Part shown: one piece after another, positions 1-64,000 of the stretch
Position numbering within the stretch: the first letter of the stretch is position 1
Layout of the letters: every line of letters begins with the position of its first letter
Made by a program: the position numbers and the translations under genes
From: Blastocatellia bacterium
GTDB lineage: Bacteria; Acidobacteriota; Blastocatellia; UBA7656
Reading direction: 5' to 3'
DNA length: 64,000 bases
Assembly (NCBI GenBank): GCA_963765495.1
Contig: CAVXWP010000002.1
Coordinates: 512,001 to 576,000 of the forward strand
The notes under the pieces: generated by a model
The model's input: the letters and a program-made list of their open reading frames with translations, nothing else
Database searches by the model: none
Told to the model about the DNA's origin: nothing

Positions 1-250
1 CGGATTCGTCATCTCAGCGCGTCAGCACTTCGAAGCAGTGGCACTCGGCTATCAAAGCGAAGAGCTTCGGCGCGAGGCTATACAGCTTGAAGAAAAGAAG
101 CGCCAGCTTGAACTGGAGCACGCCCGCGCCTCTTCGCCGGTAGAGATCGTGCGGCAGGCAGAGAAGATAGGGCTTGAGCGAACAGGCGCAAGCGAAGACC
201 ACTCTGACTCGAAATCACAGACAGGCAGTACAAAGGGGGCGCGCCCGTAG
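1..250 (+). CDS. ftsL: cell division protein FtsL, 3' part (5' end outside window)
   Basis: Short coiled-coil ORF (…LRREAIQLEEKKRQLELEHARASSP…AEKIGL) directly upstream of ftsI. Confidence 0.75.
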   Translation, partial: GFVISARQHFEAVALGYQSEELRREAIQLEEKKRQLELEHARASSPVEIVRQAEKIGLERTGASEDHSDSKSQTGSTKGARP

Positions 251-298
251 TTTTCAGTCTCTGAGTAGTTTTCAGTCTCTGAAACGCAGGCTCGATAG

Positions 299-2407
299 AT
301 GATGAAAGCGAAGGCCAACAAAACTTCAACCAGGCGGCTGGTGATCATTCAGGTAGCGGTGATGGTGTGGACGCTGGCCATTGGCGTAAAGCTCGCCTGG
401 CTTCAGGTGCACGAACATGACTGGCTGCTGGCGCGCGCCGGAAGACAACAGCAATTCTCGGTGCCTCTCTCTCCAACCAGAGGTCTGATCTATGACTGCA
501 ACGGCAACGAGCTTGCCCGCTCGGTCAAAGTCAATTCGCTTTACGCAAGCCCGGCCGAAATTACCGACCCCGACATGGTCGCGGATCGCCTGTCCAGGCT
601 CCTTGATGTGGATCGCGATGCGCTTTTCAAACGCCTAACATCAAGCCTTGTGCTTGTGGCTGTAAAGCGCAAACTCACAGATGAAGAGTCGGCGAAAGTC
701 GAGGCTCTGAAGCTGCCCGGTCTTCGATTCGTGCCTGAGATGAAGCGATTCTATGTAAGCGGTGCCAGCGCTGCCCATGTGCTCGGGTTTGTCGATATGG
801 ACGAAAAGGGTGTGGGCGGGCTTGAGTTGACTTATGACAAGATGATCTGCGGGCAGGAAGGCAAATTGCTGCTTGACGTAGATGCGCTCAAAAAGTCCTA
901 CGATCACGAGATCGAAGAATCAATCCCCGGAGCAAACATCAACCTGACCATAGATATAATGATTCAGCACTACGCCGAAGAGGCGCTGGCTCGCGAGGTC
1001 CGTTCAAGCCACGCGCGGGGCGGCACCATCGTAGTCATCAGACCCGCTACGGGAGAGATTCTTGCTCTTGCCAACTATCCGACTTTCGATCCGAATAATG
1101 TAGCCGAGTCAAATGATATTCAGCGCCGCAATCGGGCAGTCGAGACCGCCTTCGAGCCCGGTTCGATATTCAAGATAGTCACCTACTCGGCGGCGCTCGA
1201 AGAGAAGATCATCACCCCCGATTCCAAGATTGATTGCCAGGGCGGGCAGATTCGTATCGCCAATCGTATTGTTCACGACCATCCTTATGGCGTGCTCACA
1301 GCCGCTCAGGCGCTTGCCAAATCATCCAACGTCGCGGCCATCAAACTGGGTTTGCGACTTGGCAATGAGCGGCTTGCAAGATACATAGACAAGTTCGGAT
1401 TTGGTCGCCGCACCGGCATAGAGCTTCCGGCCGAATCTCGCGGACTCTATAAGGACGTCAGCGAATGGGGGCCGACTTCTATCGGCTCGATACCAATGGG
1501 CCACGAAGTAGGCGTAACGGCATTGCAGGCCGTAGCCGCGTTTGCCGCGATTGCAAACGGCGGCATCTGGGTACAACCCCATCTGGTCAGCCAGGTCAGC
1601 TCTGCTTCCGGCGAAATTCTCCAGCAGTATAAAGGCGAATCACACCGGGTTGTGAGCGAAGCCACCGCAAATGCGTTAAAAGAGATGTTGGAAGGCGTAG
1701 TGGTTCGAGGAACAGGCAGGCGAGCGCAAATAAGCGGCTATCGAGCAGCGGGCAAGACCGGAACCGCGCAGAAAGTCGATCCTAAAACAGGTCGCTACTC
1801 TAATGTCGCGCATATCGCTTCGTTTGCCGGATTCGCTCCGGCAGACAACCCTGAGATTGCCTGCATAGTCTCGATAGACGAGCCGCAGGGAGCGCATCAC
1901 GGAGGTGACGTGGCTGCGCCGGTCTTTGCACAGGTGGTTTCCGACGCGCTGCACACTCTCGGAGTTCCGCCGGAGGATGATCCTCAGGCTCAAGTGGCTA
2001 TGAGTGATTTCCAGGTCTATGACGCGCCTCACGCAATATTTGACGGCCACGCTTCCGAAGAGAAACCCTCCGACAAGAGACCCGCGATTGACATCGCCAC
2101 CAACACGACTGAAAGGGCGGATGTTTCCAGACTGCGAAACCCGGTTGTTGTACCCGACCTCACAGGAAAAGGGCTTCGAGAGGCCATAGCGCTTTGCGCC
2201 TCGCGCGGATTGGACGTAGAGGCGAGCGGCGACGGCATAATAACAGGACAGAGCCCGCCGCCGGGCACGCTTGTCGCCGAAGAGACTACCTGTCATTTGA
2301 GATTATCGAAGCGAGTCGCAAAAAATGAGAGGCCCCCGGGCGCAAAACCGGCTTCGCGGCCCGCAACCAAAACAGCTAAAGGAGTGACGACGAGGGCCAA
2401 CTATTGA
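299..2407 (+). CDS. ftsI: penicillin-binding protein 3 / FtsI with C-terminal PASTA-like domain
   Basis: N-terminal TM helix; PBP dimerisation domain (RGLIYD); SxxK (EPGSIFK), SxN (SSN) and KTG motifs; VPDLTG PASTA-like segment. Confidence 0.95.
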   Translation: MMKAKANKTSTRRLVIIQVAVMVWTLAIGVKLAWLQVHEHDWLLARAGRQQQFSVPLSPTRGLIYDCNGNELARSVKVNSLYASPAEITDPDMVADRLSRLLDVDRDALFKRLTSSLVLVAVKRKLTDEESAKVEALKLPGLRFVPEMKRFYVSGASAAHVLGFVDMDEKGVGGLELTYDKMICGQEGKLLLDVDALKKSYDHEIEESIPGANINLTIDIMIQHYAEEALAREVRSSHARGGTIVVIRPATGEILALANYPTFDPNNVAESNDIQRRNRAVETAFEPGSIFKIVTYSAALEEKIITPDSKIDCQGGQIRIANRIVHDHPYGVLTAAQALAKSSNVAAIKLGLRLGNERLARYIDKFGFGRRTGIELPAESRGLYKDVSEWGPTSIGSIPMGHEVGVTALQAVAAFAAIANGGIWVQPHLVSQVSSASGEILQQYKGESHRVVSEATANALKEMLEGVVVRGTGRRAQISGYRAAGKTGTAQKVDPKTGRYSNVAHIASFAGFAPADNPEIACIVSIDEPQGAHHGGDVAAPVFAQVVSDALHTLGVPPEDDPQAQVAMSDFQVYDAPHAIFDGHASEEKPSDKRPAIDIATNTTERADVSRLRNPVVVPDLTGKGLREAIALCASRGLDVEASGDGIITGQSPPPGTLVAEETTCHLRLSKRVAKNERPPGAKPASRPATKTAKGVTTRANY

Positions 2408-2409
2408 AG

Positions 2410-2500
2410 TGTGATTCGTGATTCGTGATTTTCGGGCAGCCGATTTTTTTGCAAGCATCCTTTCTCACGAACCATGAATCAAGAATCACGGATCACGAAT
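2410..2500. repeat. inverted heptamer arrays (GTGATTC / GAATCAC)
   Basis: ftsI-murE junction; the same unit recurs at 11690-11785. Confidence 0.8.
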
Positions 2501-4049
2501 GAAACTCGCGGAACTGGCAAAAGAGATATGTGCGATTGCCGCCACCGGGGCGCTCGATTCCAATGCGCGCGATGTAACACACGACTCTCGCGCATGCGCT
2601 CCGGGCACCGTCTTTGTCGCTATCAGCGGAGAGAAAGTTGACGCGCACGACTTTATTTCGCAGGCGGTCGAGCGAGGCGCGGTCGCGGTTATCTCGGAGC
2701 GGCAGAGCGATCTGGCGCAGGCCCCGGCATGGATAGAGGTTTCCGATGCGCGAGGGGCTCAGGCTCAGGCGGCGGCAGCCGTGCACGGTCACCCGTCGCA
2801 AAAATTAAAGCTTGTGGGTATCACAGGGACGAACGGCAAGACAACGACTGCGCACTTGATAGATTCGATCATTAGAGCGGCAGAAGGAACATCGGCAATG
2901 TTCGGAACCATTCAATACAGAATAGCCGAAGAATCGGCGACCGCGCATCATACTACTCCTGAATCATCCGATATTCAGCGTATGCTTGCGCAGGCGGTCG
3001 CTGCCGGTTGCCGCTCTGCCGTGATGGAGGTCTCTTCTCATGCAATCGAGCTCCGTCGCGCGCTCGGCTTGAAGTTTGCCGCTGCCGTCTTCACCAATCT
3101 CACACGCGACCACCTCGATTATCACAAGACGATGGAAAGCTACTTCGCCGCAAAAGAGAAGCTCTTCAACGGGGGTGTAGGCTATGATCCCGGCGCGTCA
3201 ATAATCAATATTGACGACGAGTACGGGCGCAGGCTCACAAAGACTGCCAGAGGGGACAAGATCACCTACGGCTTCAACCCAAATGCCGATGTGCGCACGG
3301 ATGATTTTTCGATAACCGCACGCGGTCTTCGCTTCACGGCTCTCACGCCATCGGGACGCGCCGAAATCACATCATCGCTTGTTGGGCGGCCTCACGTTTA
3401 CAACACGCTCGCGGCCATCGCCACAGGATTGGCTCTGGGATTCGATTTGGAGACCGTGGCGCGCGGAGTGGCTGAAAACCCGGGCGTTGCCGGTCGCTTC
3501 GAGCGCGTAATACCTGATGACGAGCACCCGGCAGATTTCGCTGTCATCGTAGATTATGCGCACACAGACGATGCGTTAAAGAATGTCTTGCAAACAGCGC
3601 GTGAAATCGTCAGCGGGGGCCGGGGACCGGGGGCCGGGGACCGGGAAGAGACGAGGAGAGAATCATCGCATCAACAGGAGGCGGGGAGAGTCATAACTGT
3701 CTTTGGATGCGGCGGCGACAGGGATCGTACCAAGCGAGCGCCGATGGGTGAAATCGCCGCTCGCCTGAGCGATTTCGTTATAGCCACTTCGGATAATCCC
3801 CGAAGCGAGGATCCTCTGAAAATCATCGAAGATATCGAAGTTGGACTCAAAAGCGCGGGACAGCCTTATATAAGGATGGCTGACCGGCGCGATGCAATTT
3901 TTCGCGCGATCAATGAAGCGCAAAGGGGCGACATAGTTGTAATTGCGGGCAAGGGGCACGAGACGTATCAGATATTAGGCGATCAAACAATCCATTTCGA
4001 TGATCGCGAAGTAGCACGCGAAGCGATGAAACGAAGGGATGAGGGATGA
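2499..4049 (+). CDS. murE: UDP-MurNAc-tripeptide synthetase MurE
   Basis: GITGTNGKTTT, MEVSSH, TNLTRDHLDYH, VDYAH, GCGGDRD and DNPR (DAP-specificity) motifs. Confidence 0.97.
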   Translation: MKLAELAKEICAIAATGALDSNARDVTHDSRACAPGTVFVAISGEKVDAHDFISQAVERGAVAVISERQSDLAQAPAWIEVSDARGAQAQAAAAVHGHPSQKLKLVGITGTNGKTTTAHLIDSIIRAAEGTSAMFGTIQYRIAEESATAHHTTPESSDIQRMLAQAVAAGCRSAVMEVSSHAIELRRALGLKFAAAVFTNLTRDHLDYHKTMESYFAAKEKLFNGGVGYDPGASIINIDDEYGRRLTKTARGDKITYGFNPNADVRTDDFSITARGLRFTALTPSGRAEITSSLVGRPHVYNTLAAIATGLALGFDLETVARGVAENPGVAGRFERVIPDDEHPADFAVIVDYAHTDDALKNVLQTAREIVSGGRGPGAGDREETRRESSHQQEAGRVITVFGCGGDRDRTKRAPMGEIAARLSDFVIATSDNPRSEDPLKIIEDIEVGLKSAGQPYIRMADRRDAIFRAINEAQRGDIVVIAGKGHETYQILGDQTIHFDDREVAREAMKRRDEG

Positions 4050-4153
4050 GGGATGAGGGATGAAAAGGACTGGCAGGAAAGACTTCGATAAATGGTCGTT
4101 CGGATTAATCAGGCTGTGACCAGCCTCCTTTTCATCCCTCATCCCTCATCCCT
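4035..4153. repeat. inverted heptamer arrays (GGATGAG / CTCATCC)
   Basis: murE-mraY junction; arms ~28 bp, near-perfect. Confidence 0.85.
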
Positions 4154-4161
4154 GCTGAGGC

Positions 4162-5271
4162 GTGATGTTTTATTACTTAAAACTATTTCAGGACGTCCAC
4201 GATAGCCTTTCGTTTCTGCGGCTGTTCGATTTCGTCACGTTTCGCACGGCCTGGGCGGCTATAACGGCGCTTGTCATCAGCCTGATGTTTGGTCCGCGAA
4301 TGATTTCGATGTTGAGGCAATTTCAAATCGGCCAGCAAATCCGCGAGGAAGGACCGCGCTCGCATCAGTCCAAGCGCGGGACTCCCACTATGGGCGGAGT
4401 GCTGATTATCCTTGCCGTAACAATCTCGACTCTGCTGTGGTCGAATCTTTCGGTCGCTTACGTCTGGGTGGCGGTCGGCGCAACCGTAGCGTTTGGCGCG
4501 ATAGGCTTTGCCGACGATTATCTAAAGATCAAGCGCCAGCATAATCTGGGGCTTACAGGAAAAGAAAAACTCGCTCTGCAATTCGCCGTAGCTATCATAA
4601 TGGGGCTGGTGCTTCACTATTTCACCGCCTACAACACAAAGCTGAGCGTGCCTTTTGTAAAGACGTTTAACCCTGAGATATGGTGGCCGATTTATCTGCT
4701 CGTATTTGCGCCCATAGTGGTTGTCGGATGCTCGAATTCCGTGAATCTTACGGACGGGCTGGACGGGCTGGCTATCTCCGTCACTATGGTGACGGCGGCG
4801 GCGCTCACGGGCTTTACCTATGTTACCGGCCATGTAGTTTTCGCCAATTATCTGGGTCTGGTCTTTAACTCAGAGGTTCACGAGTTGACTATCTTCTGCG
4901 CCGCGCTGACAGGGGCAAGCCTCGGTTTTTTATGGTTCAACGCACCGCCCGCCGAAGTCTTCATGGGTGATGTGGGATCGCTCGGAATCGGAGGAGCCAT
5001 AGGCGCGGTCGCGGTGATGATAAAGCAGGAATTCCTGCTTGTGATGATCGGAGGCGTATTCGTCATCGAAGGGTTGTCGGTCATTTTGCAGGTTGCCTCT
5101 TTTAAGCTGTTTCGCAGACGAATTTTCAAGATGGCTCCGCTGCATCATCATTTCGAACTGTCGTACCCGCCGGAGGTCTCGCGGCGCATGGAATCAAAGA
5201 TAGTCTTTCGATTTCTTATACTGGCGATACTGCTCGCGCTGCTCGCGCTTTCCACTTTGAAGCTCAGGTAA
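4162..5271 (+). CDS. mraY: phospho-MurNAc-pentapeptide transferase MraY
   Basis: [31 protein letters not shown] and APLHHHFE motifs. Confidence 0.97.
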
Positions 5272-5273
5272 GA

Positions 5274-5330
5274 GAGTTTTGAGTTTTGAGTTTTGAGTTT
5301 TGAGTTTTGAGTTTTGAGTTTTGAGTTTTT
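5274..5330. repeat. tandem heptamer (GAGTTTT) x8
   Basis: mraY-murD junction. Confidence 0.9.
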
Positions 5331-5335
5331 TCGAA

Positions 5336-6766
5336 ATGGAATTGGAAGGCAAAAAGGTACTGGTCGTCGGCATCGCTCGCAGCGGAGTGGCGGCTGCTCG
5401 GCTGCTCGCCTCCCGAGGTGCGATGGTGATAGCAAACGACATCCGCAACGAGTCGGCGCTCGTTTCCGAGGTCGAGCAGTTACGCGAGGCGGGCGTGATG
5501 ATTTCGCTTGGCAGCCATCCTGAAAGCCTCTTTGATAATGCCGATCTGATAGTGCTATCTCCGGGCGTGCCGGGCAATATCGCGCCGCTTCAAATAGCCC
5601 GACGGGCCGGTATCAAAATCATCAGCGAGGTCGAGCTTGCTTCTCGCTTCCTGCGAGGCAGATGGATCGGCATCACGGGCTCGAACGGCAAGACCACGAC
5701 TACGGCGCTTATAAATGAGTTGATGCGCGCGGCGGGCGCGAAAACCATAGTAGGAGGAAACATAGGCACGGCGCTCACAAGCATGGTCGAAGCATCGAGT
5801 GACGATTCGTGGATCGTGGCGGAGCTTTCCAGCTTTCAACTCGAAGAGATCGAGAAACTGCGGCCAGAGGTTGCGCTCATCACAAACATCACGCCCGATC
5901 ACCTTGACCGCTACGACTCGCTCGATGATTACGTGCGGGCCAAACACCGGATATTTATGAACCAGTCGGGTTCTGATTGGGCTGTGCTGAACGGCCAGGA
6001 CCCGACCATCAACGAGATGGTTTTGTCGATGGGAGTGCCTTCCAAACGTGTCTATTTCAGTTCGCGCGGAAGCGGCACGCTCTCGGGCGAGAGGGCCGGA
6101 ATCTATGTAAGCGGCGACCGGATCGTCACGACGCTTCTGGCCGAAGGCGATAGCGAAATCGATGTAATCGCGCTCGAAGACATCTCAATACCCGGCATGC
6201 ACAATGTCGAAAACGTGATGGCCGCGCTCGCCGTGACCTTTTGCGCGAAGGAGATAGGTGAGAGCGATCTGCCCGCTTTGCGAGATGCCATCAAAGGTTT
6301 CAAGGGCGTAGAGCATCGCATCGAGTTCGTAGCTGAAATTGACGGGGTTAAATTCTACAACGATTCTAAGGCGACCAATGTTGATTCGACAATAAAGGCG
6401 CTTGAGGCTTTTGCCGGAAATCTGATCCTGATTCTGGGCGGTAAAGACAAGGGCAGCGACTACACTCTGCTTGAGACGCTCGTGCAAGAGCGCGTCAAGC
6501 AAATAATTCTGATCGGCGCGGCGAGCGATAAAATCCTTGGGCAGTTAGAGGGTACGCGCCCGATGACTCGCGCGTCTTCGATGGAAGACGCCGTGATGAA
6601 ATCCCTTGAGAGGGCCGTGCCCGGCGATACGGTGCTGCTCTCTCCGGCCTGCGCCAGCTACGATATGTTCGACAACTACGAACATCGTGGCCGCGTGTTT
6701 AAGGAAGCGGTTCTCAAACTGACCAAACGGCTCGACCACGGGGAGAGCGGCGCGGTCACGATGTAA
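5336..6766 (+). CDS. murD: UDP-MurNAc-L-Ala:D-Glu ligase MurD
   Basis: LSPGVP, GITGSNGKTTT, ELSSFQL, DHLDRY, NDSKATN and LSPACASYD motifs; ATG at 5336 follows the GAGTTTT repeat. Confidence 0.97.
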   Translation: MELEGKKVLVVGIARSGVAAARLLASRGAMVIANDIRNESALVSEVEQLREAGVMISLGSHPESLFDNADLIVLSPGVPGNIAPLQIARRAGIKIISEVELASRFLRGRWIGITGSNGKTTTTALINELMRAAGAKTIVGGNIGTALTSMVEASSDDSWIVAELSSFQLEEIEKLRPEVALITNITPDHLDRYDSLDDYVRAKHRIFMNQSGSDWAVLNGQDPTINEMVLSMGVPSKRVYFSSRGSGTLSGERAGIYVSGDRIVTTLLAEGDSEIDVIALEDISIPGMHNVENVMAALAVTFCAKEIGESDLPALRDAIKGFKGVEHRIEFVAEIDGVKFYNDSKATNVDSTIKALEAFAGNLILILGGKDKGSDYTLLETLVQERVKQIILIGAASDKILGQLEGTRPMTRASSMEDAVMKSLERAVPGDTVLLSPACASYDMFDNYEHRGRVFKEAVLKLTKRLDHGESGAVTM

Positions 6767-6778
6767 GGCGGAGTCCAG

Positions 6779-7963
6779 GTGAAAACAGGTTACAAGGTGA
6801 CAAACCCGCGATGGAAGCGTGACCGCGCGCCGCTTTCCGGCATGGCGACAGGGAGTCTGAATGCCGGGCGCGAGTTGTCTGTTGACAAGCTGTTGCTGAC
6901 GCTCGTGATAGGGCTGACGCTGTTCGGGGTAGTAATGGTCTACAGCGCATCGGCCATACTGGCTGAACAGAATTACGGCAGCCAGTTTTACTTTCTCACC
7001 CGGCAGGCAATATGGGCCGGACTTGGCCTTGTGGCAATGGCCGTCGCCATGCGAATAGATTATCGCCACTACAAGCGACCGGCGGTCGTGATGACATTGT
7101 TAGGTGTGACTTTCCTGCTTCTGGTTGCGGTATTCGCCTTTCCAAAGGTCAATGCCACACACCGATGGATCAGATACGGCGGGTTCTTTTCACTGCAACC
7201 GGCTGAATTTGCCAAACTGGCTCTGGTAGCCTTTTTGGGGTTCTTCCTTGAAAGGAAAGCCAAAGAATTGGACGACTTGAAAGAGACATTTTTGCCCGTG
7301 GTCGCGATATCGGGATTGATGATAGTGCTGGTGGCTGCCGAACCCGATCTGGGCACGGCAATGTCTTTGGGGCTTGTGTTCGTAGTCATGGCCTTTCAAG
7401 CCGGTGTTCCCGTGCGCCGTCTTGCATTGCTGGCTGTCCCGGCAGCGCCCGCGCTGGCCGGGATGCTCATATTCGTGCCGTGGAGGCTCCAGCGCCTGAT
7501 GGATTTCGTAGACCCGTGGAAGAATCAGACTACTTCGGGATTTCAAGTAGTTCAATCGCTGATAGCGATAGGGAGCGGGGGGACAAGCGGAGTCGGATTC
7601 GCGCAGGGCAAGCAGAAGCTTTTTTATTTGCCCGCGCCGCACTCTGATTTCATATTCGCGGTCATCGGTGAAGAGTTGGGATTGATCGGGTCGATCACTA
7701 TCGTCTTTCTCTTCGCAATGCTGGCTTGGCGCGGGTTCAAAGCGGCGAAATGCGCCCCCGACATGTTTGGACAACTCGTAGCCGTAGGAATGACCGTGAT
7801 GATCGCGGCACAGGCATTCTTTAATATGAGTGTGGCGCTTTCGCTTGTGCCTACCAAAGGCATACCGTTGCCCTTCATCAGCCACGGCGGCTCGTCGCTT
7901 GCCATCAGCCTGTTTGCAGCGGGCGTGCTGTTGAATGTGTCCAAACACGGGAGGACGGGGTGA
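6779..7963 (+). CDS. ftsW: SEDS peptidoglycan glycosyltransferase FtsW
   Basis: MVYSAS, LQPAEFAK, EPDLG, HSDFIFAVIGEELG and PTKGIPLPFIS motifs; start uncertain (alternative ATG at 6842). Confidence 0.95.
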   Translation: MKTGYKVTNPRWKRDRAPLSGMATGSLNAGRELSVDKLLLTLVIGLTLFGVVMVYSASAILAEQNYGSQFYFLTRQAIWAGLGLVAMAVAMRIDYRHYKRPAVVMTLLGVTFLLLVAVFAFPKVNATHRWIRYGGFFSLQPAEFAKLALVAFLGFFLERKAKELDDLKETFLPVVAISGLMIVLVAAEPDLGTAMSLGLVFVVMAFQAGVPVRRLALLAVPAAPALAGMLIFVPWRLQRLMDFVDPWKNQTTSGFQVVQSLIAIGSGGTSGVGFAQGKQKLFYLPAPHSDFIFAVIGEELGLIGSITIVFLFAMLAWRGFKAAKCAPDMFGQLVAVGMTVMIAAQAFFNMSVALSLVPTKGIPLPFISHGGSSLAISLFAAGVLLNVSKHGRTG

Positions 7964-8060
7964 TTTTAGATTTTGGATTTTGGATTTGAAGAGATAATTT
8001 GCATACAGCTTTAATACTCAATCCAAAAATCTAAAATCCAAAATCCAAAATCCAAAATTG
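7962..8060. repeat. inverted heptamer arrays (GATTTTG / CAAAATC)
   Basis: ftsW-murG junction. Confidence 0.85.
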
Positions 8061-8062
8061 AT

Positions 8063-9148
8063 ATGAGGGTCATCATCGCGGCGGGCGGGACAGGCGGGCA
8101 TATTTATCCGGGCGTGGCCATCGCGCACGAACTCAGACGGCGCGATCCCGGCGCGGAGATTCTCTTTGTAGGCACGGCGCGAGGGCTTGAATCGAAGATC
8201 GTGCCGCGTGAAGGCTTCGAGCTGGAATTGATAAAGGTAGGCGCTCTCAAGGGCGTATCGGTCTTTGAAAGAACAAAGTCGCTTTCGGAACTGCCCACAA
8301 GTTTTGTCTCCGCGCTCGGGATACTGAGGCGATTCCGGCCCGATGTGGTAATCGGAGTTGGCGGCTATTCGTCGGGGCCTACGCTGTTGATGGCGGCGCT
8401 TCGGAGGATACCCACGATGGTCGTGGAGCCAAACGCGATGCCCGGCTTTACAAATCGCGTGCTGGCGCGTTTCGTAAAGGCCGCCGCGCTGACATTTGAA
8501 GAGGCGAAGCCGTATTTCCGTGGTCGCGCGGTTGTGACGGGGAACCCGGTTCGCGGCGACTTTGCAAACTTGAAGAAGAAAGAGAGAGGCGATAAGTTGC
8601 ACATCCTTATATTTGGGGGCAGTCAGGGCGCGCATGCCATAAATACTACGATGGCACAGGCTCTGCCTTTGCTCGCAAATAAGAGAGATGATCTGGTCAT
8701 CACGCATCAGACCGGCGAGCGGGATTTGGAAGAGGTCAAGCGCGGATACGCGGAGGCCGGTTTTGAAGGCGCTGACGTGAGGCCGTTCATACACGACATG
8801 GCCAGCCATTTCGAGCAGGCGGATGTGCTGATATGCAGGGCGGGCGCTACGACAGCGGCAGAGGTCGCGGCAGCCGGGAAGGCGGCAATATTTGTTCCCT
8901 TCCCTTTTGCGACCGACGACCATCAGCGCAAAAACGCCGAGGCATTTCAAAACGCGGGCGCGGGCCGGATGATACTTCAACAGGAGTTGTCGCCCGAACG
9001 GATGGCCAAAGAGATAATCAACTTGATCGAGCGACCCGAAGAGATCAGCCGTATGGAAGAGGCCAGCCGCGCGCTCGGCCACAAGGATTCGACCGAGCGC
9101 GCCGTTGATCTGGCATTTGAGATTTCAAATTTGAGGTCTGAGATTTGA
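8063..9148 (+). CDS. murG: undecaprenyl-PP-MurNAc-pentapeptide GlcNAc transferase MurG
   Basis: [23 protein letters not shown] and CRAGATT motifs. Confidence 0.97.
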
Positions 9149-9158
9149 GATTCGATTT

Positions 9159-10538
9159 ATGCTTTTTAGAGGAATAAGACATATTCACCTAGTCGGCATA
9201 GGCGGAATCGGCATGAGCGGAATCGCCGAGGTCCTGCTCTCGCTTGGCGAAAACTTCCGCGTGACCGGAAGCGATATGAAACGCTCGCCGATTACCGACC
9301 GGCTTGAAGCGATGGGCGCAACCGTCTGGGAAGGTCACAGCAGCGAACACATCGCCGAGGCCGATGTGGTTGTCATCTCGTCAGCAATACGAGACGACAA
9401 CCCGGAGGTGACGGCGGCGCGCCAGCGATTGATTCCAGTCATTCCGCGCGCCGAGATGCTTGCGGAATTGATGCGGCTTTACCGCCACGGAATAGCGGTC
9501 GCGGGCACTCACGGCAAGACCACGACTACTTCGATGATCGCGCATCTGATGACCGCTACGAGTTTCGACCCGGCCGTAGTCGTCGGGGGTCGCGTGGCTT
9601 CGCTTGGTTCGAATGCCCGGCTCGGGCGGGGCGAATACATCGTCGTGGAGGCGGATGAATCGGACGGGTCGCTTTTGATGCTTACGCCGACAATCGCCGT
9701 GCTTACAAACATTGACAGCGACCATCTCGACTTTTTTTGCGGAGGGATCGACGAAATAAAAACCTGCTTCGCATCATTCGTCAACAGAGTGCCGTTTTAC
9801 GGCTCGATCATCCTCTGCCTCGACGATCAAAACGTGCAGGAGATCATCCCGCAGATCGCCCGGCGAACGATCAGCTACGGGCTTGCGGCGCAGGCCGATG
9901 TTTCGGCGTGGAATGTTCAGTCGAACGCGAATTTCGGCTCGGAATTCACCGTGCGCGCCTTTGGTTCTGAGATGGGAAAGATGACGCTTCCGGTGCCCGG
10001 TCTCCATAACGTCTACAACGCACTGGCCACGGTGGCGGTGGGGCTGGACCTCAACATGGAGTTCGACTCGATAGTCGAGGCTATGAGCGGGTTTCACGGA
10101 GCCGAGCGAAGGTTTCAGATCAAAGGCGAAGAATCGGGCGTACTGGTCGTCGACGATTACGGTCATCATCCGACCGAGATAAAGGCGACGCTCGCCGCCG
10201 CGCGCACTTCGGGTCGGCGGGTTATCACCCTGTTTCAGCCGCATCGCTACACGCGCACGCGCGACCTTTTGGACGATTTCGCCCGCGCCTTTTATGGCGC
10301 TGACATACTGCTTGTCGCAGATATTTATGCGGCGAGCGAAGACCCGATTGAGGGAATAACCGGCCAGGCACTGGCCGAAAAAATAGAGCGCTTCGGCCAC
10401 CGACATGTCGAGTATATTGGCAAACTCGCGAGCGCAGCCCCAAGATTGAAAGAGATCGCCCAGCCCGGCGACCTCGTTCTGACGCTCGGAGCAGGCAACG
10501 TGTGGCAAGCAGGAGAAGAGTTGCTCAAAATCCTATGA
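9159..10538 (+). CDS. murC: UDP-MurNAc:L-Ala ligase MurC
   Basis: [36 protein letters not shown] and FQPHRYTRT motifs. Confidence 0.97.
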
Positions 10539-10670
10539 AAAGAAGTCACACAGACACGCGGGTCAAGAGACCCCCGGACGCGGAGAGACGGGGACGCGGC
10601 GAAAAGGGCATGAATTTTATCAGCCCCGCCCGCCGAGCAAATCCCCGCATCCCGGCGTCTGCGCGTCTCC

Positions 10671-11693
10671 GTGTCTCAAGTGGGAGGTGGCATTTTGGGA
10701 GCGACACAAAAGAGCGGATCCGGCGCACGCGCGCAGGTCGTTATCCCGCGTTCATCGCGGAAGATAAAACGGCCGCGGTCGCACAAATCACCCTTTTCGG
10801 GCGCGGGCGATTTGCTGCAATCTGTTTCCGTATTCCTGAAGCCAGCGGCAGTCGTCGTTTTCGTAGTGCTTATGATCTATGGCTATAACGCGGTGGCCGG
10901 ATCGAAGTTGTTTGAACTCAACAGGGTCGAGGTCAATACAAAAAGCGATGGTCTTCGCAAGGACGTTGAAGAGACGGTGCGTCGCGCCGTGGGGCAATCG
11001 AAATTGCTCGACATCGACCTTGAGGCTATAAGGAAGAGCGTTGAGTTGCTACCTCGGGTACGCTCGGCCACGGTGGCGCGGGCATTGCCCGATGCAATCT
11101 CGGTCCACGTGACCGAGCGGCAGCCTGTGGTGCTCGCGCGGCGCGAATCGGGGCAACTGGTCTGGGTCGATGATGATGGTGTAGAGATGGGCGACATTTC
11201 GGATTTCAGGTCCGAGGGGTCGAAGGATGGTTCAGGCGAGAGGGCGGCTATCCCCCCAATCGCAAAAGGGCTTTCGGAAGGCAAACGCTCGTCGGCTGCT
11301 GTAGCCGATGACCGCGAGCGCATAGCTCTTTACAAAGAGATCGAAGACGGGTTCAAGAAGGAACCGAATCCCGTCTGGGGTCTGCTTGACGAGATTGACC
11401 TGACCTTTATAAGAGACGTGAACATGCGGCTGGCAAATTCGCCGGTCACGGTACACGTCGGAGGCCAGGATTTTCGCAATCGGTTTGAGACGGCTATACA
11501 GGTGCTGGCCGCCATCAAACAGGGAGATTCCGAACTGTTGAGCCGCTTCCGAATCCAGGACCCGGAGCGGCTGATCGAAAACGCGGATAACATCAATTTC
11601 ATAGATGTGGCGCGTTCTGACCGTATAGTTTTGAACTTCTCCAGCCCCGGCAGGGAGAAGATAGCCGTAAAGCAGGAGACTAATAAGAAGTGA
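10671..11693 (+). CDS. ftsQ: cell division protein FtsQ/DivIB (POTRA)
   Basis: Single TM followed by a POTRA-like segment (LPRVRSATVARALPDAISVHVTER); lies just before ftsA. Confidence 0.85.
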   Translation: MSQVGGGILGATQKSGSGARAQVVIPRSSRKIKRPRSHKSPFSGAGDLLQSVSVFLKPAAVVVFVVLMIYGYNAVAGSKLFELNRVEVNTKSDGLRKDVEETVRRAVGQSKLLDIDLEAIRKSVELLPRVRSATVARALPDAISVHVTERQPVVLARRESGQLVWVDDDGVEMGDISDFRSEGSKDGSGERAAIPPIAKGLSEGKRSSAAVADDRERIALYKEIEDGFKKEPNPVWGLLDEIDLTFIRDVNMRLANSPVTVHVGGQDFRNRFETAIQVLAAIKQGDSELLSRFRIQDPERLIENADNINFIDVARSDRIVLNFSSPGREKIAVKQETNKK

Positions 11694-11811
11694 TGCGCGA
11701 AGCGTGATGCGTGATTTTTCGGCAAGGGTCGGATCAAGAGCAACCGGCTGAATATCACGAATCACGAATCACACATCACGCATCGCTCAATGCAGGGCCG
11801 GAGGATTATCA

Positions 11812-13047
11812 ATGCCAAAGGGACATAAACATATTGCCGCGCTCGACATCGGAACGACCGAGGTCAGGGCAGTAGTCGGCGAAATAACAGAAACAGATCA
11901 ACTTGAAATTATCGGCATCGGTCGCGCGCCCTCGCGTGGTGTGCGCAAAGGCGTCGTGGTCAATATTGAAGCTACGGTAGATGCCATAAAACATGCCGTG
12001 GAAGAAGCGGAGATGATGTGCGGTCTGCCCGTTGACGCGGTCTATGTGAGTCTGGGAGGCGCGCAGGTGCGAGGAGTCAACTCTCGGGGAGTCATCGCGA
12101 TCAGTCGCCGCAATCGTGATATTACCGAAGAGGATGTCTATCGCGTGATCGAGCAGGCGCGGGCCGTTAGCGTGCCTACCGATCGCGAAATCATAGATGT
12201 GCTGCCGCAAGAGTTCACCGTCGACGGCCAGGATGGTATAGGCAACCCCATAGGCTTTCTCGGCATGCGGCTAGAGGCCGCCGTCCATGTCGTGACCTCG
12301 CCAATCACCGCGCGCCAAAACGTCATCACCTCGGTCAATCGCTCGGGGATGATGGTAACCGATACGGTTGTCTCTCACGTCGCGGGCAGCGAATCTACGC
12401 TCACCCCGGATGAGAAAGAGTACGGCGCGGCAGTCATAGACATCGGAGCGGACATAACCAATCTGACTATCTATTTCCGCGATGCCATAAGGCACACGGC
12501 GGTCTTTCCGATGGGGGGCAGCCATTTCACAAACGACATCGCCGTCGGTCTGCGCACTCCGGTCCCGGAAGCCGAGCGCATAAAGCGGAGCGAAGGCTGC
12601 GCGCTTGTGGCCCTCATGGCCGACCACGAACGCATGCAGATGGTGGAAGTCCCGTCCGTAGGCGGACGCCAGCCGCGCATGCTCAGCCGTCAGATACTCT
12701 GCGAGATTCTTCAGCCGCGGGCCGAAGAGATATTCTCACTGGCAGGGGACGAAATACAGCGCGCCGGGTTTGAGCGACAGATACTGTCGAGCGTTGTGCT
12801 GATAGGCGGCGGTTCGCTGATGGACGGGGTGGTCGAGATGGCCGAGCAGGTGCTCGATTTGCCCGCCCGCCACGGCATGCCCGATTTCGTCGGCGGGCTT
12901 ACGGGCGAGATAGACAGTCCCGCCTATGCAACGGTAGTCGGTACCATGCTTTACGGTTTTCACAAGCAGATGAATATGAAAAAAATTCATTCGCTCAAGG
13001 ATGGAGCGCCGAAACCAACCGGCTTTTTGCGCAGAATGTTTGGGTGA
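11812..13047 (+). CDS. ftsA: cell division protein FtsA
   Basis: LDIGTT, GVRKGVVVNIE, IDIGA, GGSHFTNDIA and AERIK motifs. Confidence 0.97.
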   Translation: MPKGHKHIAALDIGTTEVRAVVGEITETDQLEIIGIGRAPSRGVRKGVVVNIEATVDAIKHAVEEAEMMCGLPVDAVYVSLGGAQVRGVNSRGVIAISRRNRDITEEDVYRVIEQARAVSVPTDREIIDVLPQEFTVDGQDGIGNPIGFLGMRLEAAVHVVTSPITARQNVITSVNRSGMMVTDTVVSHVAGSESTLTPDEKEYGAAVIDIGADITNLTIYFRDAIRHTAVFPMGGSHFTNDIAVGLRTPVPEAERIKRSEGCALVALMADHERMQMVEVPSVGGRQPRMLSRQILCEILQPRAEEIFSLAGDEIQRAGFERQILSSVVLIGGGSLMDGVVEMAEQVLDLPARHGMPDFVGGLTGEIDSPAYATVVGTMLYGFHKQMNMKKIHSLKDGAPKPTGFLRRMFG

Positions 13048-13087
13048 AAAAAAACTAAAAAATGTTTACAAGCATCCGAAAAAATAG

Positions 13088-13116
13088 TTGTGAGGCTAGG
13101 GCGACTGTGCTACTAT
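13088..13116 (+). promoter_or_regulatory. putative sigma70 promoter upstream of ftsZ
   Basis: TTGTGA-17 bp-TACTAT in the 328-bp ftsA-ftsZ gap, with an A-rich upstream region. Confidence 0.45.
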
Positions 13117-13375
13117 GCGGTGTGTCTTCAGGAACAAGGTCTACCATATATTGTAGCAATCGGCTGCCCGCCTCAAAGGCATTGTTAGGAGAACCCCCAC
13201 CGCGATGGACGCCAGACAACAGCGCCCAGAGGGGTATTTGTGTGTGTTTGTCAGACACCTCTGGCAATGTTTGAAGTATTTGCAGTTTGAATAGGCTTTG
13301 AGGATGAGTGAGTATCGGCAATATTGCCCTTCGCTCACCCGGTTGCTAATTGATAGCTCGCAGGAGGCACCCATA

Positions 13376-14527
13376 ATGTCAACGGACGAACGAAAAGAAA
13401 TCCGCAGCGGACTCATAACATTCGATGAACCGATCCAGGCGGTCAACGGAGCCAATATAAAGGTGATTGGCATCGGTGGCGGAGGCGGCAATGCGGTAAA
13501 CAGAATGATCGAAGCCGGGATCGAAGGGGTCCAGTTCCTGGTTGCAAATACGGATCTGCAGGCTTTGAAAAATTCCAGGGCCTCGATAAAGCTCCAGGTA
13601 GGCGAGAAATTGACTCGCGGGCTTGGGGCGGGCGGCGACCCCGAGATAGGTCGCCAGTCGGCGCTTGAAGACACGGAGAAGATCATCGAAGCGATTGAAG
13701 GCGCTGATATGGTCTTTATCACTACGGGACTGGGCGGCGGAACCGGCACGGGCGCGGCCCCGATAATCGCAAGCCTCGCCACAGAGCTTGGCGCGCTCAC
13801 GGTCGCCGTTGTGACAAAGCCTTTCCGTTTCGAAGGACGCCGCCGCCAGCGCCAGGCCGAACAGGGGCTCAACGAATTGCGCGAATGCGTCGATACGGTC
13901 ATCACGATCCCAAACGAGCGATTGCTAAACGCGGTTACAAAGGCCACTCCCTTTGTCGAATCCTTCAAGCTGGCTGACGATGTTCTGCGCCAGGCCGTGC
14001 AGGGCATATCCGACATCATCACCGTGCCCGGCCTGATAAACGTGGATTTTGCTGATGTTAAGACCATCATGGCCGGGATGGGCATAGCCCTTATGGGAAC
14101 GGGGTCGGCATCGGGCGAAAGCCGCGCGCTTGAAGCCACTCAGCGAGCTATATCGAGCCCGCTGCTGGAAGAGGCTTCGATAGAAGGGGCAAAGGGATTG
14201 CTTGTGAATGTGACGGGCGGGACCGATTTGACGCTGTTTGAGGTCAACGAGGCGATGTCGATCATCCACGATTCGGCAGACCCGGATGCCAACATCATAT
14301 TCGGCGCTGTGCTTGACGACCGTCAGGGCGACGAGATGAAAATAACCGTAATCGCTACAGGATTTGAAAAAGCGGTGACATCGGCAGAGCCTGTGCGCCC
14401 GTTTCCGGGACCGCCTTCGAACGACCCGCGAGGCGGAGGTCCGGGACATCGAAACGACGATATGGGCGAACCAATCCGCCGCGACGATATAAATGTTCCG
14501 GCCTTTATGCGCAAGAAAGCCGATTAG
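13376..14527 (+). CDS. ftsZ: cell division GTPase FtsZ
   Basis: [18 protein letters not shown] and INVDFADV motifs; C-terminal PAFMRK; AGGAGG RBS before ATG 13376. Confidence 0.98.
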
Positions 14528-14550
14528 CGCCGAAAGACTCCTGCAAGCTA

Positions 14551-14588
14551 AGGGGCCGCTGCTCATTTTGCAGCGGCCCTTTGTTTTA
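14551..14588 (+). terminator. rho-independent terminator after ftsZ
   Basis: GGGCCGCTGC/GCAGCGGCCC stem followed by TTTGTTTT. Confidence 0.8.
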
Positions 14589-14857
14589 TAGTTGAATGAG
14601 CGTGCTGAAAGTAAAAATCCCGGACCTTCAGGTGAATTCATTTGAGTTTTCCGCCGGGGAGCACTAAAATGCATTTTGCTCGCCAAGATTCCATCGGAGG
14701 ATCGTTATGCTGTATTTGCAGCCCTATCAACGAGGTCCTGCAACATAAACCGGACACACTGCAATATCTATAGTTTCCTTTTCAGCAACCAGAGTGATAA
14801 AACCCTCTTTGAAGGGTAGGGATATTCAAGCCCGTGTCGTAGCGGAGACATAACTGG

Positions 14858-16612
14858 ATGCAAACAGTAGATGAACTGGAAATAAGTTACACCCAATTAG
14901 AGAGTCCAAAGATCAAGACCCGGCTCACTCTGTTTGACAGGCTCGAACAGAGAAAGACGATTCTATTGATCGCGATGGTCGCTCTGGCCTTTTGCGTACG
15001 CGTCTACAGGCTGGACGAAGCGGGGCTTGCCGAAGATGAAGCCAACAAAATATTTGCCGTCCGCGTCTATCATCAGGGCGACTTCACGGTGAATTCCGAA
15101 CACCCTATGGTGATGAAGATGTTGAGCTTCATCTCTCTGGAGTTGAGCGATGTATGGAACCGTCTGATCAGGGGACGAGCGGGACTCGCCATCGCGGAAG
15201 AGACGGCCTTGAGACTGCCCAATGTGTTATTCGGGGCGCTCACCGTCATTCCTTTGTTGCTGTTTACGACCGCGATTCTGGGCTTCCGCGTGGGGCTTAT
15301 CAGTTCCCTTCTCTGGACGCTCGGGCTAAACGCCATCTGGTTCAACCGCGTAGGCAAGGAAGACACGTTGCTGGTCTTCTTTATGTTCGTGGGTTTCTAT
15401 TTTTACTACAGGGCGAAATCCGAGCCCGCTTCAAACCCGGCGGGCGAGGAGAAATTCTTCGCGCTTGCAGGCATGGCTTTCGGGTTGATGCTGGCGTCAA
15501 AGTATTTCCCGCATTTTCTTGGGCTGAGCGCCCTGTTTTACAACATAATAGGAAACGACAGCCAAAACAATCGCCCGAAATCGGGCCGCATCAAGCTCAT
15601 CTTTTTCGGCTCTATTATTCTATCCATAGCCATCTTCAACTGGGCCGCCTTTGTTCCGCAAACGTGGCGTTATCTGCTTGCCTGGCTCCGCGAAGATTTG
15701 CTGACACACCACGGCTACAGGATAGGGGATTCGCTTTATCCGAACGACTTAACGGATACGCCCGGCGGGATGCCCTGGTACTTTTATTTTCTGTATCTGG
15801 GGGTCAAGATCCCGCTCCCTCTCCTTATAGCCTTTGCCGTGGGTGTCTTCGAAATATTCCGCCGCCGCATTCAGCCCGATGCCCCTGTGGATAAGCCCGG
15901 CTTTTACGGGCGAGGATATCTTTTCTTGCGGATGATGGTTTTCTTATGGCTTATTCCGATGGCAATAATGGGAGCCAAGTTTTTGCGCTACACGCTCACC
16001 TTGATGCCTTTCGTTTATATGACGGCGGCGGTCGGCATAGTAGTCATCTGGCGCGTGATTGCAGGTTGGATGAAGAGACTATCTTTTGAGCAAAGAATCG
16101 CGCGAATCGCCATAGCAACAACCGTGGTCGCTGTTTTCATAGTTGCGCCCTCGATTGCCACGCTGAACAGCCTGCCAACTCCGAGCCTGTTTATGAATGC
16201 GATAGGAGGCAACCGCGCGGGCTATTTCTTTCCTCACGACGAATTCTATGATCTGGGCGCGAGAGAGAGCATAAAGTACATTGCCGACAATGCGCCGGAG
16301 GGCATCACTATTGCCAGCGAAGTACCCGGTGTCGTGCAGTACTACCTCCAGAAGTACAACCGGACCGATATAAAATCACTGGCGATCTCACATCCTGAAT
16401 TCAGTCTTGCCCGAAGCCGTCCTTATTACGTTTTGTTGCAGCCGGGACGGGTCTATTTCGAAAATCAAGAAATCTTCAAATTTATCGAGCGCACATATCC
16501 GGTCGTGCAGGCCAGCACTTACGAGGGCGTAGCCGCGTCTCAGGTTTACAAGGTGACGGATGGCGGCCCGCCCGATGCAGGGATGGCGGCAGGCCGCCAA
16601 TCACTCAGATGA
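14858..16612 (+). CDS. ArnT/PMT-like membrane glycosyltransferase (GT83/GT39-like)
   Basis: Multi-TM protein with an early DE motif (AEDEA), HPM loop, LRLP, ASKY and PWYFY. Confidence 0.8.
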   Translation: MQTVDELEISYTQLESPKIKTRLTLFDRLEQRKTILLIAMVALAFCVRVYRLDEAGLAEDEANKIFAVRVYHQGDFTVNSEHPMVMKMLSFISLELSDVWNRLIRGRAGLAIAEETALRLPNVLFGALTVIPLLLFTTAILGFRVGLISSLLWTLGLNAIWFNRVGKEDTLLVFFMFVGFYFYYRAKSEPASNPAGEEKFFALAGMAFGLMLASKYFPHFLGLSALFYNIIGNDSQNNRPKSGRIKLIFFGSIILSIAIFNWAAFVPQTWRYLLAWLREDLLTHHGYRIGDSLYPNDLTDTPGGMPWYFYFLYLGVKIPLPLLIAFAVGVFEIFRRRIQPDAPVDKPGFYGRGYLFLRMMVFLWLIPMAIMGAKFLRYTLTLMPFVYMTAAVGIVVIWRVIAGWMKRLSFEQRIARIAIATTVVAVFIVAPSIATLNSLPTPSLFMNAIGGNRAGYFFPHDEFYDLGARESIKYIADNAPEGITIASEVPGVVQYYLQKYNRTDIKSLAISHPEFSLARSRPYYVLLQPGRVYFENQEIFKFIERTYPVVQASTYEGVAASQVYKVTDGGPPDAGMAAGRQSLR

Positions 16613-17502
16613 AGCGGTTAATTATAAACGCGGATGATTTTGGATTCACGCCCGGAGTTAACGCCGGGATTGTCCGGGCGTTTCAGGAAGGCATTTTGAC
16701 AAGCACTACCATAATGGCCAACGGCGAAGCCTTCGATGATGCGGTGACGCTTGCCCTCGCAAATCCCGGCCTCGGAGTGGGCTGTCATCTGGCAGTTGTA
16801 GGAGGCCGCCCCGTAGCCCCAACGCGCGAGGTCGCTTCACTGGTAGATGAAAACGGATTTATGCCTGCCACCCTGACACAATTGATGATGAAGATGGCAC
16901 GCGGCGCCGTTCAAACAACAGACATAGAACGTGAATTCCGCGCTCAGATCGAGCGGGTAGTAAAAGCAGGCATAAAGCCTTCTCACCTCGACACTCATAA
17001 ACACACGCATATGCATCCGCGAGTAATGAAAGCGCTTGCGCGGGTAGCCGTTGAATACGGCATCACGAGCATTCGCAATCCCTTCGAGAATATTCAGGGT
17101 CCCCGACCGACAGGCGATGCCGCTCGCGCTCAAAGGCGCGCCTATTTCAAACAATATATCATCTCGCTTGCCGTCAAAGGGCAGGCATGGCGATTCAACC
17201 GCGTAGTCCGGTCCAATCAATTGCGAACGCCGGATAACTTTTTCGGCGTCGCCCTGACCGGGTTGCTCGATAGCTCGGCGGTTCATCAAATAATCGGTTC
17301 GGTGAAAGAGGGTACGACCGAGTTGATGTGCCATCCGGGCATCTGTGACCGGGCACTTGAACAGGCGACAACGCGCCTGAAGCACGAACGCGAGCGAGAG
17401 CTTGAAGCCCTCACCGAACCTGCTCTGCGGCGCTTTGCTTTAGAGCAAGGAATAGAATTAATCAGCTACAAGGAATTTGAGTATCACCATGTTGGAAATT
17501 GA
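16609..17502 (+). CDS. ChbG/HpnK (YdjC-family) carbohydrate deacetylase
   Basis: LIINADDFG, GCHL, SHLDTHKH and ELMCHPG motifs. Confidence 0.9.
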   Translation: MKRLIINADDFGFTPGVNAGIVRAFQEGILTSTTIMANGEAFDDAVTLALANPGLGVGCHLAVVGGRPVAPTREVASLVDENGFMPATLTQLMMKMARGAVQTTDIEREFRAQIERVVKAGIKPSHLDTHKHTHMHPRVMKALARVAVEYGITSIRNPFENIQGPRPTGDAARAQRRAYFKQYIISLAVKGQAWRFNRVVRSNQLRTPDNFFGVALTGLLDSSAVHQIIGSVKEGTTELMCHPGICDRALEQATTRLKHERERELEALTEPALRRFALEQGIELISYKEFEYHHVGN

Positions 17503-18511
17503 AGGAGTCTATCCGAAGTATTCCGTAGTCATCCCTTTTCACAATGAACAGGAGAGCATAGAAGAACTCTACATCAGGCTTTCGGATGTGATGAGCGGGC
17601 GATTTGAGCCTGTCGAGTTCATCTTCATTGATGACCATAGCACGGATGCCACGGCCCGAATTCTGGCCAGAATAGCCGGGCAGGACCCTCGCGTAGTCGT
17701 GATCCGATTGAAGCGCAACTACGGCCAGACCGTGGCGCTTGCAGCCGGGTTCGATTACGCCGAAGGCGATGTAATCATCTCAATGGATGGCGACCTGCAA
17801 CACGACCCTGCCGATGTTCCCCTATTTATTTCAGAGTATGAAAGAACGGAGTGCGACATCGTAAGCGGGTGGCGAAAGAAACGAGTTGACAACTTTCTGC
17901 TGCGCCGATTCCCTTCGAGAGTAGCCAACTGGCTGATGGCGAAATTGTCCGGCGTAAACATCCACGACTTCGGCACCACATTCAAACTATATCGCAAAGA
18001 CACGATCAAGCAGATAAGGCTTTACGGAGATATGCACCGATTTATCCCGGCGCTCGCGTCGTGGGACGGAGCTACGATAACAGAGGTGCCGATTCGCAAC
18101 ATAGAGCGCCCGGGCGGGCAATCACATTACGGGTTGTCGAGGACCGTGCGCGTCCTGTTCGATCTGATTACGATCAGATTTTTGCTGAAATATGTGACGC
18201 GGCCTTTGCATTTTTTTGGCCCTCCCGGGTTGCTCAGCACAACGGTCGGGATATTGATAACCTGTTTCCTGCTGATAAAAAAGGCACTCTACAGCATTGA
18301 TCTTATGGACCATCACGGCCCCATCATGTTGCTGGGAGCGGTGCTCATCATCGCAGGGATTCAGCTAATCACTTCCGGGTTGATCGGAGAGATATTGAGC
18401 CGTACCTATTTCGAATCTCAGGGCAAGACCATCTACTCAATTGAAAAGATCACAAAATCGAGTGGGGCTCCACCCGTTGTGCAGCCCCCTGATTACGCAG
18501 ACAAGTTTTGA
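17489..18511 (+). CDS. GT2 polyprenyl-phosphate glycosyltransferase (ArnC/DPM1-like)
   Basis: SVVIPFHNE, IDDHSTD, RNYGQ, MDGDLQHDP and YGDMHRFIP motifs; two C-terminal TMs. Confidence 0.9.
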   Translation: MLEIEGVYPKYSVVIPFHNEQESIEELYIRLSDVMSGRFEPVEFIFIDDHSTDATARILARIAGQDPRVVVIRLKRNYGQTVALAAGFDYAEGDVIISMDGDLQHDPADVPLFISEYERTECDIVSGWRKKRVDNFLLRRFPSRVANWLMAKLSGVNIHDFGTTFKLYRKDTIKQIRLYGDMHRFIPALASWDGATITEVPIRNIERPGGQSHYGLSRTVRVLFDLITIRFLLKYVTRPLHFFGPPGLLSTTVGILITCFLLIKKALYSIDLMDHHGPIMLLGAVLIIAGIQLITSGLIGEILSRTYFESQGKTIYSIEKITKSSGAPPVVQPPDYADKF

Positions 18512-18528
18512 GTGTGGACGCGCGCTCA

Positions 18529-19344
18529 TCAGTCTTCGATGATGAAGTAATCGGCGCGAGAAAGCGTAGTCTGTGAGCTTGCCGGGCGCGGAAGTTCTAC
18601 ACGGTCGCGGCGGATCTTGTTTGAGATCACTACCGGGGGTTGCTCACCATAATCAAGCAGGGCGTGGAAGGGCAAGCTGTCGAACCGTTCCGAACCCTCC
18701 GAGTGTCTGAGGATGCTTTCGCCTTGCGGGCCGCTGAGGGTTTCAAACAATTCAACGCCACGCAAATGGCCGCGATTATCCACCACGACAACAGGGATCA
18801 TCTCCGCCTGCCCGCCGTCGGAAGGCTGCTCCAACACGCGACGCTCCATCTCGCGCAGTTGATCTTTTTTCTCGTTGAGCAGATCGGAAAGCTTCAGGAG
18901 CATCTCCTCACTGAGGTTTTCGATTTCAGGCTTCTCCCGGGCAAAGAGGGTCTCTTCCCAATCACGAATCATATCCCATGCCCGCTCGGGAATTTCGGCC
19001 TGTTCGGATTGGGCCGGATTATACCGGGCGGCAATCTGTTCAACGCGCGAATACTCGGCCAATTCCTCGATGCACCTCTGGCAGGTAGCCACGTGCGCGG
19101 CCGTTTTCGGGTCGTGTTCGCCATAGAAGAGCGTAGCCAGCCGGCTCACATCCGGGTGGGATTCCGGGATTTGAGACTTGAGATTTGCGGCTTGAGACTT
19201 GAGGGCGCGCACGATTTCTGCCACCGATTCGCACTCGGGGCATTCGGATATGTGCTGTTTGATCTCCTCTTCGGAGCGATCATCAAGACCGCCGTTAAGA
19301 TAATCAAATAATTGGGTGTCGGGATGCGTTGACTTACTCTCCAT
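18529..19344 (-). CDS. anti-sigma factor-like protein with two zf-HC2 motifs
   Basis: HISECPEC and HVATCQRC (HxxxCxxC); directly downstream of the ECF sigma gene. Confidence 0.7.
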   Translation of the reverse strand: MESKSTHPDTQLFDYLNGGLDDRSEEEIKQHISECPECESVAEIVRALKSQAANLKSQIPESHPDVSRLATLFYGEHDPKTAAHVATCQRCIEELAEYSRVEQIAARYNPAQSEQAEIPERAWDMIRDWEETLFAREKPEIENLSEEMLLKLSDLLNEKKDQLREMERRVLEQPSDGGQAEMIPVVVVDNRGHLRGVELFETLSGPQGESILRHSEGSERFDSLPFHALLDYGEQPPVVISNKIRRDRVELPRPASSQTTLSRADYFIIED

Positions 19345-19366
19345 ACTTCACCTGAATCGATAATGA

Positions 19367-20077
19367 TTATGTGCCGGAAACCTTTGGGGGGTTGCCAAGC
19401 AACTGCTCGGCCGATGTAATGCCATGCTCTTCGAGCCAGTTCATCAACCTGACGCGCAGGCGGCGGGCTCGCTGATAGACCAGATCTTCAGAGATATCGT
19501 ACTTTTCCGAAATCTCTTTGGCACCCAGTCCACCGATTATGTACTCGTTCACAATCATTCCGTCTTTCCAATCGCGACAGACATCTTCAAGCAGGCTGTC
19601 TACGATCTTTCTCTGCTCGCGATTGAGCATGCGCGTTTCGGGCGAAGGCTCCCTCGAAGGCGCGGAGTCAATCGCCGTAGGCAGGTCCGAATCCGGGTCA
19701 GCCATCCGGCGTGGATTCCACGACTTGTCGCGGCGCACTCGTCTGATCGTATCGATCATCTCGCTGCTCGCGATCCTTGCAATAAAGCTTGAGAGTTTCC
19801 CTTCTCTGCGCCATTGCACCAGACCCCTGTAAACCTTGAAGACCACCCGCGAAATCACATCGTCGGCAGAATCCCAGGCAGGGAAATTATACCTGGAGCT
19901 ACGCACAACGTGATTTATCAGCCATTGATAGCGGCCCAAAATCGCTTCGAAACAGAGATGTGCCCTCTGGCGGTCGCTCTTAGCGTGCTCCAGAAACTGG
20001 TCTACAAGCTCCTCATCATCCAAATTGTCGAGCAGGCTTTTATCAGCCCTGTCTTCCGATCCTATCTGGTCCGACAT
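19367..20077 (-). CDS. ECF-type RNA polymerase sigma factor
   Basis: Region-2-like segment (DDVISRVVFKVY…FIARIA…IDTIR) and region-4 HTH (AKEISEKYDISEDLVY). Confidence 0.8.
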   Translation of the reverse strand: MSDQIGSEDRADKSLLDNLDDEELVDQFLEHAKSDRQRAHLCFEAILGRYQWLINHVVRSSRYNFPAWDSADDVISRVVFKVYRGLVQWRREGKLSSFIARIASSEMIDTIRRVRRDKSWNPRRMADPDSDLPTAIDSAPSREPSPETRMLNREQRKIVDSLLEDVCRDWKDGMIVNEYIIGGLGAKEISEKYDISEDLVYQRARRLRVRLMNWLEEHGITSAEQLLGNPPKVSGT

Positions 20078-20198
20078 GCGCTACCTTATTTCCGTTTCTG
20101 AATGTCCGGTAACCGGCGAGCGCATTTTATCATCCTGACTGATTTGCTGAAAGCCCGGTCGGCTAGACGGGGGGTGAAAGAAATGCCTGACAGGAGAC

Positions 20199-20294
20199 GT
20201 GATGCGTGAAGAGTGATCCGTGATTTACAAGGATTGAAAGGTGTCTTAAACCTGCGGCCTAGCTGAAAATCACGGATCACTCTTCACGCATCAC
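20199..20294. repeat. perfect 28-bp inverted repeat built from heptamers
   Basis: GTGATGCGTGAAGAGTGATCCGTGATTT (20199-20226) and its reverse complement (20267-20294). Confidence 0.9.
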
Positions 20295-21215
20295 TCTTGA
20301 AATATCGGCAATCAATTTGTGGGCGCGAGGTTCGCTTTCGATGCCCCGCGTTAAGACTACCAGGACGTAGGGTTTGCGATGAGGCGGAAAAACTATGGCG
20401 GCATCGTGATTGATCCCGGTAATCGATCCGGTCTTGTGAGCGACCAGGAAAGTCGCTGGCAATCCCGAGGGGATACCTTCGTTGAACTGCTGTTTGAGCA
20501 GTATCTTTATCATCTTGTTTGATGCATCGGCAGATACGGCTCGACGCTCGGCTATCAATCGCAGGATAATCAACAGGTCGCGGGCCGTCGTCGTATTATT
20601 CATCCCGCGCTCGTAGGCTTTGCCGTCTTCAACGCCGCGCAGTACGCGAATATTTGCGGCTCCTATCTGGCGCATCAACTCCATAACGCGCGGGGCCTTT
20701 ATCCGGTCTATCAAAATATTGGTAGCCAGATTGCTGCTTGAGACTATCATCAATCGAACAAGCTCGCGTATGGTCTCCTTCTGTTCGACCATTTTATAAA
20801 GCGATTGCTCGGAATCGCTATCGGGTGAAATCGAGAAATGAGTGCCGTCGGCTATGCTGACGAAATCATTTTTTATAGTTATGGATTGATCGAGCGAGAG
20901 CTTGCCCTGACTCTCCTGGCGAAAGACCTCCATCATTACAGGAATCTTCATCGTACTTGCCGCGTGAAAGCTCTCATCAGCATTGATCATTATCTGGTTG
21001 CCGTTTGCAAAGTCGTAAAAGGCCACGGCCACCATTTCGGCTCCGCTTTCGCCAATCAGCCTCTCTATATTTTCGCGCCAGTCATCAAGACCTGCCGGGC
21101 CGGATTGGTAAGCAGAAACGGAGAGCGAGCAAACAATAAAGGCAGAGATAAGCGCGACACAGGCAAAGGCACGAACATAAAAGAGAAGTCGGGTTGCGCT
21201 TGGACAGGTTCGCAT
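20277..21215 (-). CDS. class A beta-lactamase-like serine hydrolase
   Basis: AASTMK (SxxK), SSN and HKTG motifs; signal peptide. Confidence 0.85.
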   Translation of the reverse strand: MRTCPSATRLLFYVRAFACVALISAFIVCSLSVSAYQSGPAGLDDWRENIERLIGESGAEMVAVAFYDFANGNQIMINADESFHAASTMKIPVMMEVFRQESQGKLSLDQSITIKNDFVSIADGTHFSISPDSDSEQSLYKMVEQKETIRELVRLMIVSSSNLATNILIDRIKAPRVMELMRQIGAANIRVLRGVEDGKAYERGMNNTTTARDLLIILRLIAERRAVSADASNKMIKILLKQQFNEGIPSGLPATFLVAHKTGSITGINHDAAIVFPPHRKPYVLVVLTRGIESEPRAHKLIADISRVMREE

Positions 21216-21218
21216 AAT

Positions 21219-21659
21219 TCAGGAGCGTTTCAGGGCGCGGGCCATCAAACCGAGTCCGGCTGCAAAAAGCGTCAGCATCAGGATGGTATTGAACAGACTT
21301 GTGCGCTCAAAATAGATTTGCAGATTGGCCAGTATGCCTACGAATATTATCACCGCGCCGCCGCCTGCCAGCAGCCACCCGGCTATGGATTTTCCATTGA
21401 AAAAGAGCAGACCTATTCCGATAACAAGCGGTATCAGCGTAAGCCCGAAGGTGTTGCCGCCCCACCACGCCCAGTAACCGCTGGTTACCTGCACCTGATT
21501 CAAGATCAGGTATCCGCCGGCGATGGCCAGCGCAAGCCCGAACAGAAACATCCCGGTTCCGCCCGGCGTGCCGCCCGGCCCCTCGAATTTACGGGGGCCG
21601 CTCTCTTTATCGGTATCCGATTCATCCATCATAGGTTTCATTGGCCGGAAGATTATCAT
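21219..21659 (-). CDS. small 4-TM membrane protein
   Basis: GPGGTPGG motif followed by hydrophobic helices. Confidence 0.7.
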   Translation of the reverse strand: MIIFRPMKPMMDESDTDKESGPRKFEGPGGTPGGTGMFLFGLALAIAGGYLILNQVQVTSGYWAWWGGNTFGLTLIPLVIGIGLLFFNGKSIAGWLLAGGGAVIIFVGILANLQIYFERTSLFNTILMLTLFAAGLGLMARALKRS

Positions 21660-21784
21660 TGTGCGCGCCGCCGGTCAATAATCGATCTCAACGGCTTGCT
21701 GATGCGAAAAATTGGAACTAACCTTGAGCAGCGGCTTTGAATTTGTGTGGAGCAGACTTTCAGGCCACCTTTGAAGGAGCGATT

Positions 21785-22435
21785 ATGATAAGTCATTCGA
21801 GGTTATTGATTGCGCTTTTTACTATTACGTTGATATTTGCGCTAAGAGTGGCGGGTGCGGCTCAGGAGTCATCCGGCCAGGACACGACGAGAAAGCCGCG
21901 TCCTTCCCGCTCAGATCAAAAACCCGCCGATGAGACGGTCGTAAAAGACGACGCGGAAAATGCACTTGAAACCACTGACCAGGCAATGCGCCGTGTGATG
22001 GTGCGCCTGTCGGATCAGATAGGACTGCTCACGAATGAGGTCAAACGACTTCGCAAAGAGACCGAGCGCAATTCACAAACGATGGAGCTTTTGCTTTTGG
22101 AAGAGCGTCTCGCAAGAGTCGAATCAAAACTCGAAGATGCGCAGGACCAGAAATATCAATTCGATGCGCAGGAACTCGACATTCAGCGCCGCCAGCAAAA
22201 CATCCAGCAGGAGGTGATGTTGAGAGGCGGATTGCGGCGCGATGAAGCCGAACGGGCCATCCGCGCAGAGTTCCAGCGCGCCCTGGAAAACATCCACAAA
22301 CAGCAGGAGTTTTACGAGCAGCGCATAGCCGAACTCCAGGCCGAAGCCGAACGCCTCCGCCTGCGCGTGCAAACTCTCAGATTAAAGCTTGAACCGCCAG
22401 ACGAGCCAAAAGAGCCGTCTCAGCAACAGGACTGA
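21785..22435 (+). CDS. secreted coiled-coil protein
   Basis: Signal peptide followed by long E/Q/R-rich heptads. Confidence 0.7.
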   Translation: MISHSRLLIALFTITLIFALRVAGAAQESSGQDTTRKPRPSRSDQKPADETVVKDDAENALETTDQAMRRVMVRLSDQIGLLTNEVKRLRKETERNSQTMELLLLEERLARVESKLEDAQDQKYQFDAQELDIQRRQQNIQQEVMLRGGLRRDEAERAIRAEFQRALENIHKQQEFYEQRIAELQAEAERLRLRVQTLRLKLEPPDEPKEPSQQQD

Positions 22436-22459
22436 GGCGATATCCTGTCGCCAAAACGA

Positions 22460-23707
22460 TCAGCGATCAACAATCGTTACCTTGCATGGAATCTCGACCC
22501 GGGGGTTCTGCGGATCATCCGTATCTACTCGCAGGACTCCATTGTATCTCCCCGCGACAGGATGGCTTTCCGGGTTCCACTCTATCTTGACGACATAATT
22601 GCTGCCCTCGACGACGGTTTGCAGACTCAGTCTGAGGAAAGGAAGCGATGACTCGAGTTTGATCGGATGGAATGTGCCTGCAAGCTTTCTTATACCTGCT
22701 CTCCCGAGTCTCGGACTGAACGTATTGAGATTCGATAAAGAAACCTTGCCAAGATCGACCACATCGGGCGTATGAACCAGGCTTTCACCCAAAACGTTGA
22801 GGGATAGCTCTATCGCCAGCCCTTCGGAATCCGCCCCTTCGGGCTTGAGAAGGATCGGCACAGAGCGAGTACCCGCCTCGCTCATCGGATCAACATCAAC
22901 GCTCAATTTGTAGCCGTTCCCCTCGTCGCTCAGTTTATATTTAACCGTTCCGGCAGCACCGGAGGTCAGTAGCAGTTTCCGAGCCTCCTCGCCTGCGGGC
23001 CTTATTCTGAGCCAGAAGCTGAAAGCTTTGCCTCGCTCAAGCGTGATTGCCGGGTGAGCCGATGGCCAGATTTTGAAATCGCCGGAGGGCTCGCCAAACT
23101 GGGTATTGGCATTGGCAATGCGCTTAACAAAATCTGGAAGAGCGATTATCACGCCAAAGACCCTCAGTTTTATAACCGGGTGGCTCGGGTCGTTGGTCAG
23201 CAACTCGAAGTTTTGCTCCAGAGGGCCAACTTTGTCTGCGACGTGAATTGCTATGCGAATGGTGCCAGCCTGACCAGGCTGTATGACTTTTGGAAAGTAA
23301 AAGTCAACCGCGCTACATCAGACGGGCGACCGGGGCGCGAGAGAAAACTTTGCCTGGAAGAGGTCAAAGCGAATCGCGGCGCGGGGTTTGGCCGATTTTT
23401 TGATTGACGCCTTTCGAGTTGCGGGTGTTTCGGCTTGAGAGAGTTCAAGAGGCGCGGCCCCGGCATTCTTCACCACGAACAATTGCATGAGTTCTTCGCC
23501 TACGACTACTTCGCCGAGGTCTTTACTCCCTGCGCCCATAACGAGCAGCGGCAGACTCGAAGCAGATTGCTGCCGTTGGCCCCTGGCTTCGGCAGTAATA
23601 AAAGGTAAGGCGGGCAGCAGCAATGCCATGAAGAAGGCTAAAGAGCGCAGAGCGCCGTAGCGTAAAATGCTCGGGTGTGACATTGAATGGAGCGATCGTT
23701 CCGGCAT
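22460..23707 (-). CDS. DUF1573-like Ig-fold exported protein with in-frame TGA at 23318-23320 (candidate selenoprotein/readthrough, or pseudogene)
   Basis: ORFs 23318-23707 and 22460-23203 are in the same frame and joined by 38 sense codons (SPV*CSAVDF…IQPGQAG…LTNDP); DLGEV…F.VKN.G..PL and TNDP/TDDP motifs. Confidence 0.7.
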
Positions 23708-23810
23708 GATTAAAAACGTATACAGTTTGAGCGCGTCAGGGTTTAAGTTCTTTCACACGCGCTCATCTGAGATTTCACAAGTCTCAAATCTCGGCTTGTA
23801 CAGAACGATT

Positions 23811-24683
23811 CTACTCTGAATCCTTTTGCAGAGGCTTTATTCCCGCCTGACGATTCAATACATAATCGAAGAGTCTTTCGGGCAGGAAACGTTTAGCCGC
23901 AATCGCCAGTCGCGCGTGTCGTGGAGCGGCATAGCGCGGGCGCGGATGCTCTGATGTAAGCGAGCGCATAATGAGTTCGGCTATATCGTCGGGCTTGCCT
24001 GCCATCCGCCTCATCCGTTCATACCCTTGCTTGAAATTCTCATAAAACGGCGCGTATGGACTCTCTTTCTCGACGATGGGTTTCGATACTTCATTGGCTA
24101 CCTGAAGAAATTCGGTGACTATAAAACCGGGCTCGATTACGACTACCTTGATGCCAAACGGAGCAAGCTCTCCGCGCAATCCGTCGGAGACGGCTTCGAG
24201 CGCGTGTTTTGTTGCGTCGTAGACGGAAGAGAGCGGGCGGGCAACTCGCCCGGCGACGGAGCTGACATTGACTATGCGCCCGCTTCTCTGTTTTCGCATT
24301 ATGGGAATGACAAGCTGGGTGAGCGCGATCAGAGAAAAGAGGTTTGTCTCGAAATTCCGGCGGATGTTTTCGATGGGGACCATCTCGATGGGACCGCGCT
24401 GGCCGTATCCCGCGTTGTTGACGAGCGCGTCGATGCGGCCTGTCATGCCGAGGGTTTCGCGCACGATTCGCTCGCGGTCTTCGTCCCGCGTGATGTCTGC
24501 CGGTATTGCGAGCGCGCTTCCCCCCGAGGCTTCGATTTCGCCTTTCATCTGTTCGAGCCGCTCGCGCCTGCGCGCAACCAGCACGATCAGCGCCCCTTCG
24601 CGCGCAAGCATGTAGGAGGCGGCTTCGCCTATACCGGCCGACGCGCCCGTTATTATTACTACCTGTCCGTCAAGTCTTCCCAT
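23811..24683 (-). CDS. SDR-family oxidoreductase
   Basis: TGASAGIG, NNAG and YDATK (YxxxK) motifs. Confidence 0.92.
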   Translation of the reverse strand: MGRLDGQVVIITGASAGIGEAASYMLAREGALIVLVARRRERLEQMKGEIEASGGSALAIPADITRDEDRERIVRETLGMTGRIDALVNNAGYGQRGPIEMVPIENIRRNFETNLFSLIALTQLVIPIMRKQRSGRIVNVSSVAGRVARPLSSVYDATKHALEAVSDGLRGELAPFGIKVVVIEPGFIVTEFLQVANEVSKPIVEKESPYAPFYENFKQGYERMRRMAGKPDDIAELIMRSLTSEHPRPRYAAPRHARLAIAAKRFLPERLFDYVLNRQAGIKPLQKDSE

Positions 24684-24735
24684 AAACCCTTGAAGCTCAG
24701 ATTTTCAGATTTCAGATTTGAGGAATCTAAATCCG

Positions 24736-25467
24736 TTAGAACTTGGATGAGAGATAATATCTGACCATGCTGCGCCAGGTAGGCCAGTCGTGCGGCTGGT
24801 CATGGCCCCACATATCCAGCTCGTGAGGGATGCCCTTACTGGCCAGTATCCCCGACAATCGCTTCGAGCCTTCCGGGTTTTCCCATTGTCCCTGCCCCGT
24901 GACTATATAGATGAGTCTCTTCTGTTGCAGGAGCCAGAGGTCGTGGTCTCCCATATTCGGCAGATAGTCAACCGGGTTGTTGAAATAGATATTGTCATCG
25001 TAATAATCGCCCGAAAAGTAATGAAGTATGTCGTAATCGCCGCTCATCGCGAGCACGCCGTCAAACAGATCGGGTCTGCGAAATAACTGGTTGGCTGCAT
25101 GGAATGCGCCCAGGCTGGCCCCGCCTGTTATGATGCCTATACGGCTCTGACAGCTATTCCAGATAAACGGGACTATCTCATTTGCGATGTAATTATTGTA
25201 CTGCACCTGCCGCCACGCTTTTTCACCCGGATGCACACTGTCATTGAGCCAGCTAGCCCGGTTGATGCTGTCGATGGAAAAGACCTTGACCTTTCCCGCT
25301 TCGATAAACTCAGCCATCGCGTCAATCAGATAGAACCGCTCGTATTCCAGAAAATCTGCCGCCGCCGTCGGGAACATCAGCAGCGGGAATCCATAATGAC
25401 CATAGGTGACGATTGACATGGGGCGATTCAGACTTGGGCTGTGCCAGGTGTCTATATTTCTATGCAT
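24736..25467 (-). CDS. putative esterase (alpha/beta hydrolase)
   Basis: YGHYG.P, GASLG nucleophile elbow and HDWPTW. Confidence 0.85.
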   Translation of the reverse strand: MHRNIDTWHSPSLNRPMSIVTYGHYGFPLLMFPTAAADFLEYERFYLIDAMAEFIEAGKVKVFSIDSINRASWLNDSVHPGEKAWRQVQYNNYIANEIVPFIWNSCQSRIGIITGGASLGAFHAANQLFRRPDLFDGVLAMSGDYDILHYFSGDYYDDNIYFNNPVDYLPNMGDHDLWLLQQKRLIYIVTGQGQWENPEGSKRLSGILASKGIPHELDMWGHDQPHDWPTWRSMVRYYLSSKF

Positions 25468-25627
25468 TCAGCATCTCCTGTTCTTCTCAGATTCTAATGG
25501 CGCGTACCCTGCTAACAGGTAAGGCCGCTCGATAACGCATAATAAAAGCACGGAGCGCGATACTTACGCAACCGGGCAGATACCTGCGCTCGCAATTCCC
25601 TCTGATTTTGAGTCAATATTTTTCCGC

Positions 25628-27046
25628 TCAACGAACGGGGCGGCACTTCCAGTAATAATTATTAAAGCCTTCGGCCGTATAGAGCTTGCGAAATGTCATC
25701 TCGACCGGCTGCTCGATCTTTACATCCTCCGGGTTGCGGTCGGTCATCATCAGGTAGGCCCGGCCTCCGCCCTCGAAATCGACTATGCTCATAACCGTGG
25801 GCGGATCGGGGTCGGCATTCAGGAAATCAACCGTAAAAGTAAAGAGCCGGGCAGGCTTATCGGCCAGTCGGACGCTTTCAAAGTTATCTTTAGACTGACA
25901 TCCGATGCACAGGCGCTGGCGCGGATACTGTACCTTGCCGCAGGCGAGACAGCGATAGCCGTAAAACTTATAAATCTCATCGCGGCGGCGCAGGCTTTGA
26001 GCAGCGGAAGCGGTAGGCGACTGACGGCGCGCGGCTTCGGTTTCAAGCAGATCGCGAAATCTGGCGTATCGTTCGTAATTTTCAAGATAGCCTTTCGATT
26101 CCAGATACCCGCGCACGCCCCTTTGCGCCGACCCTCTCAACTCTTCTATCTCTTCGGTGACTTCAAAGAGCAAAGCGTCACACCCGTTGCCGTAACCGAC
26201 TACGAGAAGTTTTTCGCCCGGCTGCGCGTCTTCCAGAACAGACGAGAGCACAAGCAGAGGCATCGCCGTGCCCGTGCTCCCTACGGATGAAAAGAGGTGA
26301 TCGGGGATCTGTTCGGCTTTGAATCCGAGCAACTTCGCCACGCCCGCAAGAGCGCCCTGATCCGGCGCATAAAAGATCGCCTTTGCGATTTCCGAGGGGC
26401 CGACCCCTGTGCGCTCGAACAAATCATTTACCGTATGTCTCACAACCCTTTGATACCCTTGCGACACGGCGAACCGCTCTTCCCATCCTGTGACAAACTG
26501 ATCGTCGGCCTTGCGCCAGACATCGGTGATTTCATCCACGGTCGAATGGGCGGCGATAAGTTTTGCGATCACCCGATCACAGCCTATCTCCACTGCCGAA
26601 GCCGCATCGCCAAACACCCGTTCGTTTGCCGACCTGGGCGGGGCAATTCGAGTATCGGCAGCGGCGATGATAATCTTTAAGGCAGAACCCGATTCGACCG
26701 AATCTGCCGCCGCGCGAATGGCTGTGGTGGCCGATCTCAGGGAGTTGGTATAGTCTGCGGTCCTCACGTCCATCCGCAGATCGGCCACCGTGGCAATCAG
26801 CGCCGAAGCCTGTTTCTCGCTATAAGGCGAAGTAGTCGAGGCAAAGACGAGGCCGTCAACTTCGCGCCCCTCGCGCTCGCCGAGCAGGTCGCGAACGGCT
26901 TCGATTGCCATAGTGATCGAGTCTTCATCGACTCCGGCAACGGCGCGCTCGCCCGCGCCCGCTCGCCCGCCCCAGGCTCTTGCGATCTCTTTATGAGTAA
27001 GACGATAAAAAGGTATGTACGCTCCGAAAGCCGTTATTCCTGTCAT
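25628..27046 (-). CDS. HMG-CoA-synthase/KASIII-like fold fused to DUF35 Zn-ribbon/OB-fold
   Basis: DEDSITMA, STTSPY, GDAA and GYGNG motifs; C-terminal CLACG…CIGC and YYWKC. Confidence 0.85.
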   Translation of the reverse strand: MTGITAFGAYIPFYRLTHKEIARAWGGRAGAGERAVAGVDEDSITMAIEAVRDLLGEREGREVDGLVFASTTSPYSEKQASALIATVADLRMDVRTADYTNSLRSATTAIRAAADSVESGSALKIIIAAADTRIAPPRSANERVFGDAASAVEIGCDRVIAKLIAAHSTVDEITDVWRKADDQFVTGWEERFAVSQGYQRVVRHTVNDLFERTGVGPSEIAKAIFYAPDQGALAGVAKLLGFKAEQIPDHLFSSVGSTGTAMPLLVLSSVLEDAQPGEKLLVVGYGNGCDALLFEVTEEIEELRGSAQRGVRGYLESKGYLENYERYARFRDLLETEAARRQSPTASAAQSLRRRDEIYKFYGYRCLACGKVQYPRQRLCIGCQSKDNFESVRLADKPARLFTFTVDFLNADPDPPTVMSIVDFEGGGRAYLMMTDRNPEDVKIEQPVEMTFRKLYTAEGFNNYYWKCRPVR

Positions 27047-27318
27047 GAAAAGTCTCCGCGCGCAGGTATACCAGAGCCGTTTCACAGGAGTCAAGGCAGG
27101 TTATATCCGCACAGGAAAGAACTGATCGCCTTATGAAAAATCTTTGCCTGCCCTGTGCCTTTGCGCCCTGGCGAGCAACTATTTCTCGCCCATCCGCTAA
27201 GTAACCTGAATATGCAAAGATTTTCCTGAGAATTTAATGAGCTATGGAATTCGCCTTCGATTGAAGTTTTCTGCTTTCGTCATTATTCTTGTACATCCGA
27301 AAAGGAGCCGGATTATTT

Positions 27319-28170
27319 ATGAAAGAGACTTTTGCCAAGCCAGCAAAACCAAATCGCCTTGCCGGTCGATTTCATCTTGCCGCGATGCTGATCCTTTTTC
27401 TTTCGATGACGGCGGCAGCGCAAAAGGCAACGGGGACCGCTGCCGCCACCACACAGGCCGACAACGAATACCAGACCGGCGCTGTGCTCTGGACGCAAAC
27501 GGCAGCCGAGGTTCGCGCCCTGCGTTTTCAGGCTTTTAAGCTTGCGCGGCTGGTCTTTGACCGCGACCTCAGAGCAAATCGTCGTTCGCGAAGACGCGCG
27601 GTCGTCGTGGATGTGGATGAGACGGTCCTTGATAACAGCCGTTATCAAGCCGGGTTGATCCTAAATCGCCAGCCTTTCACCGAAGCTACGTGGACCGAGT
27701 GGTGTAATCGAGCCGAGGCGGACGCAATCCCTGGAGCGGTAGAATTCTTGCGCTACGCGGCATCGCGAGGGGCGCGAATATTCTACGTGACCAACCGCCG
27801 GGAGACGGTGAAAGAAGCGACGATACGCAACCTAAAACAGAAGGGGTTTCCTGATATAAGCGAGCAGACTGTAATGACGCGAACGGATGTTTCGAGTAAA
27901 GAACCGCGCCGCGAGCAGATCCGCCGACGTTATCGTATCGTGTTGTTTGCGGGCGATAATCTGGCCGATTTCAGCGACATTTTTGGAGGCAGGACTCCCG
28001 AAGAGAGAGCCTCCGCCGCTGACGGGGCGCGCAATAAATTCGGCGCGCAATTCATCGTGCTGCCAAACGCGATGTACGGCGATTGGGAAAGCGCCGTCTA
28101 CGGCAATGACTTCAAATTGAGCGAGGAAGAGAAGGCAGCGCGCAGGAAAGCGGCGCTCAAATCGCAATGA
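27319..28170 (+). CDS. 5'-nucleotidase / class C acid phosphatase, e(P4) family
   Basis: DVDETVLDNS, YVTNR, GDNLADF and LPNAMYGDWE motifs. Confidence 0.9.
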   Translation: MKETFAKPAKPNRLAGRFHLAAMLILFLSMTAAAQKATGTAAATTQADNEYQTGAVLWTQTAAEVRALRFQAFKLARLVFDRDLRANRRSRRRAVVVDVDETVLDNSRYQAGLILNRQPFTEATWTEWCNRAEADAIPGAVEFLRYAASRGARIFYVTNRRETVKEATIRNLKQKGFPDISEQTVMTRTDVSSKEPRREQIRRRYRIVLFAGDNLADFSDIFGGRTPEERASAADGARNKFGAQFIVLPNAMYGDWESAVYGNDFKLSEEEKAARRKAALKSQ

Positions 28171-28206
28171 GGCGATTCAAATTGCGCCTCTCTTATCCGT
28201 TTTTAT

Positions 28207-28770
28207 TTAGCGCAATATGGTTTTATCGGGCTGTTCATCTTCCCACGTAGCGGATGTTATCCACCATCGCGACCCGTCAAAATAAAGCTCGATGCTGTTT
28301 ATGCCGCGAGCGATCACCGGGCCGTCGGCTTTATTGCGCGTTTCATAGGTGCTGAATACCTGCGCGATGTTGTCATACTGCTGAGTGACGCGTTTCACCT
28401 CGCGTTCGAAGAATCCCTCTTTCACCATGTATGCGTCTGCGCTGTCCACATAAGTCTGATGGTCCATCACGACTGCTTGCGGCTTGCCGTCACGCACGTC
28501 CACGGCGATGAATCTGATCCCCGGCAGGTAGAGCGTGCGGTCACGCGCCCACTGTCTGGGCTGGCCTGCCGGACCTGATATCACATCGTAAAAGGCCGCG
28601 ATTATCCCGTCCAGCGTAGCGACATCGGCAGGGCTCGGCGCGATAGTCTCGACTTTCATCTGAGGCGGTTTCTGAGACTTCGCGCTCTTCTGCGCGAACG
28701 TTGAATCATCCATTTGACAGATCAGTATTACAATCAGAATGAGGAGTCCGGGCAGGATGATCGAGCGCAT
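28207..28770 (-). CDS. secreted NTF2-like hypothetical protein
   Basis: Signal peptide; YDVISGPAG…RGINSIELY…WWI. Confidence 0.7.
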   Translation of the reverse strand: MRSIILPGLLILIVILICQMDDSTFAQKSAKSQKPPQMKVETIAPSPADVATLDGIIAAFYDVISGPAGQPRQWARDRTLYLPGIRFIAVDVRDGKPQAVVMDHQTYVDSADAYMVKEGFFEREVKRVTQQYDNIAQVFSTYETRNKADGPVIARGINSIELYFDGSRWWITSATWEDEQPDKTILR

Positions 28771-28928
28771 AGTCTCTCCTTTCCATTCGCAAATGAAGTG
28801 ACATCACCGATTATTGAATAAACAAGCCTTGAGTTTCTTATCGCACTTCGCGTCTTTGCCGGTAACAGGTTCTCGCAAAGACGCGAAGACGCAAAGTAGG
28901 CTAAGAATTTCCTGAGAATTATATGGCC

Positions 28929-30953
28929 CTAACGCCGCAGGGCAGAAAGAGCTACGCGGAATCCGAAGATATAGTTAGCCCCCTCGGGCGTTGCCCATGT
29001 TCGGTCGGCAGAGCGGCAGATGCCGGCATTGCCGTACCACGACCCGCCGCGCAGCACGCGGTCGAGCACAGCCTCGGTATCTTCGAATGCCGTGCCGTCC
29101 GTAGGCGTATTCTGATAGCTATTCTGCCACTCGTCCTGGCACCATTCCCAGAGATTGCCGTGCATATCGAACAGACCGAAACCGTTTGCCATCTTTGTGC
29201 TTCCCACAGGCATGGTCTTTTGTCTGTTGAGCCCTTTCGCCTCATCCGCGTAAGGATACTCTCCGTTGTAATTGACAAGCTCGGGCGTGATCGTATCGCC
29301 GAAATGAAAGGGCGTCTCGGTTCTGGCGCGACAGGCATATTCCCATTCGGCCTCAGAGGGAAGCCGGTATGCGCGTCCGGTCTTTAAGGAAAGCCGGGCA
29401 CAAAACTCCGTCGCGTCTTCCCACGAGATGGTGTCAACCGGCAGATTATCTCCCTTGAATTTGGAAGGGCTGGGGTTCAAATCGTATTCAACTTTGGGCA
29501 GCGCGGCCACGGCTCTCCACTGCGCCTGAGTGATTTCGAATTTTCCCATGTAAAACGGCGGGACGTTGACCTGATGTTGAGGCCCTTCATAAGGCAGCCG
29601 CTCCTTTTCGTTATCCGGCGAACCCATCATGAATGCGCCTCCGGGGATTTCCACCATATCCAGCATCGCCCCGTTGAGGTCTTCTGAAAAAACCCGCATC
29701 TCACCCTGTCGCTTTCTTGTTACGCGACCCGCCGAATCCAGCATCACTAAATCGAAGGTAAAAGGCCGCAAGGGCGGAACTTCTATCTTTGGTAGCGAAG
29801 CATCCCCAGCCGGTTTCAAAGCCGTCGATGCCTCTATCATCTCTCCTCGATTTTCGCCACGCCTGAACCCAACCCATAGCGCCAGAGCCACTATGACCAT
29901 CATCGCGGCAGCCATGCCGATCCGCACGAAAGGCACCCGGCCTCTCGCTCCTGTTTGCGTGTTTCTCCCTCCGACAGCCTCTACCTCCGTAGCCTGAACT
30001 GGTGACACTTGAACCGAGGTTGTGGAATCGGATTCGGGAGAAATGCTTGCGCCTTCCGACGAACCTTCAAAAGGCTCGGCTCCGCTGCTCCTGATAATGG
30101 TGACATCTTCACGTCCGGGCAGATTATGCATCGCGGCTCGCCAGGCTTTCCGCATCTGGGCCGCGTTTGCAGGGCGAAGCTCGCGGTTCTGCTCCATAGC
30201 CTTCATCAGGATGTCGGCAATGGTCCGAGGCACATCCGGGTTCAAGTCGCAGGCAGCCACCAGCGGATCGGGCTGGCCGCAGATGGAAGCCGACGCGCGC
30301 GCAAGAGCATCGGGCGGCGTCACACAGGTCATCAAATGCTGAAGCGTGGCGGCGAGCGAATAGAGGTCGCTGCGCGGGTCTGTGCCTGTTCCCTGAATCT
30401 GTTCAAGCGGCGCGTAGTGCGGTGTGTAGCCCAGAATGCTTCCGCCCCCGGTCACTTGCGACATCATCTGCGGCGAGCCTTTAGCCAGCCCGAAATCGAG
30501 CAGGATTATCTCTCCGCGCTCGGTCAGCTTCAGATTCTGCGGTTTGATATCTCGATGGATGATCGGCGGCTCTTGCGCGTGAAGGTATTCAAGCGAGTCG
30601 AGCAGTATATCGCCCCACTTGAGGACATCGCTGACGGCAAAAGGCTTGCCGAGGCGTTCGAGAAGTGTGGCCAGATCGTCACCCGGAATGTATTGCATAA
30701 TGAGGAACTGGCCTGCGTCCTCCATGAAATGGTCGCTTACAACCGGAAGGGCGGCGTGCCGCAGCCCGGCAAGCAACCGGGCCTCGCGCTCGAAGGCTTT
30801 GCGAAGATGGTCATCGGTAAAAAAAGTCTCTTTGAGCGCGATGATGCTGCCCAGGCGCTGATCCCTCGCCTGATAAACCGCGCCCATTCCGCCTTGAGCT
30901 ATTAACCTGATGACCAGATAACGATTCTGTAACAGGGTGTCGGGTGCAAGCAT
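28929..30953 (-). CDS. Ser/Thr protein kinase-TM-FGE/SUMF1 domain protein
   Basis: GGMGAVY, HRDIKPQN, DFG and YAPLE kinase motifs; TM; RLPSEAEWEYACRA, DMHGNLWEW and RGGSW. Confidence 0.92.
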   Translation of the reverse strand: MLAPDTLLQNRYLVIRLIAQGGMGAVYQARDQRLGSIIALKETFFTDDHLRKAFEREARLLAGLRHAALPVVSDHFMEDAGQFLIMQYIPGDDLATLLERLGKPFAVSDVLKWGDILLDSLEYLHAQEPPIIHRDIKPQNLKLTERGEIILLDFGLAKGSPQMMSQVTGGGSILGYTPHYAPLEQIQGTGTDPRSDLYSLAATLQHLMTCVTPPDALARASASICGQPDPLVAACDLNPDVPRTIADILMKAMEQNRELRPANAAQMRKAWRAAMHNLPGREDVTIIRSSGAEPFEGSSEGASISPESDSTTSVQVSPVQATEVEAVGGRNTQTGARGRVPFVRIGMAAAMMVIVALALWVGFRRGENRGEMIEASTALKPAGDASLPKIEVPPLRPFTFDLVMLDSAGRVTRKRQGEMRVFSEDLNGAMLDMVEIPGGAFMMGSPDNEKERLPYEGPQHQVNVPPFYMGKFEITQAQWRAVAALPKVEYDLNPSPSKFKGDNLPVDTISWEDATEFCARLSLKTGRAYRLPSEAEWEYACRARTETPFHFGDTITPELVNYNGEYPYADEAKGLNRQKTMPVGSTKMANGFGLFDMHGNLWEWCQDEWQNSYQNTPTDGTAFEDTEAVLDRVLRGGSWYGNAGICRSADRTWATPEGANYIFGFRVALSALRR

Positions 30954-31276
30954 AACGATTCCTTATCTCATCCGAGAAAAACGTTCGATAACCTGCTCGG
31001 GAGCACTGGAGCTACGGGGGATTATCGCGCCTGTACCTACATTAAACAAGAGATATTTCCACGGGATCAGGAACTTCGTGGCAGGGCTGTTTGGTTTTCC
31101 AGGAATGTAGGGTAGGAAATTAGAAACAGGCCACGGAATCGACGGGTTTTCACGGATTTTCACGGATTTGACCGTATAGTGTCTGATCCGCGTAAATCCG
31201 CCCGATCCGCGTAAATCCGTTGCCTATTCCCATTTGCCCGATTTGATTTTGAGGAATACCCAAATACCCGGATATA

Positions 31277-34200
31277 TCATTTATCCTTCTCTTCATCTTT
31301 GGGAATGAGACTTTTGAACTCTTCCATCGCGGCGAGCGATTTAAAATCTTCTTCTTCTGCCAATCCGTAAGCCAACTCTTCATCAAGTTCGACGGCTCGT
31401 TTGAGCGAGGCAATGGCTTCCTGCTTTCGCCCCAGACGGGAAAGGGCGCAGGCGCGATTGTAATGCCCTTCGGCATCCTCTTCGTCTATCTTAATCGCCC
31501 GATCGGCAGAGGCCAGAGCCGCCGCCCAGTCCTGTAATTGGCGATAGGCTTCGGCCAGTGCGATGTGCGGATAGGTGAGAGTTTTATCTATCTCGCCCGC
31601 CTTCTTGAAAAAAGGCAGCGCCTCTTTTGCGCGATCACTGTTGAGGCGGATGCGGCCAATATAATAATTTGCCATCGCGCTTTTCGCCATCCTCTGAGGA
31701 GCTGAAGCGGCAAGCCCCTCGGCCAGATCGTTCTTCTGGTCAAGATAGAAATGGCTCATCAGATTTGCAAAAAGATCGTTATCCGAACGCCCATACTTCG
31801 CGCCTTCGTCTATCAATGCACACGCATCTTTGAAGCGCCCCGCGTAGGCGAGAAATTCGGCCAGATCGACATAGGCGGCCTGGTTGTGCGGGTCGCGTTC
31901 GAGCGCCGCGCGATATTCGCTCTCCGCCTGCCGGGCGTCGCCCGTTTCCCTGTAAAGCGACGCGAGCCCCGTGTGGGCGCGAGGGTCATCGGGCTCAAGC
32001 TTTATGTAACGCTCATAAAACCCGATTGCGAGTCTCTTCTCTGCCTCATCTTTGGATGTCTGGTAATTGTCGGCCAGCCTCATCAGCGCGAGTGGAAACG
32101 GCGGGTCTTCCTCGCTCAACGCGCGCCAGATGGCAATCGCCTCGTCCTTCTTTTCGACTCCCCTCAGGGCAAGCGCCTTGAGATGGCGAAGACCGCGATT
32201 TTGAGGGTCATCCTTGAGCGCCTGCTCGGCCAGTTCGAGCGCGGCGGGCGCGTCTTCATCCACAATCATCAGGACTCGCACGAAAGGGGTCATGCTGATG
32301 GCTTGAACAGGCTTTCCATTTCGCCGGTCGAATATCGCCTGCATGGTCGGGCGCAGGGTATCGGATATCAAATGAAGATTTGTGTCTTCGACTATCGTTT
32401 CCAACAGCATCCAGGCGTCTTTCTTTCGCGCAAACTTCAGCCTGACCAGCAGTTGTGCAAAGGTGGAAGGCTCGATTAAAAGCGCCTCGGCCTTGTCGCC
32501 TTTGATCTCGGTCTTCAACAGTCGCATGCCCTGGCCGGTAAACCGGTTCTTTTTGAAGCCGGTCGAGAACTCAAGAAGTAGCGCGTGATAAGCGTCCGAC
32601 ATCTGCTCGCGTTCGTGCTCGCTCATAGCCGACCACGTGCCCGCCCCCCTGAGATCATCGGTCAGCAGAGCGATGTCGAGCGCGGCGGTGAGCGCCGAGG
32701 TATCGCCCTCCGGCAACTCCGCGCATATTCTTTGCGCAAGAGTGAGCGGGTCGCGTTGAAAATCGGGCACGCTGCGGGGCGCTTCCAGCACCTCTATGTC
32801 GATCAGGTTCAGCGCGGCATAGCTTAACAACTCATCTTCCGAGCCCCTGATATGAGTCGCATCAACAAAATCGGTTCCCCAGGTCGGGTCAAGTTCGATC
32901 CACTCGCCCGCGTAGACTTCTACCCACGCGTGACCGCCGAACGAGCCGCCGCCGTAGGCGATGCCGGAAACCATTCGCGCAGGCAGACCGAGCGCGCGGG
33001 CCATCGCTACAAACAATTCGCTAAACTCACGACAATCGGCTTCGCGGGTCGCAAGCGTCTGAGCCGCGTCCGCATCGTCCACACGTTTCCATTTCAGGTT
33101 CTTATAAATCCAGTCGCCAAGTTTACGCGCCACGCTCCAGCCGTCGCGGTCATCCCCGGCAATCTCCTGCGCCTTTGCAATTACGTTTTGATCAGTTGAA
33201 ACGATCTCGCGCGTAGGTTGCAGGAAAGGCGCGAACTCGGCACCCGAAACAGGCAATTGAACACTCTTTTCAGGAATGTGACGGCGCGGGCGCACCTCGA
33301 TTACCAGTTCGTCGTCGGAACGTTTCTCAACCCGTTGATGATCTGTTGCAACCTCTTCTTTGATGCGGTCAATCACGCCCGCCCCTCTGGCTCGAATCCG
33401 CAGCTTTATATTTTCGATGTGTCGCTGGTCGGCTATAGGTACGCCGTGCGATTCGATCACCGCGTAGGTCGCGCGATAATCCTTAGCTGCGCTTGAAAGG
33501 TCGGCCACCGAGTAGCGGCCTTCGCGGCCAAGCGAAACCGACATGCGTGCATCAATGCCGGTCTCGCTCGGAAGCGCGTAAAAGTTCTGACTGTGAAAGG
33601 CTTCGGCCGTAGCCGTTATCACTTTAAGAAATTCCTTCATCTCGGCCGTGTTGTCTTGAGAGGTTATTTCGGCTGTCGCGGCCTCGAGATTATAGCCGCC
33701 AAAAGCTATCACTCCCGAAGGCGCATTTTGCGCCGCCTTTGCGAAGTCGCGCGCCGCGTCAAGCTTCTCCTTCTGATCCAGCCGGGCGATTGCTTCGCGG
33801 CTTCCCGATACTACGAGATAGCCGTTTTTGATCGTCATCAGCAGATCTGTTTCCCCAAGCTTCAGATGAGCGACGCCTTCGGAAGCCGAAACACCTTTGA
33901 ACAGTTTTCCAGCGTTCAATGCCGTGATCAGTCTCTCGGATTTCAGTTTAAAGAAGATGTTCCACGGCGCGTTGAAAAAGCCTTTGTCGAGATTTGGAAG
34001 CCCGAGAAGCGCGGCCCCGATCTCAGGGCCGATCTCGGGCAAGACCTCCCTTTCAAAATCGAGCGCCCAGACGGAAGCGACCTGCTTAGCTTCCTCTGCG
34101 CCAAGCAGCGTGGCTGCCCACTCGTTCCACCTTTCCCTCAGATCGAATTTCGTAAACCCGTAAACGATTGCCGAGCGAGGCAAAAGCTCTCGCGGAGAAG

Positions 34201-35660
34201 AAAGCTCGCTTACCTGAAACGGCGCGAGAAGTCGGGTCCAGCCCGCATCTTTGAACGAGACTTTATAGGAGTTCTCCCACGCCGCGTTTGAAATCCTTAG
34301 CGCGCCGCTTTCCATCACCGCTGCGTCAGCACCGCCTCCATCTTTTTTTGCGACCACGGTTTGAAACAGCGCGCTGAGGTTGCTCAGATAAATACAATCA
34401 CCGCCCGTTTCGACGGCGCGTTTGAATGCGGGATTCGCGCCTATGCCTGATTGGCCTATGCCTGACTGATCACGGTCCAGCCGCGAAAGCACGTCTCGAA
34501 GCGAATACCAATCCGCGGCAAGCACCGCCGCATCGCCCGCATAGGCAAGATAGATCGCATCGTGTTTAATGCGCCCTGCCGAGTCAACCTCGCGGCGCTC
34601 GATTACCTTGACCGGATAGCCGAGGCACTCGTCGTGACCTATGAAATCATACCGTTGCAAACTGCGCTGTGATGGTGCTGAAGATTTGCCTGCAAGCGCG
34701 ATTGCGCCGCCCAGCGGCAATATCGCAGGAACAAATCCGATAAATCGCGACGCGGCCGAAACTATTTCGGGAAGATCCGCGAAATTGCCTACATGGGTTT
34801 GATAAAGCGAGAGCGTATGCTCGAACCTGTCGCGGTCGCTCACCCGCAGGAGGACCGCCTTTCGCTCGGCTCCACCAAGCCCGGCAGGTGCTCCTGCGAC
34901 TGTCCAGGCAGCAAAGGCAATAGGGCGCGATGACTGAATCCCGATCTGATTTAGTATCTCGCCATCCGATTGCGTTTCGAGGAACTGGGCCACGCTCTCT
35001 CTGAAGTAATTCAGCAACAGTAACCTCATCAACTCGCGCGGGCTTATCCCTTATCTGCGCGTTTATGCGCAGCGTGGAGTAGCCAAGATAACGGAATGGG
35101 TCTTTGATAATCAGGGCCGATTGCACGATGGCCTTAAAGTAAGGTTCGACCTGTTCGATCTTTGAAACGGGAGATATTAAAAGGAAAGTAATACCGACAG
35201 GCCCTTCGACCGTGGTCCAGATCAAGCGGCGCGACGAGACGTCGCGAGCGTCCGACATCTCGAACATGATTTCGCGAGCTTCGATGCCGGACATCTGAGT
35301 CCGGCGAACGGTGAGGGCATCGGCCCCGCCGGGCACTCCGCGAAGCGATTGCATCAGCGCCGCAACATAAGCCTTTAAGGCTATGCCGTCGGGGATCTCT
35401 TCGAGCAAGACTTGAAGGTCCTGGCCTTCGGGGCCTTTGAATCTGAGGCTCTCGCCCTGCTGCTCCCATTCGGAGGGCACGCGAAAAACCACTCTTGTCG
35501 ACGGGTCGACGTAGCGTTTGAAAGCGGAGGCGGGTAATTTATAGCCCTGCCATTCGGCCTCACGCGCCTGAGTCTTCGCGTTTTGCGCCAGGCCTTGCTC
35601 AGAAAAAAAGAGCAGCGTCAGGCAGACGGCTATTATGAATCTTAAATGTAGTCTCGGCAT
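31277..35660 (-). pseudogene. large secreted protein (PsbP-like N-terminus, transglutaminase-like and TPR domains) split by a frame change near 35020-35035
   Basis: ORF 35660 has a signal peptide and runs into non-native sequence; the 1251-aa ORF lacks a signal peptide and carries a DCREFS…HAWVEVY…LDPT triad and TPRs. Confidence 0.65.
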
Positions 35661-35688
35661 AAACTTCCTCTTTGGCAGTGGTCAGTAA

Positions 35689-35820
35689 TCGGGGGGCCAG
35701 GGGTCAGGGGCCGGGGGCCGGTAGTCTCTTGTTTATAGGCCATAGTCAACTGTGGCCCGTATTTTTGATTGAGAATTAACCCATCAGTAACCGGCCCCTG
35801 CCCCCCGGCCCCCGGCCCCT
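35689..35820. repeat. inverted heptamer arrays (GGGGGCC / GGCCCCC)
   Basis: Downstream of the MaoC gene; the same unit occurs inside murE. Confidence 0.8.
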
Positions 35821-36283
35821 AATCGTAATATCTGACAAGCCATTCAGCGATGAGCGAAGGCTTTTGCGCGCCTTCGACTTCGATTGTCACGGCCCAGGTG
35901 ATCTGCGCGCCGCCGGGGACATCTTCTACGGACTGAAGAGTAAAGCGGGCGCGCAGGCGCGAGCCTACCGGGACAGGCGATGGAAAGCGCAGGCGGTTCA
36001 AGCCATAATTGATTCCCATCTTGAAATCGCCGCGCACGGTGAAGGCTTCGGCCGCAAAATAAGGCAGAAGCGAAAGGGTCAAAAAACCGTGAGCGATGGT
36101 TCCGCCAAAAGGCGAATCGGTCTTTGCCCGCTCGGTGTCCAGATGAATCCATTGATGGTCTTCTGTGGCGTCGGCAAACTCGTTAACCCGCGCCTGAGTC
36201 ATCTCGAACCAGTCGCTTGCGCCTATCTCCTGGCCGACAAGCGTCTTCAATTCTTCGATCCCTTCGATCACACGTTTTGGCAT
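35819..36283 (-). CDS. MaoC-family dehydratase
   Basis: FADATEDHQWIH, TIAHGFLTLS and NYGLNRLRF motifs. Confidence 0.92.
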   Translation of the reverse strand: MPKRVIEGIEELKTLVGQEIGASDWFEMTQARVNEFADATEDHQWIHLDTERAKTDSPFGGTIAHGFLTLSLLPYFAAEAFTVRGDFKMGINYGLNRLRFPSPVPVGSRLRARFTLQSVEDVPGGAQITWAVTIEVEGAQKPSLIAEWLVRYYD

Positions 36284-36393
36284 GAGGCTCTCCTTAGTTA
36301 AGCAAATCTGCATTTAGACAGGATTAACAGGATTTACGAGTTTAACCGGCCAAAGAAAATCTTGTAAATCATAAAAAACTTGGTCAATCCTCT

Positions 36394-37578
36394 CTAAATC
36401 GCGCCCTCTTCGATCAGGGTTGCAATCTCATCTGTGCCAAAACCCAGTTCAAGGAGTACTTCCCGGTTATGCTCTCCGAGGCGCGGCGCGAGGCGCGTTA
36501 TCCGGGCAGGCGTCTCGCTCAAACGCACCGGGGTAGCAGCAAGCGGAACAGGCGCGCTGCTTCCCGGATACTCTCTCTCTTCAAAAAGGTTTCGGGCGTT
36601 CACCTGAGGATCGGCCAAAACTTCGTCAAGATTATACACCGGCCCGCAAGGCACGCGCACACGTTCGAGTTCGGCTATCGCCTCGTCGCGCGTATGCCAG
36701 CCACACCAGTCCGACATCGCCTGATTGATGATTTCGGAGTTGTTTGCCCTGCTTATGTCGTCGGCAAAGCGCGGGTCGTCAATCAAATCCTCTCTGCCTA
36801 TGAGTCGAGCCCACCTGCGAAACATAGCGTTGCCTATGGTAGGCACTATGATCCAACCGTCGCGTGTGCGATAGACATCGTTTGGAGCCGTGTGGTAGCT
36901 CGTGTTGCCCTGCTGTCGGCGAAGGATACCCGTCATGGCGCGCTCGGCCAGCAACGGCTGCATAAACATGGCGCTTGTCGCAAGAAGCGATACGTCTATC
37001 AACTGGCCTCGCCCCGATGTTTCTCTCTCGTAAAGCGCAGCCATCGCGCCGAATGCCGCGTGCAGCGCGGTCCCGTAATCAACAAAAGATACGATGTCGC
37101 GTATGGGCACATCCGGGAAACCCGTCAGGCTCATAGCGCCGCTCATCGCCTGCGCAACCGTGTCGAAGCCCACGCGATTGGCATACGGCCCGTCAGGCCC
37201 AAAGGCGGAAGCCATGACCAGAATGATGTCGGGTTTTATCTGTCTGAGCGATTCATAATCGAGACCGAGTTTCATCATCACGTCAATCGGGAGATTCACG
37301 ACGGCAATATCGGCGCTCGCGACGAGGCGGCGGACTACTTCGCGGCCAAGCGGATGCGCGGGATCGAGCGTAATGCCCCGCTTGTTGCGGTTGACGTTCA
37401 GGAAAAGCCCGCCTTCGCCCGATTCGGTGACGGGGCCTACGTATCGGTCTTCGCCTCCTTCGCGCCGTTCTACGCGGATCACGTCAGCGCCAAAATCGGC
37501 TAACAACATCGCGCAGTAAGGCCCGGCAATGAAGCGCCCAAAATCAATAACCCTGATTCCCTCAAGTAATCGTGTCAT
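36394..37578 (-). CDS. family III CoA-transferase (CaiB/BaiF)
   Basis: [32 protein letters not shown] and APRLGEH motifs. Confidence 0.93.
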
Positions 37579-37724
37579 AATAAAGTCGGCTCTGAGATTT
37601 GAAGTCTTGAGATTTGTGAAATCTCAAAATGTTCGCCGCGCAGCATCCTACCTTGCGCCCCGTCTTAATTCAACAGAGGAAGGCCGGATTGCATCTGTTT
37701 GACGCGTGTTCTAGAGTTGCGGTT

Positions 37725-39374
37725 ATGAATGACGCGGGACCAGAACTGTCGGCGCGTGTGCGCGACGCAAACATCGGTCGCATGCAACAGGAAGCCTTCG
37801 ATGTAGCCGTGATCGGCGGCGGCATCACGGGCGCGGGCGTTTTGCTTGACGCGGCATCGCGCGGCTTTTCCGCAGCGTTGATCGAGAAACGCGATTTCGC
37901 AAGCGGCACAAGCTCGCGCTCATCCAAGCTCATTCACGGAGGCTTGCGCTATCTCGAACATTTTCAATTCTCGCTCGTGCGCGAGGCTCTCCGTGAGCGC
38001 GCTACGCTTGCCAGAATCGCTCCGCACCTGGCCGAACCGCTTGAGTTTTTGATACCCCTCTATGATGCGAGCCGCCGCTCGCCGCTCGGAAGCAATCGCC
38101 TGAAGCTTAAAATAGGTCTTACGCTTTACGACCTGCTGGCCGGGGGCGAGAACCTTGCACGTCACAGGTGGGTGACGCCCGAACGGGTTCTCGAGCTTGC
38201 GCCCGCGCTGGAACCCGAAGGGCTGCGCGGCGGATTCATCTATTATGACGGCCTCACAAATGATTCGCGTCTCGTCATAGAAGTAATCAAAGCGGCAGCC
38301 GCGCGTGGCGCAGTGCCCGCCAACTATGTTGCGGCGCAAAAGCCGATCCTGATGAACGGGCGGGTATCAGGCGTCGAAGCCTGTGACACTCTCACAGGCA
38401 ATGGATTTACCATTCGAGCAAAGACGGTTGTGAATGCTACGGGCGTCTGGGCGGGCGAGGTAGCCCGCGCAACAGGCGAGGGCGCGGAAATCAAGGTTCG
38501 CCCCTCGAAGGGCATTCACATCATTGTGCCCGCGAAAAAAATCGGCAACAAAACGGCCGTGCTGATTCCCTCTGTTGGCGAGCAGCGATTTCTCTTCGTG
38601 ATTCCCTGGCTTGGCCGGACTATGATCGGCACGACCGACACAGATTATCGAGGCGATCTGGATGAGCCGGTCGCCGAGCCAGCCGAGATAAACCGCGTGC
38701 TCGAATCAACGGCCCGGTACTTTCCGGGCGCGGGCATCACCTCTGATGATGTGATAAGCGCCTTTGCCGGATTGCGCCCGCTCGTTGGCCGCGAGGGACA
38801 ATCAACCACGGAGCTTTCGCGCAAAGAAGAGATTCTGGAAGACGAAACGGGGATGATTTCGGTCATCGGCGGAAAACTGACTACATATCGCCGGATGGCC
38901 GAGCGCATCGTCGATATGGTTTCCCAAAAGCTTGCAAGCGATGCCCGCAGTCTTACAGCGGAAATCCCACTGGCCGGTGTTGAACGGCTCAAACACAACT
39001 GGCCGCAAAAGGCATCAGAAGCGGCCTCGGAGTTTGGCCTGCCGCTTGAAACCGTAGAGCATTTGATGCGAAGCTACGGCGGCAATTATCAAAAGGTGCT
39101 TGAGATCACGCGGGAATCCGCCCCGTTGAAAAACCCTCTGCTTGAAGAACTGCCCCATATCGAGGCCGAAGTGGTATACTGTGCGCGCTTTGAAATGATC
39201 ACAACCGTTGAAGATTTCCTGGCTCGCCGCACGCGCATCTCCCTGCTGGCGCGCGATCACGGAAGCGATTGCGCATCTCGCGTAGCCGAATTGATGGGCC
39301 GCAAACAGGGCCGGGCAGATTCGCCCGAAGACGCTCAACACAGGGCCGAATCACAGATCGAAGTGATTTCATAA
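37725..39374 (+). CDS. glpD: FAD-dependent glycerol-3-phosphate dehydrogenase/oxidase
   Basis: GGGITG, GTSSRSSKLIHGGLRYL, GTTDT, AGLRPL and GGKLTTYR motifs. Confidence 0.92.
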   Translation: MNDAGPELSARVRDANIGRMQQEAFDVAVIGGGITGAGVLLDAASRGFSAALIEKRDFASGTSSRSSKLIHGGLRYLEHFQFSLVREALRERATLARIAPHLAEPLEFLIPLYDASRRSPLGSNRLKLKIGLTLYDLLAGGENLARHRWVTPERVLELAPALEPEGLRGGFIYYDGLTNDSRLVIEVIKAAAARGAVPANYVAAQKPILMNGRVSGVEACDTLTGNGFTIRAKTVVNATGVWAGEVARATGEGAEIKVRPSKGIHIIVPAKKIGNKTAVLIPSVGEQRFLFVIPWLGRTMIGTTDTDYRGDLDEPVAEPAEINRVLESTARYFPGAGITSDDVISAFAGLRPLVGREGQSTTELSRKEEILEDETGMISVIGGKLTTYRRMAERIVDMVSQKLASDARSLTAEIPLAGVERLKHNWPQKASEAASEFGLPLETVEHLMRSYGGNYQKVLEITRESAPLKNPLLEELPHIEAEVVYCARFEMITTVEDFLARRTRISLLARDHGSDCASRVAELMGRKQGRADSPEDAQHRAESQIEVIS

Positions 39375-39385
39375 GAGTGACGACC

Positions 39386-40525
39386 ATGCTCGACATCCCG
39401 CTTCTCGAAGATCATCACAAGCGTCTTGCCGAAGAGGCAGACCGTTTCACACGCGACCACGTGTCTGCGGATTCAAGCGGTGAATCCGATGACGATCAGG
39501 CTCGCAGGCTCGTAGTCGCGCTCGGTCAGGCAGGGCTGTTAGGACATACGGTTCCCACCCCCTCGAATGAATCCGAGAGCCTGGATGTGCGGGCGCTTTG
39601 CGTGGTGCGCGAACATCTCTCTTACGCATCGTCGCTTGCCGATTTGATGTTTGCGATGCAGGGGCTTGGTAGCTTTCCTGTGACGCTCGCGGGCAAGACT
39701 GAATTGAAGAGACGGCTTCTGCCACGCGTCAGAAGCGGCCAACACATCGCGGCCTTTGCCATCACCGAACCCGAAGCCGGTTCAGACGTGGCAGCTATTC
39801 AAACCACCGCTCGGCGAATCGGGGCAAGCTATGTGATTGACGGCGGCAAGACTTTTATATCGAACGCCGGGCTTGCGGATTTCTACACCGTCTTTGCAAA
39901 GACCGACACTGAAAAAGGGCACAAAGGCATATCGGCGTTCGTCGTAGAGCGAGACGCGCCCGGGTTTTCCGTAGAAGAAAAGATCGACCTGATCGCGCCG
40001 CATCCTATCGGGCGCATAGCCTTTAACGGCTGCCGCGTGCCTGCCGGAAATCTGCTGGGCGAAGAGGGTGAAGGATTCAAGATAGCCATGGCCACGCTCG
40101 ACACGTTCCGCCCGACCGTGGGAGCCGCCGCCGCTGGGCTCGCCTGGCGCGCTATGGACGAAGCAATCAGCTACGCGAAACGACGCGTACAATTCGGCAA
40201 ACCCCTGGCCGAATATCAGGCCACGCAAATGAAGCTCGCGGATATGGCCGTAGAGCTTGACGCGGCCCGTCTGCTGATTTATCGCGCCGCGTGGAAGAAA
40301 GACACTCAGGCGGGAAGAGTCACGCTCGAATCGGCTATGGCAAAGCTTTTCGCCACCGAAGCGGCCCAGCGAATCATAGATCAGGCAGTCCAGATTCATG
40401 GCGGGAGGGGTGTGGTTCGCGGCTCTGTCGTTGAAAAACTTTATCGAGAAGTACGCGCCCTCAGAATCTACGAAGGGACATCAGAGATTCAAAGGCTCGT
40501 CATTGCAAACCAGTTGTTGAAATAG
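39386..40525 (+). CDS. acyl-CoA dehydrogenase
   Basis: AFAITEPEAGSD, KTFISN, AVQIHGG and IYEGTSEIQ motifs. Confidence 0.93.
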   Translation: MLDIPLLEDHHKRLAEEADRFTRDHVSADSSGESDDDQARRLVVALGQAGLLGHTVPTPSNESESLDVRALCVVREHLSYASSLADLMFAMQGLGSFPVTLAGKTELKRRLLPRVRSGQHIAAFAITEPEAGSDVAAIQTTARRIGASYVIDGGKTFISNAGLADFYTVFAKTDTEKGHKGISAFVVERDAPGFSVEEKIDLIAPHPIGRIAFNGCRVPAGNLLGEEGEGFKIAMATLDTFRPTVGAAAAGLAWRAMDEAISYAKRRVQFGKPLAEYQATQMKLADMAVELDAARLLIYRAAWKKDTQAGRVTLESAMAKLFATEAAQRIIDQAVQIHGGRGVVRGSVVEKLYREVRALRIYEGTSEIQRLVIANQLLK

Positions 40526-40545
40526 GCAATAAAATCAACAATTTA

Positions 40546-41534
40546 CACCTGTGTGGATAAAACAGCATTCACCTGAAATCATCCTTTGTGTGCCTATTAG
40601 ATGATCCGAGGAATAAGAAGGACTTTGGTAAACTATTCGCATGACAATCGAACAAATCAACAATCTCAAACCTGCAAGACTCCGCGCCTTGACCCGCATG
40701 ACGACAAACGCCCTTCAACAATTGTTTTCTACTACCGTGCCGGTCTTGGTTCATCTCCGTCAACAGGCCAAACTTCTTCGCCCTGATCGCAAACGCGCTC
40801 TCGGTGGCGGTAGAAAACCCAAACTCACTCCTTCTCAGGAGGTCTTGCTCGTTCTCATCTACCTGCGTCACAACCTCGCTCACGCGCGTTGTCGCAGCGT
40901 TGTTTGGTGTTAGCGCCGACACCTCCGAGAATCTCTTTCACGAGATTGTCCCCTTGCTCAGAGAACTCTTTCCCTCCAATCGCTTTGAGGCACAGAAGAG
41001 GTTTCGAGGTCAGGAACCGAGCCTCAAAATCCAAGAGATTGACCGAATTCTCATCGACAGTTTTGAGACGCCAATACCCCGCCCCTCCAATTATGAACGT
41101 CAAAAACGGGTATATTCTGGTAAAAAGAAATGCCACACGCTCAAGAGCCAAGTAGAGAGTGATCGAAAGGGAGAAGTGCTGGGTATCAGAGGAGGGCATC
41201 GCGGGCCAGCATCGGATAAGCGAGTATATGAAGCCAGTGGAGTGGGGGAGAAATATCGAGAAGCGAGCAAGCAAGGGGATTTGGGATATCAGGGCACAGA
41301 GGGAATCGAAGTACCACACAAGAAGCCGAAAGGAGGTGAGCTAAGTGATGATGAGCGAGAGGAGAATCGAGCGAAGGCGAGTGTGAGGGTACAGGTAGAA
41401 CACGGCATAAGAAGAGTGAAAGGATTCAAGATCATGAGAGAGAAGTATCGGCTGGCAATGGGGTTGTTCCCGATGGTAGCGTCGGCAGTAGTCGGATTGG
41501 TACATCTCAACCGAATCCTTATGTAAGCAGACTG
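40546..41534 (+). mobile_element. IS5-family (ISL2-like) insertion sequence inserted at the terminal TA of the IS3 element
   Basis: Transposase remnant; weak terminal IRs CACCTGTGTGGATAA / rc CAGTCTGCTTACATAA; TA on both sides (40544-45, 41535-36). Confidence 0.65.
40641..41526 (+). pseudogene. IS5/ISL2-group DDE transposase, frameshifted near 40885
   Basis: GGRKPKL…YLRH HTH, IDSFE, YSGKKKCHTLK, DLGYQG, PHKKP and RVQVEH motifs; one extra base in CACGCGCGTTGTC breaks HAVVAALFG. Confidence 0.8.
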
Positions 41535-41587
41535 TATAATGGTCCACGAAATTTAGACAGCTAAGAGGGCTATGTTAAAGTGGATTC

Positions 41588-41893
41588 ATGACCACTATGC
41601 GTAAACGATATTCTGCGGCTTTCAAAGCCCAACTCGTTCAGGAATTGCTCAAGGAGAATAAGTCTTTGTCTCAACTGGCTTCCCAATATGGTGTTCATCC
41701 CAATCAATTGCGCGACTGGAAGAAAGTCGCTCTCGAAGGGCTGCCATCCCTGTTCGAAGCCGATAAAAAAGCTGCTGCTGCTTTATCGGATCAGGAGCAG
41801 AAAATAGACGAACTCTATGCCCAGATCGGACGCCTCACGACACAGGTTGCGTGGCTCAAAAAAAAATCTGGTCTCGACCCTCTCTCATGCTGA
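41588..41893 (+). CDS. IS3 transposase OrfA
   Basis: RKRYSAAFKA…YGVHPNQL…LYAQIGRL…WLKKK; A9 slippery run at 41858-41866 for a -1 frameshift. Confidence 0.92.
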   Translation: MTTMRKRYSAAFKAQLVQELLKENKSLSQLASQYGVHPNQLRDWKKVALEGLPSLFEADKKAAAALSDQEQKIDELYAQIGRLTTQVAWLKKKSGLDPLSC

Positions 41894-42578
41894 GCGAGTA
41901 GGACTGATTCAACGCAAGGATTGTGAGATGTCGCTGGCAACGCAGGCTGAGCTACTTGATATTAGTCGAGCAAGCCTCTACTACAAGCCGGTTCAGCCAT
42001 CAGCCGAGGAGATCGCCATCAAGCATCGGATTGATGAAATCTATACAAAGTCACCATTCTACGGCTCGCGGCGGATCAGCGTCTTGCTTAAGCGGGAGCA
42101 GTATGAAGTTTGCCGACACACTGTGCGACGCTATATGCGTGAAATGGGAATAAAAGCGATATATCCTGGCCCTAACTTGAGTCGGCGCGATTTAGCGCAC
42201 CGCCTATATCCGTACTTGCTGCGAGGGTTGGCTATCACGACTGCAAACCAAGTCTGGGGCATTGACATAACCTATATCCGACTTGTGGCCGGGTGGATGT
42301 ATCTGGTAGCAGTGCTGGATTGGTACTCGCGCTACATAGTGAGTTGGGAACTGGACCAGAGCCTGGAGCAGCCCTTCGTGATGGCAGCAGTAGAACAGGC
42401 GCTTGCCAAAGCCCGCCCAGGAATCTGGAACTCTGACCAGGGGAGTCACTTCACTAGCCCGCAATACATACAGCGACTGAAAACGGCTGGGGTGCAAATC
42501 AGCATGGACGGCAAAGGTCGGGCCTTGGACAACATCTTTACGGAGCGGCTATGGAGAAGCATCAAGTATGAAGAGGTC
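41860..42578 (+). CDS. IS3 transposase OrfB, 5' exon
   Basis: YGSRRI, WGIDITY, NSDQGSHF and DNIFTERLWRSIKYEEV; interrupted by the intron. Confidence 0.9.
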
Positions 42579-43153
42579 GTGCGACACGAAGTCGCGTGAG
42601 TAGCTGTGATGACTGATTTTATCAGGACATCACCCGGTGTTCTGCCATCGGTATCCTATCGGAGCGTGCGTCACTGGCAACGGTGAGGTGCGGAGCCTCT
42701 GAGACAATGTAGCCCGCGACTGCCAGCATCAAGGCGGCAGGGAGCTAGGATTGAGTGGCGTGGTCAACCCAGGTGAATCGTTAAAAAGCGTCGTTACGTA
42801 TGACAAGCCAAAGATGCTGACAGGCTTGAACCAAAAGGTATGTGGTCAGGTAGCGGAGTATACTTCTCTCTGCTCGCAGATGTTGAACCTCCGGCGCAAT
42901 GACGAGACCTCTTCCACTCTGGTATTCATGCGGAACGTGGTAAGCCCGTACTTCTCCTACAAAGGAAAGCATGCTGCAAAGCCTGCCGATAGAAGTGCGG
43001 GTAAAGGAGGATGGAGAAAGCCAACGCCAATCTGTAACGGGTTGGATAGGAGTTGCGTCTAAAGACAACATCACTCCGCGCGCAAGCGAGCAGACTTCCA
43101 TCTGGTCTCAGGTCACAAGAGAACCTGACAAACCGTTGAAGGAGAAAAAGCAG

Positions 43154-43865
43154 ATGACGGCAGTGGCAACACTGACTGGTGCGTCCTCCCACGAGCAAGT
43201 GCAGTGGCACTCCATTAACTGGAAGAATGCCCATCGCAACGTGAAACGGCTTCAGGCGCGTATTGTGAAGGCAACACAGGCCAGAAGATGGGGCAAGGTC
43301 CGTGCTTTACAACGTCTCCTGACCCACTCGTTCAGCGGTAAAGCCATAGCCGTGAGACGAGTGACGGAAAATCGCGGCAAGAAGAGACCGGGAGTAGACC
43401 AGCAAGTTTGGAATACTCCAAAGAAGAAAGCAGCAGCCATAGACGAACTGAGAGGGCACGGTTATAAACCATCACCGCTCCGGCGCGTCTACATCCCGAA
43501 AAGCAAGGGTCGCCTTCGACCGCTTTCGATACCCACGATGAAAGATCGGGCAATGCAAGCGCTACACCTACTGGCGCTCGATCCGGTAGCAGAAACGATG
43601 GCGGACCTGAACTCATACGGGTTCAGGAACAAGAGGTCTACAGCAGACGCGATTGCGCAATGTTATATTGACTTTCGATTGAAGCAGTCGGCCCAGTACA
43701 TACTCGAAGGCGATATAAAATCCTGCTTCGAGGGAATCAGCCACGAATGGTTAATGGCGAACATCCCGACGGATAAAGTCATTCTCAGGCAGTGGCTGAA
43801 GGCTGGATTCATCGACAAGCACATTCTCCACCCGACGGAAGTTGGGACTCCACAGGGCGGACCGA
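43154..43865 (+). CDS. ltrA: outer intron RT/maturase, 5' exon
   Basis: WHSINW…RLQARIVKA (RVT_N), RRVYIPK, RPLSIPT, SYGFR, EGDIK and GTPQGGP. Confidence 0.9.
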
Positions 43866-46278
43866 GTGCGCTGCGAAGCGCCTAGCGATAATGCTCATGG
43901 AAGTAATAACAACCGACGAGATGATGCTCGCCCCAAGAGCATCAAGGCTGATCCGGCAGGCGATGGACAAGGAGCAAGAAATCGTCTGAAGCCCGGAGAA
44001 CATGGGGTAAAACGCCGGCACTCCGTCACGCGCGCCAGACCCCTAGCCTGAGTCTGACTAGGGCTACGAAAGAAACCCTTGTTTGAAGCGTCCACACCTT
44101 GAGCACACTGCTAAACGACGGGGATGGTGTGAGACATCGGGTAATCGGTCTAGTAGATGCCGCCGATGAAAAGGCTCTGTGGTCGAGCTGAACCGCTCTG
44201 GCTATCGGGGTATAAGCCACCGGCTGATGTCGCGGACACTGGGATTGTGTCTTACGGGCGTAAAGAGGGGGCCTACGGTCAGACGTAACACGTATCACTA
44301 GGTGAACGTAGGAAGCGCGATGATCGGACTCTTGGAGTTTCGGTCGAAAACAGCAAGAGTCTGGGTTAGCTGCAACTGATGCGGTCATCGCGTGGCAGAG
44401 CGGTCGTAGTAGTCGGAGCCGGAGAAAGTTTGGCGCAAGGCGAAGGGCCGCAGTCATTGCAAGAGGAGAGGTGCGGGAAGTAGAGAGGACTAAGACGTAT
44501 GTCCGACATCATCAAAACCCAACGTAGCCTCGCCATCAAGGCGACACATAATCCGAAGCACCGGTTCGACCACCTCTACCGGGTAATCTGCCAAGAGGAG
44601 TGGATCGGCTGGGCGTTGGAGAGCGTGCTCTCTAACAAGGGAGCGCGGACAGCCGGGATAGACGGTATGACAAAGAAGGCGTTTACCTCAGAAGAGGCCA
44701 GAGCAGCTTTCACACGGGAACTGCGAGAAGAACTCCGCAAGGGGCGATTCCAACCCGTACCCGTTCGTCGTGTCTATATCCCCAAATCCAACGGCAAGAC
44801 CCGACCACTTGGCATCCCGACCTTGAAGGACCGGGTAGTACAGATGCTGTTGAAGATGATACTTGAGCCGATCTGGGAGAGCGACTTCCTCAACTGCTCT
44901 AACGGATTCAGGCCCAAGCGCAGGACGATGGACTGCATCGCCCTTCTGGATAGCTACATCAACAACCGCAATAAATACTACTGGGTAGTCGAGGGAGATA
45001 TTAAGGGAGCCTTCGACAACATTCATCATGAAGTGCTGTTGAAACTCTTAGCAGAGCGGGTAGCAGACCGCCGCACCCTTGACTTGGTTGAGCGCTTCTT
45101 GAAATCGGGAGTGATGGAGAACTGCCTGTTCAAGCATACCGAGATCGGTACGCCGCAGGGCGGGTTGTGCTCCCCACTTCTGGCGAACATCTACTTGCAC
45201 CAGCTAGACCTCTACTGGTGGAACAAGTACGGAAGCCTTCACCGCAAAGTCAAGGAGCGCCGCAGGAGAGAGCACATTGGCAACTGCGCGCTCATCCGAT
45301 ACGCCGACGACTGGCTGCTGTTGACCAACGGCGGCAAGCAAGAAGCGTATCGCCTGCGGGATGAGTTCCAGAACTTCCTTGCGGAAGAACTGAAACTCGA
45401 ACTGTCGGTCGAGAAGACGCACGTGACGCACGTCAACGACGGCTTCGACTTTCTCGGCTTTCACGTCCGCCGCTACGTCAGCAAGGACGACCGACCCAAG
45501 TTATTGGTCACACCGAGCGACAAAACGCAGGCACGGTTGAAAGCCAAGATAAAGGAAATGACCGCCAGAAAGCGGTTCCTCGATCAGCCGCTGCTCAAGT
45601 TCAACGCGCTCAATGCGGTGCTGCGAGGCTGGATCAGCTACTACCGTCACTGTAACGCGAAGGAAGTTGCCAAAGACCTGGACTACTGGGTCAACGAGCG
45701 GCTTTTTCTCTGGTTACAAAAACGGCATCGACTCCCAGCGAGAAGGATCCTTGCCCTTTATAAGCAGCGCCAAAATGGTACGCGCGACAACTGGGGAATC
45801 CGCAGTGGGGAGCAGATGCTTTACCTCTATCGGATGAGTGACCAGCCGATCACCAAGTATCGGTCACGGAAGCTCGCCAATCCCTACATCACGGATGACT
45901 GGACGACAGAGCTTGAAACGGCAGAAGCACCGCTGCCCGAATATGTCTGGGTCGGCAATGCCGAGAACAACGAGAAGTGGCGCGAAATCAAAGCTGAGGT
46001 GAAAGCAGAGCGCGGGGCGAAGTGTGAACTCTGTGGCAATCGGATGAATCTCGACCTTCATCACCTGAAAGCCCGCCGTTATGGTGGGCAGGATGCCAAA
46101 GAGAATGCACAACTGCTTTGCGAGTCCTGCCATGTGCAAACGCCGACGTATGGAGACCATAGCCGGATGCAATGAGGGAAAGCCGTGTGAGATGGAAACT
46201 CTCACGCACGGTTTGGAGAGAGGAGTGGAGAAACACGTATGTTGCAAGATATAAAAGTGCGCTCTGCTCCTACTCTAT
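43866..46278 (+). mobile_element. inner group II intron (2413 nt; LtrB/ML-like IEP) inserted in the outer RT gene
   Basis: 5' GTGCG; DV AAGCCGTGTGAGATGGAAACTCTCACGCACGGTTT; 3' end CTACTCTAT; splicing restores GTPQGGP-I-SPTLMN. Confidence 0.93.
44499..46175 (+). CDS. ltrA: inner intron RT/maturase with HNH endonuclease
   Basis: TAGIDG, RPLGIP, GTPQGG, RYADD and FDFLGF motifs; C-terminal CELCG…HH…N…LCESCH. Confidence 0.95.
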   Translation: MSDIIKTQRSLAIKATHNPKHRFDHLYRVICQEEWIGWALESVLSNKGARTAGIDGMTKKAFTSEEARAAFTRELREELRKGRFQPVPVRRVYIPKSNGKTRPLGIPTLKDRVVQMLLKMILEPIWESDFLNCSNGFRPKRRTMDCIALLDSYINNRNKYYWVVEGDIKGAFDNIHHEVLLKLLAERVADRRTLDLVERFLKSGVMENCLFKHTEIGTPQGGLCSPLLANIYLHQLDLYWWNKYGSLHRKVKERRRREHIGNCALIRYADDWLLLTNGGKQEAYRLRDEFQNFLAEELKLELSVEKTHVTHVNDGFDFLGFHVRRYVSKDDRPKLLVTPSDKTQARLKAKIKEMTARKRFLDQPLLKFNALNAVLRGWISYYRHCNAKEVAKDLDYWVNERLFLWLQKRHRLPARRILALYKQRQNGTRDNWGIRSGEQMLYLYRMSDQPITKYRSRKLANPYITDDWTTELETAEAPLPEYVWVGNAENNEKWREIKAEVKAERGAKCELCGNRMNLDLHHLKARRYGGQDAKENAQLLCESCHVQTPTYGDHSRMQ

Positions 46279-47270
46279 TCTCGCCGACGTTGATGAATAT
46301 GACACTCGACGGGTTGGAGAAACTCCTGCGGGAGAAATATCCAAGTAACACCCGAAGAAGCCGAAAGGCCAAAGTGAACATGGTCAGATACGCCGACGAT
46401 ATGATCATCACGGGCAGTTCGCCAGAACTGTTGGCGGATGAAATCAAGCCGCTGGTGGAAAAGTTCCTGCGGGAGCGGGGACTGGAACTCTCAGCAGAGA
46501 AGACCAGAATCACGCACATCGAGAAAGGGTTTGATTTTCTCGGACAAAATGTACGCAAGTACAAAGGGAAGCTGCTAATCAAACCCTCGACTGATAGCGT
46601 GAAGTCGTTATTAGAGAAAGTGCGGAGAATCATAAAGACCAACAAGCCAGCCAGTGCTGGCGAGTTGATAGTGAAGCTCAACCCGATTATCAAAGGGTGG
46701 GCCAACTATCATCGCCACGTGGTGAGCAAGCGGGTCTTCAGTCAGGTGGATCGGGCGATCTTCGAGAGTTTGTGGCAATGGGCGAGAAGAAGGCATGCAG
46801 CCAAAGGCAAACAATGGGTGGCGAAGAAATATTTTCTACATCCCAGGACAGGCCAATGGGTGTTCTTCGGACAAGTAAGAGGAAAAGATGGAGCGATCCA
46901 AACGGTCCGTCTAACGAAAGCCTCCGGTATGCCCATCCAAAGGCATATCAAGATCAGAGGAGAAGCCAATCCGTATGACCCGCAGTGGGAGGAATACTTT
47001 GAACAACGCCTCGGTGTTGAAATGGTAAACCTCCTGAAAGGGAAACAACGGCTGCTCAAGTTATGGAAACAACAAAAAGGAGAATGCCTTGTATGTGACC
47101 AGCCGATCACAAAAACAACGGGCTGGCATATCCATCACCTGGTACCGCGCACGAAAGGAGGCGGAGACCAGGTAGGCAATCTCGTTTTGTTGCATCCGAC
47201 CTGCCACAATCAGGTGCATTCTACGGGATTGGAAGTGGTGAAGCCGCGTCCAGCAAAGGGCGTTAGCTAA
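46279..47270 (+). CDS. ltrA: outer intron RT/maturase/HNH, 3' exon (spliced IEP 567 aa)
   Basis: VRYADD, GFDFLG, LNPIIKGWANY, NPYDP and CLVC…HIHH…NLVLLHPTCH. Confidence 0.92.
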
Positions 47271-47350
47271 GGCTTGAGCTGCATGCGTGGGAACGCGCCC
47301 GTGCAGTTCTTAGGGGAGGGGGCAGCAGCAATACTGCCTCCTTACCCGAC

Positions 47351-47482
47351 TATATAAAAGGTTACACGTCGCCGCGCGAAACGCGGGTTGGAATAGGCAG
47401 CTATCTGGAGTTCTATAATGACAGGCGCGTGCATCAAGCCTTGGCTTATCGAACGCCAGCCGAAATCCACTTCGGGCTTTGA
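47351..47482 (+). CDS. IS3 transposase OrfB, 3' exon
   Basis: Manual translation YIKGYTSPRETRVGIGSYLEFYNDRRVHQALAYRTPAEIHFGL*, a typical IS3 C-terminus. Confidence 0.9.
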   Translation, partial: YIKGYTSPRETRVGIGSYLEFYNDRRVHQALAYRTPAEIHFGL

Positions 47483-47806
47483 ATTGAACAAGAACCATGT
47501 TTATGGCCGACTCAAATGAAAGGAGCAAAACCCACCTTAAAAGTGGTCGAATTTTTGTCTTGATTTTGGGGTCTACTATAATTGTTATCCAATAATGGCT
47601 TCCTATCACGCCACTTGAAAAATCCGAGGGTCGTTTTCCTCCAACCCCATCCTATTCCTTTGAATAAAGGATCGAAGAGCGATTTCGCAATACCAATGAT
47701 TGAAGATGGTTCCATATTTGACAATGATATACTTACTACTGAAACATTTAAATCTGCAACTAAAGTATGCTAATTCTAAGCAAGTCATTGGCGAGGACAG
47801 AGGAGG

Positions 47807-47891
47807 GCCTAACGCCGAGTTCAGCGGCGCGCTGGTAGCCGAGGGATAATGAAATGGTGGAATGCGCGTCCGCTGGAATGAGCACTTAGAC
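47807..47891 (-). repeat. attC1 (subtype A; R'' degenerate)
   Basis: gcctaacgccgagttcagcgg…ccgctggaatgagcacttagac. Confidence 0.9.
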
Positions 47892-47918
47892 GCGGTCTGC
47901 GTCTTGAGCGGAAGCTCT

Positions 47919-48359
47919 TTATTCCGTTTTCTGCTCATTGACCACCGTCTCTAACGAGCGCGTGGTGTGTTCTGTGACGCTGAACGCTGATTCAGGAAGT
48001 ACGCGATGCTTTGCCTCACTAAGCTCTTTCGCTGCTTCTTTATCAGTCTTCTTTCGACTCAATAACATCGAGACGAAAACGCCTTCGAGCCCAAGCATTA
48101 TTAGAAAACTTAGCAAGGTAATTGCGATAATCAGCCCCATATTTTCAGGTCCGAACACCATCTTCATCGCCATCATTAAGAAGATGATAGCTCCAAGGCC
48201 GAAGACGAAGACTGCTGTCATAAAAAACAGGAGCTTTTCAGACTTCACCTCTGATGCCTTGCTGACATCATCACCTTTTTCCCCACTCAGCTTAGCTCCG
48301 CAGTGGTTGCAATAGCTCAAGTTTGGTGAAACTGTCGAACCGCATTTTGAACAATACAT
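47919..48359 (-). CDS. cassette: zinc-ribbon 2-TM membrane protein
   Basis: CSKCG…CNHCG, two TMs and a C-terminal SVTEHTT. Confidence 0.8.
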   Translation of the reverse strand: MYCSKCGSTVSPNLSYCNHCGAKLSGEKGDDVSKASEVKSEKLLFFMTAVFVFGLGAIIFLMMAMKMVFGPENMGLIIAITLLSFLIMLGLEGVFVSMLLSRKKTDKEAAKELSEAKHRVLPESAFSVTEHTTRSLETVVNEQKTE

Positions 48360-48435
48360 ACTCTTCACCTCTCCGAGGCCATACGATAGGGCAAGTTGTT
48401 GTGTTCGGCAACGATGTGCTCGACCGGTGACAAGC

Positions 48436-48520
48436 GTCTAACGATGAGTTCAGCGGCGCGCTGGCAGCAACGGGAAACTGAATCATTGGAAAGCGCGTCC
48501 GCTGGAATGAGCAGTTAGGC
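48436..48520 (-). repeat. attC2 (subtype A)
   Basis: gtctaac…gttaggc palindrome. Confidence 0.9.
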
Positions 48521-48529
48521 CGAATTCAG

Positions 48530-48898
48530 TCATTTGAACTCATTGAGCCAGCGTATTTGGTTCTTCAATTCATCAACTGATAGTGAGTTCAATAACCTCA
48601 ATAATCTATGTAATAGAACGGCTACTGTTTCAGCAGTCGAAAGAATTATGCCAAAATGCTCTTTGCCTTCTTCGAGATACTTCTCGTGCAACTTAGTGAA
48701 ATCAGCAAAGTTAAAAGTGACAATCGCACGCTGTTCACTCACTGCCCAATCAAATTGGGCCTTATCATCGTCTGACAACTTTCCGGCCTCTTGAGAGGAT
48801 ACAGTATCAAAGCCATAGCGCCGAAGCTGCACAGCCAGGCGGGGTGACAGATGTTCGTTCAAATAAAGCTTTGGGGGATTATGCAACGGGTTGGGCAT
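48530..48898 (-). CDS. cassette TA: DUF5615/Mut7-like PIN toxin
   Basis: KLYLNEH…DD…RAIVTFNFADF…HFGII. Confidence 0.85.
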   Translation of the reverse strand: MPNPLHNPPKLYLNEHLSPRLAVQLRRYGFDTVSSQEAGKLSDDDKAQFDWAVSEQRAIVTFNFADFTKLHEKYLEEGKEHFGIILSTAETVAVLLHRLLRLLNSLSVDELKNQIRWLNEFK

Positions 48899-49175
48899 GA
48901 CTCTCTAACCAATGCTCATAACTGTTTTGATAACGTAGTCGATCAATTTCCTCTTGGTTGTCGTGGTAGTAAGCAAGGGCGCTGAATACCTGAGCAGGGG
49001 TCAAATAATTCCACTCAGCCAAAATCTCCTCAACTGACATCCCAGCTTTATAGTAGTAGTCAACTAAATGCCATACAGCTATCCGTGTGCCTTCTATAGT
49101 TGCTTCGCCTCCGCAGACGCCTAGAACTTTTACGACATGTGGGTAGGGAATGTAATGCATATTTTGTTCTGTCAT
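48879..49175 (-). CDS. cassette TA: DUF433 antitoxin
   Basis: GVCGGEATIEGTRIAV…ALAYYHDNQEEI. Confidence 0.9.
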   Translation of the reverse strand: MTEQNMHYIPYPHVVKVLGVCGGEATIEGTRIAVWHLVDYYYKAGMSVEEILAEWNYLTPAQVFSALAYYHDNQEEIDRLRYQNSYEHWLESHAQPVA

Positions 49176-49581
49176 AAAGTTACCTCAATTGCTTTTTCCC
49201 TGAATTGCAATATTACCACATTTACCTTCTGAGAGTCTTATTTTGATGATCAGCACGATATACTGCGAGGGCCTGCTCTGAAAATAAAAGGGGTGCTAAA
49301 TGTTGATAACGAGTAGATGAAGACAAACAACTCCGAGCCTGTGCGATATTACTTCTGCACAGCTTCATCAAACTGGTTGTCGGTAGGGCATTGGTTAATA
49401 AGCATGAGTCTGCTCTACGTGCTCAAAGGCAACAATTCGGGGTACCAGAAATATGCCCAGGTCAAACTGCTATACAGGCTCGAAGCACCAAGGACCGTTC
49501 GACCTTCATACCGACATACAAAATTCTATCATGGCTCTCACACATTTTCATCATTCGAAGGTGAGCCGCAGGCTCATGATG

Positions 49582-49667
49582 AACTAACGAGGAGATAACC
49601 GGCCCGCTGTGGCCCCCGATGCCATTGAGAAGGTGGCAAGCGCGTCCGGTTGATGGACCTGTTAGGC
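49582..49667 (-). repeat. attC3 (subtype B)
   Basis: aactaacgaggagataaccgg…ccggttgatggacctgttaggc. Confidence 0.88.
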
Positions 49668-50088
49668 GCATCTCATCTTGCAGGTTCAATAGAGATGGCC
49701 CTGTCCATATGCAAAGCCGCGCCAACAGATCGCCTCCTCTTAAGCATGATTTAAGGAGTAGCGCGGCGGACTGATTGTAACACGATAGCTGGCAGACAGG
49801 TTCTGTTTGCAATGTGGTTGACAACCAGTCAGCGATTCCCGGTTAGACCGGAATTGAAGCGAACAAAGGAGATTAGAAATCGTGAAATTGCGTTGTAATT
49901 AAGGCAATCACAGCACTTAGCGCAAAACACCGATTACATCTATCCGATTTTGCTATAACTGTTGGTACAACAGAATTTACTTTCGCAATTATCTTTTTCG
50001 CTTCCTCTTTTGATTTCATCAACTTACAACCTGACCGGGAATTGCTGACAACCAGTGTGCCTCATTTTCACGGATGGCTTTCCTGTGC
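49668..50088. other. gene-less cassette, family 1, carrying a MITE
   Basis: Homologous to 59149-59341; 194 bp after removing the MITE and one TSD. Confidence 0.85.
49830..50047. mobile_element. 218-bp MITE
   Basis: 17-bp IRs CAGCGATTCCCGGTTAG / CTGACCGGGAATTGCTG (15/17); 9-bp TSD ACAACCAGT; absent from sister cassettes. Confidence 0.85.
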
Positions 50089-50175
50089 GCTTAACGACGG
50101 AGATAACCGGCGCGCTGTGGTCTCCGCGTCATCTGAGCAGGTGGAATGCGCGTCCGGTTCATGGACCAGTTAGGC
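50089..50175 (-). repeat. attC4 (subtype B)
   Basis: gcttaac…gagataaccgg…gttaggc. Confidence 0.9.
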
Positions 50176-50462
50176 GCGCTCCGCTTTGTCGGTTCAATTC
50201 TGCACATTCTTTGAGCAGGCCGCGCTAGGAGTTCGTTGCTTTTCACCAATCGGTTTTCGAGTAATGGCTCAGTTATGCGGGGAGGAAACAGCGTAAATCC
50301 TTTATTTGCAATGAGGGCATCTCAGCTTTCCCCGCGTAACTGACCGATTACATTTTCGAGTTGCGAGGCGGAATGATTCTACCAGCAATGCTTGTAGACA
50401 GGTACTCCTTGCTTCGTCTTTGGCGATCAGTGTGGTTCGTTTTCTTGGACCACTTCCTGCGC
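50176..50462. other. gene-less cassette, divergent family 2
   Basis: No credible ORF; GCCGCGC present; ends TTCCTGCGC like family 2. Confidence 0.7.
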
Positions 50463-50548
50463 GCTTAACGCCGGGGATCAGCGGCCCGCTGTGGGCAAAG
50501 GGATAATGAGGCGGTGGCACGCGGGTCCGCTGAATGCCACGGTTAGGC
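50463..50548 (-). repeat. attC5 (variant ATCAGCGG…CCGCTGAAT)
   Basis: gcttaac…gttaggc. Confidence 0.9.
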
Positions 50549-50812
50549 GCGTTCTGATTTGTAAGTTCGTCACAGATGAAGATTCCTGTCGTTCAAGCCG
50601 CGCAAGCTTACTTTACCTTTTAGCGGGACTTTGACTCTACCCTTTCGACTAGCGCGGCGAAGTGTGAGTCTAACTCGACAGACGTAGACAGGTCATTCTA
50701 CCCTGCAATCTGACGACCAGTGTGAGTCTAACAGCACAGCTTGTAGACAGATAATATTGGCTGCGATCTTGGCGACCAGTTTGGTTAATTCTCACCGACC
50801 AATTTCCTGCGC
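50549..50812. other. gene-less cassette, family 2
   Basis: Starts GCGTTCTGATT…GTCACAGAT; homologous to 52110-52370 and 52970-53230. Confidence 0.85.
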
Positions 50813-50897
50813 GCTTAACGCCGAGTTCAGCGGCGCGCCGGTAGCTGGTGGAACACAAAACGTTGGCACGCGCGTCCGCTGGAATGAGCAGTTAGGC
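50813..50897 (-). repeat. attC6 (subtype A)
   Basis: gcttaac…gttaggc; PIN stop codon lies in R''. Confidence 0.9.
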
Positions 50898-51284
50898 TTG
50901 GTCCAATATTTTGACATCATATGCAAGTATATTACTGTCCACAGTTACCAGAGTCATATCCTTTTCCAATGCCTGGCATATCAAGATTCTATCAAACGGA
51001 TCACGATGAATCATTGGGAGGGTGGCCAGTCTTGCTACACTCCCTTCCTTCAATGGCAGACTCTCAATCTTATGTTCGTCCCTTTGCTTTGGTATGTAAC
51101 TGCCCGGAGGTTCAGGCAATGGCAGCTTCCCTATTTGATACTTGATAATTATTTCCCATAATGAAACAACGCTCAAAAACACATCATTCTCAGGGCTACG
51201 GATGGCTTCCAGAAAGGAATCTGGAAGCCGAAAATCCCCAATGATGTACCAGAGGAAAATGTGTGTATCGAGAAGGAGTTTCAT
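50892..51284 (-). CDS. vapC: cassette TA: VapC/PIN toxin
   Basis: LLLDTHIFLW, SLWEI and HRDPFDRILICQA motifs. Confidence 0.92.
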   Translation of the reverse strand: MKLLLDTHIFLWYIIGDFRLPDSFLEAIRSPENDVFLSVVSLWEIIIKYQIGKLPLPEPPGSYIPKQRDEHKIESLPLKEGSVARLATLPMIHRDPFDRILICQALEKDMTLVTVDSNILAYDVKILDQA

Positions 51285-51520
51285 CTATCTTCAAATTCTT
51301 TGATAATAGCCTCCGGCAGTGGGGCGTCGAAGTCATCAGGCACTATGAAATTCCCCGCAGCTAAAGCAAAAGGGCGAGGAGAACGAGAGGCTGAAATGAT
51401 GGGTTTGATTTCAGCAACGGGCTTACCGGCCCTAATAATAATAATACTCTCGCCAGCCTCGACACGTTCGATATAGGTCAAGAGGTTGCGCTTCATTTCA
51501 TCTATGGTAATTGGAAGCAT
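51281..51520 (-). CDS. cassette TA: Phd/YefM antitoxin
   Basis: VEAGE.III.RAGKPVA…VPDDFDAPLP. Confidence 0.88.
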   Translation of the reverse strand: MLPITIDEMKRNLLTYIERVEAGESIIIIRAGKPVAEIKPIISASRSPRPFALAAGNFIVPDDFDAPLPEAIIKEFEDR

Positions 51521-51582
51521 AGGACAATTATCAAGCAGGTTTCTCATAAAATCAAACAAGGGTATGCCGAGGTCGATGCGGA

Positions 51583-51667
51583 GCCTAACACCGAGATAAC
51601 CGGCCCGCTGTGGTCGGAGGGATAATGAATCGCTGGCACGCGGGTCCGGTTGATTGAGCGGTTAGGC
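51583..51667 (-). repeat. attC7 (subtype B; identical to attC17)
   Basis: gcctaacaccgagataaccgg…gttaggc. Confidence 0.9.
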
Positions 51668-52022
51668 GGTCCCTTGCCTGTTTCATTTCTTGCGCTTGGC
51701 TGACCCTGATCCTCCTATTTTCACTCTCACTTTCTGAGACAGCTTTTCCTGTCATTGCCAAGGAAGCAGCTTGATGTGCAAGCTTTGTCCTTCCCATTCA
51801 GGCTTCTCTACCCCTTGCCTCAACAGGTGGTTGTGCTGCGAAGGTATCTTTTCGAGGCAGCATTTTCATTGAGCCAGAGTGAATAATCCTTTGGAAGAAA
51901 CATCCTATGAAGGAACAAGAGAAGAGAGAAGCGAGCAGGTGGCTGTCCTGGCGATGACTCACCTGAGCATGTTTTTCCATCACTGTTTGGCGAGTCGTCT
52001 CCCTCTCAATCGGTGATCTGAC
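51668..52022. other. gene-less cassette, family 3
   Basis: Pyrimidine-rich left half and purine-rich right half; ends ATCGGTGATCTGAC. Confidence 0.75.
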
Positions 52023-52109
52023 GCCTAACGTCCTGGTTGAGCGGCCCGCTGTGGCATCCCCTTCATCTGAATAGTTGGCATGCGGGTCCGGTCGAACCGG
52101 TTGTTAGGC
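52023..52109 (-). repeat. attC8 (variant GGTTGA…TCGAACC)
   Basis: gcctaac…gttaggc. Confidence 0.88.
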
Positions 52110-52370
52110 GCGTTCTGATTTGCAAGTGCGTCACAGATGATTGCATTGGTTCGAGCCGCGCCTGCTTTCTTTGCCTTACAGCTGTATTTTGGCTCACCCT
52201 TTTCGAGAAGCGCGGCGGAGTGTGAGGCTAACAGCTTGGCTCATAGACAGGTCTACTTCGCTGCAATCTGACGAGCGATGTGAGTTTAAAAGCATTGCTT
52301 GTAGGCAGATATTCTTCGTCGCATCCTTGGCAATCAATGCCTCTCTTTCTCACCGACCAACTCCCGGCGC
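52110..52370. other. gene-less cassette, family 2
   Basis: 261 bp; GCCGCGC-48 nt-GCGCGGC. Confidence 0.85.
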
Positions 52371-52456
52371 GCTTAACACCGAGTTCAGCGGCGCGCCGTG
52401 GCCTCCGCTTCAACTGAGTAGCTGGAATGCGCGTCCGCTGGAATGAGCAGTTAGGC
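52371..52456 (-). repeat. attC9 (subtype A)
   Basis: gcttaac…gttaggc. Confidence 0.9.
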
Positions 52457-52882
52457 GGCTCCTTTCGGGATTCATTCATTTCCTTGGGCTTTCCTGACAG
52501 GCTTCTTCCATTTCTTATCTCCTGTTTCATCTCAGTTTCTCCTCTTGCGCGCAATTCATACCTTCTCCGCTGGGGCAGGTTTTCTTGTCGGGGAAACTGC
52601 TTGATGTGCCAAGTTCCTCCTTTCCAAACAGTCTTCTCTGGCTCTTTGCTCAACAGGTAATTGGCTGCCGGAGTATCTTTGCGAGATAGGTTTATCTTTG
52701 AGCAAGCCTGAAAAGAGAGCATCAGAAGAAAGGAGTTCAGATAAGGGAGAGTTGAGAGAAACAAACAGAGTTGAATCGGGTAAAAAGGAGCGAGAGGCGA
52801 GCAAGTAGCAGTCCTCACTATGTCTCACTCGATCATGTTTTCATATCATTGCTTGGTGAGTCGTATCGGTTGTGAGATTGAC
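52457..52882. other. gene-less cassette, family 3
   Basis: Starts GGCTCC; shares TCAACAGGT…GCTG…GTATCTTT and GAGTCGT with 51668-52022. Confidence 0.7.
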
Positions 52883-52969
52883 GCCTAACGCCGGAGATAA
52901 CCGGCGCGCTGTGGCCCCCGATGCCATCCAGAAGGTGGTATGCGCGTCCGGTTGATCGACCAGTTAGGC
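52883..52969 (-). repeat. attC10 (subtype B; same core as attC23)
   Basis: gcctaac…gttaggc. Confidence 0.9.
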
Positions 52970-53230
52970 GCGTTCTGATTCGCAAGTATGTCACAGATAA
53001 TTGCCTTCGTAATAGCCGCGCTGGCCCACTTTGCCTTTTAGCGAGGCTTTGACCTATCCTATTAAAGAAGCGCGGCGAGGTGTGAGGCTGACTCGACAGA
53101 CGAAGAGAGGTGATCGCTGGTTGCAATCTGAGGGCCAGTGAGAGTCAAACAGCACAGCTTGAAGGCAAGTATTGTCGGCTGCGATCTAAACGACCAGTGT
53201 GATTCACTCTCATCAACCAACCTCCTACGC
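52970..53230. other. gene-less cassette, family 2 (exact copy at 61141-61401)
   Basis: 261 bp; GCCGCGC-48 nt-GCGCGGC. Confidence 0.88.
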
Positions 53231-53317
53231 GCTTAACGCCCCGGTTGACCGGACCGCTGTGGCCTCCCCTTCAAGCGAGTGGTTGGCTTGCGGGTCCGGT
53301 CGAACCGGTTGTTAGAC
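53231..53317 (-). repeat. attC11 (variant like attC8)
   Basis: gcttaac…gttagac. Confidence 0.88.
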
Positions 53318-53728
53318 GCCGCTTTCAGCCATCAACGCCTTGAACCCTGCTTGCTCAAAATCTTGATCGAATGTCAGTGCTTCTGTTACTCCAGCATCCT
53401 TCATCGCTATAAATGAGATGCAGTCTATCAATCCCCAATCTTTGTCTTCGTACTTCTTGTATAGATCAAATGCCCGCTCGAACAGTTCTGTCGTGAGCCG
53501 TACTATTTGTACTTCCTCAGAGTCCAAGAAATCTTCAATGACATCGATGGCCTCTTGTTTATAATTGCGCGCTAATCCGTTCCCGATCTCAAGCAGCACC
53601 GCGTCCGTAACGAGCAATGGATTGTCCTCATATTTAGCGGCTAATTCCCCAGCCTTTGCATGGTATTGATCGCGCGGGTTGATTAAAGCGACGACGAAGA
53701 GCGTGTCAACGAAGATTCGGTTCGGCAC
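53312..53728 (-). CDS. vapC: cassette TA: VapC/PIN toxin
   Basis: IFVDT…DQYH…VLLE…DCISF…LTFDQDFEQAGF. Confidence 0.92.
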   Translation of the reverse strand: MPNRIFVDTLFVVALINPRDQYHAKAGELAAKYEDNPLLVTDAVLLEIGNGLARNYKQEAIDVIEDFLDSEEVQIVRLTTELFERAFDLYKKYEDKDWGLIDCISFIAMKDAGVTEALTFDQDFEQAGFKALMAESGV

Positions 53729-53933
53729 GTTTTTCTCCGCTCATATAGAGGTCAAAATTTGTAGAGAAGTCTTCTGGAGCATCTATCTTGATATTTCTCA
53801 GCTTTGACATGAAGCTCTGTTTCTGGTCTTGTTGCTTAGATTGAGTGAAGTCCTTCACCAGTTTATACAGTTCGTCCAAGTCCTGTTCACTGATCCGATC
53901 AATCTCAACTTGTATTAGCTCTTTCGTTGTCAT
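53706..53933 (-). CDS. cassette TA: putative antitoxin
   Basis: 75-aa ORF overlapping the PIN gene; APEDFSTNFDLY. Confidence 0.8.
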   Translation of the reverse strand: MTTKELIQVEIDRISEQDLDELYKLVKDFTQSKQQDQKQSFMSKLRNIKIDAPEDFSTNFDLYMSGEKRAEPNLR

Positions 53934-53995
53934 ACGTTGCTCCCTTCACCAACATTATTAATCATCCGGGCAATCGAGGCAACTGCACCTCAGGC

Positions 53996-54080
53996 GTCTA
54001 ACGCAGGCATCAGCGGCCCGCTAGCAGCAAAGGGATAATGAGGAGGTGGTTTGCGGGTCCGCTGGAATGAGCAGTTAGGC
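53996..54080 (-). repeat. attC12 (hybrid arms)
   Basis: gtctaacgcaggcatcagcgg…ccgctggaatgagcagttaggc. Confidence 0.9.
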
Positions 54081-55022
54081 TCTCGCACCCTCAGACTCAT
54101 CGATTTCTTTATTTTGGTTTCCTTCCCAACAGAGTGGGAGATCAAGATCATCAATAAGCGAGGGAGCATCAGGATCACCTGTTCCTATGAATATCTTACT
54201 TGGCTCCCATTCAAGCAAAACCCTCGCTATCATTCTTGTTGCTTGTGTTCTAACACTTGGCTTTTTCCTGATTAAGACATGCTCATCATAATTACTACAA
54301 GTATAGTGCAGATGCTTCCCGCATCTATGTAAATGACCTTGATATATAGTCTCCCCTTTCAGGGAAATTAAAACTGCTATTGACGGGAAGGTAGGATTAA
54401 CATAGATCGAACATTGAGAGTCACTTTCCCAAGATTCCTCTGTGAGCTTCTTTGCCATATTTTCATCAATTGTATTGCTGAGGCTCGATGAACAAGTTGG
54501 GCAATAGTCTATATCTAGCGGTTCGCTTAGTGTAATGAGCTTAATACCTTTGCCAAGCCATTCCAATTCAGACAATGCTCCATCAATCCATTGTTCGGGT
54601 GGTCCGCTTGCCACAAGATGGTAAACTCGCTCAAATTCGATCTTTTGATTCTGCCACTGAAGGATTAGCCTCATTGAGTGAATCTGTGAATGAGTACCAT
54701 AGAGATTCAAGACAGCCAATATTTTGGGGCTAGGCTTCGCTGCTTCCTCAACGAATGCCTCCCAGGATTTCTTAAACTCAAGGATACGGTCAGCGCCCAA
54801 TTCAATATGATTACTTGTGTAAGCTCCTGGCCTATGATGGGCATCGTGGTCCTTAACGCAAAGCACAGCCAAATTAGGATCAACCGTATTTGATGCATCA
54901 CCATCAATATGATGAATGTTTAGCCCGATCCCTCGTTGCTTACAAACACAACATGCATTCGCATTTCGTTTTAGCAAATGTTCTCTTTGTTTTGTAGTTG
55001 GATCAACTCGTTTTCTAGACAT
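54075..55022 (-). CDS. cassette: N-terminal HNH nuclease-like protein
   Basis: CCVCK…IHHIDGDASN…NLAVLCVKDH; stop codon in R''. Confidence 0.8.
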   Translation of the reverse strand: MSRKRVDPTTKQREHLLKRNANACCVCKQRGIGLNIHHIDGDASNTVDPNLAVLCVKDHDAHHRPGAYTSNHIELGADRILEFKKSWEAFVEEAAKPSPKILAVLNLYGTHSQIHSMRLILQWQNQKIEFERVYHLVASGPPEQWIDGALSELEWLGKGIKLITLSEPLDIDYCPTCSSSLSNTIDENMAKKLTEESWESDSQCSIYVNPTFPSIAVLISLKGETIYQGHLHRCGKHLHYTCSNYDEHVLIRKKPSVRTQATRMIARVLLEWEPSKIFIGTGDPDAPSLIDDLDLPLCWEGNQNKEIDESEGARA

Positions 55023-55198
55023 ACTTCTGAAAACTTGCGACTCCTTTGGAATTGAGCCCAACGGCCCAATTGATGTGCGAACGAGCAATTATTGTACGTA
55101 GAATAGGCGAGATAATCCATCGTACATGGTCACGTGGGGTTGAAAAAATAAATTTGCTTTGGATTATGCTTACCAGTGTTTGCGATGTTTCAGCGTGA

Positions 55199-55284
55199 GC
55201 CTAACGCCGAGTTCAGCGGCGCGCTGTGGGCTTCGATGCAAGCGAACAGTTGGCACGCGCGTCCGCTGGAATGAGCAGTTAGGC
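55199..55284 (-). repeat. attC13 (subtype A)
   Basis: gcctaac…gttaggc. Confidence 0.9.
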
Positions 55285-55400
55285 CGAATACATCAAATAG
55301 CCTGAGAGGCCCTTCTTCGCTAGGTTCAAGAAGTTCAACGAGGGTCACAGCATTACATCTAGCATAGACGACCGCACTCCTAATCTTACGGACATTGCTT

Positions 55401-56258
55401 TTAAGCTTCGATGCCCGAGTGTTTTAATAATCCTCGATGAATGCGGTCATGCCGCTTATTCGATAATTCAATGTATTTTTCCAACCCATTTAGGCCAATT
55501 ATGTCGATCCGATAGGATGATCGAGTGTACGATCTGGACTTAAAATGAAACTTCATTGGAGCCATCTCGATTTCAGCTATATCTATTTCTCCTTGTTCAC
55601 TCAAATCTGCTGCCAGAAGGATACCATCCAGAATAACAATTGGCTTTACAAAAACTAAGTATGGTGGATTGCTGAATACATCTATTACCTTCTCTACCCC
55701 TTCCAATTTGGGCCAAGACTCTGCCTTAAGAGCATGCTCGGCAGCCTTACAAACGGATACACATGCCGAATACCATTGCGAGGGGCTATTAGGATTCTTA
55801 AAGCTCTCGTGAATCCCATACCCATTCCATTTCAATTGCGAGATCAGTGATTCTGAAGTCATATAATCATAAAGAATGCGCGGATCAAAAGGTAAATTGT
55901 CATAAAACGTCAAATTGTTCCATGCATCACCAGTTCGTAATGGCGTATCGGACAGATCCTCCCTGAAGATTACCTAAGGTTTCTCGGATTTCTTGACCTC
56001 TGCAACTATGTGATACCAACTTTGGATAAGCTTCTTATCATCAAGCTTGTGCATTAACATTCTGTGTGCTTGCAAATCACATTCTCTCGTCTTCTGTTCA
56101 TCTTTATCAAAGTAATTGAGGGTTCCTGAACAAGACCATTCTTTGGCAAGAAAGGTTCTTATTACTCTCATTTCAGAACCAAATCCAGATTTTTCCAAGT
56201 CTTTAATCACACTTTGTTTAAAGGCATTGTTCATAAAACCCATTCTACCAGTATCCAT
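55401..56258 (-). pseudogene. cassette: PD-(D/E)xK-like protein broken by an in-frame TAG
   Basis: SGFGSE…RECDL…AEVKKSEKP*VIF; both ORF halves in frame, joined by 20 sense codons. Confidence 0.7.
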
Positions 56259-56271
56259 TTGAATCGTTTAG

Positions 56272-56357
56272 GCCTAACACCGAATTCAGCGGCGCGCTGT
56301 GGCTCACGATGCAATCGAGGGGGTGGCAAGCGCGTCCGCTGGAATGAGCAGTTAGGC
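56272..56357 (-). repeat. attC14 (subtype A)
   Basis: gcctaac…gttaggc. Confidence 0.9.
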
Positions 56358-56361
56358 TCAG

Positions 56362-56691
56362 TTAGGGGGCGAACATCTCTGTTAATACTGTCAAAACATC
56401 TGATTCTATTTTCCTGTTAACCTTCCCTAATTTTCTTACGAGTCTTACTTTGTCAACAGTCCGAATCTGATCCAATACGATTTGGCCTTTTTTGCCTTGG
56501 AATGTCAAAGCAACTCTCGTTGGGTAGCTTCTTCCTTTCGTTGTCATTGGAGCCACAATCACAGTGTTAATATGTCTATTCATTTCATCAGGGGAAATGA
56601 TTAAACAAGGCCGTGTCTTCTTAATCTCACTGCCAATTGTAGGATCAAGATTGATGAGATAGACTTCAAATCTCCTGACTACCATTGCCAC
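56362..56691 (-). CDS. mazF: cassette TA: MazF/PemK toxin
   Basis: LDPTIGSEIKKTRPCLIISP…DQIRTVDKVRL. Confidence 0.93.
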   Translation of the reverse strand: MAMVVRRFEVYLINLDPTIGSEIKKTRPCLIISPDEMNRHINTVIVAPMTTKGRSYPTRVALTFQGKKGQIVLDQIRTVDKVRLVRKLGKVNRKIESDVLTVLTEMFAP

Positions 56692-56933
56692 TCTTCTTCA
56701 TCCCATTTAGTTGAGTTAGGAAAATAGTCATCAACAGATGAATCATCCTGATTTTCAGTCATAGTTTGAAAGGCTTGATCCCAAACATGCCTGGGATGCT
56801 GAGCAGATCGAATAATAATTTGATTGTCGAGTGCCTCAAGGTCAACCTCATCAGTAATGTTACTCTGTTCCAAGAGTAACTTTGGGATGCGAATACCTTG
56901 GGAATTACCAATTTTTATAATACGAGATTTCAT
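56679..56933 (-). CDS. mazE: cassette TA: MazE/AbrB antitoxin
   Basis: IIKIGNSQGIRIPK…WDEEEWQW. Confidence 0.92.
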   Translation of the reverse strand: MKSRIIKIGNSQGIRIPKLLLEQSNITDEVDLEALDNQIIIRSAQHPRHVWDQAFQTMTENQDDSSVDDYFPNSTKWDEEEWQW

Positions 56934-57006
56934 AAGCACAATGTAATTACGAAGAGGCCAATAAGTCAAGTAAGAAAAGCAAGCGAGTTCCAGTAGACAA
57001 GTGCGA

Positions 57007-57091
57007 GCCTAACGCCGAGTTCAGCGGCGCGCTGTGGTTGGAGGGATAATGAAACATTGGTATGCGCGTCCGCTGGAATGAGCAGTTAGGC
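57007..57091 (-). repeat. attC15 (subtype A)
   Basis: gcctaac…gttaggc. Confidence 0.9.
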
Positions 57092-57122
57092 CGGTTTGCA
57101 AGGCTCATTTGTTGTATCGCTA

Positions 57123-57551
57123 TCAAAGTGCAAAAGGATTGGTTATCTTTAGCCGATTCTCTATTATCATTCCTCCACTCATATCTTCTGTGTACAGCAT
57201 CTCTGCTGCTCCCAACAGCGCACTTGAAACGATGAGGCTGTCCCAAAAAGAAAACTGCAACTTCTCCCGTAGCTCTGAACCCTTCAACAATATGCTTCTG
57301 TCCATAACAACGACATCGTATTTATTATAGAAAGAGATGATGAGTGGTTGAAGACGTTGTTCATCGAATTGAGCTTTCTTGATGAGGTTGACACATATCT
57401 CATTAATGACTTGAGTGCTGACGATTATGTCGTTTTGTTGAATTATTGTTTTTGCAATAACTGATTTGTTCAGGTCTTGACCAGGAATAAAAGCATATAG
57501 CCAAATATTGGTATCAATAAAACATAAGGGTGTAGGACTAAGGTTGCTCAT
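57123..57551 (-). CDS. cassette TA: PIN-domain toxin
   Basis: FIDTNIWLY, STQVINE, FWDSLIV, LYTEDM and NPF motifs. Confidence 0.9.
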   Translation of the reverse strand: MSNLSPTPLCFIDTNIWLYAFIPGQDLNKSVIAKTIIQQNDIIVSTQVINEICVNLIKKAQFDEQRLQPLIISFYNKYDVVVMDRSILLKGSELREKLQFSFWDSLIVSSALLGAAEMLYTEDMSGGMIIENRLKITNPFAL

Positions 57552-57750
57552 AAATCTCTTCTCTCGCAAGAGGGCTGAATCCTTCAATGTTGAGGGGGTG
57601 AGCTAGAAGGTGTTCGATCATATCAAAATTTTCAGAGTTGTCTTCTGTAAGAAGAATGACCCGCACAACACCTTTGAACCTATCCCTGTGTTCTTCAGGA
57701 ATAGTGATATTTCCGTCTCTTACTCTCGTTTGAAACTCAATTGCATTCAT
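57538..57750 (-). CDS. cassette TA: putative antitoxin
   Basis: AIEFQT…GNITIP…VRVILL…REEIYE; overlaps the PIN gene. Confidence 0.8.
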   Translation of the reverse strand: MNAIEFQTRVRDGNITIPEEHRDRFKGVVRVILLTEDNSENFDMIEHLLAHPLNIEGFSPLAREEIYEQP

Positions 57751-57784
57751 AACTTAATTCCCTTCAATCTCTCTGCAATAAGAC

Positions 57785-57884
57785 AATGAAGCTCCTCGCA
57801 GCAAGCTGCGAGGTATCGCGCAAGAGGGGAGGAAATGGAGCCGCAGCAAGCTGCGGGGAATTGCCTGACCCTCCTCAGATTAAA
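57785..57884. mobile_element. REP/IS200-like double-hairpin mini-element
   Basis: CCTCGCAGCAAGCTGCGAGG (57794-57813) and CCGCAGCAAGCTGCGG (57841-57856). Confidence 0.6.
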
Positions 57885-57913
57885 GCGTCGAGCGTACTAG
57901 GTCAAGTGCGAGG

Positions 57914-57998
57914 GCCTAACGACGAGTTCAGCGGCGCGCCGGTACCAATGGGATATTGAAACGTTGGCAAGCGCGTCCGCTGGAATGAGCAGTTAGGC
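57914..57998 (-). repeat. attC16 (subtype A)
   Basis: gcctaac…gttaggc. Confidence 0.9.
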
Positions 57999-58134
57999 TT
58001 GCCCCCGATAAGCAGCTAGTGCCATTTCAACAAAGCAATCCATTTTCTACTCAGTCCGATTTCAAAAGCGATATTGGGAAGGCAAAACAGCTTTCTTGCC
58101 ATACTACGATGGGGGGCAAAACGAGATGGTAGCG

Positions 58135-58440
58135 TTAGGAGTAGTCGGGTACATAGCAAAAGTATTTCGCTCTCCCAGTACCCTGACATCTGGAACAAGC
58201 TAAAACGGCTCGTTTATCCATTCCGCTGGGATACTGCCCTATTACCGGCCCAGCGACTGTCCGACTCCCATTGCAGGCATCGCATTGTCCCTCATACTCA
58301 AATCTCTTCACCTGCCCAGTGCCGCCACACTGTTGACATATCCGTGTGGCAGAGCGGTATCCACTCTTCTCGAATCCAGCATCGTAGGATTCTGTGTATG
58401 TTTCCTTGCCCGAACCGCTACATTTATCACAGATCGTCAT
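58135..58440 (-). CDS. cassette: stand-alone DnaJ-type zinc-finger protein
   Basis: CDKCSGSG, CQQCGGTG, CDACNGS and CSRCQGTG; GGAGG RBS. Confidence 0.8.
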   Translation of the reverse strand: MTICDKCSGSGKETYTESYDAGFEKSGYRSATRICQQCGGTGQVKRFEYEGQCDACNGSRTVAGPVIGQYPSGMDKRAVLACSRCQGTGRAKYFCYVPDYS

Positions 58441-58624
58441 AAACGAAAGCACCTCCGTTTCGAGAAATGTGTCACTTCGGAACTAACTCCAAAGCAGTTG
58501 CCCTAAAGAACAAAGATGTTATGTAAAATGGGAGAGATTTTCAATTTGAAACAACAGCCAATCCTCATAAAAATAGAGCTGATGCTGCATTATCCATACA
58601 AAGAATTTCAGAGTAACAATGAGA

Positions 58625-58709
58625 GCCTAACACCGAGATAACCGGCCCGCTGTGGTCGGAGGGATAATGAATCGCTGGCACGCGGGTCCGGTTGATTGAG
58701 CGGTTAGGC
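58625..58709 (-). repeat. attC17 (subtype B)
   Basis: Identical to attC7. Confidence 0.9.
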
Positions 58710-59063
58710 GGTCCCTTGCCTGTTTCATTTCTTGCGCTTGGCTGACCCTGATCCTCCTATTTTCACTCTCACTTTCTGAGACAGCTTTTCCTGTCATTGC
58801 CAAGGAAGCAGCTTGATGTGCAAGCTTTGTCCTTCCCATTCAGGCTTCTCTACCCCTTGCCTCAACAGGTGGTTGTGCTGCGAAGGTATCTTTTCGAGGC
58901 AGCATTTTCATTGAGCCAGAGTGAATAATCCTTTGGAAGAAACATCCTATGAAGGAACAAGAGAAGAGAGAAGCGAGCAAGAGGCTCTCCTCGCTATGAC
59001 TCGCCTGAACTGGTTTTCGTAGCGTTGCTTGTTGAGTCGTTTCCCTTTCATCGGTGATCTAAC
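58710..59063. other. gene-less cassette, family 3 (partial exact copy of 51668-52022)
   Basis: Identical up to 58979, diverged afterwards. Confidence 0.8.
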
Positions 59064-59148
59064 GCCTAACGCCGAGATAACCGGCGCGCTGTGGTCGGAG
59101 GGATAATGAGGCGTTGGAATGCGGGTCCGGTTGATGGACCAGTTAGGC
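59064..59148 (-). repeat. attC18 (subtype B)
   Basis: gcctaac…gttaggc. Confidence 0.9.
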
Positions 59149-59341
59149 GCATTCCACCTTGAAGGTTCGGTAAAGATACCACTGTCGAAATGCCAAGCCG
59201 CGCCAACAGATAGCTTCGACTCAACCGGAATTTATCGGGTAGCGCGGCGCAGTGATTGTGTCAGTACACTTTGTAGACATGTAGTCTGATTGCTTGGTTG
59301 ACGATCAGTGTAGCTCATTATCACGGATCGCTTCCCTGTGC
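59149..59341. other. gene-less cassette, family 1
   Basis: 193 bp; GCCGCGC-38 nt-GCGCGGC. Confidence 0.85.
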
Positions 59342-59426
59342 GCTTAACGCAGGCATCAGCGGCCCGCTGTGGTGAAAGGGAAAATGAGGAGTTGGCAAGC
59401 GGGTCCGCTGAATGCCTCAGTTAGGC
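59342..59426 (-). repeat. attC19 (variant like attC5)
   Basis: gcttaac…gttaggc. Confidence 0.9.
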
Positions 59427-59494
59427 CCGACTCTGAGTCTGCATCGCTATGCGTGTTCACAGGTATGTGTTCATAACCACTTCTTACTGTAACG

Positions 59495-60004
59495 TCAAAC
59501 TCCTGTGACATCTGATAGCACTGTTGGTCGCCCGTCACCTTTCATTTCCACTATGCTTAAACTTCCATCCGTTTCAAGTACTACTGCTTCGACCTCCTCT
59601 TCTCCTTTTATGCCTTGACTGCGGATCGCTTGAAGTATCTCCCCTTCGTTCACTCGCTCCGCTTTCATCGCACTCCTAAGAAATACTCCTCGATGAAATA
59701 GTAACTTCGGCTCTGACTTGACCAACTTGCTTATTGTCTTTGAACGAATTGAAAGCCAGGTGATTATGAATTGAAGAAATATCAACAAGGAAAGAGCCAG
59801 CAATCCTTCTGCAAGTGGAGTATTCTTGGAGAGAATGATTGTGGCTAAAATTGACCCCAAGGCAACTGTCACTACGAAGTCAAAGGCATTCATTTTAGAA
59901 AGAGTTCGTTTGCCAGAAATGCGGAGTAATAGGATAAGAGTAGGATAGGTGCAGATGGTGGCAACAGCAATTCGTGCCAACCCAGACCAGCTAGTGAAGA
60001 ACAT
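59495..60004 (-). CDS. cassette: DUF421/YetF membrane protein
   Basis: LRISGKRTLSKMNAFDF…VVLETDGSLS. Confidence 0.9.
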   Translation of the reverse strand: MFFTSWSGLARIAVATICTYPTLILLLRISGKRTLSKMNAFDFVVTVALGSILATIILSKNTPLAEGLLALSLLIFLQFIITWLSIRSKTISKLVKSEPKLLFHRGVFLRSAMKAERVNEGEILQAIRSQGIKGEEEVEAVVLETDGSLSIVEMKGDGRPTVLSDVTGV

Positions 60005-60068
60005 ATCAACTCCCCGAGTAAATTGAACAAGCGTCTTGAGAGATTATACATGACAGGAAACATTTTGG

Positions 60069-60155
60069 GCTTAACGCCGGAGATAACCGGCCCGCTGTGG
60101 CCCCCGATGCCATTGAGAAGGTGGCAAGCGCGTCCGGTTCATGGACCTGTTAGGC
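60069..60155 (-). repeat. attC20 (subtype B; near-identical to attC3)
   Basis: gcttaac…gttaggc. Confidence 0.9.
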
Positions 60156-60347
60156 GCATTCTACCTTGCAGGTTCATTACAGTTGGGCTTGTCTCACATC
60201 AAGCCGCGCTGATAGTTTGCTTCCCGTTGACCAATAAATCACAAATAGCGCGGCGCGGTGATTGTGTCAATACTGTTGGCAGACAGGTGATCTGATTGCT
60301 CCGTTTACGATCAGTGTCGCTCATTTTCACGGATGGCTTTCCTGTGC
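60156..60347. other. gene-less cassette, family 1
   Basis: 192 bp; GCCGCGC-38 nt-GCGCGGC. Confidence 0.85.
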
Positions 60348-60432
60348 GCCTAACACCGAGATAACCGGCCCGCTGTGGGCTCAGGGATAACGAGAAGTTG
60401 GTTTGCGGGTCCGGTTGATCGACTTGTTAGGC
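60348..60432 (-). repeat. attC21 (subtype B)
   Basis: gcctaac…gttaggc. Confidence 0.9.
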
Positions 60433-60772
60433 GGCTCCCCTTGCTGATTTATCTCTTCGCCTTCGCTCGTTTTCATCTTCCAATCCTCTTCCTCCCTTCT
60501 CTTTGCAGTTTCTTCCTGACTGCTTAAAAGCTGTTTGCCTGGTCGAAAGCTTCCTTCCCAAGCAGGTCTGCTTTGGCCAAGGCTTATCAGGCAAACTGGC
60601 TTGAAGAGGCTCTTTGGCAAATAACCCAGAGACAGAGCATAGCTGAAAGCACTGCATTGTAGAAGTGTGAGCCTGATGAAGGCGAGAAGATTGATCGTTC
60701 TCGGCAGTGACTCCATAACAGGTCTTTTTGGCATCGCTTGATGAGCCGTTTCCTCTCTATCGATATTCTGAC
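60433..60772. other. gene-less cassette, family 3
   Basis: Starts GGCTCCC; pyrimidine-rich left half; ends ATCGATATTCTGAC. Confidence 0.7.
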
Positions 60773-60859
60773 GCCTAACGCCGGAGATAACCGGCGCGCT
60801 GTGGCCTGCAATGCAAGCGAGACATTGGTATGCGCGTCCGGTTGATGGACCAGTTAGGC
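60773..60859 (-). repeat. attC22 (subtype B)
   Basis: gcctaac…gttaggc. Confidence 0.9.
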
Positions 60860-61053
60860 GCATTCCACCTTGTAGGTTCAATAGAGTTACTCGTTCCCCT
60901 CTGCCAAGGCGCGCCCAGTGTTGATTTGCTTTTCAATCAGCAAATATAGGAGGGCGCGGCGGACTGATTGTGTCAGCACTGTTGGCAGGCAATTAGTCTG
61001 ATTGCTTCATAGACGAGTAGTATGCCTCTTTTTCACGGATGGCTTTCCTGTGC
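60860..61053. other. gene-less cassette, family 1
   Basis: 194 bp; stem variant CGCGCCC/GGGCGCG. Confidence 0.85.
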
Positions 61054-61140
61054 GCTTAACGCCGGAGATAACCGGCGCGCTGTGGCCCCCGATGCCATCC
61101 AGAAGGTGGTATGCGCGTCCGGTTGATCGACCAGTTAGGC
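61054..61140 (-). repeat. attC23 (subtype B)
   Basis: Core identical to attC10. Confidence 0.9.
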
Positions 61141-61401
61141 GCGTTCTGATTCGCAAGTATGTCACAGATAATTGCCTTCGTAATAGCCGCGCTGGCCCAC
61201 TTTGCCTTTTAGCGAGGCTTTGACCTATCCTATTAAAGAAGCGCGGCGAGGTGTGAGGCTGACTCGACAGACGAAGAGAGGTGATCGCTGGTTGCAATCT
61301 GAGGGCCAGTGAGAGTCAAACAGCACAGCTTGAAGGCAAGTATTGTCGGCTGCGATCTAAACGACCAGTGTGATTCACTCTCATCAACCAACCTCCTACG
61401 C
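61141..61401. other. gene-less cassette, family 2 (duplicate)
   Basis: Identical to 52970-53230. Confidence 0.88.
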
Positions 61402-61486
61402 GCTTAACGACGAGTTCAGCGGCGCGCCGGTAGCTGATGGAACGCGAGCAGTTGGAATGCGCGTCCGCTGGAATGAGCAGTTAGGC
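61402..61486 (-). repeat. attC24 (subtype A)
   Basis: gcttaac…gttaggc, abutting the IS4. Confidence 0.9.
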
Positions 61487-61487
61487 T

Positions 61488-62971
61488 CAATACCTGTCAA
61501 ATAAGCCACGAGACGGCATTTATGGCATACTTTCGAGTTGATAGAAACGAAAGTTGTCAAGGAGCCGCCTCGCTTGAGTTACAAAATACGCCATATTACC
61601 GATGAACGAAAGTTCTGTGATCATCTCTCTATTGATGCCATCTCTGATGCCGTCTCTATTGAATTAATCCAAGAGGTTCTTGATCTCCACAATGCCTCTC
61701 ACAAACGACATCGCAAACTCACTATGAGCGCTGTCGTGCTCATTATCATCGCTATGAATCTGTTTTCACATTTCTCTATTGGACATGTCGTGCGGAGAGT
61801 CTTTCAGGGTTTGCGTTTCATCTGGCCTGATCCTGACTTTCCTCCTCCTAAACACAATGCAATATCTTATCGTCGTTACCAGTTGGGGCCTCGTCCTTTA
61901 GTCTCATTGTTTCATCGTGTTGCACAACCTATGGCAACAGATGAAACTCGTGGCGCTTTTGCATTTGGACTGCGATTAATGGCCCTTGACGGCTCTATTG
62001 AAGAAGCCCCGGACACTCCGGAAAATGATGCTGCTTTTGGGCGGTTGGCTTCTGATCGCGGGAAGTGTTGCTTCGTGCAAATTCAGGCTGTCTACCTTGT
62101 AGAATGTGGCACTCATGCCATTATTGATGCAGGATTTTGGCCTGCAAAAAGCAGTGAACGAGTTGGAGGTTTTCGCCTGCTAAGAAGCCTGGGAAAAGGG
62201 ATGCTTTTGATGTGGGATAGAGGCTTTCACTCCTATGATATGGTAGTTGCGACACTTGAGCGAGGGTCTCAATGTCTTGGTAGATTGCCTGACAATGTGA
62301 AACCGGAACACCTTTGCACGCTAGAAGATGGAACGTGGTTAGGCTATATCAGACCAACACAAAAAGGACGGCGAAATAAAGAAGACAAACAGTTGGTTCG
62401 GATAATCTCTTACACTTTTACAGACCCGACCCAAGCAGGATACCAGAAGAGATACCGCATAGTCACAACACTATTGGATGAAAGGAAGTATCCGGCCAAA
62501 GAGTTGGTGTGTTTGTATCACGAGCGATGGGAAATCGAGATAGTCATAGATGAGATAGATACACATCAACGACTAGCAGGAAGGCCATTGAGAAGCCTAA
62601 AACCAGAGGGAGTCATACAAGAGTTATACGCATTATTGATAGCGCATTATGCAGTAAGAAAACTGATACACGAAGCAGCAAATGAGGCAGAAGTAGACCC
62701 GGATCGGATAAGTTTTGTAGGAGCATTGAGGATAATCCAAGAAGCAATACCAGAATTCCAAATGGTAGAAAAGGAGCAAAAGGAGCAATTATACAAGAGG
62801 CTATTGAGAGATATAGGAGAGCAAAGGTTACCAGAAAGGCGAGCCAGATCGAATCCGCGAGTAGTGAAGAGAAAGATGAGTGGGTTCAATCTGAAGCGAC
62901 CACAGCATTACAACTGGCCCAAGCCACAGCTACGATTTTGTGATGCTATTTTGCTTATTTGACAGGTATTG
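61488..62971 (+). mobile_element. IS4-family insertion sequence (IS4Sa-like, 1484 bp)
   Basis: Perfect 19-bp IR CAATACCTGTCAAATAAGC; 10-bp TSD CAGTTAGGCT (61478-87, 62972-81). Confidence 0.95.
61538..62962 (+). CDS. IS4-family DDE transposase
   Basis: ALDGS, WDRGF, YHERWEIE (YREK-like) and PRVVKR motifs; start codon uncertain. Confidence 0.93.
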   Translation: MIETKVVKEPPRLSYKIRHITDERKFCDHLSIDAISDAVSIELIQEVLDLHNASHKRHRKLTMSAVVLIIIAMNLFSHFSIGHVVRRVFQGLRFIWPDPDFPPPKHNAISYRRYQLGPRPLVSLFHRVAQPMATDETRGAFAFGLRLMALDGSIEEAPDTPENDAAFGRLASDRGKCCFVQIQAVYLVECGTHAIIDAGFWPAKSSERVGGFRLLRSLGKGMLLMWDRGFHSYDMVVATLERGSQCLGRLPDNVKPEHLCTLEDGTWLGYIRPTQKGRRNKEDKQLVRIISYTFTDPTQAGYQKRYRIVTTLLDERKYPAKELVCLYHERWEIEIVIDEIDTHQRLAGRPLRSLKPEGVIQELYALLIAHYAVRKLIHEAANEAEVDPDRISFVGALRIIQEAIPEFQMVEKEQKEQLYKRLLRDIGEQRLPERRARSNPRVVKRKMSGFNLKRPQHYNWPKPQLRFCDAILLI

Positions 62972-62974
62972 CAG

Positions 62975-63214
62975 TTAGGCTGCCTCCAAAACCTTCTTGG
63001 CTACGTCTTTTCCGGCCGTTGGTGGAGGCAAAGGTCTTCCATCTCTTTTCAATAAATCAATCCATTCATCCACAATCTGACATAGTTCTGCAAATACCTG
63101 CGCTTCATCGTTTCCATGACAACAGGGACCTATGATTCCTGGGCATTGCCCCACAAAACAATTGTCTTCATCTGACCATTCAACAATCTTGATATAGCGG
63201 GCGCTTTCTTTCAT
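62975..63214 (-). CDS. hicB: cassette TA: HicB-like antitoxin
   Basis: IVEWSDED…CPGI…HG…GRPLPPP. Confidence 0.85.
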   Translation of the reverse strand: MKESARYIKIVEWSDEDNCFVGQCPGIIGPCCHGNDEAQVFAELCQIVDEWIDLLKRDGRPLPPPTAGKDVAKKVLEAA

Positions 63215-63405
63215 TGCTGTGCCTCTTGAATCTTTTTTTTCACCTCACGTTCCTGATAAGGTTTTGCATCATCGCCAAGCTGACCAGAAACTGTAAGACG
63301 AACACCTTTTGGATGCTCATAATTTCTATGACTGCCTTTACCACCTCGATTGACAAACCCTGCTCTTTCCAAATCGCCGATCAATTCTCTGATTTTACGA
63401 GGCAT
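63211..63405 (-). CDS. hicA: cassette TA: HicA toxin
   Basis: LERAGF…GKGSHRNYEHP. Confidence 0.9.
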   Translation of the reverse strand: MPRKIRELIGDLERAGFVNRGGKGSHRNYEHPKGVRLTVSGQLGDDAKPYQEREVKKKIQEAQQ

Positions 63406-63588
63406 AATCGCGTCTATGCTCTTGCAAATCCTTTCTTTCCATCACGGATATTTTTATCAACATTGCTAAACCGCTAACCCAGCCAAAACAAAGAGCAAGC
63501 TATTCTCTAACCCTGTTATGGTGACAAAGAAATACTCGCATTGTCAATCGTCCTTCTGGTTCAATTCTGGCGGCTGGTGAGCGAGCGA

Positions 63589-63673
63589 GCCTAACGACGA
63601 GTTCAGCGGCGCGCTGGTAGCAGAGGGATACTGAGTAGTTGGAATGCGCGTCCGCTGGAATGAGCAGTTAGGC
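63589..63673 (-). repeat. attC25 (subtype A)
   Basis: gcctaac…gttaggc. Confidence 0.9.
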
Positions 63674-63765
63674 GCGGCCTCAGCTACTTCCATCTCGCCT
63701 GAAAAACAAAGTCTTTGATGCATCTGGTTTAAGCGGCAACATTGTGTGATAGATGGGTCTCTCCA

Positions 63766-63999
63766 CTACAAAGTCTCAGGATAAAGTATCGTCGCCATTT
63801 TATCTACTCCCAAGCAAGTCAGAAAAATTTTGTCCTTCAAATCAATGATGTACTCTATGGCTAACGGACAGTACTCGCCTACTTCAAGATTCCCTATTCG
63901 CGCTTGATTTCGAGCATTCACAAACCCTCGATTATGGATATGGATGTTTCGTATCGCCTTAGCTCGATCAAGTTCATTTGGAGATGTCTTTGCTGCTAT
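63766..63999 (-). CDS. 3' end of a cassette ORF with a HEPN-like RxxxxH motif
   Basis: Manual translation …AKAIRNIHIHNRGFVN…LYPETL*; open to the window edge. Confidence 0.55.
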   Translation of the reverse strand: MAAKTSPNELDRAKAIRNIHIHNRGFVNARNQARIGNLEVGEYCPLAIEYIIDLKDKIFLTCLGVDKMATILYPETL

Positions 64000-64000
64000 G

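Follow-up and report, generated by a model that had tools for sequence, protein, structure and literature searches.

Homologous families of cassettes without genes in the integron arrays of a Blastocatellia bacterium

The cassette array of the window

The window that we analysed, a stretch of 64,000 nucleotides from contig CAVXWP010000002.1 of a Blastocatellia bacterium, carries part of a sedentary chromosomal integron (Table 1). Between positions 47807 and 63673, 25 attC sites of 85-87 nt each (repeat families D1 and D3) delimit 24 complete cassettes; all 25 sites possess the core motifs RYYYAAC ... GTTRRRY together with an imperfect inverted repeat, and the crossover point lies inside GTTA(A/G)GC at the attC sites bounding each content. 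A genome-wide search with an attC profile yielded 255 matches, 233 of them full length. The minus strand is the reading strand of the array: every cassette gene is encoded on it, the longer of the two attC arms lies 5' on it, and the three intI genes of the genome diverge from arrays oriented like that of the window. Each content therefore pairs with the attC site on its low-coordinate side. In the direction of attI and intI, the array runs off the right edge of the window and reaches the end of the contig, the intI genes being present on other contigs.

Eleven of the 24 cassettes contain ORFs on the minus strand, and Pfam domains are found in most of these (PIN, Phd, MazEF, HicAB, YetF, DUF433, DUF5615). 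The other 13 had been listed in a preliminary description of this DNA as lacking a credible ORF, a count that is borne out by our cassette table, as are the length classes given for them. Alignments also support the three families into which these cassettes had been sorted (mean column identities of 58, 76, and 71% for families 1, 2, and 3, respectively), although the third of them, whose members and lengths hold, comprises two sub-families, F3a and F3b.

Table 1. Array and gene-less cassettes in the window
Feature	Position	Strand	Content and attC	Evidence
Cassette array, sedentary chromosomal integron	47807..64000	minus		attC repeat families, cassette table, gene strand
F1 interrupted by MITE	49588..50094	minus	content 421 bp at 49668; attC 49582-49667	family-1 alignment
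Divergent F1/F2-like	50095..50468	minus	content 50176-50462, 287 bp; attC 50089-50175	family-2 alignment
F2	50469..50818	minus	content 50549-50812, 264 bp	cassette table, family alignment
F3a	51589..52028	minus	content 51668-52022, 355 bp	cassette table, family alignment
F2	52029..52376	minus	content 52110-52370, 261 bp	cassette table, family alignment
F3a long form, additional modules	52377..52888	minus	content 52457-52882, 426 bp	family alignment
F2	52889..53236	minus	content 52970-53230, 261 bp	repeat family D4, 100%
F3a	58631..59069	minus	content 58710-59063, 354 bp	repeat family D6, alignment
F1	59070..59347	minus	content 59149-59341, 193 bp	family alignment
F1	60075..60353	minus	content 60156-60347, 192 bp	cassette table, family alignment
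F3b	60354..60778	minus	content 60433-60772, 340 bp	cassette table, family alignment
F1	60779..61059	minus	content 60860-61053, 194 bp	cassette table, family alignment
F2	61060..61407	minus	content 61141-61401, 261 bp	cassette table, family alignment

The MITE in the first of these units measures ~219 bp (about 49829-50048) and has five genomic copies at 99-100% identity. The divergent cassette beside it has 21-23-nt loop segments in common with F1 sub-families and is matched by the F1 covariance model. Two F2 units (52889..53236 and 61060..61407) are identical, the F3a contents at 51668 and 58710 are near-identical, and two F1 contents are present in exact genomic copies: eight for that at 59149-59341, with different neighbours every time, and six for that at 60860-61053.

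Gene-less families and the nature of their contents

Five gene-less families account for 106 of the 225 cassettes in the genome: F1 (34 copies and two more with the MITE), F3a (32 copies), F2 and F4 (14 copies each), and F3b (10 copies). F4 is absent from the window and was found elsewhere in the genome. The recurrence of the same families 106 times among 225 cassettes places the pattern noticed in the window far above chance. A truncated F1 relic is located outside the arrays. Several paralogues with similarity over their whole length are present per array; the contents measure 176-437 bp, and their GC content is 0.48-0.515, compared with 0.452 for coding cassettes. These multi-copy families are old: distinct contents within them share a median pairwise identity of 0.68-0.77 (lowest value, 0.54), while nine of the 15 multi-copy coding clusters are pairs or triplets with 100% identity. 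The preliminary description had stressed that family members differ by very few indels, and the count itself holds (a median of one to three events per pair vs. 47-102 substitutions in F1, F2, F4, and F3b), but the resulting indel-to-substitution ratio of 0.034-0.072 is not obviously below a neutral ratio.

The statement that no reading frame is conserved was confirmed. The cassettes are gene-less as Boucher (2006) and Blanco (2024) use the term: there is neither a conserved ORF over 150-210 bp nor a translated match, the synonymous share is 0.16-0.36 across all six frames, and each frame contains stops. Chance ORFs occur in some members (up to 90 aa in F3a, 81 aa in F3b, and one of 196 aa running through attC sites), none of them family-wide. 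Among the 14 ORFs with at least 61 aa that overlap gene-less cassettes, including the 196-aa and 90-aa ORFs of the long F3a unit at 52377..52888, none reached the Pfam cut-off; the 90-aa ORF also lacked a match in the protein collection searched. One could still envision genes for proteins shorter than about 50 residues, given that many F1 and some F2 contents carry a GTG at content position 18 behind AGGAAA, opening a frame of 30-49 aa. However, this frame is not maintained: an ORF of 25 aa or more is lacking in two variants of F1 and in the two most frequent ones of F4, the start lies at another position in other F1 variants, and the GTG frame of one contains a 1-nt insertion. The synonymous share of the GTG frame (0.26) equals that of the other frames, in a test whose positive control was weak (one coding pair with usable divergence, seven synonymous vs. 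four non-synonymous changes). We hence attach next to no credence to small-protein genes.

F1, F2, and F4, which otherwise can barely be aligned with each other, share invariant boxes at fixed spacing: a 5' box of the GGRAAG type and the pair GCCGCGC...GCGCGGC. In the F1 unit at 59070..59347, for instance, the members of this pair occupy positions 59197-59203 and 59242-59248, separated by a gap of 38 nt. The invariant columns are clustered (longest run, p = 0.006 for F1, 0.025 for F2, and 0.018 for F4), and the pattern CCGCGC-N36-50-GCGCGG was detected in 26 of 36 F1, 13 of 14 F2, and 13 of 14 F4 cassettes, but in only three of 119 others. The shared boxes may also bear on protein-binding DNA, one of the alternatives named in the preliminary description.

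Such an architecture of conserved boxes and variable segments of fixed length would be compatible with cassettes that encode small or structured RNAs (trans-acting sRNAs or a scaffold RNA); an integron-encoded sRNA has been reported from Xanthomonas (review PMC8876359), and one F1 cassette together with its attC site folds better than shuffled sequences on the array strand (z = -3.6; none of 200 shuffles as good). The structured sRNAs proposed in the preliminary description found no support, however. The RNAalifold consensus is weak (-8.59 and -9.23 kcal/mol for F1 sense and antisense, -2.11 kcal/mol for F3a sense). The covariation terms amount to -0.22, -0.21, and -0.47, respectively, and the pairs are almost all invariant. 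Between the GC boxes, the intervening 38-48 nt show no self-complementarity (z values of -0.6 to +2.3 for 16 distinct loops), and whole F3a cassettes fold with z values of only -1.6 and -1.8. All four insertion combinations of the F3a modules are observed, so that these modules are not obligate pairing partners. No promoter of their own was predicted for these cassettes, and Rfam gave no match to them even at E-values up to 5. An RNA-coding role is consequently quite improbable in our judgment.

A further idea departs from the boxes themselves. F1, F2, and F4 form one superfamily, in which the 5' box and the GCCGCGC/GCGCGGC clamp at fixed spacing make up an invariant scaffold. The segments that it surrounds are unstructured and hypervariable but constant in length (38 or 48, and ~30 nt). 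If specificity resided in these segments, each cassette could act as an interchangeable, "programmable" nucleic-acid module (for instance a guide, a decoy, or a protein-docking site whose recognition part varies), and the integron would be shuffling such modules instead of genes. The hypervariable segments had no other match in the rest of the genome, and six cassettes compared with 50,697 phage records gave none either. We consider this scheme very improbable.

The boxes might alternatively serve in transcription control by starting or blocking transcription in neighbouring cassettes that lie far from Pc. Most of the 29-30 gene-less Vibrio cassettes considered in one study had sense-strand promoter activity (PMC11014356), and ORF-less Treponema cassettes are described as promoters (PMC6557892). 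The array studied here would offer an occasion for such a function, as it is long (82 cassettes in one contig segment) and rich in gene-less units that alternate with coding ones. Sigma-70-like scans gave no in-silico support for promoter modules. Between 58600 and 61500, one site was found (inside the YetF gene) where 2.1 were expected, with none in the six gene-less cassettes, and those between 49500 and 53400 contain a single site, which is antisense in one F2 unit. Sense-strand matches at 8 or more of 12 bases recur at conserved positions in at most one of 29 F1, two of 12 F4, two of 13 F2, and nine of 31 F3a contents. The cassettes are also GC-richer than the coding ones, while the promoter-bearing Vibrio cassettes are AT-rich. 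According to the Vibrio study, such predictions are unreliable for gene-less cassettes (PMC11014356), and we regard transcription control as possible, with clear reservations.

Movement and position of the gene-less units

The three intI genes of the genome reach 475-487 bits with TIGR02249 (cut-off 265), and their frames are open. After each of them comes attI, with F2, F2, or F3a immediately behind it, so that the first slot is gene-less in all three integrons; the attI junctions AAAG|TTA(A/G)GC lead straight into these units, and all family copies have the array orientation of true cassettes. Identical gene-less contents form 86 pairs, and in all of these the neighbours differ on both sides. 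From this context we infer that the gene-less cassettes move singly, as discrete units.

They lean towards attI as well. The gene-less share in the attI-proximal vs. the distal half was 0.71 vs. 0.49 in contig segment C2-high (p = 0.024), 0.85 vs. 0.50 in C6 (p = 0.10), 0.67 vs. 0.17 in C3 (p = 0.037), and 1.0 vs. 0.4 in C12 (p = 0.012); three of the seven segments (C17, C9, and C2-low) lack a gradient, and the Stouffer combination over all seven, taken as assembled, gave p = 0.004. An attC site of subtype B is present in 65 of 104 gene-less vs. 14 of 112 coding cassettes (Fisher, p = 1e-14). The families mostly have an attC subtype of their own, with the coding-type attC A on 16 of 32 F3a copies. 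Better-folding attC sites were not found in gene-less cassettes: family means of the bottom-strand dG range from -15.9 to -20.4 kcal/mol, the mean of coding cassettes being -18.7 kcal/mol, and the test pointed in the opposite direction (Mann-Whitney, p = 0.016).

Outside this genome, the family contents were found neither in 40 relatives nor, with BLAST or the F1 covariance model, in 52 other members of the family, all of them from other genera. Among 401 genomes of the phylum, the attC pattern occurs in one, which is the own genome, and two collection-wide exact-pattern scans returned at least 110 chance matches and one chance match, respectively. Plasmids and phages contained none of the family contents; the YetF coding cassette matched plasmids, the gene-less cassettes nothing.

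Could these units be decayed leftovers of gene cassettes or of recombination sites, subject to neutral drift and simply not purged? The unremarkable indel-to-substitution ratio would agree with this, as would the F1 relic outside the arrays and the R-box-like, attI-core-like inverted repeats GTCTAC...GTTAGAC that can be read off F1 and F2 in variable form; degenerated genes are, moreover, the source of some gene-less Vibrio cassettes (PMC11014356). On the other hand, Pfam and protein-collection searches revealed no translated similarity to any protein, the contents do not resemble the attC profile even at E-values up to 100, and the invariant boxes are clustered and common to barely alignable families. 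The many identical copies in new contexts reflect active movement and not mere relics. Decay is an unlikely account of these families.

Among the explanations offered in the preliminary description, selfish cassettes spreading via IntI fit the data best, in view of the 86 altered contexts, the enrichment towards attI, the three gene-less first slots, and the distinct attC subtype. In this model, the gene-less cassettes would mainly be self-propagating passengers of the integrase, a reading that we hold with belief and doubt in about equal measure. Each unit consists of a short non-coding content and its own attC site. Integron integrases would excise and re-insert such cassettes one unit at a time, and their multiplication inside three integrons would have brought them to about half of all cassettes; their abundance would thus stem from preferential recombination, and their persistence from frequent recombination at low cost without an encoded product. 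Excision followed by insertion is conservative, and amplification therefore requires a further step. A purely selfish unit requires only its attC site, yet the internal boxes are invariant, a hint that the content has a function; the boxes of F1, F2, and F4 may play a role in recombination or exert a cis effect on neighbouring cassettes.

Comparison with known non-coding elements

MITEs and other non-autonomous mobile elements are non-coding, multi-copy, divided into sub-families, and moved in trans by an enzyme whose gene lies elsewhere. The gene-less cassettes resemble them in all these respects, by analogy and not by assignment to a family. They differ from MITEs in using site-specific recombination at attC and attI instead of transposition, and in having neither terminal inverted repeats of their own nor target duplications.

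The cassettes described by Blanco (2024, PMC11014356) and Tansirichaiya (2019, PMC6557892) have, like those reported here, ordinary attC sites and are interspersed in long arrays. ORF-less cassettes in the first slot are rare in the latter account (one of 42 and one of five, with one such example from Treponema), whereas three of three first slots are gene-less here. The promoter-bearing gene-less cassettes of Vibrio are 491-666 bp in length and AT-rich (PMC11014356); in contrast to them, our families have no conserved sigma-70-like motif. sRNA-Xcc1 of Xanthomonas campestris is a trans-acting sRNA encoded in an ORF-less cassette (Chen et al., 2011, as summarized in the review PMC8876359), from which the present cassettes are set apart by the lack of a conserved fold and of an Rfam match.

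The closest counterpart is found in Vibrio, and the novelty implied in the preliminary description was too high, since non-coding, paralogous, and lineage-restricted cassettes have been on record there since 2006, in up to 45 copies per family (Boucher, 2006; PMC1382264). In V. vulnificus CMCP6, 107 of 219 cassettes (49%) are non-coding; the coding cassettes of Vibrio have relatives outside, the non-coding ones only within the lineage, and the identity reported between non-coding homologues exceeds 80% (PMC1382264). As far as that account goes, the Vibrio cassettes share with ours (106 of 225 cassettes) the lack of an ORF and of a translated match and the presence of multiple copies per array. 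Ours differ in belonging to another phylum, in their unrelated sequences and shorter contents (176-437 bp), in a GC content above that of coding cassettes, in a divergence down to 54% identity, and in the presence of three integrons in one genome that each start with a gene-less unit. The kind of system is already known from Vibrio, there without a proven function, and the same two hypotheses apply to both: the cassettes are either selfish or regulatory.

The cassette array and its gene-less families

An integron cassette array takes up the right quarter of the window; repeat finding and a motif scan revealed 25 attC recombination sites of 85-87 nt each in it (47807-63673), which bound 24 complete cassettes. 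All credible genes of this array are located on the minus strand, and most cassette genes contain Pfam domains (PIN with Phd, MazEF, HicAB, DUF433 with DUF5615, and YetF) that form a set typical of chromosomal integrons. Since the 5' arm of the attC sites is also the longer one on the minus strand, the array reads from right to left, and the attC at the low-coordinate end therefore belongs to each cassette. This polarity was confirmed by the three integron integrase genes of the genome, all well above the TIGR02249 cut-off and with an open frame; each of them diverges from an array oriented like that of the window. A profile derived from the window's attC sites detected 255 such sites in the genome, of which 233 are full length, and when a cassette is taken as the interval between adjacent attC sites on the same strand, the genome contains 225 cassettes. 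At least four attC arm subtypes are present, and a conserved GGGATAATGA-type motif in the central loops is common to many gene and gene-less cassettes genome-wide.

According to the preliminary description, 13 of the 24 complete cassettes lack a credible ORF and form three families. The cassette table reproduced the coordinates and lengths of these 13 contents (cassette minus attC), and their alignments bore out the family groups. The feature is real and had been seen correctly, and its extent is greater than the window alone could show; clustering of the cassette contents of the whole genome yielded five gene-less families (F1, F2, F3a, F3b and F4) that make up 106 of the 225 cassettes. Eight additional cassettes, including a divergent unit at 50176, are devoid of a sense ORF of at least 60 aa.

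Gene-less cassette families of the genome and mobile-element features of the window
Feature	Window coordinates	Copies	Details
Family F1		34, plus 2 with the MITE	content 188-194 bp
Family F2		14	content 249-264 bp
Family F3a		32	content 353-437 bp; one outlier of 841 bp
Family F3b		10	content 338-363 bp
Family F4		14, none in the window	content 176-179 bp
Group II intron D1-D4	42633-42745		Rfam match
Split RT/maturase	42971-43885 plus 46239-47270		surrounds the intact copy
Intact RT/maturase	44499-46175		inside the split copy
Group II intron domain V-VI matches	46178-46278 and 47274-47350		Rfam matches
IS4-family transposase	61538-62962		474 aa

Distinct contents within the families have a median pairwise identity of 0.68-0.77 (minimum 0.54); multi-copy coding cassettes are mostly exact duplicates, with 100% identity in 9 of 15 clusters. 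Judged by their sequences, the gene-less families are evidently old. A covariance model of F1 also scores the F2 copies and the 50176 unit, and the central F1 unit is present twice in F2, so that F1 and F2 represent one superfamily. F4 has a 5' GGRAAG-type box and a GC box pair (GCCGCGC...GCGCGGC) in common with both of them, and identical stretches of 21-23 nt connect the 50176-50462 unit with two F1 sub-families. Variable segments common to otherwise different families indicate a shuffling of modules by recombination among the gene-less families.

In the alignments of F1, F2 and F4, invariant columns form clusters, and the spaced pair CCGCGC-N36-50-GCGCGG is found in 26 of 36 F1, 13 of 14 F2 and 13 of 14 F4 cassettes; of the 119 others, 3 have it. 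In the F1 sub-family without the exact pair, a GC stem seems to persist in a shifted register. Both the clustering of the columns and the box pair are signs of constraint on the gene-less content; the indel-to-substitution ratio (0.034-0.072) is not striking.

Several mobile elements adjoin or interrupt the array. Its distal end is bounded by a block (41817-47520) in which a group II intron splits an IS3-family transposase gene (rve domain) and in turn contains a second group II intron; the IS3 reading frame picks up again directly past 47350. An IS4-family insertion sequence (61487-62975) with terminal inverted repeats CAATACCTGTCAAATAAGC... and the flanking duplication CAGTTAGGCT on both sides lies within the R' end of an attC. 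One F1 cassette contains, at about 49829-50048, a MITE-like element of 219 bp with inverted ends. Its five genome copies are 99-100% identical; two reside in duplicated F1 cassettes, and the remaining three, on contigs C16 and C14, are not part of the arrays. Separately, the 841-bp F3a content (G000:C9:8408-9248) comprises a Cys-rich ORF of 85 aa (CxxC ... CxxC) and, after it, an F3a unit; no recognisable attC was found between the two, and this content is possibly a fused cassette.

Coding potential, RNA structure and promoters

The preliminary description had found no conserved reading frame, and this held true: in no family is an ORF common to its members. Several F1 and F4 variants are free of ORFs of at least 25 aa, and identical peptide pieces are read in different frames from one F3a member to another. 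The synonymous share of single-base codon differences was 0.16-0.36 across the six frames of all families, with stops in every frame; the positive control of this test was weak (one coding pair with 7 synonymous versus 4 non-synonymous changes) as the coding paralogues hardly differ from one another. None of the 14 ORFs of at least 61 aa overlapping the window's gene-less cassettes, including frames of 196 and 166 aa that cross attC sites, reached the Pfam cut-off, and a 90-aa F3a ORF had no relatives in a collection of 5.8 billion proteins within the length range searched.

The idea that these cassettes are structured sRNAs gained no support, as no conserved RNA fold was found by RNAalifold on F1 and F3a or by Rfam. 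Searches of the cassettes against Rfam gave no matches, whether at gathering scores or with E values up to 5, and a stretch containing F4 had none with E values up to 1. RNAalifold gave -8.59 kcal/mol (covariation term -0.22) for 18 distinct F1 contents, -9.23 (-0.21) for 14 of these contents read on the complementary strand and -2.11 (-0.47) for 25 distinct F3a contents, with nearly all pairs invariant and hence uninformative for or against structure. The single clear covarying F1 pair links the third with the third-last base of the content (AU 8, GC 5, broken 1); it lengthens an R-box stem formed only once the cassette's own ends join, as in the excised circle, and may reflect a single inherited change. 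Neither the stretches of 38-48 nt that separate the GC boxes nor F3a fold better than shuffled sequences, and the variable stretches have no matches elsewhere in the genome except in other array copies. For one F1 cassette taken with its attC, the fold on the array strand surpassed those of shuffled sequences (z=-3.6); that on the other strand did not (z=-1.1).

Other structural candidates were discarded. A Python implementation of RNAalifold with ribosum scoring suggested long-range pairing in F3a and F3b (84-93% paired cells, 9-18 compensated pairs); the RNAalifold tool, run on F3a, gave no such structure, and we treat this signal as low-complexity purine/pyrimidine pairing. A helix built from correlated 5' and 3' insertions in F3a was rejected because members with one insertion alone exist. 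The GC hairpin is not a hidden attC, as it lacks similarity to the attC profile and its loops are not self-complementary. Extended pairing of the cassette ends is not a general property; three extra pairs occur in F1 and F2, and F3 and F4 are at the level of coding cassettes or below.

The gene-less cassettes might alternatively serve as promoter or insulator modules, which we consider rather unlikely. Promoter activity has been shown for gene-less cassettes of Treponema (PMC6557892) and for most of about 30 such cassettes of Vibrio (PMC11014356). In a consensus scan, the stretch 58600-61500 had no sigma-70-like sites in its six gene-less cassettes, and those of 49500-53400 contained one only, on the antisense strand of an F2 cassette. 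An alignment-anchored scan found no position at which most F1, F4, F3a or F3b members carry an 8/12 match; F2 has two weak antisense promoter-like positions, present in 8-9 of 13 copies that are closely related to one another. However, since the Vibrio study reports that measured promoter activity is not tracked by in-silico prediction (PMC11014356), promoters may be present despite these negative scans.

Mobility, distribution and relation to known integrons

All 86 pairs of identical gene-less contents differ in their neighbours on both sides, so that the copies were inserted singly and block duplication was not the route; different neighbours were found for 13 of 19 coding paralogue pairs. 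The gene-less cassettes would be self-propagating units mobilised by the integron integrase, a reading that we favour over the promoter or insulator one and to which we give about an even chance; the two are not mutually exclusive.

In each of the three integrons, the cassette right after attI, the array start beside the integrase gene, is gene-less (F2, F2 and F3a). Because the arrays are interrupted at contig ends and can be joined in more than one way (the join of C17 with C2 is unproven), a rank test on joined arrays was set aside and position was tested per contig segment. In four of seven segments, gene-less cassettes are more frequent in the half near attI, and in the other three the two halves are about equal (one-sided p=0.004 for the seven combined); clustering of gene-less cassettes into runs was not significant. 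The attC arm subtype B is present on 65 of 104 gene-less cassettes and subtype A on 71 of 112 coding ones, a strong association that is seen only if content is paired with the low-coordinate attC and thus provides an additional check of the orientation. F3a is split between both subtypes (A in 16 copies, B in 15). Better-folding attC sites were dismissed, since the sites of gene-less cassettes have no greater stability than the sites of coding ones. The GC content of the gene-less cassettes (0.48-0.515) exceeds that of coding cassettes (0.452) and is below the genome value (0.537). A look-up of sequencing data sets containing 58625-61486 gave two of DNA and none of RNA; in the contigs of these two, summed depth was higher on the multi-copy parts, and attC-to-attC joints were seen that possibly derive from other array positions.

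The family contents were found neither in 40 relatives nor, by BLAST and the F1 model, in 52 other genomes of the same family, a comparison set that includes none of the same genus; three of the same-family genomes have attC-like sites, as single ones only. Searches of 72,556 plasmids and 50,697 phages did not recover them either; plasmid relatives were matched only by the YetF gene cassette. Among 401 genomes sampled from the phylum, the attC pattern occurred in one, the source genome. Exact-pattern scans with the F1 pattern gave at least 110 loci in a genome contig collection, chance matches with no attC or family profile match among those listed, and the F1 3'-end pattern hit one locus, likewise a chance match, in a metagenome contig collection. 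Within the source genome, the 5' half of an F1 unit, in degenerate form, lies behind an attC-like end and is truncated by an IS3 element (G000:C13:157800-159300, at about 600-800 of this stretch); the contig has no other attC sites, and the half is probably what remains of an array that was lost or relocated.

Vibrio arrays are described as containing 6-49% non-coding cassettes, with paralogous families of up to 45 copies whose homologues occur within vibrios only; the same source weighs two hypotheses for them, selfish elements on the one hand and promoters and RNAs that serve the integron on the other (Boucher et al. 2006, PMC1382264). Xanthomonas has a known integron sRNA (cited in the review PMC8876359). 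Multi-copy gene-less cassettes have thus taken over large chromosomal integrons not in Vibrio alone; the take-over reaches a Vibrio-like extent (about half of 225 cassettes) in another phylum, in a genome with three integrons. The families are unusually good material for the question 'selfish or regulatory' because they are short, combine invariant boxes with hypervariable stretches, have their own attC subtype, occupy the first slot in each of the integrons, and lack the AT-richness that may create spurious promoters in Vibrio. Half of such arrays is prone to mis-annotation or under-interpretation by gene callers and cassette-amplicon surveys. Compared with the gene-less, paralogous cassettes already known, those of the source genome show the defining lack of a conserved ORF and the several paralogues per array, and may be confined to the host lineage as well; peculiar to it are the host lineage, the opening of all three integrons with a gene-less cassette, the relative GC-richness and depth of divergence of its families and, in F1, F2 and F4, the build of boxes and variable segments.

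Follow-up and report, generated by a model that had tools for sequence, protein, structure and literature searches.

What does an invariant inverted repeat do in integron cassettes that carry no gene? The prevailing view of large chromosomal integrons is that they store genes that for the most part stay silent. Gene-less promoter cassettes have recently been reported to wake parts of a Vibrio array (10.1101/2023.11.21.568050). In the soil acidobacterium considered here, about half of the cassettes are gene-less, and three families of them, together with a 56-copy family in genus G036, share one fixed-distance clamp, GCCGCGC followed by GCGCGGC. We analyzed its copies in the window, i.e., the whole 64,000-nt stretch of DNA, and followed them into the rest of the genome and into related genomes.

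Cassette arrays and gene-less families

Between 47807 and 63673 the window contains 25 attC sites, whose RYYYAAC / GTTRRRY cores and bottom-strand extrahelical bases mark the intervening segments as integron cassettes. The attC sequence places the cassettes on the minus strand, consistent with the minus-strand ORFs and the position of intI. Three integron integrases are encoded elsewhere in the genome (TIGR02249 matches above cut-off, 475-487 bits); integrase, attI, and matching cassette orientation are thus all present, as in an integron. The features discussed are collected in Table 1.

Five gene-less families make up 98 of the 195 delimited cassettes, and 59 of the 195 belong to families A, B, or C, whose order is shuffled. 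Array maps place the same cassettes in differing neighborhoods, as expected of units that move independently. These three paralogous, apparently ORF-less families (A, ~190 nt; B, ~261 nt; C, ~177 nt; 72 model matches) share the clamp module and are found only within arrays. Stop-free stretches of 37-64 codons occur in single copies; in the alignment, paralogues differ by 1-nt indels, and ATG-started frames are not common to them. Adjacency to families D and E is not above that in shuffles (12 observed versus 10.5 expected). The attI junction leads straight into a family B cassette in two integrons, and A, B, or C cassettes occupy 10 of the first 12 positions that follow the three attI sites. 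The cassettes of these families are individually mobile, highly amplified, and concentrated beside attI.

TABLE 1 Cassettes, an example attC site, and clamp modules, in window coordinates
Feature	Positions	Strand	Remarks
Gene-less cassette, family A, 193 nt between attC sites	59149..59341	-	own attC 59064-59148
Gene-less cassette, family A, 192 nt	60156..60347	-	
Gene-less cassette, family A, 194 nt	60860..61053	-	
Family A cassette	49668..50088	-	enlarged by ~220-nt inserted element
Family A cassette	50176..50462	-	insertion in loop
Gene-less cassette, family B, 264 nt	50549..50812	-	internal tandem duplication of ~57-nt unit
Gene-less cassette, family B, 261 nt	52110..52370	-	
Gene-less cassette, family B, 261 nt	52970..53230	-	
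Gene-less cassette, family B, 261 nt	61141..61401	-	
attC site (example)	59064..59148	-	+ strand is the recombining bottom strand; extrahelical T and G in its 3' arm
Clamp module, family A, 38-nt spacer	59197..59248		exact match; variant h10
Clamp module, family A, 38 nt	49716..49767		exact match; variant h12
Clamp module, family A, 38 nt	60203..60254		exact match; eighth pair T-A
Clamp module, family A variant, nominal 39-nt spacer	60908..60960		one arm changed; variant h16
Clamp module, family A	50219..50369		loop insertion of ~90 nt; right arm changed
Clamp module, family B, 48 nt	50597..50658		exact match
Clamp module, family B, 48 nt	52155..52216		exact match
Clamp module, family B, 48 nt	53015..53076		exact match
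Clamp module, family B, 48 nt	61186..61247		exact match; hairpin sequence identical to the 53015 copy

Spacing and invariance of the arms

An earlier note on this DNA described an inverted GC pair with 38- and 48-nt spacers, and the pair is real. Exact GCCGCGC-N(30-55)-GCGCGGC occurs seven times in the window (38 nt in three copies, 48 nt in four), compared to a shuffle mean of 0.07, and none of 100 shuffles reaches seven. The 61186 copy, inside the range covered by that note, is missing from its list. Variant h10 is among the commonest, with 10 identical copies in the genome. The case listed with a 39-nt spacer (60908/60954) also stands, with its left arm changed to GGCGCGC on the + strand and the usual stem replaced by an inward-shifted 7-bp stem, CGCGCCC/GGGCGCG (60910-60916 / 60952-60958); eight copies of this variant are present genome-wide. 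The next inner pairs are as described, T-A at 60203 and C-G at 60908. In the 50219 copy, the left arm (50219-50225) and a right arm reading GCGAGGC (50363-50369) are separated by a 137-nt loop, and the insertion has its own 23-nt inverted repeat (50261-50283 / 50329-50351).

A distance of 45-48 nt from the attC end had also been proposed. It holds in all eight intact window copies, the R'' end being that of the cassette's own attC since the cassettes read on the minus strand, but the distance is only 15 nt in family C, so this geometry is not universal. The 38-nt spacing, in comparison, is common to families with differing flanks, at attC distances of 43-49 nt (A), 15 nt (C), and 35 nt (G036). 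The motif reported before GCTTAAC is real; read in the true orientation, the cassette starts with it (~10 nt), and its GC lengthens the attC R-box stem to CGCCTAAC/GTTAGGCG.

The fixed geometry extends far past the window. Inside the arrays of this genome, spacer lengths between exact arms are discrete (38 nt in 44 cases, 48 nt in 16, and 52 nt in one), whereas the 64 matches outside arrays show an even spread from 20 to 70 nt. In a survey of 401 genomes of the class for exact arms-N38-arms, only this genome (47 versus 0 in the control) and genus G036 (56 versus 1) stand out. In 183 kb of G036 arrays, the arms are exact in 37 of 37 copies, with spacers of 38 nt in 35 and 37 nt in two.

When 20 unique copies were aligned with 25 nt on either side, conservation of ≥90% was confined to the 14 columns of the arms and a single loop G, at a mean column identity of 60%. 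The clamp is the only invariant block common to families A, B, and C, whose flanks, like those of the G036 family, cannot be aligned from one family to another. Mean pairwise identities in family A are 0.58 for loops compared to 0.74 and 0.68 for flanks. The inverted GC pair is genuine and constitutes an invariant clamp of these gene-less families. Compensated changes are found at 0 of 7 arm pairs, in none of the 20 and 19 unique variants from the two genera, but at 6 of 21 pairs of the attC stems in the same genome. Pairing alone would permit the arms to change, since these attC stems do covary.

Folding indicates little beyond the arms. The consensus fold contains the arm-arm helix and no other; the loops show no structure relative to shuffled loops (mean z, +0.38 for the top strand and +0.15 for the bottom; n=20), and the folds of whole cassettes are no more stable than those of shuffles (z of -0.81, 0.06, -0.02, and -0.17). 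No Rfam family matches the region at gathering score, and E values up to 5 add two chance snoRNA matches elsewhere. The clamp does not resemble an intrinsic terminator, having a 38- or 48-nt loop and no T run after the stem, and a terminator scan finds no site built from the two arms. One listed terminator site touches an arm (- strand, 49718-49697) and is a separate short stem. The results agree with the earlier note that the spacers are not CRISPR-like; the loops are homologous to one another, their matches to the remainder of the genome are no better than those of shuffled loops (the best exact match is 16 nt, and shuffles reach bit scores of up to 36.2), and plasmid and phage collections give no match. 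An inverton was considered and rejected, all 36 of 36 G036 copies and all 20 unique copies here having one orientation relative to their flanks.

Predicted promoter content of the G036 clamp

The 38-nt loop of the G036 family is a predicted, near-consensus sigma-70-like promoter. Its layout is 5 nt, TTGACW, 17 variable nt, TATNTT, and 4 nt, with the left arm ending 5 nt upstream of the -35 block and the right arm beginning 4 nt after the -10 block. Among 17 unique 38-nt loops, the -35 block reads TTGACT in 13, TTGACA in three, and TAGACA in one; the -10 block reads TATTTT in eight and TATGTT in five, with four single variants, and the sequence between the blocks takes 12 different forms. An independent promoter scan flagged four of six hairpins in one G036 region (L211, 11000-19500). 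The promoter-like element is in the sense orientation, toward attC and the next cassette, and a larger cassette with its longest open frame on the top strand lies downstream of 8 of the 12 clamp cassettes that have a delimited neighbor. That the "spacer" is promoter-like in a related genome had escaped the earlier note; the 17-nt spacing rule of the promoter itself would account for much of the fixed length in G036.

The arrangement of a sense promoter cassette (-35 / 16-18 nt / -10) is found in G036 and not in the window's genome. A consensus promoter scan finds none in the window's hairpins, and the G036 -35/-10 matrix, applied to both strands of 15 loops from that genome, scores no higher than on shuffles (fraction of shuffles equaling or exceeding the observed score, 0.14-0.91).

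The G036 clamp is nested within a second inverted repeat, ACGCCNCCGCGC / GCGCGGNGGCGT, whose helix has several uncompensated mismatches. The apical stem of the G036 attC, GCCGCG...CGCGGC with 31-33 nt between its halves, has six letters in common with the arms. Since the G036 clamp has an ordinary-looking promoter between its arms at this same spacing, the clamp probably serves mobile promoter cassettes as an element of control or folding.

Readings of the clamp and known counterparts

The reading that we favor, at a probability of about 40%, is a clamp-bracketed promoter-cassette module whose arms would be an operator pair for a protein acting at a fixed distance on duplex DNA; here we infer protein binding, action on the duplex, and regulation. 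The module spans 52 nt, or 62 nt in family B, and in the window's genome retains its arms and spacing without the hexamers. Both arms would be sequence-specific sites contacted by one protein, one lying over the start site and discriminator and the other just upstream of the -35 box, and the 48-nt form would add about one helical turn, so that the two sites stay in phase. That the arms are never compensated while attC stems in the same genome are argues for their recognition by sequence. Two phased DNA-binding sites had been suggested earlier; arm invariance fits the sequence recognition in this suggestion, but the argument for phasing derives from a single 10-nt event, family B being family A with 10 nt added in mid-loop. 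Were the clamp a control site, a single factor could coordinate the expression of cassette arrays. A stronger form, in which a dedicated regulator has the clamp as its operator and this one protein switches the whole array on or off via dozens of promoter cassettes, is unlikely; promoter-less copies in the window's genome would then be decoys or silent spare parts, and the system would be a regulon assembled from mobile promoters. The genes adjoining intI include no candidate binding protein.

Several observations count against an operator pair. Half-sites 45 bp apart, center to center, are unusual for one regulator, and since the loops of the window's genome are not promoter-like, the operator would enclose no recognizable promoter there. 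Within a family, the loop is no poorer in indels than the flanks are (family A gap runs, 1 in 39 loop columns versus 8 in 143 flank columns). The changed-arm variant (8 + 1 copies) keeps a 6-7-bp stem by its inward shift, as a pairing constraint predicts, and the nested G036 repeat would be more natural for a folded strand. The arms may instead pair in a single strand, as a 7-bp GC stem with an unstructured 38- or 48-nt loop beside the attC hairpin, a possibility that is doubtful but deserves serious weight. The substrate would be the bottom-strand DNA of recombination (lagging-strand template or excised circle) or read-through RNA from Pc, and the element would promote the spread of the cassette, as an aid to folding, protection, or priming, or would have its effect on the transcript; cassette biology would then include, besides attC, a second kind of functional hairpin. 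The perfect inverted pair and its isolated consensus helix fit this, as do the stem that moves inward when its outer pair is broken, the second conserved repeat around the G036 clamp, and a host system that operates via ssDNA hairpins; three C-to-T changes in 5' arms (h17, c12/c18, and c13) leave top-strand T-G wobbles. The cassettes are also short, amplified, and enriched beside attI, and short cassettes are excised more often in some contexts (PMC5371416). However, the 39 unique variants of two genera lack the covariation seen in attC stems, the strict 38-nt loop across families is left without a reason, and the outer G036 helix is mismatched. Mean hairpin energy is about -17.9 kcal/mol on both strands (20 values averaged), favoring neither; a G036 transcript from the enclosed promoter would be without the left arm; and the attC sites of A, B, and C cassettes form no more stable folds than other attC sites do (-16.0 to -20.8 versus -19.6 kcal/mol).

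The faster evolution of loops than of flanks, their lower average structure than that of shuffles, and the Pc-proximal positions of the cassettes would suit small RNAs in which the GC stem presents a variable unpaired loop to targets, the loop sequences being the specificities; with no Rfam match, no terminator after the stem, no database or genome match beyond chance, and a G036 loop that is promoter-like rather than a guide, this is quite improbable. A relic or accessory attC-like hairpin recognized by the integron integrase, the relic form of which was raised in the earlier note, draws on a GC-rich inverted repeat near attC and on the letters common to the G036 apical stem, but it is scarcely plausible: families A, B, and C yield no match, at E values up to 10, to a profile built on 179 of this genome's attC sites, sequence and alignments reveal no R''/R' cores, L boxes, or extrahelical bases around the clamp, and no cassette boundary lies at the pair. 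Functionless arms could have hitch-hiked on a recent selfish amplification of short cassettes, a mode of spread proposed for paralogous non-coding Vibrio cassettes (PMC1382264); single variants are present in 10, 9, 8, and 8 identical copies, and the families are restricted to arrays. Such hitch-hiking is very improbable, given that the arms are invariant while loops drop to 58% identity and flanks cannot be aligned between families, and that the same arms and spacing recur in two genera.

Operator pairs flanking a promoter are a general class of repressor-controlled promoters, and the clamp resembles them in its two identical inverted half-sites at the core-promoter edges at a fixed distance; it differs in its unusually wide 45-bp separation and in having GC-only sites. 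With attC it shares an imperfect, hairpin-type inverted repeat around a variable center and a place in the same arrays; unlike attC, it is without R/L boxes, extrahelical bases, and profile similarity, and its stem never covaries. Chromosomal integrons of Vibrio contain paralogous non-coding cassettes in up to 45 copies per array, making up 6-49% of the array (Boucher et al. 2006, PMC1382264). As described there, those families are ORF-less, as the present ones appear to be, and like the present ones they are attC-bounded, highly paralogous in one array, and restricted to close relatives, with a large array share and a conservation that implies selection. The present families belong to a different phylum, and three of them share one invariant 7-bp GC pair at 38 or 48 nt; a comparable shared motif is not described in the passages of PMC1382264 considered here. 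Sense promoter activity has been described for gene-less cassettes of the Vibrionaceae (10.1101/2023.11.21.568050), and gene-less promoter cassettes are reported from Treponema as well (PMC6557892). The window's own copies differ from these in being without hexamers. The G036 family is closer, with a sense -35 / 17 nt / -10 in a gene-less cassette that is often upstream of coding cassettes, but its promoter, predicted from sequence, is bracketed by an invariant inverted repeat, and the family reaches at least 56 copies.

Gene-less cassettes and the GC-rich pair

The last part of the window, starting at about 47.8 kb, belongs to a very large integron cassette array with attC sites of 85-87 nt and cores GCCTAAC...GTTAGGC. 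Read on the + strand, the 3' arm of every site contains a T and a G that are absent from the 5' arm, and so the bottom strand, which recombines, is the + strand, and the cassettes are read on the minus strand. The ORFs of coding cassettes are consistent with this, being on the minus strand with their ends adjoining attC. The array reaches the contig end in the orientation expected for continuation into a contig with cassettes first, followed by attI and intI. More than 200 attC of the same type are spread across eight contigs of this genome (G000), which encodes three integron integrases above the TIGR02249 cut-off. The window corresponds to G000:C2:512001-576000.

Genome-wide, 195 cassettes were delimited and clustered into families, and five large families without a conserved ORF account for 98 of them. 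Families A (about 190 nt, 32 copies), B (about 261 nt, 13 copies) and C (about 177 nt, 14 copies) carry the inverted pair GCCGCGC...GCGCGGC, referred to here as the clamp, whose two arms enclose a spacer loop. Families D (353-437 nt, 30 copies) and E (338-363 nt, 9 copies) do not carry it; their cassettes are purine-rich on the + strand at one end, and neither family matched an Rfam family. A, B and C are confined to arrays, where they occupy many differing neighborhoods, and single clamp variants occur in up to 10 identical copies. Counted from the three attI, ten of the first 12 cassettes belong to A, B or C, compared to 59 of 195 overall, and in two integrons the cassette directly after attI belongs to family B. 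A preference for D or E as the neighbor after A, B or C was rejected (12 observed versus 10.5 expected from shuffles). Over all arrays, the attC of gene-less families A, B, C and E are mostly of a CCGGTTGAT-type subtype, and CCGCTGGAATGAGCA-type attC are found in 53 of the 86 cassettes outside the five families, a split that suggests a separate origin of the gene-less families. The attC of A, B and C are of subtypes different from this dominant one.

The window contains seven exact matches to GCCGCGC-N(30-55)-GCGCGGC against 0.07 expected; they include the 38-nt and 48-nt pairs listed in the earlier note and one additional family B copy. The 39-nt case and the inner pairs also agree with the earlier description, and all window copies lie, as had been noted, 45-48 nt from the R'' end of their own cassette's attC; for family C the attC is only 15 nt away. 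Exact arms inside the G000 arrays are separated by 38 nt (44 pairs), 48 nt (16 pairs) or 52 nt (a single pair), and the 64 exact-arm matches outside the arrays have spacers scattered from 20 to 70 nt, about one per length. Cassettes of up to 470 nt yielded 20 unique hairpins, 15 with 38 nt, three with 48 nt, one with 39 nt (8 copies) and one with 45 nt (1 copy, with a changed arm). Two more forms have loop insertions, giving 122 and 137 nt. As only two genomes carry the module (G000 and one relative, see below), the spacer lengths taken together represent few independent lineages. A covariance model with 25-nt flanks (R1) found 72 clamp copies in the genome.

Several other elements lie in or beside the array (see the table). 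One family A cassette contains an inserted element of about 220 nt with 99% identical copies off-array, which may be a small non-autonomous mobile element. In another cassette, an insertion of about 90 nt sits in the middle of the clamp loop; it contains an inverted repeat of 23 nt, 87% complementary, and is flanked by an apparently duplicated loop segment. A 474-amino-acid ORF lies in a 2.1-kb "cassette" bordered by GTTAGGC at either side, which resembles an insertion sequence lodged in an attC site, and the genome has a second copy of similar size (family F10). Just outside the array, the reading frame upstream of 42600 appears to resume past 47350, as if one or more group II introns interrupted a transposase-like gene.

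Coordinates of features in the window and in G036 (window positions unless a contig or L211 is named; L211 is G036:C7:2195321-2215320)
Feature	Position	Remark
attC sites	47807-63673	25 delimited
Clamp pair, family B	61186	additional copy
Clamp pair	60908	39-nt spacer
Family D cassettes	51668-52022; 52457-52882; 58710-59063	
Family E cassette	60433-60772	
Family A cassette with inserted element	49668-50088	
Inserted element, ~220 nt	about 49828-50048	
Off-array copies of ~220-nt element	G000 C14:59044-59262; C16:5634-5851; C16:374426-374645	
Clamp cassette with loop insertion	50176-50462	
Loop insertion, ~90 nt	50261-50351	
2.1-kb "cassette"	61487-63588	candidate insertion sequence
ORF in 2.1-kb "cassette"	61538-62962	+ strand
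GTTAGGC flanks	61480; 62974	
Group II intron match, RF02012	42633-42745	
Group II intron matches, RF00029	46178-46278; 47274-47350	
Reverse-transcriptase-like ORFs	44499-46175; 46239-47270	
Second ORF-less family, 203 nt	L211 12597-12799; 14711-14913; 15017-15219	examples
65-nt repeated matches	L211 4472; 7285; 13305; 14347; 17241	

Relatives and the spacer of G036

BLAST found homologues in none of 60 relatives. Integron integrases are present in 35 of 52 genomes of the family, and R1, run on 52 same-family genomes, gave two weak off-array matches only, probably due to chance. The model missed a clamp family in G036, a relative from another genus, because the flanks differ; there, the array adjoining intI includes short cassettes that lack an ORF and bear the clamp arms 38 nt apart. 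When the family was searched for exact arms-N38-arms against a control pattern, G000 gave 47 matches (control, 0) and G036 gave 56 (control, 1), with the other 51 genomes near control. The same pattern singles out G000 and G036 alone among 401 genomes of the class, a sample that took in three unpublished genomes with counts at background, on which no conclusion depends. A scan of public genome contigs returned random GC-rich matches, none of which, among the matches listed, resembles the families, and a scan of metagenome contigs, which was too strict, returned three chance matches.

Across 183 kb of array sequence from G036, the exact arms enclose 38 nt (35 pairs) or 37 nt (2 pairs), and all 37 clamp-family copies found there by profile have exact arms. 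The 17 unique 38-nt loops are laid out as 5 nt, a -35 block (TTGACT in 13, TTGACA in 3, TAGACA in 1), 17 nt, a -10 block (TATTTT in 8, TATGTT in 5, and four single variants) and 4 nt; the 17-nt spacers between the boxes comprise 12 different sequences. An independent promoter scan flagged four of the six hairpins in the stretch examined. As judged from this layout, the G036 loop is a promoter-like sequence, and its orientation is sense, because the extrahelical T of attC is on the opposite strand and intI lies upstream. The next cassette downstream is a larger one with its longest open frame on the top strand in 8 of 12 delimited cases; the attC finder behind this count was crude, recovering only 13 of 37 clamp copies and still missing attC sites. 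One arm sits just upstream of the -35 box, and from the usual distance of about 7 nt we infer that the other covers the expected start site. The G036 clamp is itself surrounded by a further conserved inverted repeat, which has several uncompensated mismatches.

The arms and the loop length are common to G000 and G036, as is part of the sequence close to the right arm; the G000 loops are without -35 and -10 hexamers. A consensus promoter scan found no site in any hairpin of the window. When the G036 matrix was run on either strand, allowing a shift of at most 3 nt, all 15 G000 loops tested scored within the shuffled range.

G036 has a second ORF-less family, of 203 nt, with the first ~15 nt and the attC type of the clamp family and a long-range GC-rich inverted repeat (CGCCGCCGCGCCGC ... 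GCGGCGCGGCGG) around about 110 nt. Repeated 65-nt matches in L211, a stretch of that genome, each correspond to the front half of the longer attC shared by both families; these attC end in GTTATAC, and the simple finder missed them because their cores pair less well.

Constraint on the clamp and its possible reading

Mean column identity in an alignment of the 20 unique copies is 60%, and the columns conserved at 90% or more are the arm columns and one loop G only; no relationship is seen between the flanks of the three families A, B and C. An RNA stem had been among the readings proposed earlier. The covariation test brought out no compensated change at any of the seven clamp pairs, with U-G in one copy and a C-C mismatch in two variants, although these two variants acquire inner C-G pairs and a stem of 6-7 bp is retained. 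Compensated changes do occur at 6 of 21 pairs in the G000 attC stems, so the arms are constrained in sequence and not in pairing alone. In family A, divergence is greater in the loop than around it (mean identity, 0.58, compared to 0.74 and 0.68 for the flanks), and gap runs are not rarer there (1 in 39 loop columns, compared to 8 in 143 flank columns); the constant length seen inside a single family can therefore be put down to general indel scarcity. A constraint on length is suggested by the 38 nt common to families that differ in flanks and in attC distance. The 10-nt difference between the spacers of A and B fits the helical phasing put forward in the earlier note, but it is a single event.

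Other readings of the G000 clamp cassettes fared less well. A relic attC is not supported, as a profile of 179 G000 attC finds nothing in A, B or C. A coding role found no support either, since paralogues show single-base indels and no common start-to-stop frame, nor did a known RNA family, with nothing relevant in Rfam at both thresholds tried. Whole-cassette RNA folds of A and B on both strands are no better than shuffles (z, -0.81 to 0.06), the loops have no structure beyond that of shuffled loops (mean z, +0.38 and +0.15), and a consensus fold computed from the 20 unique copies contains no helix besides the 7-bp one. The DNA fold of attC-cassette-attC (z, -3.56) is due to the attC hairpins, and the attC of A, B and C fold no more strongly than other attC of the genome, so that better-folding attC in clamp cassettes was also dismissed. 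That the spacers are not CRISPR-like agrees with these searches: the loops match nothing else in G000 beyond their shuffles, which likewise speaks against guides, and the A, B and C cassettes match nothing in plasmid and phage collections. The neighbors of intI include no convincing regulator candidate.

We favor a reading in which a protein would recognize both arms as two sites on duplex DNA. It is preferred because the arm sequence stays the same where attC stems covary, because the spacing is kept across unrelated flanks, and because in G036 a core promoter has one of the sites at each of its edges. Judged by sequence, it is nearly as likely that the arms form a single-strand stem-loop, which would agree with the biology of integrons, with a stem that moves inward in the changed-arm variant and with the nested repeat around the clamp in G036.

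Paralogous non-coding cassette families have been reported to make up 6-49% of Vibrio arrays, and a selfish or regulatory nature has been suggested for them (PMC1382264). Sense promoter activity has been reported for most of 29 Vibrio gene-less cassettes (10.1101/2023.11.21.568050), and short cassettes are described as more readily excised in some contexts (PMC5371416). We found no description of such a clamp or motif in the literature searched. The general phenomenon is thus already known from the paralogous non-coding and gene-less promoter cassettes of Vibrio. As far as these sources go, the novelty lies in the invariant inverted pair of GC arms, kept at a fixed distance and common to several families and two genera, which in one of the two genera encloses a promoter-like sequence.
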